In this document: in pieces, positions 1-64,000 of the stretch | Layout: the number at the start of each line of letters is the position of its first letter | Numbering within the stretch: the first letter of the stretch is position 1 | DNA from: Tubiluchus corallicola | Taxonomy: Eukaryota > Animalia > Priapulida | Length of the DNA: 64,000 nucleotides | Reading direction: 5' to 3' | NCBI GenBank assembly: GCA_030141605.1 | Contig: JAQGDQ010000057.1 | Location: 496,001 to 560,000 of the forward strand | Notes under the pieces: model-generated | Told to the model about the DNA's origin: nothing | Database searches by the model: none | Seen by the model: the letters and a program-made list of their open reading frames with translations, nothing else | Position numbers and translations under genes: made by a program

Positions 1-755
1 AGGAGAGGTTGCTTACAGTGATGAGCTCACACATCTGAATATGACTGCTATGCACTTTATTTCCCAGTTCAGAGAAATAACCTAACGTCTTTCATCTTTT
101 ATTATGAACCACATTCTTTTAAATGTCACAATTATCTCACATTGCAGTACTAAGCCACTGATATTGAGTACGGAATGTGGCTTGCAGTTTATCAATAACA
201 AAAACTAATGACAGCGGCATTACAATAAGAAAACAACAACAGCAATCATAACAGCAACAACTGCAATTGTTAATTAACATGAGGTACATTAGGTACTAAA
301 AACTTTGTTGGCCTACTGAGCATTCTAAATATATTAGGTGACCTTAATAAATTTTTCTTTTTTAAAATAAATTAATACTATCAGATGGACAGGCTTCACT
401 TTTTTGATCAACAAGTTTTGCCAATGAAACAATAATACTGCTCGAATGCTTGTAAGGACAACAGGAAAGCAGCTATACTGTAGGTGCAGTGTAAGAGGAA
501 TAATAGATTTTTGAAATTTATGGTCACATTGTTATTGTTTTATTTGACCCGCGTCAACGTGGAGTTTACCAACGTTTGAGAAGGACTGATGAACACTGAT
601 CATGATTACGTCACTCAAATATTATTATAATTATACTATAATTTTATGGAATAACAGCTACGCCTGAAAATGTTTTTGCGTGTTACTCGAGATACTTAGC
701 TCGCGCGGTGCATCTGGCGGAGAGGTAAGTGAGTGTTCAACGAAGCATAAACATC

Positions 756-3700
756 ATGGCAGCGTCTGCTAAATTGAAGGAGTTTTATACCACTGGCAAA
801 AAAATAATTGGAGTTGGTCGCAATTACAGGTAAAATTTAATGTGCTGAATAGATAATCCTATACAACTGTTTAATGTTGCAGTGTGTAACGTGCTGCTTT
901 CATTTACATACGTAAATTATAGTGATATCGGATGCAACAAGTTTGATTTGAAATACCTTTATGAAAATAAAATTTTTGCGATTCCATTTCAATAAGGTTA
1001 TCAGAAATTTTAAAATAGTTTAGATAAAAAGTAAAATTACTGCAAAATTTACGTAATTCAAAGCCCAGGTCACAGGTGTACCAGCTTGCTTCTTTTATGT
1101 GTGGAAGCGTAATATACTGACAACCATACGGTTATATAGACAATTTTTTTATAACCATATGTCTGGCAAGGCAACAATAATGAATATTCAATTAATTACA
1201 ATTTGGGTTTGACTCAAAGAAAAGAACATGTATGATTTTTTGAAGGTCATATGGGATGTGTTTGTAACCGTCCTGCGGATGTCAGTGATGCTTCATTTTC
1301 TTTGACCAATTTGGAAATAAGATTTTCAATAGACTTTTTAGGTCCTTAAGATTATAGTGAGTGAGACAACCACTTTCAATGGTGGCAAATTGCACATCAC
1401 ATTTCACAGGGAATATAAGCTGCTGTGCTTCTTGGTGCTTTACATAGTAGAGTCAACCTGGTCTGACTAATAATGACAACTGTTTGTGTGGCAGTGTGTA
1501 GTGAATTTACTTGCAGGTCTTACACTCGCCTTTCAGTTCAGTAATGTTCAAAAGTTTACTTTGTACTTCTAGAGTGTTAAGTTCGTTAGTCCAAGTTTGT
1601 TGCGATAGTATTAAGTTCAGCTTCTGTTGTTTCTCTAGCTGAGGGAGATAAGGCAAGTTCATGATATCTTTATGATACTGAGCTGACAGCATGGTATTCC
1701 ACGTGAGATTTAGCTAATTCTTTAGAGTGTGGTTGATTTTTCTCTGAAGTTTCTGCAGTTGATTAACTGATACTTCATTCACTGCTAGGCTGAAATTTAG
1801 TGATGGAGCTAGATAGTGAGCATAATCCATAATTGTAGTTGGACTTTATTGCTTTATTGTTGATATTTTCTAGAGCAGATTGAACTTTGTCTTGTAATGT
1901 AGCAAAAGAATGTTTCTTTGTTTGCTGAGGAGTAGATGTAGCAAATGTAGCACCTAACAATTTGAATTTGATTGGATCTTCCCAGATGTGCTGTCAATTT
2001 CTGCTTACAAGTTTGGTTGCCATGTTAGGTTCGATGAAAGCATTAGTCTGGATATATTTCGAATTTAATATCAGAACAGACCTTGTTAAGGGTGTACAAA
2101 AGTTCTTTGTGTTTTCCAACCTTTTGAATGAGTATGGTTAGATCATCTACATATGCTAGGGTATTTAGTGGCTGAAATTTGGTAAATTTTAGTTCACTAC
2201 TCTATCCTGAACCTTGTTACGAAGGTAATCTAAGATCGGATTAAATGCCATGACAAACAGAGGTGATAAGGTGTCCCCTTGGAAAAATACAACTGTAGCA
2301 AAACTTGCTTGCAAAGTCTAAGACACCTAACCATAAGACAGTTTTTGACGGTCTATCATAATATAAATTAACATAAATTTCGGCTATCCTAAAAAGAAAT
2401 TCTTTATTACCATTAGTGATCTAGGTAAACGAGAAGATGTTTGTTGGACGTGTTTTGGAACTAATGTCATGGCTGCACTGAACTTAGGCCAACTAGTACT
2501 AAGTTTTTCATCAAATCCACTTTATTGTGAAAGCGAAATGTGCTGGAAAATTTGATCAGTAAAGAGTGAGTTTGCAACTGTAAATGTAAACAAATTTCCA
2601 AGGCTTTATACGGTACGTCGATTCCAGGAGATTGACAAGATGTAGAATTGAAAATTTGCTTTTTTCAGCATTTTGACTGGCCATTTTGAAATTTCTGCCC
2701 ATTTCAACTAGGCTGGCGATCCCATAATTAAAGAAAACCCATAATAAAAAAGTGACACAATATTTCAGTTCATTCTTGCATCTTGAGGTGAAAAAATGGA
2801 AAAATACAAACTGTCAATAAATAATATGATTGTATTGTATCTTATAACCTAATGCTAACACATTCACTGATAAGCTAAAAAAATGCAGTAGGTGAAAGAA
2901 AGCAGACATAGAAAACATACTGTAAATAAAAACCACAAATACAAAACACACTAGTTTGTAACAGCAACACACAGGTAGGAAGCAATAAATGTCTTTATAC
3001 TCTCCCAACCTGTTACTTTTCAGCACTGAATGTCCTCACTTAATGCTTTCCGGCAAAATGCAACGTTAAGCGAAACATTGTTAAATGAAGTCAAGACTTT
3101 CATAAAAAGAAATGTAAAAGAACTTAGATGTTCCAGAGACAATGCCAATGCTGCTTAATTTGTATAAATTAAATGTTCTATGAGTTTATTCATAATCCTA
3201 CTGATTAATTTCTTTCTGCTTACTTGAAACCACATATCTTTTTCTTATCGCTTCTCAAATGGCACTTTCTCTTTCATTAACGTGGAAGGCTTATGCAATT
3301 TCGTCTAGATACTGGTTGCTATAGCAATAGGTTTTAGGTAAAATTCCATTGCATATAGTTTTCACCCAGGTGCTTGGAGGCATTTAAATTGAATTAATTT
3401 TTTTTACTGTTCATAGGGATCTTATAGCTGAATTAGGGCAGCCTGTTTTGCCGAAACCACCAGTATTCTCGAAGCCTACAACTGCTTATGTTAGACAAGG
3501 TGATGATATTTTAGTAAGTATTGGTATTTGCATACAATGTTTCGAAATCTTGTTTTTTACTCCAAAATGTTTCTAATACTCTGGAGCATCATAGATCCAG
3601 TTTGTAATAATAATCAAAAAAGCATAAATGCATGGAAGGATTTACTAGATTATCTGTTAATTTGTTAGTGGATTAGGCCTAAAAATATATGTTTGTTTCA

Positions 3701-4825
3701 GAGTTGTTGTTATTTTACACTATGAGTAGGTAGTGATTTTCTTTTTTTGCCACGTGACAATGTCAATGTGAATTTACCAGATTTTCTAATGAGATTTCCA
3801 CATCTTATTTTGATAAGTTCACCACTCTTTTTCACATAAATAATTCATTTAAAAGTACATTTTTTATTAACACATTTTAATGAACCTATATTAACGAGGG
3901 TAAATGCATATCAATTTTTTGCACAATGATGTAAGAAAATAACAATATGTGTGGTTGTTAGACATGGTATCCAGGCATCTTAGATCATTTAAAATAAAGT
4001 TTTTAGACTATTGTTCGGCCATACTATCGAGTAAAAGTAACAAATCTGAAGGAAAAGTATGGGTAAAGAATACGTCACCACATCCAAACCCAGACAAGTT
4101 ACATATACAATTACCTGATTATTAAGTAAAGCTGATTAAATCACATGAATCAATTCTTGGATAAATGCCTCTTTAGTACTGGACAGTGGACAGGCATAAT
4201 TAAAAACAGAACAAAAACAAAAGCTAACACAAGCATACTAAAACTCAGAATGCAATACAATAAAAAACTTCGTGCATAGACTTTGTTTCCATTTTTCTTG
4301 CAGAATTTTTTCTTTTTTTCATTTTCAAAGATTCCATATGGTAGCAACTATTTGTATTATGAAGTTGAACTTGGTGTTGTGATTGGACGACATGGTAAGA
4401 ACATTCAGCAAACTGAAGCAATGGAATATGTAGGTGGATATGCACTAGCACTGGACATGATTGCACACGAATTACAATCCTATGCCAAAAAGAATGGTTA
4501 TCCTTGGCTCATAGCAAAAGGCTTTGACACATCGTGTCCGGTCAGTGAGCTGATTTCGACCTCACAAGTTCCCAATCCGCATGACGTCGAGTTGTGGCTA
4601 AAGGTTAATGGTACCATAAAACAGAAGGGAAACACATCTAACATGATGATGACAATACCGGAACTACTGAGTTATGTTAGTCAGTATATTACTCTAGAGG
4701 AGAGTGATTTGATACTGACTGGTACACCTGCTGGTGTAGGACCAGTGTATCATGGTGATGTAATTGAATGTGGCCTCGCCCAGCTGCTTCAGATGCAGTT
4801 TACTGTAAAGAATGCACCAGTTTAA
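756..4825 (+). CDS. FAHD1: FAHD1-like fumarylacetoacetate hydrolase domain protein (acylpyruvase/oxaloacetate decarboxylase family), 3 exons, 221 aa
   Basis: Exons 756-829, 3417-3513 and 4331-4825 join in phase with GT-AG introns (74+97+495=666 nt). The translation MAASAKLKEFYTTGKKIIGVGRNYRDLIAELGQPVLPKPPVFSKPTTAY...YYEVELGVVIG...GGYALALDMIAHELQ...PWLIAKGFDTSCPVS...LILTGTPAGVGPV carries the FAH-family motifs GRNY, FxKP, ExEL, DM, AK and TGTP. AATAAA at 5063-5068. Confidence 0.92.
1060..2290 (-). mobile_element. Degraded non-LTR retrotransposon fragment (RLE-type, R2/NeSL-like) in FAHD1 intron 1
   Basis: Minus-strand remnants read FQGDTLSPLFVMAFNPILDYL, LAYVDDL (RT motifs) and a downstream PDIW-like endonuclease remnant, broken by stops and frameshifts. 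Boundaries are approximate. Confidence 0.55.
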
Positions 4826-5989
4826 TGTGATATTATACAAATTTCTTGATTACATGTCTTCACAGTCATGTCACTTACGAGCCAATTAAGGTGAAATAGT
4901 CGTGTTGCTCAATGTATTATATTAGAATCAGTGCATAAGGCAAATTTTACAACAGCAATAATTGCTTGTCTGCTCACTAAGAACTGCTTAATCTTGTTTT
5001 GATTTTATACTGATATTTTATGTGTTTTTTAAAACGTTGTATCCTAATCTTCCAAATTAACAAATAAAAAACCAGTGATGCAGTCCTACTAGTATCAGTA
5101 GTCACTGCAAAATTTAACCAAACCGGACTTTGGAGCCTCAACTAAATCGATGGAGCCTCAACTAGCTCTGGTAGGCGGTTGTCTCAATCATTAATAACCC
5201 TATGTTATACAATTTGAGTGCCTAGTGGTGTTAGCTCGTTGTCTTAATAGTGTCCGGTCATGACCTCTCAGGTTCCTGGCAACTCCTATGTTCTCATCAC
5301 GTATTAGTGGGTCGTCTTTGCTGGATTTATCAATCCTGTATAGAAAACGATAATGTCTGCAGCAGAACTGTTCTTTAGCTTCCAAACTGAGTTATCATGG
5401 TCTTTCTGAATGTGTATTCCATATTTAGTCCTTGGGACTAATTTGGTGGTAGTTTGCTGTATTGCCTCAGTAGCTTTGAGATGACATACAAGATGTGAAC
5501 TCCATACCATTGATGCATATATTCCAGATGTGGTGCAACAAAACATATAGCAACAAAACATATATAGCCTTCTAAACCTTATTGTTATGCATGAATCTTA
5601 GAGTTTTGATGACGATTCCTAATTGTCTGTTTGCACTTTTTACATTTTTAAAAATGTATCTGTCAAAAAGTTGTTATCCACACTCTTTTTCGACATGTAC
5701 AGGCCCATGTTCACACATGCTGTTTTTGCCTGGTATGTAGTATCTGTGTTCCTCGTTCTTGTGGTTGTTTATATGTAATACATGGGTTGCACTCTTCGTG
5801 TAAAGATTCTGAAACTGGTCTATGTTAGGTCCAGCAGCTTTGTATGGTTTTATTTTCTTTAAGATTGACCGTAGTTCATATTTCGTAATAAAAATATATT
5901 GAAGTGGCAGAGTTAATAACTGTTTTTTGCCCTAGTGCAGGAAATATTGACATACCTTCAACAGTATATTTCTACATTGTACTGAACAG

Positions 5990-6800
5990 AAAAAAAACTT
6001 GTCTATTAGGTACAGAATGCTGATGTTGCCATCATGTCTTCTCTTAAAATACATTCAGAATTTCTTAGGGTTGTCCTTAAACTCCATTGTCAAGTTATTT
6101 TCGTTTTGGTATTATGCATCTATCATGAGATTACATGATTATTCTTGCATTCTGTATAAACTTACCAGTTTTGGTCAGTTTTGCAGTAAAGGTATTTCTT
6201 TCACAACCTTTTTTTCAGCTATCAGCTTATCAACATTGTTATTCCTCTAGAGGTGTGATATAATTTAATTCATTTACTCGTATGTATAATTGATTTTTGG
6301 TATAGTATTATATTTTTGTATAATTTCTATAGAGTACTGTACCATGGTTACATCCATGGCTGTAGCAGTGCGTTTATCGGTCTGTACTTCAATAAATGCC
6401 ATTCTAGGATTATCACGAAATGCTTGCTTTTCTCTTTAATTTAGTATCTGTCAGAAAATATGATAGCTTCCAAAAAGATACTTTTAAATTTTGCCAGGTC
6501 ACTTCGATGCTAGAATTTAGCTGGGCACACCAGTCTACAGACTGCAGCTTTTGTCTGAAGGCATCATAGTTGCCACTTTTGAAGTTAAATTTGATCACAG
6601 GTTGACATTCAGTAGACTCCTTGCAGAAAACACTACCTAGCATGCAAATTTCTACCACCAGGACATCATGGTCTGATTTTTCAATCGGTGTCACTTGCCA
6701 CATATTGTCAGTTAGGTGTGGGTAGTTAGTAAGAACTAAATTTAAGAATGCAGGTGTTTGTTCATGTCTATGACTAGTTTCATTCTTTACCTTCTGTTCA
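5990..6800 (-). mobile_element. Degraded CR1-type LINE ORF2 fragment (end of the APE endonuclease plus linker)
   Basis: Minus strand reads ...FLNLVLTN...PIEKSDHDVL (LDLVLTN/SDH APE motifs), NFKSGNYDAFRQKLQSVDW...TWQNLK and DNPKKF, typical of CR1 ORF2. The frame is interrupted. Confidence 0.7.
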
Positions 6801-7002
6801 AGGCTTGCCGTGATTGACAGAAAACCAGGTGCACGCCACTGTTATCGGCTGCATGGACACTATCACTTTCCCAGTTTCTCAGCAATTAAAATCGCCTGCT
6901 ATAAACATGATGAAATCACCTCTTTCCATTTCTCAGATGCTTGTATCGTGGATTTAGTAATTGGTGCATTTTTTTGCCAGATTAGGCTTCTCATGATGGT
7001 GC

Positions 7003-8683
7003 GTGGTAAGTTTGGTACTAGTAAGTTTGGTACTGGTAATTTTGGTACAAGGAAATTTTGGTACCGGGAACATTTGGTACTAGGAATTTCTAGTACGCGG
7101 AAATTTTGGTACTGGGAAAATTTGGTACAGAAAAAATGTGACACTGGTAAATATGGTACTAACGAAGTTTTGACAGGCATGCCGCATTTTTGGTACAAGT
7201 AAATATAGCATAAGGTAAAAATAGTACGGAACAAGTTTAGTATTGGGAAAGTTTGGTACTAGGAAAGTTTTAGTTCTACGATAATATATTTTATGTAGCC
7301 TATATCCTCGAACCACTTATAGGGGCTCATATTGTTGCATTTGTTTTTTATTAATTTTGTTTTTGTTTGCGTCCTCTTTATTTGTTTTTGTTATTTGCCA
7401 TTGTTGTTGTTGTTGTTGATGATGATGTTGTTGCTTGTCTGTTTCTTACTTGATCTTTTTTGTGATTACTACTACCACCAACACCACCACCATCATCATC
7501 ATTATTGATGTCATCATGTCACCATTGTTACTGTTGTCGTTTTCTTGCTGTTGTTATTGTAGATGTTGTCGTCGTTGCTGAGGTTGTTGTTATTCTTGTT
7601 GTATGTTAGTTTCTTGCTTGCTGTTTTTGTTGACCTCATCATCATCATTGTTGTCATTGTTACATTTGTCGTTTTGTTGCTATTACTGTTGTTATTGTTG
7701 TTGTTTTTGCTGTTGCTGCTGACAACAGTGATGACAGTGACAAGTACGACCATGATGATGACACGCCCATCTCTGCCACTGTCACCACTACCAAGAGCAA
7801 CATCATGACAACATTACGCCATCATCGTCAGCACTGCCGGCGTGAAAAAGAACAATTCTCACTCCATTCTGTGGCCTTCTATGCTTATGCAGGACATTTT
7901 TTTCAGTGATCGGTCATCATTGCCACGTTCTTATATTAGATTAATAATGTTTGTATAAAAACACAGAGAAAACGATTGTTTTACTCGAAAAAAACAAATT
8001 AACTGAGCTTTTCGAAAATTTGCGTGTGAGTTGAGATCTTTCATTTTTTGCTGAAAGAATTCTTAAATGTACCTACATGGGTGGTATAATCACGGATAAA
8101 ATTTTAGCTATCATGCACTATTTATTCCAGTAGAAGATTTTATGAACTCTTTAATAAACTTTACTTTCCAATTACCAGATTTCCTCTTTACTGAATAAAC
8201 TTCTTTATTTCTAGTTGAAACAATAATACTGAGATATAGAAATGCTTTCCTTTTCGGAATCAAATTTTCCAGTACCAAACTTTCATATTATATATTTTCC
8301 CCCTACCATATTTTCCTAGTACCAATATTTCTTAGTACTAAACAATCCTGATATCACAATTTCTTCGTACCAGATATTCCCACACCACTTTTTCCTAGTA
8401 CCAATATTTCTTAGTACTAAACAATCCTGATACCATAATTTCTTTGTAACAGACATTCCTACACCACTTTTTCCTAGTATCAATATTTCTTAGTACTAAA
8501 CAATCCTGATACCGTAATTTCTTCGTACCAGACATTCCCATACCACTTTTTCCTAGTACCAAAAATTCCTTGTACCTAAAGATTGTAGTACCAAATTTAC
8601 CTATACGAAAATTTTAATGCATACCAAAAATTCCTAGTACCAAATTTTCCTAGTGCCAAAATTATCTGTACCAAACTTACCAC
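7003..8683. mobile_element. Foldback-like non-autonomous DNA element with long, internally repetitive inverted arms
   Basis: The left end GTGGTAAGTTTGGTAC (7003) is the exact reverse complement of GTACCAAACTTACCAC (8668-8683). The arms (about 7003-7290 and 8260-8683) are built of ~15-bp TTTGGTACTAGGAAA-like subunits in opposite orientation. The right arm has three 79-bp higher-order units (8311-8560). No TSD identified. Confidence 0.65.
7395..7830. repeat. Degenerate trinucleotide microsatellite (GTT/GAT/CAT)
   Basis: Runs of gttgttgtt, gatgatgat and catcatcat; these explain the spurious poly-L and poly-N ORFs in the ORF track. Confidence 0.85.
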
Positions 8684-9682
8684 CAAGCTTTCCCACATTC
8701 TCTGACGATATACAATTTTAGACGATATAGGCTTACAACTTTTTTATAGTGTTGAAATCATCTTATAATTGTATTGAATTGCTATGCCAAGACATTTGAT
8801 CTTAGTTGCGCACCTTTTAAGCTATGTTACAATATTCTTACAGACTAATATGCAAGTCATCTTCATAAGCTACAGAAATACCTGTTTTATCTAGTGCTTG
8901 TCAGATTTGTATTTTGTTTGTGTGTCACTGTGTATGATTTTTTTGCAATTCCTGCTTTAATTTGGACTAAAAGTTCATTGACTGGAATGTGTTTCTTTTG
9001 TTTGTAACAAATAAAATGATTTAATACTTGATTTAAATATTCCTTGGAGTCAATTCAACTAAAAATATAGCATTTAATATTACATGTAATTTTACTAACA
9101 AAACGAAATAAACTTTAATTTGTTTGCCAGCTGGCAAAAACGTTATCAAAAATTTGTTTTATTAATAATCATAATAATTTGTCACATTATTTGCGCCTTT
9201 ACATCAATAATCTAAATAATCATAATAATTTGTTTGCAGTAATTTTACGTTGACTCCAAAAGGTCAGCAGCCGGTCGTAGCAAGCACTAACAAACAACCC
9301 TAGAGCTGAAAAACCAAAGTGTAAAAAGAGAAACTGCGAAACACTTTTGTTACGTTTTTCGTTTTTGCGATTAGCGGCTATACTGGGGGCATCAAACGGC
9401 GCATTATTAAAAAATTTTGAGCAACGCATTGACTGTAATCATAATATTCTAAGTTCACCAATAATGTTGGCATACGCGCAATTTCAATAAGCCAAAATCA
9501 CTTTTGCATTTTTAATAAAAGAAGAATATCTCAATTAAAAGCAATTTGTAGTTTGAAAAAACTGAAAACATTTAATGAAAAGGGAAAAATTGTAACTTGT
9601 AAAAATCTGCCGCTAGGGCGACACTAACTACGCGAACTGCTGCGCAATAAGTTCCTTACTTTGTTTTTGTATACTTTGTGCA

Positions 9683-9923
9683 AAACGGGGAAACCCGTTT
9701 CGGGCGTAGCCAATGGGGAGCTAATCGGCACTGCACCCTTTCACTTAAAAAATGTATGCGGTAAAACAAAAAAGCTACCCTCAAATAATCATAATATGTT
9801 TCTGTTTACTTGTACTCCAGAAACTGTTACTATTAAATGTCAGCACTCAGCAGCCGCTAGCCGGTCGTAAAAAAGGTTTGCATATATGTGGAGCCGCCCG
9901 AAAAACGGGGAAAACCGTTTTTC
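9683..9923 (+). promoter_or_regulatory. Putative promoter of the tandem-STING gene with two kappaB/Rel-like sites
   Basis: CpG-enriched island upstream of the ATG at 10095. GGGGAAACCC at 9687-9696 and GGGGAAAACC at 9907-9916, each inside a short palindrome. CCAAT at about 9710. Confidence 0.4.
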
Positions 9924-10094
9924 AAATCGCGGTGTTTGCATCGTTCTTTCAAACCTCGTTGTACGAGTGATTGCTAGAATTTTAGAAAACAGTCAGGTTT
10001 TTTGACATACGATTAGATTAGGTCGTATTGGGTTATTGGAACCGCGTTTTTTTAAAATTATAGAGTAAACTGCTGGAAATCTTGCTCTTGAGAA

Positions 10095-10179
10095 ATGGAC
10101 AGTGGTGATTTTCCTCCGGATGCTGCCCAAGGATTGGCTTGGGGATATTTCTTGGGATTTCACAACATAATTTTGCCAG
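10095..10179 (+). CDS. STING: Tandem STING exon 1 (start plus dimerisation helix of domain 1)
   Basis: [29 protein letters not shown]. The ATG has a strong Kozak context (GAAATGG) with an in-frame TGA at 10089-10091. Donor GTAAGT at 10180. Too short to appear in the ORF track. Confidence 0.88.
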
Positions 10180-13100
10180 GTAAGTGGCTCTGGAAGAGCG
10201 CCTGTTCGAAATGTAACTGAGCATTTATTGTAATTTTGTAAAGTTGCATGTCATGATGTTATTTTTTTAACTAGCACTCAGTAGAATGAGTTATTGGCGT
10301 TATGATCTGTAATTTATGTTGATACTAGTTTTTATATCATAGTATGTAGCGTATATGTCATTCTACTAGAGCATTTTGTTGTACTTTGTCAAACTTATAT
10401 TTTTGTATAAACTTCTGCTTTAGTTTTAACTTCGGCTCATGGTTGACTTGGTGACCATTAGGCATTAGTCTTTTCACCACCTTCTCCATTTCTGTGTTAA
10501 CTGTTATTTTGATTTTGTTGTTTTTTTGCAGTAAAAGAAATTAATAATAAAATATACATGTTCATTCAGTCTTAGAGCCCACAGGTCAGATGGCGAAAGG
10601 CCTGATGGAATGGCTTTAACTCCTTCGACTGAGGGTAGTTCACTTCTTTGGGATATCACTTGTATGGATACATTGGGCACCTTCAAATTTAGGTGGTTCG
10701 GCAGGTTATGCGGCTTAATTAGCTGAAAATAGAAAACGTAGTAAATACAACCAACATTGCATTTTGTGCAATTGCCATTGAAACCTCTGGCACCCTTGGT
10801 ACTGAAGGAAAGAAGTTTATTAAACACATTTGGCTAGCTTGTGCGATTAGAAAATGACAAATTGGAAAAGAAAGAATTAAAAAAGTGGATGGAAAATTGC
10901 TATGACGAAGAATCGAAAGCGGCAGTTACAGCCTGATTTTCAGTGAGTCAAATTTGAGGCCCTGCATGAGTCATGAAATGGACGGGGCTTCATGCTTTTT
11001 TTTAGGCTGGATCTGCTCTACAGTTTCTGGGCTGGGGCAAAATTTTTTGGTATGTGAGTAGGTGGGGTGTAGGGCTTGTGCTTGGCTAAATATGGGCCAT
11101 TTGTGTACAGGAAAATGTTCTGCTAGGAGACAAAAACTGAGGCCGTGGGGTCAGGGCAACAATGTCTTGTAGTGTATCAAATGAAAGGCCTCGATGAGGC
11201 GAACCGAAAGGTAAGAGTTGCACCCAAATTGGTTGACCCCTGACCCGCTAGGGAGAAAAGAATGAAATTGAAGAAACGTAGGCACCAATGCTTCAATGTC
11301 AAGCACCAGTAGCTTGTAATGTATCAAATGAAAGGTCTTGATAAAAGAAATTAAGGGGTATGAGTTACACCCAAATTGGGTGGCCCTGAACCCTTAAAAG
11401 GTGAAAACCAAAACTAGGGAGTCAGGGGGACGAATGCTTCAAATGTTAAGCAATCAGTAGGTTGTAGTGTATTATGAAAGGTCTTACGGAGACGAATTCA
11501 TTAGTGTACATTGACTCGCATATATGATTGACCCTTGATTCACGTAGAACTGATCAAAAAGTAACAAATGTTGTCATTGAAATTATTATTGTCAAGCACA
11601 ACTTTCTTACGTACATATTGTTAAAGGAAAACCGGACAAGTGATTAGACTCAGTCTCATTTTAATTTACTGTTCAAAATGTACATTTTGTTGCCTATAAA
11701 AGTTAGGAATTGTTTCTAACATTTGAATAATTACCTTGGAAAGTTAATTAACGGCAACCGAACACAGCTATCGCTTATGTCACAAACTAACCACAGTTTG
11801 TACAATGGTAGGCCGCTTCCATGTGTGTTAAGCACTTTTGCTTAAGCAAAGATTGCTATAAGATGCTGATGTGATGTCACAAAAATGAGCTCTACGCACA
11901 CAAATGCTGCAAGTCATGATCATGCTTACCACGGTACTGCGCCTAGTTGCCGACCACGCGAATGTGACAAAAAGACATCATTGCCAGTCATAGTGGATTT
12001 GCTGAGCCGCGCATAGCTTTGAAAACTTGTTTAACAAAATTTAACTATCCGTGGTAATTATTGTGGTAAAAATCTGTGGCAGTTTTCAATATTTTAGAGC
12101 ATACTTTATTTTGAACTAATGTCTACACAATTGCCCGGTTTTCCTTTAAATATTTTGGAAAAAAAATTTATGTCTAAATACGAAATGTTGCCAAACTTAT
12201 GTCACTTGAAGTATCTCATGTCACAGTTTTTGATTCACGGGTCACTAGTTATGAGTCAAAAAATATATACTAGCTATGATTTGTAACACACACACTTCTT
12301 TTAGGCTAAACTACTGTATTGTGGCCTTTTTTCATATGCTTGCAAAGTACCTAAAATTGATTTGGAAAGACCAAGGAAAATTGTATAAGGCTCTTTAGTA
12401 AAAATAATAATAATAATACTTGAAGAATTTCTCGTGCATGTAGTAAAATAAAATGTACTCTTTCAAGAAAAAATCGGTTTACTAATCAGAAGTCACTTGG
12501 AAGGAACCGGTATCGATATCTGACCAACTTCAACTCCAGCTTAAAACATTCAAGAGAATGAGCTTAAAATATAAACATGAATGCTGTACCTTAAACTACC
12601 TTTACTTTTAAAACTTTTAATATAGATTCTACCAGTACTAGTTAGTTAGTCGGGTTAAATAAAATATCTTAAAGTGAGGAATTAAGAGTCAGAAGTAGAT
12701 TTTGATGTGCTTTTATGTGGTTCCACATATTTTCATGGATGTAGCATAAATACACATAATTATAGAACAATACTGTTGTTCGTTCTAGTGTCTGTTCTGA
12801 CTTCTAAATCAGAACTGACACCTAAAAGACGCATATAGAACTTTCTTGTCACAATTATACAAACACACGCTATGTCATGTTAGTTTGTTCATTTACTGAT
12901 AAATTTCTGTGTCCTTGTTTTGTTAGTTTGGGCCCCTGGACTATGAGGCCTTGGGCTGAAACCCACTTAGCCTATGCGTTAATAAGACATGGCCCACATG
13001 TTAATAAAACACAGCCAGTAGCCTGCAGTCAAAATCATCTTTTGCTAAAAAATTAAATTCCCTTTTTTCTGTCTGGTTGCCTTTCAGAAGTCTGCTGAAA

Positions 13101-16100
13101 AGGTAAGACCTGAGCTCCCTATTCAGTAAGATTAATGGATGATAGGCCTATTTGGTTATATTACGTATCTAACATGTATCTTTCTATTAGGTTTTCAAGA
13201 TTTCGTTTCTTCATCAAAGGAATTTGGCAACAAAATAAAGTTCAAGAGGTTTTTTATGTTGATGCCAGAGGACTGTTACTGTCCAAAGAGTCTTGCTGGA
13301 GCCGACAGTCGGATAGAGCATGTGGGTAATCTGGATGATCGTCAGCTGAGTAGAGCAGGCAGTGTGAGCCGAAACTATGGCAAAAATTCAGTTTACAAGC
13401 TCACAAGACAAGGGGTATTAATTTAAACATACATAATGTTGAACTTGGAATTTTCTATTTTCTGTATACCATATAACCCCTCTGCGTGCATATAAAATTT
13501 GCTTTCTTTTTATTGTTCGTTGTACAGGGTAGTACAAGTATAGAGTCCCTCCCTCAGATTACAGAAAATCATGTCTTGAAGGCATACATGTACATTCCAC
13601 AGAGAATCATGAATGTTTCAGCATTGTAAAGAAAACTTCATAGATTTTTTGTTCAGACATTTTCCTTACAGGTGATGCTTTAGTCACCTGCATCAAAAGG
13701 CCACACTCATGGATATCTCGGCTTCAGCGGTCTAATGCATAACAATGTCCTTTACTGAGCCTGTCATTGCAGTAAATTTTTTTCAGCTACCAGTTCCACA
13801 GACTCTGTTTTTTTCTCTTAATCCATTTGTATCGCTTGTGTTAAAATAACTTGTGGATTACAAAATGTCAAAGTGTTGTACATGTTTCCATTTTTATTGT
13901 ACTTATGGCAAGTAAACAAGTTATGACAGAATCTACAAATATCAACGTTAATATAAACTACATTGTTAATCAGAATTAAAAGACTTATAAATATCATTAT
14001 GTGGCGTCAGTAGTTAGTCACTTAATGATTTTTTATACAGTGTATTGCAAAAATACTTAGTTTCAAATGTCCATGTTTCCATTTCATGTCTGTCTGGTAC
14101 AGTAATTCCAGTGCACAGTATGTGTGTTTCACATGATATGTGCTTGAGTTAGTGCTTGCTGTATGCTTGAGTATAAGCTTGTCGTTTTGCACGCTTGTGC
14201 GTTGTGGGTAGTATGGTTATGCAGAGGCTGTGTGTGCAGTGGATTACTGGGATTTGGGGTGTCACTTATTTAAAACAAATGTGTTTGTGTCACAAATATC
14301 ACTTCACTAGATTTAATTACTATAATATTCCATTTTGGAGGATTAATGTTGCCAGAGATTTTGCAGCATTTGCTGCGCCAACTCTGTAGGATAAAATATA
14401 TATTACAACATGTCAAACATATAGGTTTCAAGGCTGTTTGACATCTCTTCTATTAAAATGTTACTTATGCATTTTTTGGTTCGATTGTGAACTGCAATAG
14501 TTACAGTACATCCTGCAACAGGTTGCCACTCCACTCATATTTTTACGTCACATGTCACTGCTGAAAACTACTTTCTATTTTGCTTGAACTTTGTTCTATT
14601 ATTCTATCTTTGTTTTTCTCTATTTTTTATTATAAATTCTTTCTCTTGATAGTTTCTTAGCCTTTCCACTTTTCATAGTGGTTTTTAAGCTCTGCCGTTT
14701 AACCACTGTGCAGCATAAATTTCTGGTTGATAAGAGTAGTTTAATCAACAATAGGTTGATTTCTGGTTGATCAAGAACCGTTTCATTACATATGGTTTAT
14801 TTAATTAACAAATATAAATTTAGACTCATTTTAATTTATTTTGTTCATGTGTCTTGTAACAGTGTAATAGTGTTGTCGCTGTATATTCTATGCGTATTCT
14901 TTTGAAAAAAATTATATTTTGTAATTTTATGCTGTGCGTTCTGTAACTCAACCTTTTAGTTGTAGTGATAAATAAACTTACATATTTACCAGATAAGTTA
15001 TTATGTACTTTAGTGACTGTATTATTGCAGTTCTGTTACAATTATTGTATTTTTTTCTAATGTAGCACATAATAGTTCTGCAACAATAACAGTAATTGTA
15101 ATGTAAAATTATGTAATGCTGAATTACCGTATATACTTATGTACAAGTCGATGTGCATTTTAAGACCAAAAATTGCATTATTTTATATATTACCTGTGTA
15201 CAAGTCGACTTTAAAATATTAAGATCTTCCAGAGTAAATGATGTCAACAATGGCCGAGTAATAAATCAATAGCCTACTGTGTTAGTGTGCAAGATACATT
15301 CAAGTGCCTGGGCCGAGTATATTATACCTACCTGATGTATATATTCATGTTGAGGGCATTACTAAAATAAATTACAGTAATATTTGTTAATTTGGTGAAG
15401 TATTGTCAAGATGCGAACATTCTCTGATATGAGGTATCACAGTATGAGTGTTTGTTCAGTCCAGCATATAATGAAGGATTATTTCTTTGCATATTCGTAT
15501 TATAGACGACTCTTTAGCGACATCTCTCAAAAACATATCTTAAATATAAGTTGACCCCAAAAATTTCACCTTAAAATCGCCTCCCAAAAATTCGACTTGT
15601 ACATAAGTATGTACGCTAAATTAAGAAATAACCACACAAGAGAGTCATCCAGCATTGGCAACAGGTTTTCGAGTTGTTTTGCTGCTGTTTTGCACTTGAT
15701 TATTTGAAGTACGTGTATGTCTAAGACCCGTGTCACACAGAGAAAGCCATAATCCGTAAGCCATAAGGCGCATGTTGTAATCCGAATGTCCAAAATGTCA
15801 AAAACTGGATGCAGTTGCATTATGGTTTATAATACAGCATGTTAAAAAACAAAAGCACAAACGGACAAAACTAACTACGTAGGTTAGACCCATTTATAGC
15901 AACAGGCAAAGTGAAGAAGAATTTGCGACATTATTTCAAACAAACAAGTCACAACGAAAAAATTTTAACTACGTTAGAATATCTGTCATATCATGTTATT
16001 GGATTAACAGACTGTCAGTTGCATACACTGTATAATATGATTGACTGGTATCCTGCCTCCTGCACGTAGTGTACATTTCTTATGTGCGCTGTAGAATACG

Positions 16101-19100
16101 ACAGTCATAAATAAGTATTATGGGTTGAAAATGCTTTTTAATGTTTATAGTACATCAGCGTTATAAATTCGTAATTTTGTAAAAGAATTATACACCATAG
16201 GAACCACAAATATGCAAATTATCCCGTTAACGAAGGCGAAAAGGCCAAATTCATTTCGCAATAAGGCGCATTATGAAAAGCTCAAAATTCCTTATAAGAA
16301 ATGTACTGCAGATTATGGTTGACAGCTTACAGTAGGCAAACCACGTTTGGCGTAAGACGGCAAATGGATTATCTGTGTGACAGGGACCATCTGTTAGCAT
16401 GTATTCACTTTTCATGAGGAGTCTTTTTCTCCTTACGGATTATGTCCAGCTCTGTGTGACATAGGCCTAATGTTGTTCTTGATGCTATCATTTACAAAAG
16501 CAATTACAATAATTACAAAAAGGCACGAAATAAATTTAATAGCTACAACAGGAAACTCAAAAATAAATATTATATTAATAAATGCAATGATGCAACTACA
16601 CCTAAGCAAAAATGGCGTTTAATTAATGACGTACTTAACAGATACAGAAACGATCAATTACAAATAAATAGTTTACGAGAAAATGACAGTATAATATCTG
16701 ATCCAGTTGACATTGCTAACAAATTAAATTCCACATTTATCAATCTCGGAAAATTTGACAACTTGCCACACCAACATAATGCAAATATACACAATATATA
16801 CAAAAACCAATCAGTAATACAATCCACTTTCTCATTTACTAACGTCACAGAATACGACATCTTTAGAATATTAAACAGTTTAAATATAAATAAAGGAAGT
16901 GGACCCTCAGACATGCCAATAAAGATCTTAAAAGACTGTGCCAGCATCATTACTCCTCATCTAACATATATCACAAACCAAGTCTTAATGCGCTCAGAAT
17001 TTCCAGCAGTGTGTAAACAAGCAAACATAACTCCAATACACAAGAAAGATGCTAAAGATGATGCTAAAAACTACAGACCAATCTCAGTAGTGCACGTACT
17101 AGCCAAAGTATTTGAAAGAGTTATCTACAACCAAATAAACCATTACATTGAAAATAATAAGTTACTGTCAAATCATCAATTTGGTTTTAGAAAACTACAT
17201 TCTACAATAGAGGCGATAATTGATGCCACTGAAAAGTGGCGTTACAACTTAAATAAAAATAAATATATAACAGCAGCATTTTTAGATCTAAGTAAAGCTT
17301 TTGACAGCCTCGATCACAATTTACTACTAGACAACTTACGCCAACTAGGATTCGATTATACTTCTCTCAAACTAATTAATAATTACCTACACAATAGAAA
17401 ACAAAGAGTCAAACTGAACAAACACACTTTTTCAACATGGGACACACCACAGAGAGGCATCCCACAAGGTACGATATTAGGTCCATTACTCTTTTGTTTA
17501 TACGTTAATAAAATTCATTTAGTTTTACATAATTCAGACTTAACACAATATGCCGATGATACAACACTCTATACAGCACACTCAGACTTTCTAACATCAA
17601 AAAATAATCTAGAAAAAGACATAACAAATATAAATGCAGCATTTAACTATTTTGGTTTAAAAATGAATGATGATAAGACAGAATTTATGGTAATATCACC
17701 CAAATCTAATGACATTACTTCTAATGCAACACTAAAAGTAGGTGACTGTTCCATAGAACAAGCAAAAACTGTAAAATTTTTAGGCATTACTGTCGACAAT
17801 AAACTCACTTGGGATGAACAGTTTCATCAAATACACAACAAGATGGCATTAAGCACGACATTCTTACGCCAAACCAGAGGCCATCTAACCAAGAAAACAA
17901 AAATTCTCATCTACAAAAGTCTAATATTACCACATTATCTATATGGTTGCACTTTACTTCAAAACGTCAAACATGAAAACTTTAGAAAACTAAATACAAT
18001 GCAAAACTACGCACTTAGATTAATTCATGGCTACTCTAACAAAACTGCTAAACAACATGCTGCTTCTGCAACAAGCTTAAGAACGTCCACAAAAATACCA
18101 ATATTAGAAGCCTATCGAGATTACAAAACACTGATATTTCTTTATAAATATATAAATAAACTGAGCATTCCATTTATAAACAATCCCTTAGCATTTATTC
18201 CTGATACCACATTGAACACTAGAACATACAATTTAAAGCAAATTACAGTAAACAATAAATTTGGAAATAACTCTATATCAAAACAGGCCATACATTTATG
18301 GAACTTACTACCCAGTGAAATAAAACAAATAGAATCTCTCCACCACTTTAAAAAGAAATTAAAAGAATATCAATATAACAGGTTTCAACTTCCACCTTGT
18401 GCATCTGATACTAATTACACAGACTCCACTTTCATATACCCCCGCCCCTGACTCCATATAATGATTAAAAATGAAATTTTTTAAAAAAATTATGTAATGT
18501 AATACGTGTTATGTTAGTTTCGTGTTTCGTAATGTTAAATGTATAAATAGTGTGCACTATGTAATGTAAAATTTAATGTACTTTCCTGTAATTGTTTGTA
18601 AAAATATTTTAATATGGTATTTATAAATATGTTCATTATATTGTATATAGTTTGCACTTTAGTTTTTTTTAGTATGCACTGGACGCATTTGTCTTGAACA
18701 GTGTTGTTATTTTAACATTACGCTGAGGCTAACTCAATTTTATTATAATGAGGGAACCGTTTTTATGACAAATAAAGAATTAATATATAATATATATATA
18801 TATAGGTTGATACTTACTTTGTGGCAGAATTCTCCACCCCTTTATTGACCATGTACGAAATGTCACAAAGTGATGACATCACCATCTCAAAAGAGGACCT
18901 TCACAAGCAGATGGTGGAGTTTGTCAGGACAGTACGCTATCTTCTCTCTTCCAACACTGCGTTTGCCCATCAGTATGAAATAGTCACTGTGAAGGATTTG
19001 AGCAGTGTGTCTGATTTGGTTGCTGAACGTATCGCTTCAGGTGGAGAGGAACCAACAGTGCCGGATCCTCAAGCTGTCCCTATTCATGTTGGTGCTGGTT

Positions 19101-22100
19101 TGGCATGGTCTTACTATCTTGGATTCTTAAAAATCATATTACCAGGTGAGTTTAATAGAATTAAATTATAACAAAAAAGAATATAGTTTATTAAATTTGG
19201 CACTATTAACTTGTATTCATTTTTGTTTGAAAACTTTCAGGATTAACAATACTTGAACCTCTTTTCTAGTTATTATTTATTAGCCAAGTTAATGTCATTT
19301 TCAGATTTTGATAAGTTTGTGTCATCATCCCCAGACTTTGGTACAAAAATCCACATCAAGCGATTGATTATATTACTGCCAGAGGATTGTAACTGTCCCG
19401 GGAATTTGACAGAGGCTGATCCCAATGTACAACATGCCGGCTTTTTGGGAGACAGAAAGATTGATAGATCGGGAAATATTAACCGAAACTATGGAAGGAA
19501 TTCCGTTTACAAAATAACGGATCAGGGTGAGGTAAGTGGGTTAACCAACAATAACAAAACATGAATGAAAAATGGTCACATAATTATAACAACATTGCAA
19601 CCACTAATAACAATGTTTATCATCAACTAAAACAAACCATATCAAAAACATCAATATCAACAATATTTGTTAAAGTAATAAAACTAACATCTGCAATGTT
19701 AGTATTATAGGACTACAGGGTAGATCTAGAACTTTAAGCTCTAAGAAATGTCTCTAAAGAATATTAAAGAATCCCTTTAAAAATCAGGCCTGTGGTAAAC
19801 AGTGATTGACATCCTGTGTATGTATATCTTTACCCAAGATCACTTGTAAGTTGTACGGCAGATACGATGGCAACACAGTCTATTGGACAACTTTTGCACC
19901 TGGTGGCTCAAACTTGATTATAAGTTTTCGTTAGAATTGCCATGATATAGTATATAGTTTTTGCTCTATTGTTTTATTTCAAGTTTAAAATTCAAATTGT
20001 GAGTTAGATATTTTAAACATAATTATTTAAGCAATATTATTCTGTAGTCTTCTGACCATATAATGTTTCAGTAATCATAACTGTCTAGTCACTGTCATAT
20101 AAACATAAAAAGAAATCTCATTCATAAAGAGCAAACAAACAAGTGACATACATATGCATGAAGATATGGCATTGACTGCAATGCTGTGATTTTCTTAAGA
20201 AAACATAGCTGTCTTTCTGACAGTAAGAAGTCTTCATTAAAAATATTGAAACTGATATTTTGGACTTGATTTTCGATTTCGTTAAAAATTTTCAAAATAA
20301 CAGTGTACTATATACATCCACCAAAAAATTTAAAAATTCAATTATAAGATTCTGAATTTACTTTTGGTATTACTGTATACTGCCTGTAATGTGTATAGCA
20401 CATGTACACTGTAATTAATTTTGTAGAACATATACATTTTTTTGCAAAAATTTTAATTGTACCTTTTGGTTTCCATTTATGTATTCTTTGAAAATTTTCT
20501 TTATTTGTTGTAAAAATTAAATGATAGCATTGTAGTTGTGGTGGACACGCTTTGTCTCATGGCAACCAATATTGCTAAGCTAAACCCCAGTCCGCCACTG
20601 TTTTAGACAACGTGATTGATAATATCAAAATGCAGAAAGCCTCAAAATTTATAAGCAAAATTATAATAACAGCTTTTCAAAGCAATGTTTCTATCTCTGT
20701 AATGGAAGCATTGTGTAAAATATACATGTGCATCATTCATGCTTAGGAGTAATGCAGTCTAAGTGTTTAAAGTGCATCAATGCGTATGTCATTCGGTTTG
20801 TCTTCAATCTACCTTTGCAGACATTGTATGCAGAATGTCAAAATAAAATAAAAGGGTGCCGTCTGGAACAGGATAGATTTTAAAAAGTGCTGATAAGTTA
20901 CAACTGTCGCTGTGTGTATGGGCCAGTCTCATGAAATTTGACAAAACAAATGTGCAAAAACTTGAAAATTCACACTTTGCAAACCTATCTTCAACCTTTA
21001 TGATATTGCATTTTGATTGTCTGGGTGCCTGTTCACCAAATACAGCATAGACTGCATTATAGCGGAGATATAGGTTAGTTAATTTTTAATCAGTCCTCAT
21101 GATGTCTACACGGGGCGCATGTACAACCATTTGTTGGACATACGGTTTTGGTATGTGGACGTAAGTCCGTGCTGGTGGACATTATAAATGGGCAATTCCA
21201 TGAGTGTCATGGAGTGACATTTGATTTGAAATTAATTTAATATTGTCTGTAACGTTTGTTGTACAACATTGTGCAACAGTACCAGATAGCCTGACTAAAT
21301 CAAAAACGACAATAAGTAGAACAATTCCTTGTGTTTTGCATTTTTATGCAAGACTATTATCTAATATAGGTAAAATGCTATTGTCTTACACTAATTTGTT
21401 AAAACTGGTGTGATAAAACTGAGACGCAATCAACGGTGATGAAACATTTGTCATGAAATGATACATTTAGTTTATAAATGAAGTCACTAATTAATACTGT
21501 AAGTGGAAACCCTCGTTGGGAGCTTGTTTAATTTGGGCTATTTAAAACATTTATATATTTCTAGCTAGACTGAAAACTTTATTAGACAGTTATTTAATTA
21601 ATAAGCAACTTCTAATCTGCTTAACTAGTATGCTCATACTACAGAGGTTTCGGCCTGAGTATTAATAGGTGCCATTTTGTTTATTTTAAACTAGAAACAT
21701 GCACACTATTATTATAAACTTTTTTGAAAACAATGTTATTAGTGCATAAGTTTCTTAGTATTTATTCATGTCTGCGGTTAGTGTTTACATGTATATTTTT
21801 ACAACCAATGTTTCTCCTTAACAGGGACAGATGTCCATGAACCAGGACAACTTTTGTGTGTTCCGGTCCTGGACGTCCTGGTTATGGACATTTTTAGATA
21901 AATACTTAATTTGCTACAGTACCTTTAAAACAAGCAATTCCTATTAATTACTAAATTAGCTAGTCTTAACTACTTGTAAACATCACGTAAACTATGATGC
22001 TAATGGTACTGTTTTCTAATTATGCATGTCTCGGTAATAGACACCTAATAGATGTACTCAAAAAAATATGCTAAATGTCCTATTGCCCCGCAAAAAGAAA

Positions 22101-25100
22101 TAACTAAAGGCGGTTGCCAAAGTTCTGTCACAAAATTAGATGTGACCATGGATATTCTTATTACTACACAATCCCTAGATAGACTACGCCTATTTAAACA
22201 ACTAATAGTGGATGTGCGCAACACTCCGCCATTTTACAGTGGTATAACTCGTGCTTTATTCCTATACTGTAATAGATTATGTGCATTAGTGTACTTCAGG
22301 AATCTGAGAAATTTCATTTCTGAGAAAGGAGGAGATAGCATAAAAAATTTGGAAGCACCTGAAAATTTTGGGAGGTTTTTACTGGTAGGGGTGAACATTT
22401 TGTACCAGAAAACGAATTCGAATCGAATCAAATTTGTGACTTTCGAATTCGAATCAAACCGGATTTCGAATTCGAGTCAAATTTGAAGTTACTTTGAAAG
22501 ATTTTCGAACCTTCAGTAAAAAGCGGTGTTACAAAGATCATGCATTAGGTCCTATTACTCGATTTTGTTCTGCAATAAAACCACTAATAATGAGTGTAAA
22601 AAATGCACACAGAAAACTCTACTAAATTGTGCTAATTGCGTGATGTTAAAAACATTTTAATAACAAAAGAACCTATCTGGTTGAAGTGCTGAATTATCTG
22701 AATCTATAGTTTTAGGTTCGAATCAAATTTGCATTAAAAAACACATTCGAGTCGAATTCGAACGTTCGATCCTCATCCCTATTTACTGGTTATTGACAGT
22801 GGTAGGTATTAACCTACATAATAATACCATGTAAAATGCTCACATACTAGACTTTCACTCTTAAACTAAATTCTGTAGTAAAAAATGAACAAACTGCATA
22901 GATCTGTCAAACGTGGACGTGTAACCAAGTAAAATAATACAGACACTTTCACATAATCCTCATACCAGGAAACAAAGTTATGGCTATAATTTATTGCACT
23001 TTACTGATGAAAGGTATTGTCAGAGTCCTTAGATGAAGCACAATTTTATTTGTACACTTGACAGTACAACAGTATATGACCATTTTGCAAAATAATACCA
23101 AATACTAAATGAAAGAAGCAAGAAGAATGCATATAGTCACGTTGTAATCATGGTGAGGTAATCCCACTGTAACATGGCAGCACAAGTTTTTGTCAGCAGT
23201 AGTGCAACAGCTCATCTAGAGATTATGTAGTGATATTATTATCTATGAGTGTGACTGTCAGCACAGATTTAGATGTGATCTCAGAGAGAGACTGCTAGTC
23301 GTGTGCAAAAAAGTAACAAAACAATGGGCACCATGTTGCTGAGTAAGCTGCTACTTTCTGCTACTTCTTTATTATACATGCATGCGAAGTTTTTGCAATT
23401 GTATTTTCATTACGTATGTAGTGAATTTGCATGCAAATAGTAAAATAGTTAAAAGTGCCAGCCTCCAGTGTTATCTATAAATGTTCAAATTGGGCAAAAA
23501 AAGCATCAGCAAGGTCGTTTTGCATTTAACAGCATCCTACATTTTCATTTAAGTAAAACAATATTATAGTATTTTTGTCGATGGTCTTTTATTTGTAAAA
23601 TGCTTTCAAAATATTCAAGAAACTGCAGGGCCGGCTCTACCACTAGACAAACTAGGCAGTTGCTTAGGGTGCCAAATTTTGGGGGAGTGCCAAATTCTAG
23701 AAAAAATTAAGCTTCCATAAATAATGATGTAGAAGAAATGCATAAGTATTTAGGTGTACAACACTAATTAAATGAAACGAATTGTATTATTTTCATGCCT
23801 GCATGATTCATCCACGATAATATGGAACGGTCTACCTGCAACAAACACTTTCTACTTTCGCTTTACTAGGTTTATATAGATTTACACCAATAATACTACT
23901 GACTACATTGCACTACTTTTGCTCATACTTTCTACTGTGTGCAACTATGCTTTGAGTAGCTGAGCAGTTTCTTGCAATAACATTTATCTAAACTTATAAG
24001 GAATTGAAGCCTTCAGCCTTCAAGGATTAATGCAGTAAACTAAAGGAAAAGGCTGGTGGACATTCAAGTAGTTGAACAGTAAAAAGATCCGCTGATGAAG
24101 TGTTTGCAACCAGACCAGAATTATGGTTGTGAAGATTATAAAAATAACGAAATGAAAATGCGAGAAAAAGAGGAATTATGGATTCAGAAGCTGTAGCCTC
24201 GAATCTTATGTATAACATACCATCGAAATTAATATATAGACTAGCAAAGGCCCTGCAAAAAAATTTGCGTATAAATTCACTTATAATCAATAATATGCAA
24301 ACATCCTACATAATCCTCATTTATAACGCAAAGGCAGTAGCAGCTTTTGCTGAATTAAAGTTATAAGCAGAGTATAATGGATGACATCAGAACAATGGCT
24401 TTGCGTCAGCAGTTTTCCAAGCGAAGATCGCCCGAAATGGAACCTCCAATCAAATCGTCACAGCTCCTCGGTGTGGAGACGTCCTGAAATATAGCCCACA
24501 CCATCGTGTAGCCCTGTTCCTCCTCTTTCTAAAGAGCTATGTATCTCCATTCGAGAGTCCCACCAGGCATCACTAGAACGTTAGTCCTGCAGGCTGTTTG
24601 GTCAAACTTTCGGAAAAAAATCGGAAGTTGGGTCCGGGAAAACGTCCGTTAAGGGACGCCGTGGCCCTCTCGCGACTTCTAAGTACGCCTACTACACCCA
24701 CCGTTCAACGAGCTATCTATCCATGGCATGCACCGCTCCCTGCCCATATCCTTTCTCCAGAAATAAGAGGTATACGTTTTGCAAAAAACGGCCGAAAATG
24801 GCCATTTTGGAGGTTTTTTGCCCCCGTTCCTCCCGTTGGGCCCGATTCGAAAATAAACCATCAATGGCACGACACTAGATCGAGACCTTTTGTTTGATAT
24901 ATAGATCGTCGCAAATGGTGCCGCCGTTGGAGCTGTAGCCTCCAATCTTATATATATATAATATTTGTATTAATATATATATATATATATATATATATTA
25001 AGCCCATGCCAGCAAAATTAATATGTGCGATATATACAACAAAAATTCAATTTTAAGGATGGGGGCAGTAGAGAAGCCAGATTTACCAATAGGCTGACTA

Positions 25101-28100
25101 GGCTGCAGTTTAGAGAGCTGTGGCAGCTCGTAGCTAAAATTAGTGGGGGGTGCTGCAAAATTAAATATTTTTAGCTATTGTTTTGATACTGAGTAAAACG
25201 AAACAAACATATGTAATTTCAATGTTGTAATCGTAATTTTAAACAAACAAATTTATATATATACAAACTTGATAAACTCCTAAACAAAAAACATTGTTAC
25301 CTTACGATTAGCCTAAATTGTCGCTGTTCAAGAATATGCCGATAAATGGCTTTTAAACACGTGGCAACTGACAACGCATGCTGTGTGAGCGACATACTCT
25401 TCCTACCTAAAGTGCACTGTCTTATCTCAGACATGTGTGCATGGCCGCCAAACACCGCATTGCACTTTGCTGTGAAGGAAATTGTACTTCCCTCACGTGC
25501 TCCAGTTCCGCACAAGTATAAAGAAAGAACTAAAGAAAAAAGACATAATAGTGAATATTATCGTCAATAATGAGTGAAAACAGAGGGTGCCACGGTACCT
25601 ATACACGAGCCGCCACTGTTAGAGAGGCAAATTTTGAGGGAAGCTAGAATTGAGGGGCTCAGTATTACAAATTCTTATTCTCCTTGGGAAATGCTTATGC
25701 TTTCATATTCTTATGAAGCACATATTTTATAACACACCTCAAGGAGTTGTTAAACCACATTTCATATAAGAGCCCATATAACAATATATGTTGTAATTTA
25801 TTGGCCAACAGTAATATGAAAACACTACAAATTGCAGCATAAATATAACATTTTTTAATATAATATAATATAACAGTGAAACGCCATTGAAAATACATGT
25901 TGACAAGTTCCTAACAGCTGCTGTTGCCCAACAACATGGCACCTTTAAGCGTGACTCTTTCGAACAAGTTTTCGAACCTTCAGTAAAAAGCAGTGTTACA
26001 AAGATCATGCATTAGGTCCTATTACTCGATTTTGTTCTGCAATAAAACCACTAATAATTAGTTTAAAAAATGCACACAGAAAACTAAATTGCTAAATTGT
26101 GCTAATTGCGTGATGTTTAAAACATTTTAATGACAAAAGAACCTATCTGGTTGAAGTGCTGAATTATCTGAATCTATAGTTTTAGGTTCGAATCAAATTT
26201 GCATTAAAAAAACTCATCCAAGTCGAATTCGAACGTTCGATCCTCATCCCTATTTACTGGTTATTGACAGTGGCAGGTATTAACCTACATAATAATATCA
26301 TGTAAAATGCTCACATACTAGACTTTCACTCTTAAACTAAATTCTGTAGTAAAAAATGAACAAACTGCATAGATCTGTCAAACGTGGACGCGTAACCAAG
26401 TAAAATAATCCAGACACTTTCACATAATACTCATACCAGGAAACAAAGTTATGGCTATAATTTATTGCACTTTACTGATGAAAGGTATTGTCAGAGTCCT
26501 TAGATGAAGCACAATTTTATTTGTACACTTGACAGTACAACAGTATATGACCATTTTGCAAAATACTACCAAATACTAAATGAAAGAAGCAAGAAGAATG
26601 CATATAGTCACGTTGTAATCATGGTGAGGTAATCCCACTGTAACATGGCAGCACAAGTTTTTGTCAGCAGTAGCGCAACAGCTCATCTAGAGATTATGTA
26701 GTGATATTATTATCTATGAGTGTGACTGTCAGCACAGATTTAGATGTGATCTCAGAGAGAGTGTGCAAAAAAGTAACAAAACAATGGTGGGCACCATGTT
26801 GCTGAGCAAGCTGCTACTTTTGAATAGTGAATTTGCATGCAAATAGTAAAATACCGTATATACTCGCATATAAGCCGAATTTAGAACTATAAAATACAAT
26901 ACTGAAATCAGGGGGTCGGCTTATATGCGCATGAAACAAAATGAACACAAGGACAGACACTAATGCCAATTTTCCAGCCACACATTTTCATCGCTATCTG
27001 ACTCTTTATTTGGTTGTGTGTCACCAGTGGTGTATTGGAGGGGGATCGTGGGGAATCGCCGTCCACCCACTTTTTTTTAAGAAAAAATTCACATTTCAAT
27101 AAATGTCTGCTTTTTGTATTCATTAGATAAAAAATATTAAAAATGTATACGGGTTTGTAATGTAAAGTCAGACGATGAGGGTGGTAGTTGATGGTCGGCT
27201 TATATACGGGTTTTTGCAAAAACTGGCCATTTTAAAGCAGTTTTAGGGGGTCGGCTTATATGCGATGTAGGCTTATATGCGAGTATATACGGTAGTTAAA
27301 AGTGCCAGCCTCCAGTGTTATCCAGGTAATATTATAGCACTAGCCAACCCCATAAAAAAGTTTGTGCATAAACTCACAACAACACAACCACCACCACCCC
27401 ACTCACAACACACGACCCGCACCACACCACAACACCACACTGTAGCACACCACCTACACCACACCACACCACCACATTATCCACACCACATCACCCGCAA
27501 CACACCATTAATACCATACCACATCACCCAGATCAAACGTCACCACACCACTCCAACACCACACCCACACAACCTCCCCGCCATCCCCTACCACACCATC
27601 CACAGCACACTCACCACACCCACCACATCACATGGTGATGATGATGTTGATGACTATGATGCTGATGATAACAACAGTGATGACACCTACAACACCATCA
27701 CCAGTAGCACAAGATAACAACAAAACCATTCAAAACATTTTGCACAAAGTCAAACTGTGTGCTATAATAAATGCTATTAGTCTGTCTACCAATGATCAAC
27801 AATGCACAGACATTCTACATAGTTTTTTATTGTTCCTCAGATGATGATGGGCTAACAGAACTTAATTACATGTAAAATCCATAACACGGTCAAACGGCGG
27901 GTGAGAACAATGCCTGGAACAGCTGCAAAATTGATCAAACTTAAAGACAATGGATTTTCCAAATATCATGCAGCACAGGAGGGTTGTAAAAGAACTTTGA
28001 AACACACGTTTCCCGTTTCGTCTAGTTGACATCTCTCCTAGTAAAAACCTTCAGCATTTTGTAGACCATTCCGTCTTCTTTCTGCGGGTGCACTGATTTT

Positions 28101-29742
28101 ATTTCCCAGCATGCCCAAACAGTTGCACAAATTGAGTTCTTCTAGAGGCTGTTTGAGCAGTTTTCTGCAAAATTTGCGTGGTTGTGTCCGGGAAAACATC
28201 CGTCGCGGACGCCATGGCCCCCTCGCAAATTCTAAATATGCCTACTACACCCACTGCTGAATGGGCTATCTACCCATAGTAAGCACCCGGTGGGCCCGAT
28301 TCGAAAAATAAAGTCCCAATGAGACCACACTAGATCGAGACCTTTCGTTTGATATATATAGATCGCCGCAAATGGTGCCGCCGTCGAACTTTCGAAATAT
28401 TGTTCTATACGTAAGCAAGCAGTCCCTCTATACACTTTAACTAAATCTGTGGACTGTCAGCCATATCCTGGTGCATTCTGGGGTTGATTTTCAGATGCCT
28501 CTAGTAGCAACAAAAGTTTTAATTAAATTCCCAGTTGTGGACAATTTTTTTAGACATTAGTACATTTGTTGGTGGTTTTATTAAGAGCTGCCGACTTGGA
28601 AAAGCTTATGAATGTCAGCTATGCCCTAAATATGGGCTAATTACCACAAACACAAAAAATCTCGAAAGTTTAATACTTTTTGTGTTAGAAGATCATTTTG
28701 ACAAGTTGGTGAAGCAATAGACCGTCCCGGACATGAAAATCTCAAGCAATTTCTGCTTTCAAGTCCAACTAATGTGAACATACTGCACTTGTAATTTCTC
28801 AAATATGTTTGTTCTGGCAACAGACAACACAAACCAAAAATGGTGTAAGTTGATGGTGAAAACTAGATAAAATTACCAAAGGCACCATTTTGTAACATTT
28901 TGCAAGAATGGCCCATATAACAATTGCTAAAGTCTGCCTAACAGATTTAGTAGAGCAAGTTTCTGTTTGTCAATTTACAACCTATAATAATCTGAGAAAC
29001 AGTGGCAAAATACTGCTGAAGTTGAACACGTTATGTGGAACAGTCATTAAATTTATGCAAGAAACTTTTCCCTTAGGTGTCAACATTACTCAAAATCAAA
29101 TGATTAAATAAAATTCTCACTAGAAACTGAACTTGGACATAATGGGCAATGTCCATTATTCACCTGATTAACAATTTGTGAATGTAATCTATTCACATTG
29201 TACTTAGAGTAAAATATTTTAGCATAATAATCCAAATAGTTGCCTAAATATTAGCAGTTTTGCCAAGCAGTTAATTATAATACTTTAAAGTTACTTTACT
29301 AATATGTAATATGTAAATTTTATTACATTCCCAATGATTTTAATTTTATCTAACTCATCATTTTATATGTAGCCATTGCTGCTCATGTTTTTGATTTTAC
29401 AAGTTTGAAATGCTAGTTTTTGGCCTTTACCTGTAAATGTTTAATATGTAATAGTGTTGCTTCAGTTTCTAAAAAATTAGAACATTTTTTGCTAATTTTT
29501 AGGACAAGTATTTTGTGGCTGAGTGCCCTGCAGTACTGCTGACTATGTATGAGATGTTGCATCACAATAAGAATGTAACCTTCACCCAAGAAAATCTTGC
29601 ACAGGAACTGGAGCAGTTTCTCGCAACTTTGAAATGGCTTCTTGGTAAGAATGGAGACTGCAAGAACCAGTATGAGGTCATTCCTGTGAAGAAAATAAAT
29701 ACAATTTCTGGATTAATTGCAGTTGCTTTTTCTGGGGGTTAA
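10095..29742 (+). CDS. STING: Tandem STING protein: two cyclic-dinucleotide-binding (TMEM173/STING C-terminal) domains, no TM segment, no C-terminal tail; 5 exons, 371 aa
   Basis: Exons 10095-10179, 13191-13414, 18806-19145, 19305-19531 and 29503-29742 join in phase (85+224+340+227+240=1116 nt) with no internal stop. Repeat 1: [18 protein letters not shown]...[10 protein letters not shown]...[16 protein letters not shown]...[14 protein letters not shown]. Repeat 2: [18 protein letters not shown]...[10 protein letters not shown]...[16 protein letters not shown]...[14 protein letters not shown]. Both match STING AHGLAWSYYIGYLRLILP / ILLPLDC / DRAGIKDRVYSNSIY / LEYATPLQTL. The symbol denotes the family, not proven orthology. 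Confidence 0.9.
10570..10830 (+). mobile_element. CRE-like non-LTR retrotransposon fragment (restriction-like endonuclease remnant) in STING intron 1
   Basis: Plus strand reads [14 protein letters not shown]...[11 protein letters not shown] and [20 protein letters not shown], matching the RPDG...WDxTCxDT...AIETxG pattern of CRE-clade RLE domains. Confidence 0.65.
10920..11560. repeat. Interspersed repeat with recurring TATCAAATGAAAGG / TTGACCCCTGACCC blocks, copy A (possibly Helitron/HINE-like)
   Basis: Internally repeated ~120-bp blocks, with clear similarity to 29960-30690. The family assignment is tentative. Confidence 0.55.
11625..12145. mobile_element. Kolobok-like MITE with TTAA target site duplication
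   Basis: TTAA|AGGAAAACCGGACAA ... TTGCCCGGTTTTCCT|TTAA: 15-bp TIR with one mismatch (extendable imperfectly to ~25 bp), purine-purine terminus, TTAA on both sides. Confidence 0.75.
13191..13414 (+). CDS. STING: Tandem STING exon 2 (domain 1 core and lid)
   Basis: Acceptor ctaacatgtatctttctattag; reads [11 protein letters not shown]...PEDCYCP...[22 protein letters not shown]; donor GTATTA at 13415. Confidence 0.88.
15127..15616. mobile_element. Tc1/mariner-pogo-type MITE, TA TSD
   Basis: TA|CCGTATATACTTATGTACAAGTCG ... CGACTTGTACATAAGTATGTACGC|TA, an imperfect 24-bp TIR. Confidence 0.75.
16493..18803 (+). mobile_element. 5'-truncated CR1/L2-group (Crack/Daphne-like) LINE with an intact RT frame, 3' UTR and (TA)n tail, in STING intron 2
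   Basis: The frame is stop-free from about 16493 to 18451 (ORF track 16763-18451). It contains [46 protein letters not shown] and [13 protein letters not shown]. There is no APE domain, so it is 5'-truncated. AT-rich 3' UTR, AATAAA at 18771-18776, then (TA)n to 18803. Confidence 0.9.
18806..19145 (+). CDS. STING: Tandem STING exon 3 (end of domain 1, linker, start of domain 2)
   Basis: One uninterrupted frame, [19 protein letters not shown]...[42 protein letters not shown], physically links the two domains. Donor GTGAGT at 19146. Confidence 0.92.
19305..19531 (+). CDS. STING: Tandem STING exon 4 (domain 2 core and lid)
   Basis: Acceptor ttaatgtcattttcag; reads [11 protein letters not shown]...LPEDCNCP...[23 protein letters not shown]; donor GTAAGT at 19532. 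Paralogous to exon 2. Confidence 0.92.
22386..22781. mobile_element. hAT-type MITE with 8-bp TSD
   Basis: TTTACTGG|TAGGGGTGA ... TCATCCCTA|TTTACTGG, with subterminal TTCGAAT(C) repeats. Confidence 0.85.
22502..23475 (+). repeat. Local ~1-kb duplication, copy 1 (STING intron 4)
   Basis: Near-identical to 25969-26853 plus 27293-27322. Confidence 0.9.
24160..24960. repeat. Interspersed repeat (possibly Helitron/HINE-like) with a partial second copy at 28140-28400
   Basis: Shares the blocks GGGCCCGATTCGAAAA and CACTAGATCGAGACCTTT..TTTGATATA..CGCAAATGGTGCCGCCG with 28140-28400. AGCTGTAGCCTCNAATCTTAT occurs near both ends, followed by (TA)n. Confidence 0.55.
25118..25618. mobile_element. hAT-type MITE with 8-bp TSD, nested in another element fragment
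   Basis: TTAGAGAG|CTGTGGCAGCTCGT ... ACGAGCCGCCACTG|TTAGAGAG; 14-bp TIR with 2 mismatches. Confidence 0.8.
25969..27322 (+). repeat. Local ~1-kb duplication, copy 2, interrupted by a MITE
   Basis: Matches 22502-23475 except for the 26854-27292 insertion and small indels. Confidence 0.9.
26854..27292. mobile_element. Tc1/mariner-pogo-type MITE, TA TSD
   Basis: TA|CCGTATATACTCGCATATAAGCC ... GGCTTATATGCGAGTATATACGG|TA, a perfect 23-bp TIR. The empty site (aaaata|gttaaaag) is visible in copy 1 at about 23445. Confidence 0.9.
27375..27720. repeat. Low-complexity CAC/CCA- and GAT-rich tract
   Basis: Degenerate (CACAC)n then (GAT)n; explains the His/Thr/Pro-rich ORF. Confidence 0.8.
29503..29742 (+). 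CDS. STING: Tandem STING exon 5 (end of domain 2, stop)
   Basis: Acceptor gctaatttttag; reads [18 protein letters not shown]...[10 protein letters not shown]...[24 protein letters not shown]. Paralogous to the first part of exon 3. Confidence 0.88.
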   Translation, partial: DKYFVAECPAVLLTMYEMLHHNKNVTFTQENLAQELEQFLATLKWLLGKNGDCKNQYEVIPVKKINTISGLIAVAFSGG

Positions 29743-29959
29743 ATAAGTGTTACATACCTACAGCTTGTGACACTGCGGGGCGGCACTTGAGTTTGCCCTT
29801 AGATATGCCTCCTTACGTACTTTACATCACAGTGAGAACATATCACTATCGACTTTGTACATGCGTAATTGGTGTAGGCCCGCTGATGTATAGTTTGTGC
29901 ACTATACCCCAAACAATTTTGTCGTTTTGGAAATCATTCAATTTTGCAGATAGCATTGG

Positions 29960-30690
29960 CCTGAGATTGGTTGATCTGGGTCAAAGGTCATGGAGCAGGC
30001 AGGGTTTGTTGTTTTTTCGTTATGCTGGTTCTCCTACGTTTTTGAGCCATGGCCACAATTTTTGGTATGTTGCTAGGGGGTGCCGAGCTGATGTGCATGG
30101 CTGAATATCAGGAGGCATAAATCAAAATCGAGGGGGGTTAGGAATATCAGTGCTCCCAGTGTCGAGCAACAGTAATGTGTAATATATCAAATGAAAGGCC
30201 TGATCGAGGTGAATCGAATGGTATAAGTTTTGCTGATTTTGATTGACCCCTGACCCCGCTAGGGCACAAAAACCAAAATCAGGGGTTGGGACACAAGTGG
30301 TTCCACTGTCAAGTAACAGTACTTTGTACTACATCAAATGAAAGGTCTTGATGAGAAGAATGGAATGGTGTGAACTATGCCCAAATTGGTTGACTCTTGA
30401 CCCGCTAGGGGGCAAAAACCAAAATTGAGGATCATGAAGACAAATGCTTTTCATTGTCCAGCAGCAACAGGTTGTAGTATATCAAATGAAAGGTATCAGC
30501 AAGGCTAAATAAATAAGTCATTTGTTGACCTTTGACCCTGTAGTCACAGGTAAAGTGGAAGTTCCAGTTTTAATATCTTATAATACATCAAATGTAAGGT
30601 CTTTATGTGACAAATTGACTGGTGTATCTTGACCCGTGTGTGGTTTAACCTTGACCCACAGGTGACTGGTCAAAAAGTAGCAAGCTCTGG
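29960..30690. repeat. Interspersed repeat with TATCAAATGAAAGG blocks, copy B
   Basis: Same recurring blocks as 10920-11560, e.g. cccaaattggttgac.c.tgacccgctaggg. Confidence 0.6.
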
Positions 30691-33600
30691 TTTCACTGAA
30701 GCCTCTTTTATCATAGAAGCAGATATTACCACAGTTTTTGACACAGTCAAATACGTCCACTACTTAGTAATTCTTTCTTACAGTTTTTCTTTTCAAAACT
30801 TATGAACAGTGCACGTCTTTAATTAACTCTGATGTATATATATATTTACAATCTTTTCTGTGTTAACATTTGAAGAAGCTTCTGAGTGGGTCTACTGTCT
30901 TTTAAACATACAGGGAGGGAAAATTTATTTCTTTATCAACAAATTTTTAAGTAGTTCTCTTTCTTTTATCAGTTTTTCTCCACAACATATTGCAGCTGTA
31001 ATGTAACACCACTAAATTTTACAAATCTAAAATCACTGTAGCTACATTGTATTTTTCTTCAGGAGTGAGGGGGCAGTAAACTCAAGTGCCACCTTGTGCA
31101 CCCACAAGACTAGCTTTCCTACTTTTAGAAGTATTTTATGTGTCACTGATTCATAGACCGAGTAAGAGATATATGTGCTTCGTGGGTTTGCATTTATTAA
31201 AAAAAATTAAAAAATGTAGTAAAAATGTGTGCACTGTTCAGGTCTTTAGTTTTCTCTGTTAATAGTGTCATTGTTTTAAAGTCACTGAATACGGTCGCCG
31301 AATCCCTGGATAGTAAGGTTTGCCTGCACTGCATATGACATACTTACTGGATTGCACTTTCATTTAATGTTTGATTAAAAAAACAATATTTAAAACTGAT
31401 TCACGTGTATGTTTTCAAAAATTCAGGGAAAATCCTGGAACATCCTTGAAAATACAGGCTATCCTGGAAAAGTCTGGGAAAAGGATTTTGGTAAAAAAGT
31501 CAGGGAAATTGGAAAGGGTGCAAAAATAATCACTATGAACCGATATTTTTCCAAACATATTTTTCAGCGATTCGTGTTCAAATACAAATTTTGCTAAAAA
31601 GGCTCCTAGGTTTGATTTCTGTTCCAAAAATAATGATTGGCCAACACATTATATCAGTATATGTACAAAAAATCTTTTGAATATGTATACTTGTAATGCA
31701 CTTTCTGCTTACATTGGTCATGGAAAATCAATATTCGGCCAGTGAAGGGAAATTTATTTTAAAATTCTAAGGGAACCCTAAAAATTTTATTTATGTCAAA
31801 GAAGCCATTCTTGGTACAGTAATATACCATCAGCAGGAAATGTTTGTGCCATTTTACTGATAGCAGTGGCAATAAATTAAACCTCGTTGAATTAGCTTTT
31901 GTGCCACTCCTTTGTAATGGATATATAGATATTGAACTGCTGACGGTACCTTGCCGACTGCGGTAAAACCAATCAGGTTGGTTCGGTACCAGCAGCAGAT
32001 GTGGAGGCCAATCAGACTACGATACCTTTATTGGCAAATTACATGAAGTAGCTTCAAATATAATGATGAAATGAAATTTACACCATCGTGGATGAATCTA
32101 ACTGGACCAGTAAAAAAGCAGAGATGACTGCTTTTATACAGGCCAGATGCATAACTTGGCTTTAACAGAAACTTAATTTTGCGTGAAAGGGGTGTTCAGT
32201 ACAATATGTATGTGAAGTGCTTTCTTAATCTATTATTGTTTACAGATTTATTGTAATTTACTATTATTACTATATTATTCATTACAAGGAATATGTTTAC
32301 TAGGAATTACTAGGGCAGAAGCATAATCAGCTCCAAATTTTAAATAAATCTTCTCTTGGTTGTCATTGGATAATCGGGTAATTATTATAATTGGATAATA
32401 GCGCGTGTAATTTTATTCAAATCTCTAACATAATTCTGTGTAATAAACTGTGTAGATTATGAATTGTTTTTGGTTTTTAACACAGATGAATTCTTAATGA
32501 CAACAATAGTAACAATGAATAAAAAATTCTACAATTAAAAAACCAGGAAAAGGAAACTGGGCTCAAACTTTTCAAATTACCATTGTGCAATGTATTCAGG
32601 TGAATGTAAAAAGAGAAAAATCATAAGGAATGATTAGAACTGCAAAATAAATTTTTTGGAAGTTTTTGCATAAAAATAGATATCAGTGAAAAGTCAAGCC
32701 AAAAAAACTAGTTTAGTAGTTCTAGTAATTTCCTTTCCTTTTTTCTCTTTTGTCTTTTTGTGTTTGTTTGCCTGAAGAATTATAGTTGTTCAAAAATTTG
32801 TGACCTTTTTTCTTGGTTTTTAATTGTGGAATTTTTTGTTTATTCTTTATCAATTTTTAACTCATATGAACATTGATGCAAAAAGCTTACACCTTTAACA
32901 ATGTATGTTAATAGTGTTTTGGTTGTTTTTTGATCTCGTGCTATAACATCAATGCACAGAACTATGTGGATTGTGTGGTTCAAATTTCAGCGTGAATGTT
33001 ACATAGTTCCTATTTTCCTGTTATATTATTCCTATTATATTTCTTTGAGATATTACATCACCAGTCGACACACATGCTAAGGAGGGGTATTAGATATGTT
33101 TGTAGAGGAGAACTTTACGTGAAGTTAATTTTTTTATGTGGATGTATAAAATTTGTCTGTTGCACTTCATTTACGTGTTTTTGCTTGTTTGTTTTTGTTG
33201 CATGTACAACTTTTAAAAATTTGCTAAAACAACCGTACAAAAAGATGGCTGACTGCTGTGCTTTGGGGTTGAAGTTGTTTTCTTTGATTATTTCTTTTCT
33301 GTTTTTGTAATTATTTGTGTAGTCACAAGTTCTGTAGTTTTGTGTAATCGTGTCATTGTGTTTCGTGTAGCTTCATGTTTTAATTTTGTCGGTATAATTA
33401 TAACGGCTTAAGGTTTACCAATGTAGCATTTTATAAACTTTTTTGTGCAGTGCAAATGTACATAACTATAATATTGTAATGACAGCGGCCAAGAGGTCCT
33501 GGGTTCAATTCTGGATTGTTTCAGTTTTGTATTCATCAGTGGTGACAGCGTAAAAATGTGAATTGAATGCAGGAAATTTGTAGGAAGAAACTGCCGGATT

Positions 33601-36287
33601 GTAGTTAGGTACTGCCATCTATGTGCTAATCTTGTTACATTCTACCAGCTGACTTACCTTCAGTATAATTGTATGGTCCAGTGACTACATACACACTGGT
33701 CCACTCCCTATCTAAAATTAATGGTTGTTGTGAAGCCTGTGCAAGTCTGCATAGGTCAAGTTCTATACCTGTATACTGGCTGTGAAACAGGTTTTACTGA
33801 TTGTTTTTGCTTTCTAGTTTTTGCTCCATGTTCAGTGCAGCAGTTTTGCTACTCATGTTTTCTATTGTTCAATACACACTTTTGTGTTGTGTGCAGTGCG
33901 AATATTTATTATAGATTTTTGGTTCCTATCCATAGTTCTCTGTGTGTAAACTCAATCATAACAAAGTAACTGAACAAAAACTTCAAAAATGACTTTCACA
34001 ACCCGTTCACCAACTGAATAGACCAGGCCATTCCATGTCAGCGGTATTATACTCAGTATGCAATACTGATATGCAGTTGCTTTGTAACGGGTGATTCATT
34101 GCTGTATAAAAGGGGTACCTGAAAAACTGGCTTCAATGCAATATTATTTGTATCATGTCATTTTATGGTGTCATTCTTCGTAAGTAGAGCGTGAACAGTA
34201 TGCTATTGAATTTGTGGTTTTTAGTATTCATGTGTTGTGCTTATTTCTGATATATGTCTATATTTACAGTCAGGTTTTTATTTTTTTCATGATAATAATT
34301 ATTAGCTATTAACGTGCAGCCCTTTAAACACCATTTAAATAAGTAGCAAAATGAAATGAATAAAATAGCTTTCATTAAAATCAGAGAAAAAAATCATCAG
34401 ATTAATAACACAAGATTTCATTGTTGCTAAAGAATTTTCTTTGTTTACATTCTCCTAAGTAAATAGTTATATACAAAAAAAAAACAATTTCTATACAAAT
34501 GAGTTTGAAATTAGATTAAAAATTAGGCAAAATTGTGTTAATCATGATAATGCTTCAAAAGTTTATTAAACAACGATAGTCATCTCATCACTCTACAATT
34601 ACAATGAAAAGAGAAAATATGCATACATAACAGTACAACTTAACTAAAAACAAAGAAAATAAACCACTTATACAGTTACTATATCATGGGCTTCTTGGGA
34701 GAATATAAAATAGCAATTAAGTTTACACAATTAATGTACAAGAGTTACTGCATAAAACTTATGAATTTAAACTCTGGTACCAACACTCAGACGATATTTT
34801 AATGGCCAGTCGAAGAGTAAGAATTTGAAGTTAGCTCAGGTAATATTGAGTGAAGCTTGAAAAAATAATCAGAGCATTCATACTGCACACTTCAACAACT
34901 CTGCAAAACTATGAATTACCTTGTGTTTTAATAATAATGCTTTTTGGTGCATATTGAAATGAGCCAGTGATAAATTACCAGACAGTGCAAACATTTGTAA
35001 GTCCCTTTCCCTTTGTTTAACACTCATAAAAGAATTTTAATTGTATTTTTCCACCATATTAATTTTGCTTGTGCACCAGAAATTTTAGAGTTTGATCCAT
35101 AACGTCAAAATTCAAATACGTTTAGATATTTCAGTTAATGTGATAACAAATTTGTAATAAATATGAACAGATATTTACACACATCTCACACGCAATTTTA
35201 CAAATAAATTGAAGCAGTAAACATTACAACAGCAAGAATAGAACCTTCAACTATCATAATAGTTAATAAAGTTATTATTTACAATAACTCACAGATCTTG
35301 TTGATTCATACTTTCTTCCAACAATAAGGTGACATTTGTATCTATCTTGCAGAGCAAATTGTCTACAGACATTGCCATGGCACCTCACGTCTTAATAAGT
35401 TTCCATATCTTGCTACACGTCTTGCGTTTCTGTCTTTCAGATCAAGTCACTCAAGCCAGTGAAGGCAAGATTTTTAGCTGATGTACGATCTTTCCATGAG
35501 AAGGTTTTTTTGAAAGGTTTTGGTAATTCTTTGAAATTGTTTTCCAGAAGCCATTACTTTTTAATTAATTGGTGTTTCTTTAATTAATTATTAGGTATTA
35601 AATCGCCTAACGGAATATCTAATGATGATCCGTATGATGTGGTCAAGAAGAATCCTTGGAGTGAAGAAGTACAAGTAAGAAGATTGCATTGGTTTGGGCA
35701 CACTAAAATTACCTCAAGAGTTTCCTCTTCCTATAGCATTTTGTAAAATTCTCGAAACGAAAAAAAATCCTGAGAAGGTGTCAGCTATTGATACAAAAAT
35801 ACATTATGGGCAGTAGCAGTGGACAGAAATTCATCAACATGTGGGACATTGTTGTTCTACCAACATGTTTGTTCTACCACATTTTTAATGACATTGTGAT
35901 TGAGGAAAATTACAGACCTTTTGTCGTTTAATGCATATCAAGTTTAATATAGTGAACAATAGAATGCATCTTGAGCACACACAGTTTAGACCTATTCATG
36001 GATACTAATTCCCCAATGATCACAAATGCATAAGAAATTAATTTACAGTAATAACCTTCCTTTGTGGTATTTCAAACTTAGGAAACTCCAGTAATATGTC
36101 ATAATACCAAAAGTATTGTTATAAAAAATTCACTAACGCACCAGTGTGAAATTATCAAGCATTTTCAAGCCATGCCCTCTGTAATAGCACATAATTGTGT
36201 TAATAAACATATAGAACAGTGAAGATGCTGGTCTCAATCACAGTTGTTTGTCTCCTGTTCAGCATGATTTGTGACATATGTTCACTG

Positions 36288-39200
36288 TCACATTTGCACT
36301 GTTGTTGATGTGGGACCCTGGCTAGGGGTGTGAGTAAGTGTTGGCACAGGTAAGTTCGTTAGCAAATCTTGTATAGCTGGATATATGCTGCACTCGCCTA
36401 AAAAATTAAAAGATAACCTATTGTAATCATCACAGTATTTCCAAATAAATTTTTACACATAAACGTACATACAAAGTAACAGTCCAGCAGTCCACAGGAT
36501 TTGGTCAAATGAAAGAGGTACCAATATCTAACTGTCCTCTGTCCTATCATTTATGGAAATAGTTAAGGTGTACAGACTTGGACGTCTGCCAGGTGCCCTC
36601 TCCTCTTCTACATGTGGCTGATGTTAACCCCTTAAGTAGCCCAAAATGCCTCCATGTAGATCAAAAGAGGGGTGTAGATGATAGACACGTAAAGGTCCAA
36701 ATTTTTTAGCTGCATTGAACATTTGAGGTACCCAGTTGAAAACAATTTTAGCTGGACATTGAATCCCATGGAGCCGTGCCAGACAGGTCACGCCCTATTT
36801 AAGCTCAGCCAGACAACCATTTCAATATGCTGTGTATGACCCTCCGAGTGATTAAGCCCAATCAAACACTGAAGGTACAAGTAAAGAATGAATGAACTTC
36901 AAATGATTGGTCATAACCCACACAACATGGCACAAGCCTTCTGTCTAGTCCTTGCCACTTGGCACAAAGCACTTATATTAGACGGTGCACAACCTGATCC
37001 TTCTCTTTATATTAGACTGTGCACAACCTGATCCTTCTCTTTATATTAGACTGTGCACAACCTGATCCTTCTCTTTATATTAGACTGTGCACAACCTGAT
37101 CCTTCTCTTTATATTAGGTTGTGCACAACCTGATCCTTCTCTTTATATTAGACTGTGCACAACGTGATCCTTCTCTTTATATTAGACTGTGCACAACCTG
37201 ATCCTTCTCTTTATATTAGACTGTGCACAACGTGATCCTTCTCTTTATATTAGACTGTGCACAACCTGATCCTGGTGGTCTCAATCACAGTTGTTTGTCT
37301 CCTGTTCAGCATGATTTGTGCACAAGATAGAATGTGCACAACCTGATCCTTCTCTTCACCTATAGAAGCCTTTATTATTTGATCTTTATTATTTCTAGTC
37401 TTTATTATTGGTCTTTCAACAAAATAACACATTTCATAATTTTCAGGTGAGTTGTCCTTATAATGAACCAGGCTTGGAGAATGGCAATAGCTTTTCATAG
37501 TCTGACTTCAGCAACTCACAGGAATCCAACGCAAGTAAGCATGAAACATTGCACCTATTTGCACGATTAGCTGCTGATGACAGATCACTGAGATCATGAT
37601 TTGCTTTTGCAATTTTTTCCCAATAAATTGACTTTAGTTGTATTGCATTCAGTTGGAAGTTTGGAAGGAAATCTCATGCATTGCATGCACTGTGTCATTC
37701 CATCAAGTTGATATTCAATGTTGTAGCTGCGTAAGCTAGGCCTACATCCTAGCTGCAGACCTTCAAGCACATCTTCTTTACTGTGAGCACTGTTTCCAAA
37801 ACATTGACTTCATCATAAGACAGAGACAGGTTCAAAAATAATTTAGATGTACAGGATGAGTTTTGAGACTATTAAGGTGCTCAACCACATTTCTCTATGG
37901 ATACATTGAACCCTGGCCGTACTATAAACTGCATCAGAAGATGTGTAAACATAATTTTCCTCGCAATGGTTTCTATATTTTCTTCACCAGATGGTATTTG
38001 AGACCACAGTGAAGGGTTCTATAGAAAGACTGCACTTCTTCTGGTAGAAGAGCTGAGGAGATTTTAAGGTCTTCAAGGCCACTGTTGATGAAGATTTCCA
38101 TAAAGGCTTTGCCCTGATAACACTTCAAAGGTAAAGTGCAATCAACCAAATCACATTCAAGTTCTTATCATCAGTATTCTGAACATTTTATAGCCAAATT
38201 TCTCCTTTTACTATAACTGTATATTAGCTGTAACTAGGCAGTATAACGTTGTACACTTTGTATGTTTCCACCTGTACCAAGGTATTCTCCTTTCCTATCA
38301 AGCTTTCCTATGACAATTGAAAAGAGAACTTTGGATACATGTCAGAAAAAGATGCCAGAGAGTGTCCAAAATGCCTATGACAAAAATTTGAGCATGATTT
38401 GATTGACTGCACTCTAGATTCAAAGTGTTATGCAGGCAACGCCCAAAAGAAAGTCTCCATCACTAAAGTCTGTAGACCTTAAAATTCAGTTTGCCTGCTT
38501 TACCGGAAAAGTACAGCTCCTCAATTGAACCCTTCTAGTGGTCCCAAACAACCATCTGGGGAAGAAAACACAATCATCCCAATGAAAGTATTGTTCATGT
38601 CTTTCCATACAGAGAACCACGTTTCTAGGAATGAAGTTAAGCACCTTTACACACTGAAAATTCATGCTTAATTGTTTGGGAAGCAGCCCCACTTGTGCAG
38701 TAGTTAAAGTTATAAAATCAGAAGTTAGAAGCATAAAGTCTTTGCTAGAAATTCAAAATAAAAGTTTCTGACAGGGACTAATCAGAAAGCTACATGTCTG
38801 ACATAGGTAACCCATGCTTTGTAGGATGACTATTTGAAAATTTTCGTTCCTGCTAACTTAAATCTTTGGCCTGAGTAAACCACAAGAAAGTGTCCATTGG
38901 TCCAAAATAAGGATTTTCTAGCAGATACTAAGCAGAGGATTACATGACTGGCACCAATATGTGGTACACGACTAATCATTTGAAGTTGTTTTTTTAGTAC
39001 TTTCTTTGTTTGACACGCGTTAAATCACAGAAAGGTCTAACGGCCCTTAATAAAGGTCGTTTGGCAGGGACTAAACTGAGGGCTGCATGTCTGGCATCAG
39101 ATATGCCACGACAATTCACTTGAAGTTGTTCTTTACAGATACCTTCAATGTTTTACTCATCTAAATCACTTTGAGGATCAAACAGGGAATGTTAGTGGGT

Positions 39201-42200
39201 GTCTGAAAAAGCTCGGTTGTCTGGCCCTTTGGTATTCCATGTAATGCCAATGTCCAGTTAACATTGTTTTCAACTGGTTGCCTTCAACAAGAGCAGCAAA
39301 AAATTAGGACCCTTAAAGAGTGCCTGGGGGTCTCTAATTGTGGGAAACGTGTCAGTCGTCCATGCCTCTAATGACCTGATGGTACTCAACATAGTTTTCA
39401 GTGGTAACCCTAATATTTAAGCTAGCCCCTTTTAGGGCCATTTTAGGGAGTGTCGGGTCCGCATGCAGACGTGAATTAATGGTAATACACATTTTTTACA
39501 AAAATAAACAAACAATTTGAGATACTCAAGCTTAATTGACTTACTCATTTGGGGATTAAACTCTGCAAATCTTTTTAATAGGTTGCCTATAAGAGCAGCT
39601 TCAGGGGGCAATTGAATGGATGTTGGTCGAGCTATGCTGGGGTCAAAAAGTTGGGTCCGGTTTTTCTCCAATTCATACAGGATGGGTACAGAAAACGTTT
39701 GCTGATCAAATCCACCGTGAGCATTCTGCAGCATTCGAGTGAGATGCAACTGCAAAAAATATAATAGTAGAAATGTTGTTTAAATAAAGTGAAAAACAAT
39801 GAAATATCTAGTCAGAAAAGCATGCAAGTTATTCATTAACAGAAAAAATTATAAATGTTATCTGCTGCTGAATAATGTACAGCTAACTGAATTGTGGCAC
39901 TGGTAATTAAATGCTAGTGAACGGCAAGTTAACTTGATTATTTGCTGAAACATTTGATAACTGAATCAGAAAAACATACTAGTGAAACATGTACTATACA
40001 AACAAGTTAAATAAACAATGCATGCAAAACCACCAGTGCCCTCTTTCCACTAAAACACAGTTTCAGACAAAGACCCCAACTTAAAAAATAAAAAATTTAT
40101 ATATCAACTAAGGAGTATGAATGCAGGAAAATGTTTTGTAAATGATATAAAGTTTTGGATAAATTTGTATGGTACCAATTGATAGCATCCCTGACACTGA
40201 CGTTTGCTGCTGTTGCTTAATAAGAATGCCACATTCTGTACCTCTATCTTATTTTCACTAGCCATCAATTTCATGACAGACAATAGGAGTTATTTTGCAA
40301 TACCGTCACTAAATAATCAGTGACTAGTTCCTATAACTGTAATTGCTGAAGGTACTGGTTGCAAATCACCAGTTCAATAGGAATTTTTGCTGTGAAGAAA
40401 TCCATTTAAAACTTAAGAAAAACAGGCATTTAGTGGCAAACTTAATCAGATGCTGCAAATTGTTGCAGAGCTTTACAAAGCGAAGCTTCTAAGTTCTAGT
40501 TATGAAAGGCATACTTACAAAAAAGACAATAGAGTTGCGATTTTTAATAATAAATGCAGAAGTTCCCACAGGTGGGAATAGTTGTACAGGAAAGTGAGAG
40601 AAAACGTGTGTGGGAGGTATAATCCAACACCACTGCAGTGACCAATGTGTTGTTCCGCCTGAATTCTGCAATTGTAAATGAACAATCATCACAGAAACCT
40701 GGACAATGGCATGATTAGTAAATTAATTAATTAATTAATTAATTAGTAAGCTAATTAACTACTGTGCTTTCTTTGTTGAGGAAGGCTATTCGTTCTGCTT
40801 CACACCAAGGCCATTAAAGATGGTACCTGCCGTTCAAAGTACACCTCAATATAATTAGAACAAAAATTGGATAATGGTGGGTCACCGACTTTACTGCATT
40901 TTTTTCCAATAATTATTTAGGTCTTGCATCTGACTTTTTCATTTCCCCAATTTCTGCTTTATTCCATATGTGAATCACCTTTGATAACCTTGTTACACCA
41001 GACACTTTCTACACGTGGTATTAATTTCTTCAAACAAAATTATTAAAGTACATGTAAAATAATGACATCAATTCTTTAACATTCTTTCAAACAGTGACAT
41101 TTTGTGGCTTTTGAACACTTAGAGACTTCTGAAACTGTTTCACTATTCTTGTTATCAATTGAATTTTTTAAATTACATGAATTTTTAAAACATATGTATC
41201 AAAAAATAATTTCTTTCATATTAGATGTCTTTGCAGCTTATACAAGGAAACAACCTGATAAGGAGTAATCTTGGAAGCACGTTATTTCTTAGACACAAAC
41301 ACACACATAGTGCTTTTCAATTTACTTTGATTACTGTTCGTTTGAGAACTGCACTATGGTTCACTTACCAATTCAATTTTCATGATGTTGATAAGGTCCT
41401 TAAAGATTCGTCGAGGTACAGTGAGCATTTTCATGAAAGCAACGACCGCTGTGGGTCTGTAAGGAGGACAAGCTATCCGTCGCTCAAACATGGTCTCCAC
41501 AACCTGTAGGTCTTCTGCTAACCACTCATTCTGAAATTCTGAAATAAGAAATCAACAGTGAAAACTGTTTATTTGTTGATCAAAGCAGTTTGTTAAGCCC
41601 TCCTAATCAAGATTTCTAATTGAAATGGCTTCAATTAGTTCAGATATTTTACATTGTGTGACACTACAAGTTGGACATAGTTAGAAACTGAAATGCCAAA
41701 TAGTACTCTGACACCAACAATGGTAAGTAACCCAAATGACTCGTCCAAAAGATATTAATAAAAAAATATATTGGCATGGATTTCAGATCAATGGATATTG
41801 TACTATATAAAACAAAGCACGTGAGAAATGGTTAACTTGGCAATAATTAAATATGCAAGAATATGAATGACTGCGGCTACAATAAATGTAACAGACTTAT
41901 TATGACTGTAAACCTTTGCAAAAAGAATCTCAATGTTTCATTATAAAATGTTATTCCGTTTATACTACACAGTACATACTGCACCTTGGGTATACAGTAT
42001 ACTAGGGTACTGGCATCATATCAGGTCATCCATCTATAATCATCCAAATACATATAAATAATTCGTTGTTTAGAGTTGGTTAACTCTCACAATAATTTTC
42101 AACTTCCATTTCCAAATCAGCAAATGGAGTATTTTCAATCATAATGCTAACCAAACAGAGTATTTGTTTGACGAATTTTCTGTAATAGTTCGCAAACTGT

Positions 42201-45200
42201 TGACAGGAAATAACAAAACACTTTGCACAACATTTACAATGTTCACGGTATACACAAAAATATAGAAGAATACTGCAACCTTTACCTCAACAATACTACT
42301 AACTACTTCAATAACATCTGTCAGCATTCACATCATTCACTGCTATAAAAAATTTAAAAAATCTTACATTTTTATGACGTACCTGGTAATGGGGTCAGTT
42401 TAAGTTGTAAATGTTGTAAGGTCTGTGAATTTAATGAAACCTTACAAATCGTTCCATCAATTTTAAACTGTATCACTCCCGGCTCCGTTGTCATTGACAA
42501 CTGGAAAGACAGAAATAAAAACAACAATTGATGAGAAAGACGTCTACAACAACAGTACCAAAAATGTAACCAGCAGCACACGAAAGTAAATGAGGTCTGT
42601 AATGATTAAGCCATTTAAATTAAAAGTTTAATGGTTCATGGACTTTACCACTAAAATGCACTAATTTTACTTCATCTAATGACATTTACTTCCACAAAGA
42701 CTATGTCAGCCTTGGAAACAATATTAGGATTTTTTCTGAAATTTTGTCCACGTTCTCACATCTTAGCTGCAGATATATTGAACAGCACAAACTACGAAAC
42801 AAATTTGAATAGTAAAATTTGCACAATAATAATAAATGTGTTTATATGTAAACTTAGCAGCCTTCATCCACATAACAGGAAATACCAAGATTACTTTTTC
42901 ACTACCACTCATGAATATATACGTAAAGGTACCTATGCTTATGTTTATATTTAGATAATTATACACAGACGTCATTCAAACTGATATAATTGCATTAAAA
43001 ACCAACATCATTTTACTTCATAAGCATTATATTATCGGGAAACTCAAACAACGAATCTTTGGAATTGTTCAACTTTTACTGCACTGAGCTTCATTGCATC
43101 ACATTGCAGACAAGCAGCTATGCTTATATTTTCATAAGTAAGGCTTACATATTACAAATGATAAGGAAGTAGTCTAATATCTTAAAATCGTAGTGGAAAT
43201 AAAATGTGTGCAAGGGTAAAACTGTACTGTTTTATATTATTTACAGATTACGGTTGTATAATGTACAAAGTTTAAAGTATCACATAATAAAAACAGAACA
43301 GCTTTACAGACATGTTTTTACCAAAACAGGGAATGTTCCAGGTGACAATCCTGAAATTACTGTTACATATAATAAATTAAATCTATGCATTTACAAAAAT
43401 GCATTTAAATCAGTGGCTTTTGACTGACTCTGAGAAATAATAATAATTTCACTCAGGACACCTTAAGTAACTCAACACTTATCTCCAAGGTGGTCCCGAT
43501 TATTATTATCCGTATGTTATTTCGATAAACCCGCATCATTGGCCGAAGTACCGTTTGCGCCATTTTTCAAGTCTTTAGTATTACTCGGTCGAAAATTGAA
43601 CCCGCTATCTCCCAGATGGAAAGCAAGCATGCTACCATTGAGCTACACACTCGGCCTAAGTTTGTTACACCATCAAGGTACAGAGCATTCCACAGGATAA
43701 CAATACTTCCAGCTTGATAGATGCTCTGCTCAAATATTTAAACACAGTGTAACCAAGATTGATAAGTTTTAATACATATTGCAAGAAATTAAGAGAAATG
43801 ATTTTTACCATATCCTCGCTTTGTGCTACTCTTTGCATCTGTTTTCGTAGAAACACGCAACCCAGAAAGCGTTCAAGAGGTGATGTCGAGAAAGTGTCCG
43901 TTTGCGTTTCAGAAGGCGGTGTCGGAGTGAGGACATATGTAAGTGCTTGGTGGGAGAGGAGAGTAGGTATAGCTGCCGCCCATGATCGCTGAGGAAGTAT
44001 CCATGATGAAACAACGCCAGCTGAAAAAAATAAGCACTGATGTCGGTTGTTATCAAATAAACAATGAAAATAGATGCTAGAACAAAATTCAGTTCTGCTA
44101 TGCAAGGATAGCACCAAGTAATAAAGACAAAGACAAGAAGAAACATGTCGTAGTGAACAATCAAAAATCATAAAAAATACATTTAATTTGCAATTAAATT
44201 AACAACCTGTGAAACTGCTATTAGTGTAGTAGATATGGCTTCTGTCTATCTGTTACCTATTCTAAAAATGGGCTTAACCTAATAGTGAGCAGTTGCCCTA
44301 GTTTTGCTATATTCTGTGCTACTAGTTGGTTGTTACAAGATGTTACACGTAGACATCTTTTTACCTGCATTTCTGTTGAAACTGCTACATCAATAAACGT
44401 TTAAAGTGTCAACACGACAAAACACTTTCTCCCATTGACTTCATTGTGCATTACTGACCATTTTGCATTTGCATCAACAACTCAACACATTCTTGAACGT
44501 CAGAAGACAGTAAATGTCAAATTACTTTGTGTCAGTACTGACATTCAACAGTCACACAGTTAAAAATTTATTTTTGCTTTTTAACTTGATCATAAGTTGA
44601 TTCATTACTTGCACACACTTGTGCAAATAACATACACACATGCTTATGCACACTTGTACACACTTGCACATGCTTGCACACACATCTACATGCTTGCACA
44701 CACTTGCACAACCTTGCATACACTTGCACACAAACTGTTCTCTTAATATTTACTGTTACCAAAAATACATATATTTTACATAAGCACTTTTCATATATAC
44801 ATGTGAATATATGTCAATAAGTTTGCCATTAAAAGACGGAGACAATGACAACAATGTCAAGAAAGAATGTAAAATACTCACAAGAAGGGACCATCTTTGT
44901 TGGATCTTGAGGGCCACCAACAGAAGGAGAATGCATCACCGGATGACCTGGTGACATTGCAAGTGCAAGCCGATTTGCTGGACTGGGTCCAGGAACTGAT
45001 GGGGATGTTGGAAGTCTAGTACCTGGAGACTGAGTAGGAAACGGAGATCCGGATTCCACACCTTGCATGACTTGTCTTTTCTTGCCGGGAGATGCAGTAG
45101 AATCTACAAGTAAAAATTCATAAAATAAAACTGACAGGCTTCCACTTAACAAAAGGCATGGTTTTTATTCAGACACAACATTTTTAGTGTTTCGACATAC

Positions 45201-48200
45201 TAAGATCATTTTCATGCAACAATCACAAATAAAAATACAGTGTAAGAAATATATGCTAAAATCAACACTGTGACAAGCAAAACAAGACAAATACTGAATA
45301 ATAAACATGGATATCGTGTTATACAAAGCCAAAAGACAAAAAAATACAATTAAGTTACTCCTTCATGCTTCAGCCTCTGACCAACACCAATACACTGCAC
45401 CATATTTCAACATTTTAGCAAATTTGTAATAATGGTTTACCTGGTGTTGGCTGCATAAACGTTGCTGGTGATGGCATGTGGGGACTTGGTCCGTATCCTT
45501 GCCCGGCTGGAGAGGGAGCATGAATTGCGGGGCTTGGAGAGCTGCCGTACAGCAAGTTTCCTGGGGAGGGAGTCCGCATTTGCAATGATGGTGACGGGTT
45601 CACGGCGGGTGGTGATGTGAGTGGAAATCCACTTCCTGGAGATGCTGTATATCCCTGAAATTATTGCCAATAAACATTTTAGGTACAAATTCATTTCATA
45701 CAGTACATTATATACTAAAAGTTATATATGAAAATTTACTATTACAGAAATCACGGGATTAAGCAATATAAAGCTCTACTGAAACATAACAACTCACAGA
45801 CTGGTGTTGGGGTACTGATGTGTGAGGAGATGCTGGTGTATTTGGGTTTGACGGTGGCGTCATCGGGTGATGAAAACGCAAACTATCCGTGCGCTGAGCT
45901 GGAGAACCGGATGTCGGGGGCTGCTGAGACAAGAAAGACTCCATGGGTTCTACTGGTGATGGCGGGTTGTCATCCTCGGCCGCCAGATGGCGCCTTGATG
46001 CAGATTCATCCACGTACATATTGAGAAATGCCTGAAAAATGTAAATCTAGCAATCTGTATGTTACTGATGACTACTCTAAATAAAGACATTGATTTTTGA
46101 ACAACGAATATTTCTATCGAAAAAGTAAGGCTAAATCTTCCAACAAATTTTACAAGTGTTGCTTTATTGATCGATAAATTTAGAGAAGCCTAGAAGCAGC
46201 TAAGCAAGTTGTCAATTAAATTCCGAAGAGAAAGGCAAAACACACTAAGCATATAAGTGCTGTCACTTTACATCTGACTCACAATGTGCTTTGACCTGGA
46301 AACATGCATTCAATGTTACAATATGAAACGAATAATTTGTTTAAAAAATGTTTAGTATTTTCAAACAATAGTACATCACTGAAAATGCTTTCTGAACACT
46401 TTCTTGTCATTCTCATTAAAAGTAATCTATTTTAAAGGTTTTAGTTTCATCATACATGAGAATTATTTTTTGACTTTAGAATTTGTCAATCAACAAGCGA
46501 TTTAACATATAAAGAAATGATTTACTTTCAAGCCTGGAGCAGGTGTAAAACCTTCCATTGCTTTACTCTTGTCAAACAGACTGTATGCCCCGTCTCGTAC
46601 AGCAACTAGTTGGTTACCACGGCAGTGTACATCTAGACAGTATGTCCCGCGGAAAACAATCCTTATGTGAGTTGCTGACTGGGGTATGACAGTGAAGCCT
46701 TGCACTGTTCTCTATAAAAAGATATTGCTGCTCAGAAAAATATAAACTCATAATAAGTCACACGCTGATTTTGTTTAATACAAAAGCTTTTACCAGTCTT
46801 ACTACAAGTTAAAAAAACTATAAAGAAAATAATTGAAGTAGCTAAATTTTGCATAAACAGAGTCAGTTTTAATACTCAAGGTACTTTTTTAAATATAATT
46901 TGGCACTTTGCAAGTTAGAATCAAGCCTTTCAAGTGCTAGCGTATTCAGTACAGAAAACGGTAACGGAGAACCTACTGTAAGCTGGAAAAAAGTGTTAGC
47001 CAAATATTTACAAAATGAACTTCAAAGCCTTGTTTACAACATGATATTTTTGTGAAACGCCACAACGACATTCCAAGTGAATTACACAGGTTAAAGATTG
47101 ATAGAAATTCATGGCTTCATTTCACAGTAAGACACACTATCAAGAAATGCGCTATGTTATTAATAACATTATTGTTTGTATTTATCATAGCGCACAAGAA
47201 CCTACAAATTTACCAACGTGTACTGTCACAGTAGTGGGCGTAGTTTTTAGTTATAGTAGCAAGAAGTGGCACAAGTATGCACAGTGCCTTTCATTTATCA
47301 CTAACACTTGTGCTGACATAACTATTTTAGTACCAATAAACCATAAGCCAAATATAGCCGACATGCTGCTGCTCTAAAGAAACAATAGTGACTTAAAAAT
47401 TAGTGTAAATTTGTGTAATTTATTGTCTGGAAATTGATACATCTGGTTCTCCTTGCAAAATCCACAAACATTTCTAGCATAACTAATTGTAAGGGTTTAC
47501 AGTATTTAAATATCAAGAATTGGTAAAAATTGGAAACAAGCAAAAATTAATAACATTCTTTGAAACGTAAGTGAACATTTTCTTTCATTTACATATCATT
47601 ATACAAATTCAAGTCTTTAACACAAATAACACACAAGCCACTTGGCTCTGCCCATCCAGAGAAAATGTAGTTTGTCGATTTTTTCATTTATAATATCTTA
47701 CTTTTTGCTCTGGTTATTCTAGCAATACTCCCTGCAGTATTGAATGTTTTCAATTTGGCCAATTTAATTTTGGTTAACAATTTTTCTGCTCCGTTAAACT
47801 AGCAGTTTCACTGACTAATGTCTATAAACACTAAACAGCATTGTCTTTTTCTGATGGGCACAAATGAAGGAAATTCAATTAACGATATATCATACGTGCA
47901 TGCAACACAGGGGTATTTTACCAGACAGGACTCCAGGAGCAGGCTTATCTCTAGCAGGCAAGTATCAACACGAAATCATGTAGGCGTTACCAGGGCCTGC
48001 TGCTATCATTACATCATATTTGCACACTGATTCAGATTTTAGCAACTTCTTTATAACAGTAAATCAGTCTTCTCTGTGAGCAAAAATTTGTAGATAAAGC
48101 GAAACAGACATCTTTAAGTGAGAAAAAGATGATAAAAGTTCATCATGATTAAGAATGAAAGTCACCAAACGAAGAATCGTTAAGCAAGGACAAACTTTAT

Positions 48201-51200
48201 AGTTAATTTTAATGTGCAATTATATTATTATAAAACTTCGCCAATCCTTATATTATACATATTACCATAATCACTACTTATCAAGTATTACTTGAAGCTG
48301 CGAAAGTGTAAAATATCCGAAATGGACAGAGCACTAAAATGAGCATTCTAGAGTTTTGTTAAAAAAGTATAATGTATGAAATGAAGATGAATGTAGTTTA
48401 CAGAACTTGCAAAGTAAATTGAACTAAGGAAAGACAAACCTGAAAATGCATGCTTCCCGTGGTTATTGGGTTTGTTGGCAGTCTGCCAATAGCTTTCAAT
48501 GGAGCATGTGTTTCATGTAAAACCTAAAGTATTAATTAGTGATCTTATTCTCGCAAACATTTAAAAATTATTATGATATCCAGTGACGCAGAACTTAGAA
48601 CAATTTTTAACAATGTATCGTCATGGACATGGCAAAAATTGATGTAAGACGTACTTTCTTAGTTTGTGTAGCGACCACAGCAGCAAGAGAGCAAAGAACA
48701 CTTTTAATAATCTTAATTAATAATAGCTCTTATATCAACAATTAAAAACTGAAAAATTTGAACAATATTATTCGCAATTTATTACTGAAATTGATGGTAG
48801 TCAGCACATAAAAAAGTAAATGTTACTAGGCAATCCAAACTTGAAATTTCTTCAAAACGTTACACATATTTCCCAGATTTAATTATTCCAATAATGAAAC
48901 AAAAAGGAAACATTACAAATTCAGCTTATAAACATTGGCTTAATGCCTAACTTGGAAAGCAGTATCGATTTGTCTTTATTTTTCAATGTTACTAAAATAA
49001 TTGTCAAATGTTACAATAGTTGAAAAAGCCAATGTTTGTTAAAACCACTTTATCCCTAAAACCACAACACGAGTTGATAAAATCTTTCAAGTTTTTCCTC
49101 AATTTATCAAATTAATTAGCATTGTTTGGCATTGGCAACTTAATTGGCATATACTAATAACATTTGGAAACTGCTAAATGAATGTATGATGATATGATAC
49201 CTGAATAAGTAAAGGGATTGTCTTGTGCTGATTAAAATCATTCTGTAACTGATGTGTAACAATGGCATGGCAATTACTGCTGCTGGCTTCTGGAGGAATT
49301 ATCCCAAATATGAGCTTGAACTGCCGATCTGGTATTGACCATTCTATGGTGACCTGCAAATATTGCAAGTGATTTATTTAAATGACAACAGCAAATCAAA
49401 AAGCTGAGATTAAAGACTAATCATTAAAGACGAATAACAAAGTGCCACTTATTATTACAACTGCTAGAAATAAATTCTAACAACATTTTGACCAAAGTTA
49501 TAACTAAGTGTATAAATTTTGTTTGTGTAGTTTAGTAAATCGTAATGTAGTAATGTATTCTGTAAATGTATAATTAATTAGTATTGTATCAGTTCCTTTG
49601 TAAAGTTAATTTGGATGTTCTCAATTGTCGTCCTCACTAAAATATGTAGATGTTGCCTTGTTTTTTTGTTTGTATAAATGTTATTTTTGATTTTGTTCTG
49701 CAATGTTAATGTATGTATAAATGTTATTTTTGATTTTGTTCTGCAATGTTAATGTATTTTGTAATGTTAATGTGTAAAGTTAACTAGAATTAAAGAAGAT
49801 TTAGTGTAGATGATATTGTGACTGATTATACACAAACATTTTATGTATAATGTATTTTGTACAGTACAGTTTGTGTGCATTAATTGTGATAAAGAACATT
49901 ACATATACATGAACAAAATTGTACACCTACAAACAATTTTCACATTGGGTAAGTAAACCCAAAATGTTGTGTCGTCACTTTTCAACCAGCTGTACAAACT
50001 GTATAATGACCTTGTCATACTTAAACTTTATCTTAACTTAGTTATAAAAGTGTAAAACAATTGTTATTTTAAGCTTCAAACAAAGAGCATATATTACAAG
50101 CTACAGTTGTAAATTGTTCACACATGATATACATAAGATGTGAGTTAGCTGTTACAGCCCCTTAACTTTTACTATCGACAAGCACTGCAAGAGTTCTGTA
50201 GTCCCAAATATTACTCTTGTGATGACCAAAGACTAGCCGTTCTTCACACACGAATGCAGGTGGATGCGGTGACTTTTAAAAAAACACAAATCAGAAACCA
50301 GTAAAAACAAGACAGCAAATATGGCTGTTAAAAGAAAACTTACCAGATTACAAAACGCTGGCCCGTACAGCAAAACAAGTTTCTTATAATTGAACGATTG
50401 AACTTGAACAATGTTCAGCAGCTTGTTCTCAGGATCTGTCAATAATGAAAACAATTAACAGTGTAAACTTTATCCTCAGCACCATACAGAAAAGACCAGA
50501 GGCATATTCACCAATAACCTAACCAGGCTGTAATCTAGAACACCAAATTTTGAGCTGTGCCAGTTTTTTAAAGGCCCAGTGTTAAAAATTTTTTTATTCT
50601 CCTCAGAAAATGCATATCCTCTCATATTTCACACAAAGTGCATAAGCTGCATGATTAGTTTTGAGCACATATTTGGGGTATATTCACAATTATTGTTAGT
50701 CACTAAATTAAATAAGTGTGTTTCAATCAAGCTTCCTTCATTGAAGTCACCGGACAGCACAGCGCAGAACTTAAAACAATTCAAGTAGTTTCACATGCCA
50801 AGCTGGTACATGAAGTGATTCTAACATGCAGCTGATAAAAATTGACCACTAGTACATTTGCAAATTATTCTGTCGTGCACGACTTGAATGTTACAGCATA
50901 AAATAAACAAAATTAACGAGTAATGGGCGAATTGAAAAGCCGAAAGGCACACAGCATGGACGAATATCTAAAGAAAAGTGCAAACAACAAAACACTATTG
51001 AAAAACATTCTCAAACTATTTCAGCCAGAAGACAAAAAACAAAAACTACAGAGTGTAATTTTAAAGCAAACTAATTAACATTTGGTCATCAAGCAGACTC
51101 CTCTGTTTCAATAAACAGCTATGTATAAAAACACAGAACACCTGAGAAATGAACGCAGGACTATGAATTTTTGTAAAACTTGGTGTGCTGTGCAATTAGG

Positions 51201-54200
51201 TTTATTTTTTGGCCCCTAGACATCCGTGGAGTTCACTGCATTAATATATAAAAAGGATATCACACTAAAAAGGATACAAATGCATGAAATACAGTAGCAT
51301 AGCAGGTAAAAACACAAGGGAGAAACACAGACAGAAGTACAAAATCACTAGCCACAGTCAGAGAACAGAGTGAAGATACAACAGAAACTAATAAAACAGA
51401 ACTGCACTTTAAACAAATTTAATTTGTTTAAAGTAGGAAGGAATACTTCCAGACTTACCATTCATATAAGCAGCAAACTCATGTACTACAGTGTAAAGCC
51501 GTATCATCATAGCCCAGTATTCAAGGAAAGCATCCACAACTTCCCCGATCTTCTCGTTCTCGGAGATGTCATACTGGAAGTACACGTGCTGCCTCCGTCC
51601 CTGCTCCTTTTCAGACATTGTACGAAGAGGTCGCCCGTGAAAAACAAACTTAAAAAGAAACAAACAATTCAGATTTTAAAACAATGCTGTTAGTCATGAA
51701 GACAGAAAAGAAATACACTCGAATTTTAATGGGAAAGTCAATACAATCATTTTATATACAATAAACCACATGAAGAAATACACAGTACAGACCGAACAAC
51801 ATTCTTCCCTCTTACAATGTTCTTCTGCTGCTTGCACAAATCATTGTTTTCTATCCACAAAAGTTGACTAATGTAATACAATTAACGAAGGAATAATACT
51901 ATATCTAAAAGAGCATGCTGTCTAATGAATATCACAACCCATATAAAACCTCGCAAGCACACTGCTTTTCATACATAAAAAGGCAACTTAAATGTTAAAA
52001 CAATAACAATTTGATTGGTACTGTGAAAGTTAGTTATGAAGCTGAAATTGAACACTTGCAAAAAAAACAACTGAACACTATATTACATATCTGCACAGAA
52101 CTGAAACACGTTTATTACACTAAATACACATGAGTAAAATACACAAGTAAAATGAAGATCACGACTGCTGCACTGCACTGAGAGTGTGAGTCAGACAGTG
52201 TGTAGCACGACTGCACGTGACTGAGAGCGTGACAGAGAGACAGTCAGTAGCACGACTAGCATGACTTCTGCACTAACAGCGTGACAGAGAGTCAGTCAGT
52301 GGCTAGAAGTGAAATCTAGCCAGTTTATATAGGTAGAGAACTATCCAAAAACTTGGCTTCACATATCCCATTACAGTAAAAATAGGGGAGATCCAGTGAG
52401 TTTGCATATTCACTGGACCGAGCAATTGTACTAAGGGTGAGTTTAACTAGTAAAATGTTAAAGTAACTTATCAATAGATGGCAGCACCTAAAATATACAG
52501 TTACAACTTTCACAGGTACTTACTTCAATGTTCCATTTTTCATTTGCAAATTCATGCATAAATGTATCATGACAAACTCACCTCAACCACCCATAAACGG
52601 ACGGGCCTCCCACTCTGCACCCTAAAACTGCACCTGATTAATCTTCTCAATAAACTTTTAGCACCTTTTTTGTTACTTGTGGGAAGCCTGAATAAGACAA
52701 AAACAGAAATCATTCAAACAAATTTAAACCAGAAAAACTTGTGTAAAAGTAAGTGATGTTAGTACTATATACACAGCAGTCCTACTTACTATAACAGAGT
52801 CAAATCTCCTAGGGTTGAACATTTGGAAAGTTATTGTCTATTGCAACACTAGTGTATAATATAATGTCCTACATACGTGCACCTTGAAGCCAGAAAGAGT
52901 CTGTTTCATAGCAACTCTTCAAATATGTATTACAATTGAAAAAACAAGGCAACTTCTTTGAGATGCCGAATTTCAATCAACCCAATATAATTTACAAGCG
53001 CAATGAGGAAACACATGGAAGCATAAATGTAACATTAAATTTAATACCACAAAATTCACTGAACTTATTGAGTTACTTATTTAATATTTGCATTTTTGCA
53101 AGACCCGCTCATTCCAAATAAGGAGCACTAATAAAAAGAACCTTGACATGCTGGAGATACAGGGCAAGCAGGTCAGCCAAGTCAGCCATGTATTGTTTGG
53201 AAAAGGTAACAAATTATTTGTAAAAACCACGAATTGCTTTCCACACATATTTTGAAAATTAAATGTTTTTTGTAGTAATACTAATATCATAATATCATGA
53301 AATAATGCCAGGAGAGCAGATTAATGCTTACGTTACAAGTTGCCTCACTAAACCAGCTCCAAATGGTTCAACTTCAAGTCCTTTATGAGCTACTCCTCTC
53401 CGACTAAGCTGTAGCAAAATAAAAAGCCAATCTTAACGCCACACTTCTGGCTATTTAATAAAATATGTAGTTAAGGTACGTTTACACAAGCCTAGGCATT
53501 GTTCGCACACATCTACAAGCAGGAAAAATAGACACCAATAAATTTTTGGTTAAAAATGAAAATTTATTGTTCATTTAATCGTAAAATTGCTATAATACAC
53601 TTATTTTCATATAGCAAGGGTACTTAAAATAATACACCTAAGATTTAAAACTGACTATACTTAATAAGAGATTGTGCATGACACGCTGAAGCTTTAATTT
53701 TGTTAATGTTACTGGTGCCAAAAGAATTCCATTGAAAAAAATCTAGCAATTTCTAAATTCATATGTAAAAAAATAGGACAAAAAAAATCATGAGAAATTT
53801 TGACAGGAATGAATAGTAAAAAAGGATAGCTATATGTCAGACTTTCATGGAGAAATTCGGTTAATTCATGAAGAAATTATTTTTATTGGCACACAAGAAA
53901 AACTTTTATTGTATATACTGGTAGGCAGTTACAAATTTTTAAATAGCCTACTGCGGCGTACCAAATTCTTGTTATTACTTAAACCCCCATATTTTGTAAC
54001 TCATTTCGTTTGTTAAAATAACCTTCAAATTATGATCATACCTGGATCGACTTTAACTAAATATGATACAGGATATGATGGTGGCTGTGTCTTTTTACAC
54101 AGATTTAGAATAATTTTAAGTAAAAATTCCAATCTGTTATTCTGTGTCAATACAGAAAATAAATTTTTTACGGTAGTCTCTACGTATGTCGATCATATCG

Positions 54201-57200
54201 GGGTTATGATACAAAGTGATAAACTCTGAATAACACAAAAATAAATAACCACTTGTAAAAGGTGTGTTAGACTGTAAATACCTCTTCCCCAAGAAACCAA
54301 AATGGTATTTTCTCTTCACACATAGCAACCACATGAGCAAGCTCAGGAATGTAGTACCAACTTCGAAACTTTTTGGTGGCCGAATCTCCGCTCCGCCGAC
54401 TTTTACGTTTGCCTGCAGATGCCGCCACTCTCTCATCAGACTCTGTATCTAAGCAAAATAAAAGAAATACATCAATAAAAGCAAAACCGACTGGTCATAA
54501 TTGCAATCTGATTAATAACAAATACACAAGTATGATTTTAATCAAGTCCATGTTTTTTTAAGTTTACTTAAACCTAGAAAAAACAATTAGATGATCAAAA
54601 TTGGCATGATTCAAGTACTTTGAATTCTTCAGAGCCACGGGTCCACAGTAACCAGAGACCACCATCTGCACTATTACGAACGTCTGAATGTTAATGATAA
54701 TAAATCAGTGAATAATTTACTGTTTAACTTTGTTTATCACTGATTGTGCTTAGCAAGCACACTCATTCCTAACTGCAAACTGAGCAGAAATAGCATTTTG
54801 TATATTTAAAAAAAGTATTTTCGATATTTTTTGAACACAGTCTAAAAAAACATTATTTCCATTTTAATTAATACGAAAAATATAGTTTTACCTGTGACTT
54901 TGGTATAAGGCCCATGAGTTATGGCAAAATTATCAAACTCAATAAGACTAGCAACTTTCAGGAATGAGGTAGTTACTTCACCACCAGTCGCCCCATCAAA
55001 TGTCACTGGTTTTGCTATCATCATGTAATACTCTGGTGTGATCTCCTTCGAATCTTCTTCCAACTGTTTCATCTCTACAACCTGTTTTTAATAAAAAAAG
55101 TTTAATGAGCAAATGTGCATAAAAACGCTGAATAACGAATAAAAGGCAGCGATTGCACAAGTGTGTTCAAGAACAGAACCCAATCACAAGTGTGCTCAAG
55201 AACAGAACCCAATCACAAGTGTGTTCAAGAACAGAACCGAATAACAAGTGTGTTCAAGAACAGAACCCAGTCACAAGTGTGCTCAAGAACAGAACCCATT
55301 CACAAGTGTGTTCAAGAACAGAACCCAATCACAAGCGTGTTCAAGAACAGAACCCAGTCACAAGTGTGTTCAACAACAGAACCCAATCACAAGCGTGTTC
55401 AAGAACAGAACCTAATCATATGCGTGTTCAAGAACAGAACCGAATAACAAGTGTGTTCAAGAACAGAACCCAGTCACAAGCGTGTTCAAGAACAGAACCC
55501 ATTCACAAGTGTGTTCAAGAACAGAACCTAATCACAAGCTTGTTCAAGAACAGAACCCCATCACTCTTCAGAAAAACTCATAAATCATGCTGCAGGGTAG
55601 ATTTGGAGCCGGTCTCAAAATTCCCACACATAGATTAATTAAATAAGTTCAAAACGATCGCGATCTAATCTTTCTGTGGAATTGGGGGACTAACTCAGTT
55701 TCATTAAATAAAAGATATCTCATTACCTTCAGTGTTAACTGGCTGGCTTGCTTGCAAAAACAGATCTCACACAGGCTGTCTCGGACAATAACTAATAAAG
55801 CAAGCAATTACTAGCCTACATCATTATACTGCTATTTTAGTAACAATGCATTTGTTTATAACATGTTAATCTCTGGTTGAATGTTACATCTTTTGCTTAT
55901 ACACAGTGCTTATTGCTGCAGGTGAAAAGCCAAATTAGTACTCAAACAAAATACAAAAGACAAATGATCCGTACCACATAGCAACTGCTATATTTTGTGA
56001 GTGACACGTAAACCCGGTATTTACTCAGCTTAGCTAGTGGACTGTTCTCTACATCAAATAGTGGAAGACTGGTCTGACATTCGGCAAACAAATGTTGCAC
56101 GGTTTTGCTGCAACGATGCAACATCAACTGATACCTAGAGCAAAAAAACAACGAAACTTTTAGACATGACATTCAATTATTTTGCCATTAAAGATCGCAA
56201 AAATATGATAACTTGATTTTCACACATTTTTAAAAAGGCAGATGGTGAAGTCTTTTTGTGTTATTTAGAGAAAAAACAGTAGGAAAAGTTTTATTTTTAA
56301 CAAAATGAAGCAGTAAATTTTACGCTAGCATACCATAAAGACTTTGAAAAACCACTTGCACCTGTAATAACTTGAGAAACAAGCACCAGGTGATAATGGT
56401 GTGATGAAACACAAACCAAAAGCTGTTCAAGGTACATGCTGTTATAAAACAAATTAAAAGATGTGCATAAAGCACATACATATGTCAGTTTTGTACCTAC
56501 CAATCAGTAAAATAAGTTATTTCACTATTAATAATGATGTATAAACAATGATTGACAAACCACTTTTGTAGCCTAAATAAAATGAGAAAATGAAAAAACC
56601 ACACATATTTTTTAGTCACAAACAATTTAAAATGAGCATTGCCATAACAGCCAATAGACTTTATTACAATTTTGTAAATAGTAATATAATAATGATAATT
56701 CTTATTTAAAGTCAGTTTTTAGATAAACAAATAATATAAAGTGAAAGGCTTTTTCGCTGACTGTAAATAATAATTCTAAACTACATAAAAGAGAATACGA
56801 TTATCCCACTTTTATCTCAAATACCACATGCCAGACTAGGCAATAGCACGTGCCATTTTCAAAGTCTTCAGTATTTTAAACTTAATGTAAGAAGTTCATC
56901 ATCAATTACTTAATTTTATGATATATTTACCTCAGTTCACCTAGCAATTTTCCCAATTCCCACTTTTCACCATTAAGCATTTTTTCAATGTCCTTCACAA
57001 CTGTGAGACTCAAATCTAGAAAATGCAATTCAAAGTAGTAAGAAAAAACACTAGATGCAAAATTTAAATCTCATTTCCAAAAGAAACACTTTCAGTTTTT
57101 TTCATTTCTTTCTACCAATATAAGTACCATTCTCAGTGATTCAATACAAAGATACATACAGGAAGAATCAGTCATTCATAATGCCAAAAATTATAGAAAA

Positions 57201-60200
57201 ATTATAGAGACTTCTATTATACCATGAAGAGGCAAGCTGGTCAAAATTGCACCAAACAGAAAATCAACAGATATGTGAAGCTGTTCTGAACTCATACAAG
57301 GTTCTAGTAATGGTACATATAGCACTGCAGGTGTACCAGCTATCACACCTGAAAATAAATAAAAGTCATCACAATTATCTTACTTTGTTTCTAGACTAGC
57401 TCACCTTAGGAAGAACAGTTACTGGTATCACGAGTTACATCTTTTATGACTTTCACATGAAAACCGTTTTGTGCAAATCTCCATGCAAGCCCTATTGCTC
57501 GCTATTGTGCAAAAATATGTAATCCCTAATTAACAACGCAATTAATTATAAGTGACTGCACTATAGGCTTGCCCTATACCGGCAGGTGTTAAACAGGTTA
57601 GCGTCACACTGCATTTGGCAACCAGAATATTCATTAGGGTAGGTTCACACTAATAATTTCACTTGGCATTACTTAAAGTACTGTAAAACTGCCAAAACAC
57701 GTTAAATCACCATTGGATGCTCAAGCAAGTCAGAAGTGAGAAAACACACAAGTAAAAATGTTTTTTCTGCATTACTGTCTATAATAACTGGACGCCTGAT
57801 AGTCACCCACGGTACATAAAGCAACGCCTCAGCAGTGATCTCAGCGACCGTAAGAGCTAGCCGTTTTGTGGACGGTTTCAACCTGTATGGTTCTCATATA
57901 AAAGCCATATTTATTCCATTATTAAAATACTTACTTCTAAATATATCACACACTTCACCTAAGAAACTAATTTCAGATCTATACAGTTTCAGCAAACAAT
58001 TCGATTAATGAATACATCAGAAGCAATACAAGCAAAATTATCATATATTATTTGAGAAAGATATTGTAAACGTGATCAAGTGTAAACAGCTTGAATTCTT
58101 TAATAGAAATCATCTTAACCTGATACTAGATTGGACATATCACAATTAACTTAAGTAATGTATTTTCTGTATTGTCCTCCCCTTGACAAAGTACTATATT
58201 GTTCGTTTTTGTGTAAATATTCTTATTTGTCTATGCTGCTAACAAATTGAAAATTGTACTACAATTTCGAAATAAATAACAATAATTATATCCCACCTCA
58301 ATAAAGTACTCGATTCAGCAGTAGTGAAGAAACTGTAATTATTCATAGTTACAAATAAAAACAACCACTAATGCATTTTAACTATGTTAACTATTGTTAT
58401 GTTAACAAGCTTCATTTATTACACCCTGAACACGTGAGCTGTGAGTCGCGAAAGTTAGTGTCTTCACACACAAGGCATTTGACTGAGTTTTATCATCTGG
58501 TTTTATCTGACAGACCTTAATTACTTCATTGAACGCTTAGTCAATGAGTCTAACGTAGTGCCGCACTGAACACTATTAATACAGTGTGGGGCATAGAGGA
58601 ATAAAATAATATACATTATCCTTTTTATTAATAAACAATTTTATTTGGATAATTAACCTCTTGGTAAAGAAATCATAGTTTGTTCTTTCGTAAGTCGCCC
58701 ATACGGCAAAAGTGCTTTGATCTGCCTTCCCCTGCTGGCTGTCACCCTGACTCACTGCCAAACGCAGTAGTGGTAGTAGGTATAGGTACTTACTGTAGAA
58801 GTACACAGCAGAACGTGACATTTAAATTTTAATTTTCTAACATCGGATATCGTATTATAAATAATGTATGTATTTTCATTGTTGGACCCGGGTAGAAATA
58901 TTAGGCTCGTGTAATAAACAATGCGGGTAGTTGCTCGGGTACCCGATGGAAAGACTACTATGATAATTACTGCTTACATTCACTGCAGCCGTGTTTCTCC
59001 ATGGCAGCTTTAATCTCTTGTAGTTTAGCTTTGGCTCGAAAATGTATCGTGTGAATAAGCAGCCTCTCTATTGATAAATATTCAGACTAAAATGAAAAAA
59101 TAATGTTCAACTTTAAAAACAAGATTTGTATAATATAAAATAAATAACAAATAAAATTGGTCATTACCGCATAATAAATATTAACTAAATTAAAATGCAA
59201 AAGACTTACCAAATATCGTCACAAATGAATATGCAAATTTGTACAAACTTATTTCACATTGTAGAAGCTACACCAGACACAATTTTTCAATATATTACAC
59301 AAACAAATGTACCTTAATAGCTTGCTCAGCCAATTTTGCATCTTTGATCATGGGCTTGTGCACAACCTGCAGTGGTTTGTTGCTATCAGAGGGATCAACT
59401 TGCACTGTTAAAGTGTAATCACTAACAGTAACGTTTCTTACGTCTTTTCTAAAAAATCATGAATCAAATGATACTATAAAATGAAACAATAGAAAAATTG
59501 TTAACTAAAAGCAAAACTAGTAGCTTGATAAACTGTATCAGATCAATTCAGACACCATTTTTATCTGCAGTGCTAACGTCACGGACCATGAGAGCATATA
59601 TGCTATTTTTTCATTTCATTATGCTAGACTATAAAGAGTCTCTAGCCAATGCAGGTTGATGCAGCCTAAACAATTGTCACCCATCATCTAGCATCTACAC
59701 TGACATTTTGCAGAACAAAACCTATCTTTATAACACAATACAAAGCTGCAATTATTAGAATCCTCGATCTGCCTCCCTCCTCTGGGGAAGGGGTTAAAAT
59801 ATTTTGTCAATGACAAATTTTCAGTAGGTGAGAGATCATTGTAAATTTCTCACATTGAGCTGACTGGGATCCTGTCACTACACCCACCATCCTCAATCCT
59901 CCCTCTGCCCCTCCCAATCTGGATGAAGGAACAAAATATTTTGATTTATGCTGGATTATCAGTAAGTAACAGGCCACACTATTTCCTAGCATTGAGCGGA
60001 TTCAGATCCTCCTACTGTGGCTACCAAGGCTGTGCAGAGGTTGAGGTGTTTATCCGTTTATCCCCGTTCTTGATAAGCCTTTGGGATGACCTTTCATCTT
60101 TACCATCATCTTGTCCTAAAGTTACCCCATACAAAAAGTTCAAGGCTACCCTTAGTGGTTCTGGTATAACTGTTTTAAACTCAAATTGTGAACGATCGTT

Positions 60201-63200
60201 GGATAAGAGACGGCGGATGACCCTTAAGGGTTCCCAGACTTGAAAAGGAAGGACTTAAAGGTCCTAAGTGTAGTTTCTGGACTACAACAACATTAATGAA
60301 ATTGAAAACACATGCAAGTAAATACCAAACTGTTTTACTTTTCAGAGCAAAAATATGACAGTGGAACAGTGGAACAAGCTAAAGTAAGTTGGGACAGTTC
60401 TGGAAGATGTGTGATATTTGCCAATCCTAGACAAAATATATAGCCTATAAACAAACATTAACTGGTTCACCAACTAAACACTCCACATACTGGATAGCAT
60501 GGAGTTGTTAGACTTACCTCCAGTATGACAAGGTTAACAAGCGACCTGGTGCATACTCATCAATACGTATGCTAGAACCCAACCTGTCCTGATATAACCG
60601 TTCCAGCTGATAATTTAACACTTCTAACTGAAGACTTTGACAAAATGAATCTACTCAGCTGTTAAGTAACTTATAACAACAAAATTTTTTGGGCAAAAAG
60701 AAACATTTACTAATGATGTATTCAATGATTACAACTCAACTACTCTGGATATGTAAAAACCTCAACCAAATAAAAAACATAAATAATATAAATAATTGAC
60801 TGTCAATCATTTTCAACGTAGTACAGATCACTGAAATGTTGTAGTTTTTTGTGTACAAATTCTAATTAGTAAAAATGGGAGAATTTAAATTAAAGCTAAA
60901 AATTTCTGGCAAAAATGAAATACATCTTGCAAACTAAAAACTAAATGTATAAAGATTTCCAGAAATGAGCACTGAGACACAAAATAATTCAAGGTGTACT
61001 TCTAAGACTAAAAGTACTACTTTTTATCTGACAAATCAAAACTGCCTTGTAAATTTTTTTGAGAAAAATGAAATTAATTCTGTGTGCTCTGATTTGGGTT
61101 ACAACTCACAACTATTGATATATAAATATAACAATAATCGTATATAACATTAATATAATATGTATAACATTAAATGTGTATAATATTAAAAATACAACTT
61201 CATATGTGAGACAGATTGTCTCTAAGTGCATTTATAATATAACCAATATTATTTGTAAAAGATATTATAAATGTGATTGAGAATAAACAGTTTGAATAAT
61301 AATGAACTTAATCTTATCCTACATTGGATGTCAAAATTAACTTAAGTAATGTATTTTCCCCCTGACAGACTACTATATTGTTTATTCTTCCTTTTTCGGT
61401 AAATTATTATAATGTGTAAATATCCTTATTTCTTTGTGCTAATAACAAATTGAACATTGTACTACAATTTTGAAATAACTAATGATAATAAATGTTATAC
61501 CTGAATTCAATTAATTTTCTAAGATCTTGGAATACCATAGAAGAAAAAGGCACAACTAGAAAAACAGGCAAAAATTTCCAAACTTAGTACAAGTAATGAT
61601 GGTAGTGTTGGGGCAGTTTGTGTAACACCTGACTGTGCTACGTCTGCCAATGCATGTAACATGTAAAGGATACGAAGCAAACTGTAGAGATCATGAAGAG
61701 GCTGGGTATTATCAACAAGTCGTGACTGAACTAACTGATGTATGTATTGTACTTGTAGTGGATGAACTAATGATTTGCTATCTGCAAAAAATACAGCTAA
61801 CAATGATAAAAAGCTGCTTATTTACATAAAAAATTCATGCTACTATTGACTCTTTTATTAGATTAACACTTACAATATATAAATATGTTGTCTTGGAGCA
61901 AGCATTGTATAAACACAACAACCAAGTCAAGCTTTTTTAAAAGTATTTTAAATTTCATTTGATGAAAATAATGCATAAAGAAATACGTCGTACAAAAGTC
62001 ACTCACCACCACTTTCTTTATTCTGTACAAGAATGTCAATCTCCAGGAGTCGCCACGGTATGTTAGGCCCATCACCCATCAGCGTCAATGACACCTAAAA
62101 TGTGCAACACTCCATTGTATCATTCATGTCATCATTGTATCACTGCATATCATCACTCTTCCAAATGTACTGCACACAATATTTTTTGAAATTAAATAGT
62201 TTGAACAGGAAAAATAGTTTCACTAAACTTTAGTCGTCTTTAACTGATGATGCTAACATGTCTTCAGACAATTATTTGGCAGTCAGCGCAGAACAGCAAA
62301 AATATTATGGAAATTTTTTGGAAGTTTGGTCCAAAAAAGACTACGACAGTTTTAAACATTTGCTAAGTTACTAGAACCAAAATGAGAACCTACTTCATTA
62401 ACTGCCCTGAAGAAAAATTAATGCTTGAAATGTAAGAGAAAACAGGCCTGATTAATTGCAATCAACTCGCAAAAAATCAAAATAAAAACAGATGAAGAAA
62501 GAACACACTCAAAACTGCCTTCCAAGTTCAAATCTGCTTCCCAAACAATATTACTGATTGATTTCACAAAACCATAAAAAACAATAAAAAAATTGACATT
62601 TTTATTTTGTAAGAAATCAGACAGTCTACATAGCATAAGCAAACAAGCCTAACAATATGCCGCCGTAATATTATTAAAAGTGAAGTTTTTAATAGCCAAT
62701 ATTAAGAACATGGATAATGATAATAAGATAACAATAGGACGTCAGAGGAGTTAATAAGCAAGGCAATATTAGTAGAACACCAAAAAATTATTTTGTGCTT
62801 CGCAAAAATCGACACTCACCTCAAATTCATGATCGACATGAAATTTGACACGACCGTTTTCTGCAACAGAAAACCGTTTCAAATTATACACATACTTCTG
62901 TCACCAAGTTTTCACATAAATTTGACTAGTGCAGGTCAATTTATTTATAAAAGCACTTGCAATACATTAACTAAAAATCAATAAAATTGCACTCTGTATC
63001 CTAGTGAAACTTGGCAGCACCTACCTATTTCAAGATTTCTCATTTGAGCTGGTAATAAGGTTGTGACTAGTCTGTATTGGATGATGTTGTTTAGCTGATT
63101 CAGCGTCGTCTGTTTCTCAGCCTCACTCACCGGATCAGGTGGAACAATTTTATCCTGCAAACAGGTAAACTTCTCATGTAATGTGACAGCAGAGACAGTT

Positions 63201-63639
63201 TGTTTGAGTAAAGTATAAACTTAACATAAGGTTTAAGTAGAATAAAAGCTTTAGTTAACACAGTAACTTCCACTTTAAAACGCACACTTTTAGAAAAATC
63301 AGTTGAACTACACAAAAATTCATCTAGGAATATTCAGGGTAATCCTATCAGAAACAGCAAAAAATAAAACTACTTTTAGGAACCAGCGACGAGAGGTCAT
63401 GAGAGCATCTTTCACAAAAACTAATAAAAGCAGTTTAATGTAGTAATGATCTAAATTCACTGATGTGAGTGATAGGAAATTAACCTTAATATTGTCAAAG
63501 CATTTCATTTGAGCTGTTAGTAATTTCAAAAAGAGATAAACAAAGAGGTATAAAACATACTCGAATACAAGCAGGCAAACGTGGGAATGTTCCTGTTGTC
63601 AAAACATCAACAGCTAATGGTAAGGAAAAGTTTGGTAAC
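36288..63639 (-). CDS. MED14: Mediator of RNA polymerase II transcription subunit 14; 5' end outside the window, 29 exons visible
   Basis: Phase-consistent exons in 5'->3' order: 63561-63639, 63025-63154, 62820-62860, 62007-62094, 61674-61781, 60518-60650, 59313-59448, 58978-59086, 57223-57348, 56931-57015, 55975-56134, 54892-55081, 54282-54448, 53332-53408, 52582-52687, 51459-51648, 50344-50435, 49201-49353, 48440-48523, 46526-46711, 45798-46031, 45441-45654, 44882-45103, 43809-44020, 42383-42500, 41369-41538, 40519-40665, 39545-39749, 36288-36397 (TGA). MED14 motifs: [119 protein letters not shown]. Confidence 0.95.
36973..37273. repeat. 34-bp minisatellite, about 9 copies
   Basis: Unit TTATATTAGACTGTGCACAACCTGATCCTTCTCT, nearly invariant; a further partial unit at about 37333-37356. 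Confidence 0.95.
43430..43656 (-). mobile_element. tRNA-derived SINE
   Basis: The minus strand starts GGCCGAGTGTGTAGCTCAATGGTAGC (A box) ... GGGTTCAATTTTCG (degenerate B box), followed by a non-tRNA body. It does not give a complete cloverleaf. Confidence 0.55.
44605..44735. repeat. Degenerate (CACACTTG)n-like simple repeat
   Basis: Repeated cttgcacaca / catgcttgcaca units. Confidence 0.75.
55156..55562. repeat. 29-bp minisatellite, about 14 copies
   Basis: Unit CACAAGTGTGTTCAAGAACAGAACCCAAT with minor variants; the units are head to tail with no unique spacers. Confidence 0.95.
58110..58295 (+). repeat. AT-rich interspersed repeat (probable LINE 3' end); second copy at about 61310-61500
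   Basis: Both copies share AATTAACTTAAGTAATGTATTTTC, GTGTAAATAT.CTTATTT and AACAAATTGAA.ATTGTACTACAATTT.GAAATAA. Confidence 0.7.
60651..61673 (-). other. U12-type (minor spliceosome) GT-AG intron in MED14
   Basis: 5' splice site GTATCCTTT. Branch site TTACTTAAC (60661-60669) ends 10 nt before the exon, and there is no polypyrimidine tract. Confidence 0.85.
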
Positions 63640-64000
63640 CTAAAAAACACATTAAATGTGAACAAACATAGTCTCCAATATCCATTGCATCTAACAAACA
63701 AACAAATTTCAAAATTTTCAATTACAGTTTTCAAGGCAAAAATTAAATAGCAGCAAAAATGTGTTTAATTAATTTAGCTTTATTTATAGAAGTTTCCACT
63801 CAAGACCGTATTCAAATATTTTTGAATAATATTTATGCGACATAATCAGGGCTATTACATTACAAGCCTATTTAGCAGCATACAAATTCTTGAGTCAAAC
63901 TTGCCATAGCAGAGGAAATCTACCCAATTTCTATTATGCAAGGAAAATATACACATCAAAAATTCCATATGTAAGTATTTAACTTGATCTAAGTGAATAG

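Follow-up and report, generated by a model that had tools for sequence, protein, structure and literature searches.

We found that a five-exon gene in the window (the whole stretch of 64,000 nucleotides that was analysed) encodes a single 371-aa protein made up solely of two STING ligand-binding domains. As a tentative explanation, to which we give a little less than an even chance, we propose that this one-chain double STING is likely soluble, is predicted to fold as a V-shaped dimer, likely binds one cyclic dinucleotide and, in the cytosol, buffers signals made by cGLRs or serves as a decoy for them.

Gene structure and the encoded protein

The five exons have GT-AG boundaries and phases of 1, 0, 1 and 0, and they join to 1116 nt, giving 371 aa and a stop codon (Table 1). 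The GLAW motifs are located at residues 13 and 201. The exon boundaries, the phases and the GLAW spacing all agree with the preliminary description, which had proposed five in-phase exons, two domains 188 aa apart and a single polypeptide. The last point was also borne out: exon 3 is open throughout and holds two STING_LBD stretches, and three database proteins (P0001, P0002 and P0003) run continuously through the linker. On these grounds, we rejected an annotation artefact as well as a pair of adjacent genes.

Pfam STING_LBD matched all five exons, with an E value of 5.5e-3 for the 28-aa exon 1 and of 3.5e-8 to 5.1e-18 for the others, and four of the five exceeded the PF15009 cut-off (27 bits) as single exons. 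P0001 and P0002 scored 201 and 232 bits against PF15009, with two stretches apiece. The profile search of the exons thus covered both STING ligand-binding domains and hydropathy gave no TM segment, as had been expected, the highest 19-residue Kyte-Doolittle mean being 1.33. STING_TM had no match in P0001 or P0002, and TIR domains were likewise missing from the exons and flanking frames and from both of these proteins. The C-terminal tail by which vertebrate STING recruits TBK1/IRF3 is absent, the stop codon lying 4 residues past domain 2. P0002 and P0003 also stop right after domain 2, which agrees with the protein end described earlier.

Public contigs document each of the four splice junctions and a linker that lies within one chain, so that the spliced transcript expected from the preliminary description is backed by P0001 and by the run X2. 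The database protein P0001 (1482-nt contig) spans junctions 1-3 and reads through the linker; it lacks exon 5, with read-through of intron 4. Contigs of X2 carry GT..AG joints for introns 1 (10179>13191) and 4 (19531>29503), and consecutive pieces were found across intron 2. X2 was taken as RNA by guess, none of the runs found being recorded as RNA; its cover is absent over 18966-19322, and it was therefore not counted for bridging the two domains. X2 also contains an odd circular contig, which makes chimeras plausible. No tRNA or Rfam match was found in the window.

Table 1. Features of the two-domain STING gene (positions within the window)
Feature	Position	Strand	Content	Pocket positions	Support
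In-frame TGA (10089-10091) overlapping weak GAG acceptor	10089..10092	+			X2 match begins at 10093
Coding exon 1	10095..10179	+	Start Met, first helix of domain 1; GLAW at 10131	Gly17 = S162-equivalent; Phe22 = Y167-equivalent	Pfam; matched by P0001 and an X2 contig
Exon 2	13191..13414	+	Domain 1 beta core and lid	R83, R89, Y91 = R232, R238, Y240 equivalents	Pfam E 9.8e-12
Exon 3	18806..19145	+	Domain 1 end, linker, first helix of domain 2; GLAW at 19097	E111, T114, P115 (domain 1); Ser205, Phe210 (domain 2)	
Inter-domain linker	19043..19084	+	Residues 183-196		Domain limits via structural alignment
Exon 4	19305..19531	+	Domain 2 beta core and lid	R271, R277, Y279	Pfam E 1.4e-12
Exon 5	29503..29742	+	Domain 2 end and stop codon, no tail	E299, A302, V303 = E260, T263, P264 equivalents	Pfam E 3.5e-8

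Relatives, pocket residues and known STING proteins

The full-length relative P0002 (373 aa) is about 60% identical and has the same layout. When 60 domains were placed in a tree, all seven from this gene fell into one clade (100/100), in which a domain 1 group (99/98) and a domain 2 group (100/98) were separated. This split inside the clade places the duplication before the split from P0002, and the sequences indicate that the duplication is old and lineage-specific. The two domains of the window protein are identical in 85 of 189 aligned columns (45%), and their divergence was pS 0.80 (saturated) against pN 0.33. Saturation at synonymous sites, together with a domain split older than that of the species, ruled out a recent duplication or an assembly error. 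Of the 13 codons changed in exon 2, 9 were silent (14 of 18 differences being listed). Because silent changes were in excess in both cases, the gene is judged to be under purifying selection, in keeping with the dN/dS below 1 that had been expected. A pseudogene was ruled out by the open frames, the splicing and this excess.

The human-numbered pocket positions (162, 167, 240 etc.) were transferred via a vertebrate homologue. The equivalents of R232, R238 and Y240 and an aromatic residue at position 167 were retained in all seven domains; both halves thus keep the stacking and lid residues, and the pockets look intact. Position 167 is Phe or Tyr across the seven domains; the window protein has Phe there in either half, as do 6 of 117 single domains. 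The domain 1 copies have G162/T263/P264 (3/3), and the complete domain 2 copies have S162/A263/V264 (3/3), a combination found in none of the 117 single domains. In the alignment, the halves differ in a conserved and complementary way, domain 1 keeping only the T263 equivalent and domain 2 only the S162 equivalent. This asymmetry, which rests on about three related sequences, may be drift. According to PMC9980059, the guanosine of 2'3'-cGAMP is contacted by S162 as well as by a T263-type threonine.

Each half shares the ligand-binding fold and the lid and stacking residues with canonical metazoan TM-STING (human 4KSY; coral Sp-STING1 8EFM and Sp-STING3 8EFN). The halves of the P0002 model matched STING structures with Z of 22-25 and rmsd of 1.5-1.9, including 8EFN (Z 24.7, rmsd 1.7) and 8EFM (Z 23.1, rmsd 1.5). 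In contrast to canonical TM-STING, the present protein has no TM region and no tail, and it carries two non-identical domains per chain where the former is a homodimer. The lophotrochozoan TIR-STING and TIR-STING-TIR-STING proteins (oyster 6WT7; Lingula XP_013404162; Ylistrum XP_060080375) likewise have no TM region, and some chains contain two or four STING domains whose pocket residues are unequal. However, their STING domains lie about 170-230 residues apart, while those described here are adjacent and effector-free and, in the tree, stem from a separate duplication. Among 13 proteins of this type whose inter-STING stretches were scanned, a TIR domain was found in 4; a class with two STING and two TIR domains is reported in oyster in PMC11103948.

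The same layout, with a short N-terminus, two adjacent STING domains and a short C-terminus, was found in Capitella teleta ELT98160, Ornithodoros turicata XP_064457176/7 and the JGI protein P0126, which make up 3 of the 23 other multi-STING proteins. In the tree, the tick pair grouped at 99/72 and the Capitella pair at 94/95 with long branches, and P0126 had no clear placement; these proteins appear to be independent duplications. The first domains of the Capitella protein and P0126 have lost several pocket residues, and the proteins are uncharacterised predictions. In line with the earlier remark that no characterised protein of this architecture was known, no description of a two-STING-only, anchorless architecture was found in the literature; the layout is not unique, however, as databases already contain the Capitella, tick and JGI predictions. 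Since STING-STING-only proteins turn up repeatedly among unrelated animals, they may represent a recurring, unstudied solution.

Predicted fold and possible function

AlphaFold2 modelled P0002 with a pLDDT of 91.7, a pTM of 0.89 and linker blocks at 79-88. The linker has 17 residues in the modelled protein, as in P0003, against 14 in the window protein, and its sequence is poorly conserved. The pTM value points to a fixed two-domain arrangement, in line with the single-chain fold suggested earlier, and this arrangement is probably the STING V-dimer. On this model, an intramolecular pseudo-dimer is predicted with good confidence. AlphaFold2 would tend to build a linked STING pair as a dimer anyway, because it has been exposed to many STING homodimers. 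The Capitella protein, folded without an alignment, gave a pLDDT of 32.5.

The established part of our explanation is a spliced two-domain chain that is conserved in relatives. Translation would start at Met 10095 to give a chain without anchor or effector, and the chain would fold back on itself into a pseudo-dimer of two unequal halves. One cyclic dinucleotide would be held between the halves, and we regard this putative binding as probable. The ligand would most likely be of mixed linkage, e.g., 2'3'-cGAMP, since in a fused chain each half could lose one of the two contacts that a homodimer has to carry twice. With no output module, the protein would lower or smooth the levels of free messenger. 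By analogy with human STING-beta, the most likely function would be that of a decoy or buffer. PMC5934658 and PMC12181837 describe that STING-beta and STING-deltaN, from which all or most TM segments are also missing, inhibit signalling and bind 2'3'-cGAMP, and the sponge or decoy suggested in the preliminary description has a direct precedent in them. However, these isoforms come from the normal gene, have a single domain and retain the TBK1-binding tail, through which they also act, whereas here a dedicated gene encodes two fused, diverged domains without a tail. A decoy also needs a receptor to compete with, and no conventional TM-STING of this lineage was found among the best 150 of 345 hits. 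A metagenome scan gave 173 pattern matches, leading to one locus, an unrelated single-domain STING.

It is possible, although unlikely, that the same fold and ligand serve a soluble receptor, in which ligand-driven closure exposes a surface recruiting a separate effector in trans, and which may be the main STING of the lineage. The chain lacks an output module, and we know of no anchorless, effector-less STING that signals. The missing same-clade TM-STING among the best 150 of 345 hits would suit such a receptor but is weak evidence. Both lids are conserved over the long term, and other animals have single STING domains that stand alone and whose 5' frame is closed (in L001, an in-frame stop precedes the ATG at 200), as do annotated STING proteins of 195 and 184 aa in Lingula and Priapulus. 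Moreover, according to PMC6723221, invertebrate STING without the vertebrate tail still works in immunity.

In the STING structures described in the cited papers, the cyclic dinucleotide is read by a homodimer, whose two halves are identical. A pseudo-heterodimer that is naturally fused and whose pocket changes are conserved and complementary would reveal which contact is required on which side, and the fused pair would offer a ready-made single chain on which to build cyclic dinucleotide sensors. With it, one could test whether invertebrates possess host-encoded buffers dedicated to cGLR signals, or whether they signal through STING without a membrane. A bolder proposal, to which we give a low probability, is a natural single-chain STING whose halves are specialised on the two nucleotides of an asymmetric messenger; it would be a membrane-free cyclic dinucleotide receptor of a lineage in which conventional STING may be absent, and several independent origins of the fusion (in this lineage, in an annelid and in a tick) would mark an unrecognised class of soluble STING proteins.

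The 5' end and the remaining alternatives

The Met at 10095 is probably the true start, and hence the chain would have no anchor or effector. The in-frame TGA was confirmed, and only one of the ten AG sites in 9900-10094, the one ending at 10092, keeps the frame open, which upholds the earlier argument that this stop blocks in-frame splicing from the acceptor at 10063. P0002 (1280-nt contig) has its Met 16 residues ahead of the first helix, without TM region or tail. The flanking plus-strand open frames of at least 32 aa, drawn from 1-10092 and 29743-37300 with the FAHD1 exon omitted, numbered 129; none reached a Pfam cut-off, and no TM, TIR or death-domain match was found in them. The earlier claim that no TM or TIR exon lies upstream stood for these frames up to 10092, but it is put in question by one spliced X2 contig, in which a 207-nt 5' part that fits nowhere in 4830-13450 is joined exactly after the AG at 10091-10092.

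This contig, and the fact that the same AG is the sole site leaving the frame open, would suit a longer protein, in which a coding exon from further upstream (for a TM, TIR or other part) is spliced in phase 1 through the weak GAG, as the preliminary description had itself foreseen, to give an X-STING-STING chain like octocoral P0005, where a hydrophobic N-terminal part precedes two adjacent STING domains. We consider this quite unlikely. As an acceptor the GAG is poor, and a better TAG lies 29 nt upstream; no domain-like exon was found in 1-10092, and the donors checked yielded no convincing coding exon. P0001 and P0002 each begin at a Met near the first helix, with N-terminal residues unconserved between them, and a weak search among proteins of 199-2000 aa gave no extended form. 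The 207 nt could also be a non-coding leader or, given the odd circular contig in X2, part of a chimera. The CpG o/e was 1.25-1.39 at 9001-10000 against 0.52 and resembled a promoter island; it was given little weight because the region holds degenerate repeated motifs.

Pairing between chains, as domain-swapped dimers, daisy chains or bridges of conventional STING dimers leading to ligand-induced assemblies, is distinctly improbable. PMC9402430 reports that STING dimers stack side by side into filaments in bacteria and vertebrates, and the linker is short and flexible; however, the single-chain pTM of P0002 implies that the linker permits a self-contained arrangement. 10.1101/2023.08.11.553045 gives Q273A/A277Q as an oligomerisation-deficient pair. 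The filament idea is weakly disfavoured by the bulky A277 equivalent, which, with a loop alignment uncertain by one residue, is Ile, Val or Leu in all six complete domains of this gene vs. Ala in 69 of 117 single domains.

A loss of nucleotide binding in one pocket or in both, the protein being kept as a scaffold or decaying, is very improbable: one conserved pocket residue is lost per half, Y167 is Phe in both and P0001 has lost exon 5 to intron-4 read-through, but the ligand-facing lid residues are invariant in the seven domains, silent changes prevail and exon 4-5 splicing is present in X2.

Gene structure and transcripts

The tandem STING gene model is confirmed: five GT-AG-bounded coding exons encode 371 aa, and the two GLAW motifs lie at residues 13 and 201. 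The product was searched exon by exon, and Pfam STING_LBD matched all five exons, exon 3 twice. This double match, together with a database relative (P0001) that crosses the linker, bears out the preliminary description of one polypeptide rather than two genes. The chain was also claimed to lack a TM segment and to end directly after domain 2; the maximum 19-residue hydropathy mean was 1.33, indicating no hydrophobic segment, and the stop codon lies 4 residues past domain 2. None of the 129 flanking forward-strand open frames had a Pfam match at the cut-off, in agreement with the absence of a nearby TM- or TIR-like exon. The gene is adjoined by FAHD1 upstream and MED14 downstream. In protein comparisons a FAHD1 exon was no more than 62% identical to its best matches, which were spread about evenly over several phyla.

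Features of the tandem STING locus and its surroundings
Feature	Position	Strand	Remarks
Strong donor	724-730		31 nt before FAHD1 start, within a CpG-rich stretch
CpG-rich stretch upstream of the gene	9164-9920		Degenerate motif repeats spaced ~220, 350 and 570 nt
Exon 1	10095-10179	+	
Exon 2	13191-13414	+	
LINE-type reverse transcriptase frame, intron 2	16460-18448	+	663 codons, open; Pfam RVT_1, E 1.5e-36; stops shortly 5' of exon 3
Exon 3	18806-19145	+	AT microsatellite ends at the acceptor
Exon 4	19305-19531	+	
Open start of intron 4	19532-19564	+	~10 codons past exon 4
863-nt block, intron 4	22502-23357; 25969-26820		Two copies, 96% identity
Exon 5	29503-29742	+	
MED14	~37300-63220	-	Many exons; Pfam matches in 3/13 frames tested

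The exon 3 query recovered three relatives among 384 candidates. P0001 (303 aa, from a 1482-nt contig) starts at the same Met as the window protein, spans junctions 1-3 and the linker, and continues into intron 4, where it terminates with a shortened second domain; this form is a retained intron or an alternative end. P0002 (373 aa, from a 1280-nt contig) contains both domains in full and is identical to the window protein at 108/180 positions in domain 1 and 103/169 in domain 2; P0003 is a partial sequence. Contigs of the sequencing run X2, presumed RNA, were ~90-94% identical to the window exons and showed the joints of introns 1 and 4, with consecutive pieces across intron 2. P0001 and the X2 contigs together cover all four junctions. 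Tandem STING is a real, transcript-supported STING variant. A 468-nt X2 contig closes into an in-frame circle of 438 nt, made up of exon 4 (19323-19529), exon 5 (29501-29721) and 10 foreign letters; its junction lies away from splice sites, and it is a library chimera, a circular RNA or a repeated unit.

Age of the fusion

In exon 2, 9 of the 13 changed codons (taken from 14 of 18 differences) were silent, and the two domains of the window protein differed with pS 0.80 and pN 0.33. A tree was built from 60 domains selected out of 170; the seven domains of the gene formed a single long-stemmed clade (100/100), divided into domain 1 (99/98) and domain 2 (100/98), and a FastTree run on 166 agreed. 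From the silent excess, the pS/pN values and this clade with its domain split, the fusion is old, private to the lineage of the Tubiluchus gene and maintained.

Fold, ligand pocket and possible function

AlphaFold2 modelled P0002 from a 46-row alignment with pLDDT 91.7 and pTM 0.89; in a chain of two equal domains, this pTM would mean that their orientation to each other is predicted with confidence. A V-shaped pseudo-dimer is inferred for P0002 from the pTM, with AlphaFold2 inclined to reproduce the STING dimers already known. Both halves of the model aligned to coral and human STING (Z 22-25, rmsd 1.5-1.9).

Human residue numbers were transferred via a vertebrate homologue. The equivalents of R232, R238 and Y240 are invariant in 7/7 domains, and position 167 is aromatic. 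Domain 1 carries G162, T263 and P264 in 3/3 copies, and domain 2 carries S162, A263 and V264 in 3/3 complete copies. Among 117 single STING domains, S-T-P occurred 58 times, G-T-P 7 times and S-A-V 0 times. The halves differ reciprocally at specificity positions, a conserved asymmetry absent from the preliminary description. According to Li et al. (in section 9 of PMC9980059), the guanosine of 2'3'-cGAMP is contacted by S162 and by the threonine at position T263, and both positions determine ligand specificity. A pocket that holds an asymmetric ligand in one fixed orientation might retain a single S162 and a single T263.

Our tentatively preferred reading, which covers the whole chain of steps, is that a soluble, single-chain pseudo-dimer would take up one cyclic dinucleotide and so buffer or dampen cGLR signalling. 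The TM-less human isoforms STING-beta (parts of PMC5934658) and STING-deltaN (parts of PMC12181837) are likened precedents. A soluble receptor acting through a partner in trans is unlikely; it would be favoured in a lineage lacking TM-STING, and the lack of any among the matches listed speaks weakly for it.

A longer protein, with an upstream coding domain spliced in phase 1 to an acceptor before 10093, is quite unlikely. In the X2 contig covering exons 1-3, the match starts at 10093, immediately 3' of the weak GAG acceptor that the preliminary description had named as a possible entry for such an exon, and the first 207 nt of this contig found no placement in 4830-13450 at 80% identity. On the other side, this acceptor is poor, no domain-like candidate exon was found upstream, two diverged relatives begin at a Met close by, their N-terminal residues not being conserved, and, more weakly, the search found no extended form. 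The 207 nt may stem from a non-coding leader exon, from a leader that has diverged, from a phase-1 coding exon or from a library chimera, the same run containing the circular contig. The donor before FAHD1, if spliced to 10093, would give a candidate non-coding leader common to FAHD1 and tandem STING.

Inter-chain assemblies are more doubtful still: the A277 equivalent is bulky in 6/6 complete domains (Ala in 69/117 single domains), which speaks weakly against canonical side-by-side polymers as treated in parts of 10.1101/2023.08.11.553045. That the protein is a non-binding scaffold is very improbable.

Other multi-domain and TM-less STING proteins

Bivalve immunity reviews mention TM-less duplicated STING domains fused to other modules. 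The full HMMER search gave 345 matches and listed the best 150; among 153 sequences examined, 26 carried at least two STING domains, 23 of them outside the tandem STING lineage. Most had widely spaced domains, with TIR domains in 4/13 scanned, and the named widely spaced ones were bivalve and brachiopod. A widely spaced two-STING class is reported for oyster in parts of PMC11103948.

The preliminary description knew of no characterised protein with this architecture. No STING-only tandem protein was described in the open-access literature searched, mostly main texts, which included parts of 10.1101/2025.09.04.674280, PMC8204762, PMC6723221 and PMC9402430. The word "tandem" is absent from the main text of PMC10732462 as accessed, and supplement 5 of PMC9980059, as far as accessed, gives gene counts per species only. 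However, three unverified predictions, Capitella teleta ELT98160, Ornithodoros turicata XP_064457176/7 and an unnamed JGI protein, share the STING-STING-only layout, and tandem STING is less unique than supposed. Each of the three seems to have arisen by a duplication of its own, with tree support that is modest or involves long branches.

Stand-alone single STING domains were also present. L001, a JGI contig of another organism, encodes one at 200-796; the 199-nt leader ahead of its ATG contains an in-frame stop, and the predicted product is a soluble STING of one domain. TM-less STING predictions in arthropods were remarked by Wu et al. (parts of PMC4117786). The widely spaced two-STING proteins (named ones bivalve) show their own recurring asymmetry, S162/H163/G166 in the first domain and N166 in the second (P0006, P0017, P0032, P0036, P0056, P0084, P0107, P0112 and others).

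Follow-up and report, generated by a model that had tools for sequence, protein, structure and literature searches.

A single-chain tandem STING with two unlike half-sites, a putative asymmetric receptor for cyclic dinucleotides

The window (the whole 64-kb stretch of DNA analysed here, animal-type genomic with a GC content of ~34%) contains a five-exon gene on the + strand, at 10095-29742, which encodes 371 amino acids with two STING ligand-binding domains and a linker of 17 residues between them. From a structural model and the residue differences, we read the protein as a single-chain pseudo-dimer whose pocket is lopsided and would accept a 2'3'-linked ligand, likeliest 2'3'-cGAMP, in one orientation; we regard this reading as having about an even chance of being right. 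It is a real and apparently undescribed STING variant, and the fusion would by analogy parallel that of CARF into SAVED. The coding exons are 10095-10179, 13191-13414, 18806-19145, 19305-19531 and 29503-29742, and the features referred to below are these:

10093..10179, + strand, exon 1, stem helix of repeat 1 (ATG at 10095, codon of G162 at 10143-10145)
13191..13414, + strand, exon 2, core strands and lid of repeat 1 (Pfam E 9.8e-12)
18806..19145, + strand, exon 3, the fusion exon, with the C-terminal half of repeat 1, the linker and the stem helix of repeat 2 in a single open frame
18827..18841, + strand, E260-F-S-T263-P264 (EFSTP) of repeat 1, from alignment
19034..19084, + strand, 17-residue linker between the repeats, the gap between the PDB-matched stretches of exon 3
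19109..19111, + strand, S162 of repeat 2, the sole S162 of the protein, from alignment
19305..19531, + strand, exon 4, core strands and lid (19466-19510) of repeat 2 (Pfam E 1.4e-12)
29503..29742, + strand, exon 5, C-terminal half of repeat 2 and the stop without a tail (Pfam E 3.5e-08)
29521..29535, + strand, E260-C-P262-A263-V264 (ECPAV) of repeat 2, from alignment

All four introns have GT..AG ends, the phases match and the frame is open through 371 codons. A STING profile run over 2909 six-frame pieces of the window matches only the five exons of this gene. Pfam STING_LBD (PF15009) is matched by each of the five, four of them singly above the curated cut-off (27 bits); exon 1 alone matches profile positions 1-20 with an E of 0.0055, under the cut-off. 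Exon 3 gives two Pfam stretches (E 5.1e-18), and its PDB matches come in the order C-terminal half, then N-terminal helix. The fusion is not an artefact of the gene model, because exon 3 carries parts of both domains in one frame. An artefact joining two neighbouring genes was rejected on this ground, and is also countered by the same junction in three other proteins. One RNA-type contig (run X2), which aligns from 10093 on, joins exons 1, 2 and 3 and skips the intron with GT..AG ends; a second covers exon 4 at 19323-19532. Run X2 is RNA by guess, and with exons ~8-10% different from the window it may derive from another strain or species. The splice between exons 4 and 5 we infer from the AG/GT ends, the phase and the orthologues P0002 and P0003.

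The neighbours are a fumarylacetoacetate hydrolase-family gene upstream (Pfam, about 757-4825, + strand) and a Med14 gene downstream on the other strand (about 39400-46050, - strand). No immune gene cluster is seen among the neighbours in the window, and no cGLR gene was found within its 64 kb. Intron 2 contains an open frame of 663 codons (16460-18451, + strand) with a reverse transcriptase domain (RVT_1, E 1.5e-36), likely a LINE-type element, which by contig depth has many copies. Tandem-repeat-like stretches lie at 55132-55638, about 7000-7280 and 8270-8690.

A profile made from 40 transmembrane N-termini has no match below E 0.1 in the 2909 six-frame pieces of the window, and the highest hydropathy over 19 residues is 1.33. 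The orthologues P0001 and P0002 have a Met start immediately before the stem helix. Thus no N-terminal transmembrane domain of the canonical STING kind was found, although 207 letters of the RNA-type contig 5' of 10093, which are without placement, leave a small chance of an N-terminal extension. For TIR domains, the window was scanned with a profile from 43 other N-termini, without a match below E 2, and P0002 has no TIR match; the room for one before the second STING domain is just the 17-residue linker. A C-terminal tail, which is a feature of vertebrate STING (PMC4117786), is also absent, the stop codon (29740-29742) following right after the last helix. Relevant passages of PMC4117786 note three arthropod STINGs without a transmembrane domain and no tandem one.

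Human numbering was counted on the full-length chain 6nt5_A, aligned to the vertebrate-type protein P0016, and transferred by alignment. With this numbering, the nine residues that the preliminary description had listed as shared (Y163, G166, F167, R232, R238, Y240, N242, E260 and T267) are indeed present in repeat 1 and in repeat 2, and the lid of repeat 1 with R232, R238, Y240 and N242 lies at 13352-13396. The difference between the repeats at 162 and 263-264 is likewise borne out by alignment: repeat 1 has G162 and T263-P264, while repeat 2 has S162 and P262-A263-V264. The positions given earlier for EFSTP (18827-18841) and ECPAV (29521-29535) are correct. The span 18806..29560 that had been assigned to the asymmetry includes these motifs, but G162 and the lid of repeat 1 fall outside it, in exons 1 and 2. 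The pocket set Y167, R232, R238, Y240, N242, E260 and T263 is complete in repeat 1 (with F at 167), whereas repeat 2 has Ala263. The repeats, which are 48% identical, further differ at 164 (F/Y), at 261-262 (F-S vs C-P), at 154-157 and at 235 (S/N), a lid position that is a listed ligand contact and differs in a fixed way. N162 and S263, the published specificity switches, are absent from both repeats. R232 is kept in both, and the substitutions, S to G and T to A, are losses of hydroxyls with no added contacts. Repeat 1 also has a His at 168 (10161-10163), a position that is Leu in 98% of single STINGs and in every relative; this is either an allele or an assembly error.

Orthologues are few. 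Searching with exon 3 gave three related proteins among 384 candidates, namely P0001 (95% identity, 303 aa), P0002 (58%, 373 aa, full length) and P0003 (54%, 229 aa, partial). They represent two independent lineages only, repeat 1 of P0001 being 94% identical to that of the window, while P0002 and P0003 share 79% identity. The sole addition from a full-length search was an oyster TIR-STING. HMMER against 1.84 billion representatives gave no further member above 50% among the best 150 of 345 matches, a search for shorter relatives by alignment gave none from 160 candidates of 30-124 residues, and the ESM Atlas search returned no usable match. P0002 has the same architecture and the same pattern of G162/T263-P264 in one repeat and S162/P262-A263-V264 in the other; P0003 shows it for repeat 2, and P0001 for repeat 1 together with S162 of repeat 2. 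Across relatives at 54-95% identity, the pattern is thus kept wherever the site is covered. Other pocket sites of P0002 differ (N267, D165, F161 and F159 in repeat 1, D260 and Y167 in repeat 2), so that 167, 260 and 267 vary between the two lineages. P0001 reads at its C-terminus into intron 4 (window 19532-19564) and lacks the last exon; it represents either a transcript in which the intron was left unspliced or a short isoform. This intron has poly(A)-like hexamers 146 and 232 bases from its start.

The alignment of orthologues, a check set beforehand, shows no random variation at 162, 263 and 264 in the available relatives. There are 168 columns filled in all rows, 86 of which differ between the repeats of the window, and 17 of these 86 differences are fixed across the six repeat sequences. 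Each of the three positions named in advance (162, 263 and 264) belongs to this fixed set, with a hypergeometric P of 0.007 when every differing column counts as background. A fairer control takes the conserved columns alone, and here the three sites give P ~0.12 and are not exceptional. In family-conserved columns 11 of 21 differences are fixed, in variable columns 6 of 65, a contrast which does show, at the level of the alignment, that each half keeps to a state of its own. Fixed differences are also concentrated on listed pocket contacts, a list drawn from literature passages (4/5 vs 13/81 elsewhere, Fisher P 0.005).

The structural model is of P0002 and not of the window protein, and the arrangement of its domains is read from the pTM. 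AlphaFold2, given an alignment of 25 rows (P0002 and 24 others, nearly all tandem proteins), predicts one rigid unit with pLDDT 90.2 and pTM 0.90, on which five models agree; AlphaFold2 was trained on many STING homodimers, and the high pTM is partly likeness to solved structures. With an alignment of three rows the model is poor (pLDDT 56, pTM 0.44). The confident model fits the built-in receptor of the preliminary description and suggests that the two domains are fixed relative to each other, which would most simply be in the V shape of STING, made inside one chain. Both lids are modelled as ordered strands, and the linker as coil with block pLDDT 67-86. The model of repeat 1 (P0002 residues 13-185) matches 8efn_A (VIA Z 23.5, rmsd 1.4 A, 172 aligned) and human 4ksy (Z 22.1, rmsd 1.8 A, 173 aligned), both of them closed, ligand-bound STING. 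Foldseek places the P0002 model close to coral STING chains (TM 0.86-0.90), with the alpha/beta fold and the beta-strand lid, and no PDB chain among the matches listed covers both halves (query TM <=0.43). Against PF15009, P0002 scores 232 bits in two stretches.

In a tree of 178 rows (3 of 181 segments, shorter than 120 residues, were dropped) the two repeats are sisters (SH-like 99) and each forms its own clade (98 and 98). An IQ-TREE analysis of a 48-row subset agrees, with SH-aLRT values of 94, 98 and 97. The claim that both halves look selected gains support, as they retain 30 and 31 of 50 consensus columns, and this equal retention excludes that one half is decaying. By tree and consensus, then, the duplication is lineage-specific and neither half is in decay. 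An origin from the (TIR-STING)2 proteins through loss of TIR was rejected on tree placement and on a p-AU of 0.027 against a shared origin of the P262 halves, a value from the 48-row quick tree and for a group picked by motif after the first tree.

For comparison, 153 proteins were surveyed (152 fetched and the window model), 26 of them with two or more STING domains. Solved metazoan STINGs (PF15009; human 4KSY, Sp-STING1 8EFM, Sp-STING3 8EFN, anemone 5CFQ) have the same fold, with Z 22-23.5 for repeat 1, and are ~30% identical to the tandem protein, which shares their stacking aromatics, lid arginines, G166 and acid 260. They are homodimers, whereas the tandem protein has two unlike halves in one chain, no transmembrane domain or tail, and, in both repeats, an insertion of one residue after Y240. 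Among 123 single-domain STINGs complete at the sites, some of which may be fragments of tandem proteins, 14 have G162, 12 have A263 and 12 have P262 without P264; neither half's state is, in this sample, unique to the tandem family. The lungfish STING-like protein P0101 has P262-A263-I264, of the repeat 2 type, within the vertebrate clade. All six core pocket residues are found in both halves only in the window family and in brachiopod P0009 (26 multi-domain entries, some incomplete).

Two STING domains in a chain are also found in the (TIR-STING)2 proteins of molluscs and brachiopods (for example P0006 from Ylistrum, P0131 from Mytilus and P0009 from Lingula), and an oyster class with two copies each of STING and TIR is on record (PMC11103948). 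The 16 repeat pairs of the main clade are related to one another and amount to a single event; among them, the first half has S162 in 14 of 14 readable cases and P262 without P264 in 16/16, and the second half has G or A at 162 in 13/16 and P264 in 13 of 15 readable. Unlike the tandem protein, the second half has N166 (16/16) and never R232 (0/16), TIR domains are present, ~245 residues lie between the marked positions, and the order of the halves is reversed. The first half has H163, G166 and P262 without P264, and the halves are strongly asymmetric in P0006, P0017, P0026, P0032, P0036, P0056, P0061, P0068, P0084, P0105, P0107, P0112, P0120, P0131 and P0132. P0006, from a scallop, has four STING domains. 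No published description of this asymmetry was found in the open-licence literature.

Closer in layout are the direct tandems of Capitella teleta (ELT98160.1), Ornithodoros turicata (XP_064457177.1) and a metagenome (P0126), unstudied records of 387-400 aa with two PF15009 stretches, no hydrophobic segment and a spacing similar to that of the window protein (78-98 residues separate position 271 from the next 158; in the window family it is 79-82). They stand apart on the tree and each has at least one half in which core pocket residues are missing. These direct tandems (P0059, P0010 and P0126), which lack a transmembrane domain, are independent of the window family, with the placement of P0059 and P0126 unsure on their long branches. 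Judged by these sequences, tandem STING domains arose several times. Outside STING, the nearest likeness is SAVED (two fused CARF domains, in Cap4 of CBASS), where a symmetric homodimeric receptor was fused and asymmetric ligands became possible (PMC8204762, PMC8793285). SAVED has an unrelated fold, is bacterial and effector-coupled and has been shown experimentally, so the likeness is one of analogy. A likening of repeat 2 to a D-x-P-T motif of bacterial STING was set aside, only the Asp being confirmed in passages of PMC8748872. In the open-licence literature, supplements aside, no account was found of a tandem STING without a transmembrane domain or of asymmetric half-sites; the supplements of papers on cGLR and STING evolution may list such architectures. 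Passages of PMC10732462, PMC12424679, PMC7288161, PMC8634458, PMC11173896, PMC12629869 and 10.1101/2022.12.18.520954 also belong to the literature basis.

The literature passages assign separate roles to the residues that differ. S162 touches the free 3'-OH of guanosine in 2'3'-cGAMP (PMC8410604; 10.1101/2023.02.22.529553), T263 contacts the guanine base (10.1101/2023.02.22.529553; PMC8410604; PMC4117786) and the 2'-5' bond is read by R232 (PMC8410604). The earlier statement that these residues contact bases and phosphates of cyclic dinucleotides needs correction for S162, whose partner is the guanosine ribose (PMC8410604; 10.1101/2023.02.22.529553). With Asn162 or Ser263, the STINGs of coral and fly change their specificity in favour of 3'3' or 3'2' ligands (10.1101/2023.02.22.529553; PMC8410604), and 2'3'-cGAMP is the commonest product of cGLRs (10.1101/2023.02.22.529553). 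After fusion, the two halves would split contacts that a homodimer carries twice: repeat 1 would keep T263-P264 for the guanine base and lose S162, and repeat 2 would keep the single S162 for the guanosine 3'-OH and lose T263, leaving a reduced pocket that would take a 2'3'-linked ligand in just one direction. That the kept S162 and T263 meet the same nucleotide is an assumption. A263 of repeat 2 may, by analogy, simply lower affinity; in human STING, T263A weakens or abolishes signalling (Table 2, PMC4117786). Lacking membrane, TIR and tail parts, the protein presumably cannot signal in the manner of canonical STING; it would most likely bind up the messenger as a soluble buffer or decoy, or else signal through a partner, which is the weakest step of the proposal.

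It is conceivable that the chain is a pseudo-dimer whose differences are adjustments of packing between the halves with ligand preference unchanged, and of the competing explanations we find this the least unlikely. Many fixed differences lie at the start of the stem helix (154, 156, 157, 162, 164) and at the helix start at 261-264, and the F/C change at 261 is mirrored by a second fixed F/C change further on. In single-domain STINGs P262 and P264 exclude each other (P264 in 0/11 with P262 vs 90/111), which looks structural, and a small residue at 162 is weakly enriched with P262 (4/11 vs 13/111, P 0.047, kinship ignored). On the other hand, 162 and 263 are reported specificity positions in coral and fly STING (10.1101/2023.02.22.529553; PMC8410604), and lid position 235, a listed contact, is fixedly different as well. 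Somewhat more doubtful is the specialisation of the halves for a distinct cGLR messenger, a purine-pyrimidine or unusually linked cyclic dinucleotide. The preliminary description had proposed that fusion freed the halves to specialise, possibly for such a messenger; specialisation for a ligand remains plausible from the sequences, with the asymmetry kept, the halves equally conserved and the model rigid, but nothing points to a new messenger, only losses being seen, R232 kept and N162 and S263 absent. Because hydroxyls were lost and the 3'3'/3'2' switches are lacking, 2'3'-cGAMP in one orientation is likelier. The homodimeric STINGs of coral and human already bind 2'3'-cUA (PDB titles 8gjz, 8gjx), so fusion is not needed for this ligand, and the window yielded no cGLR.

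Pairing of each repeat with its own kind in trans, giving chains with two different symmetric pockets, is improbable in our view. STING domains are normally homodimers, the variant motifs of each repeat do occur in single-domain STINGs, and in P0001, which ends before repeat 2 is complete, repeat 1 might be free; yet the linker appears long enough for a confident single-chain model, the spacing resembles that of the three unrelated direct tandems (79-82 vs 78-98 residues) and the covarying changes are placed in opposite halves. G162 and P262-x-V264 stand in opposite halves both in the window family and in (TIR-STING)2, as expected if unlike halves face each other. We give slightly less credence still to a scaffold or pseudo-receptor which resembles the closed STING dimer and binds no ligand. 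There is no effector domain, and the repeats keep 29-33 of 50 consensus columns against a median of 39 in single STINGs, but G166, an aromatic at 167, R232, R238, Y240, N242 and the acid at 260 are present in both halves of both full-length members, a full set that most other tandems lack. The pseudo-dimer with a pruned, one-way pocket remains the reading that we prefer. A wider proposal, which we rate no higher than the packing explanation, is that animals repeatedly fused the STING homodimer into receptors with complementary halves (small 162 with P264 vs S162 with P262-x-V264), much as CARF became SAVED, and that the window family, with both half-sites intact, picks out a cGLR messenger for which homodimeric STING is poorly discriminating, and signals or buffers without a membrane.

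The STING structures matched here are all of dimerising single domains, in which the share of each half is inseparable. A natural chain with one S162 and one T263 makes a half-by-half reading of an asymmetric messenger testable, and would offer a ready framework for cyclic dinucleotide sensors that are specific for orientation. A STING without membrane, TIR or tail implies a different job in invertebrate immunity, as buffer, decoy or in partner-dependent signalling, and the fact that complementary halves recur in tandem families of independent origin points to a possible general rule.
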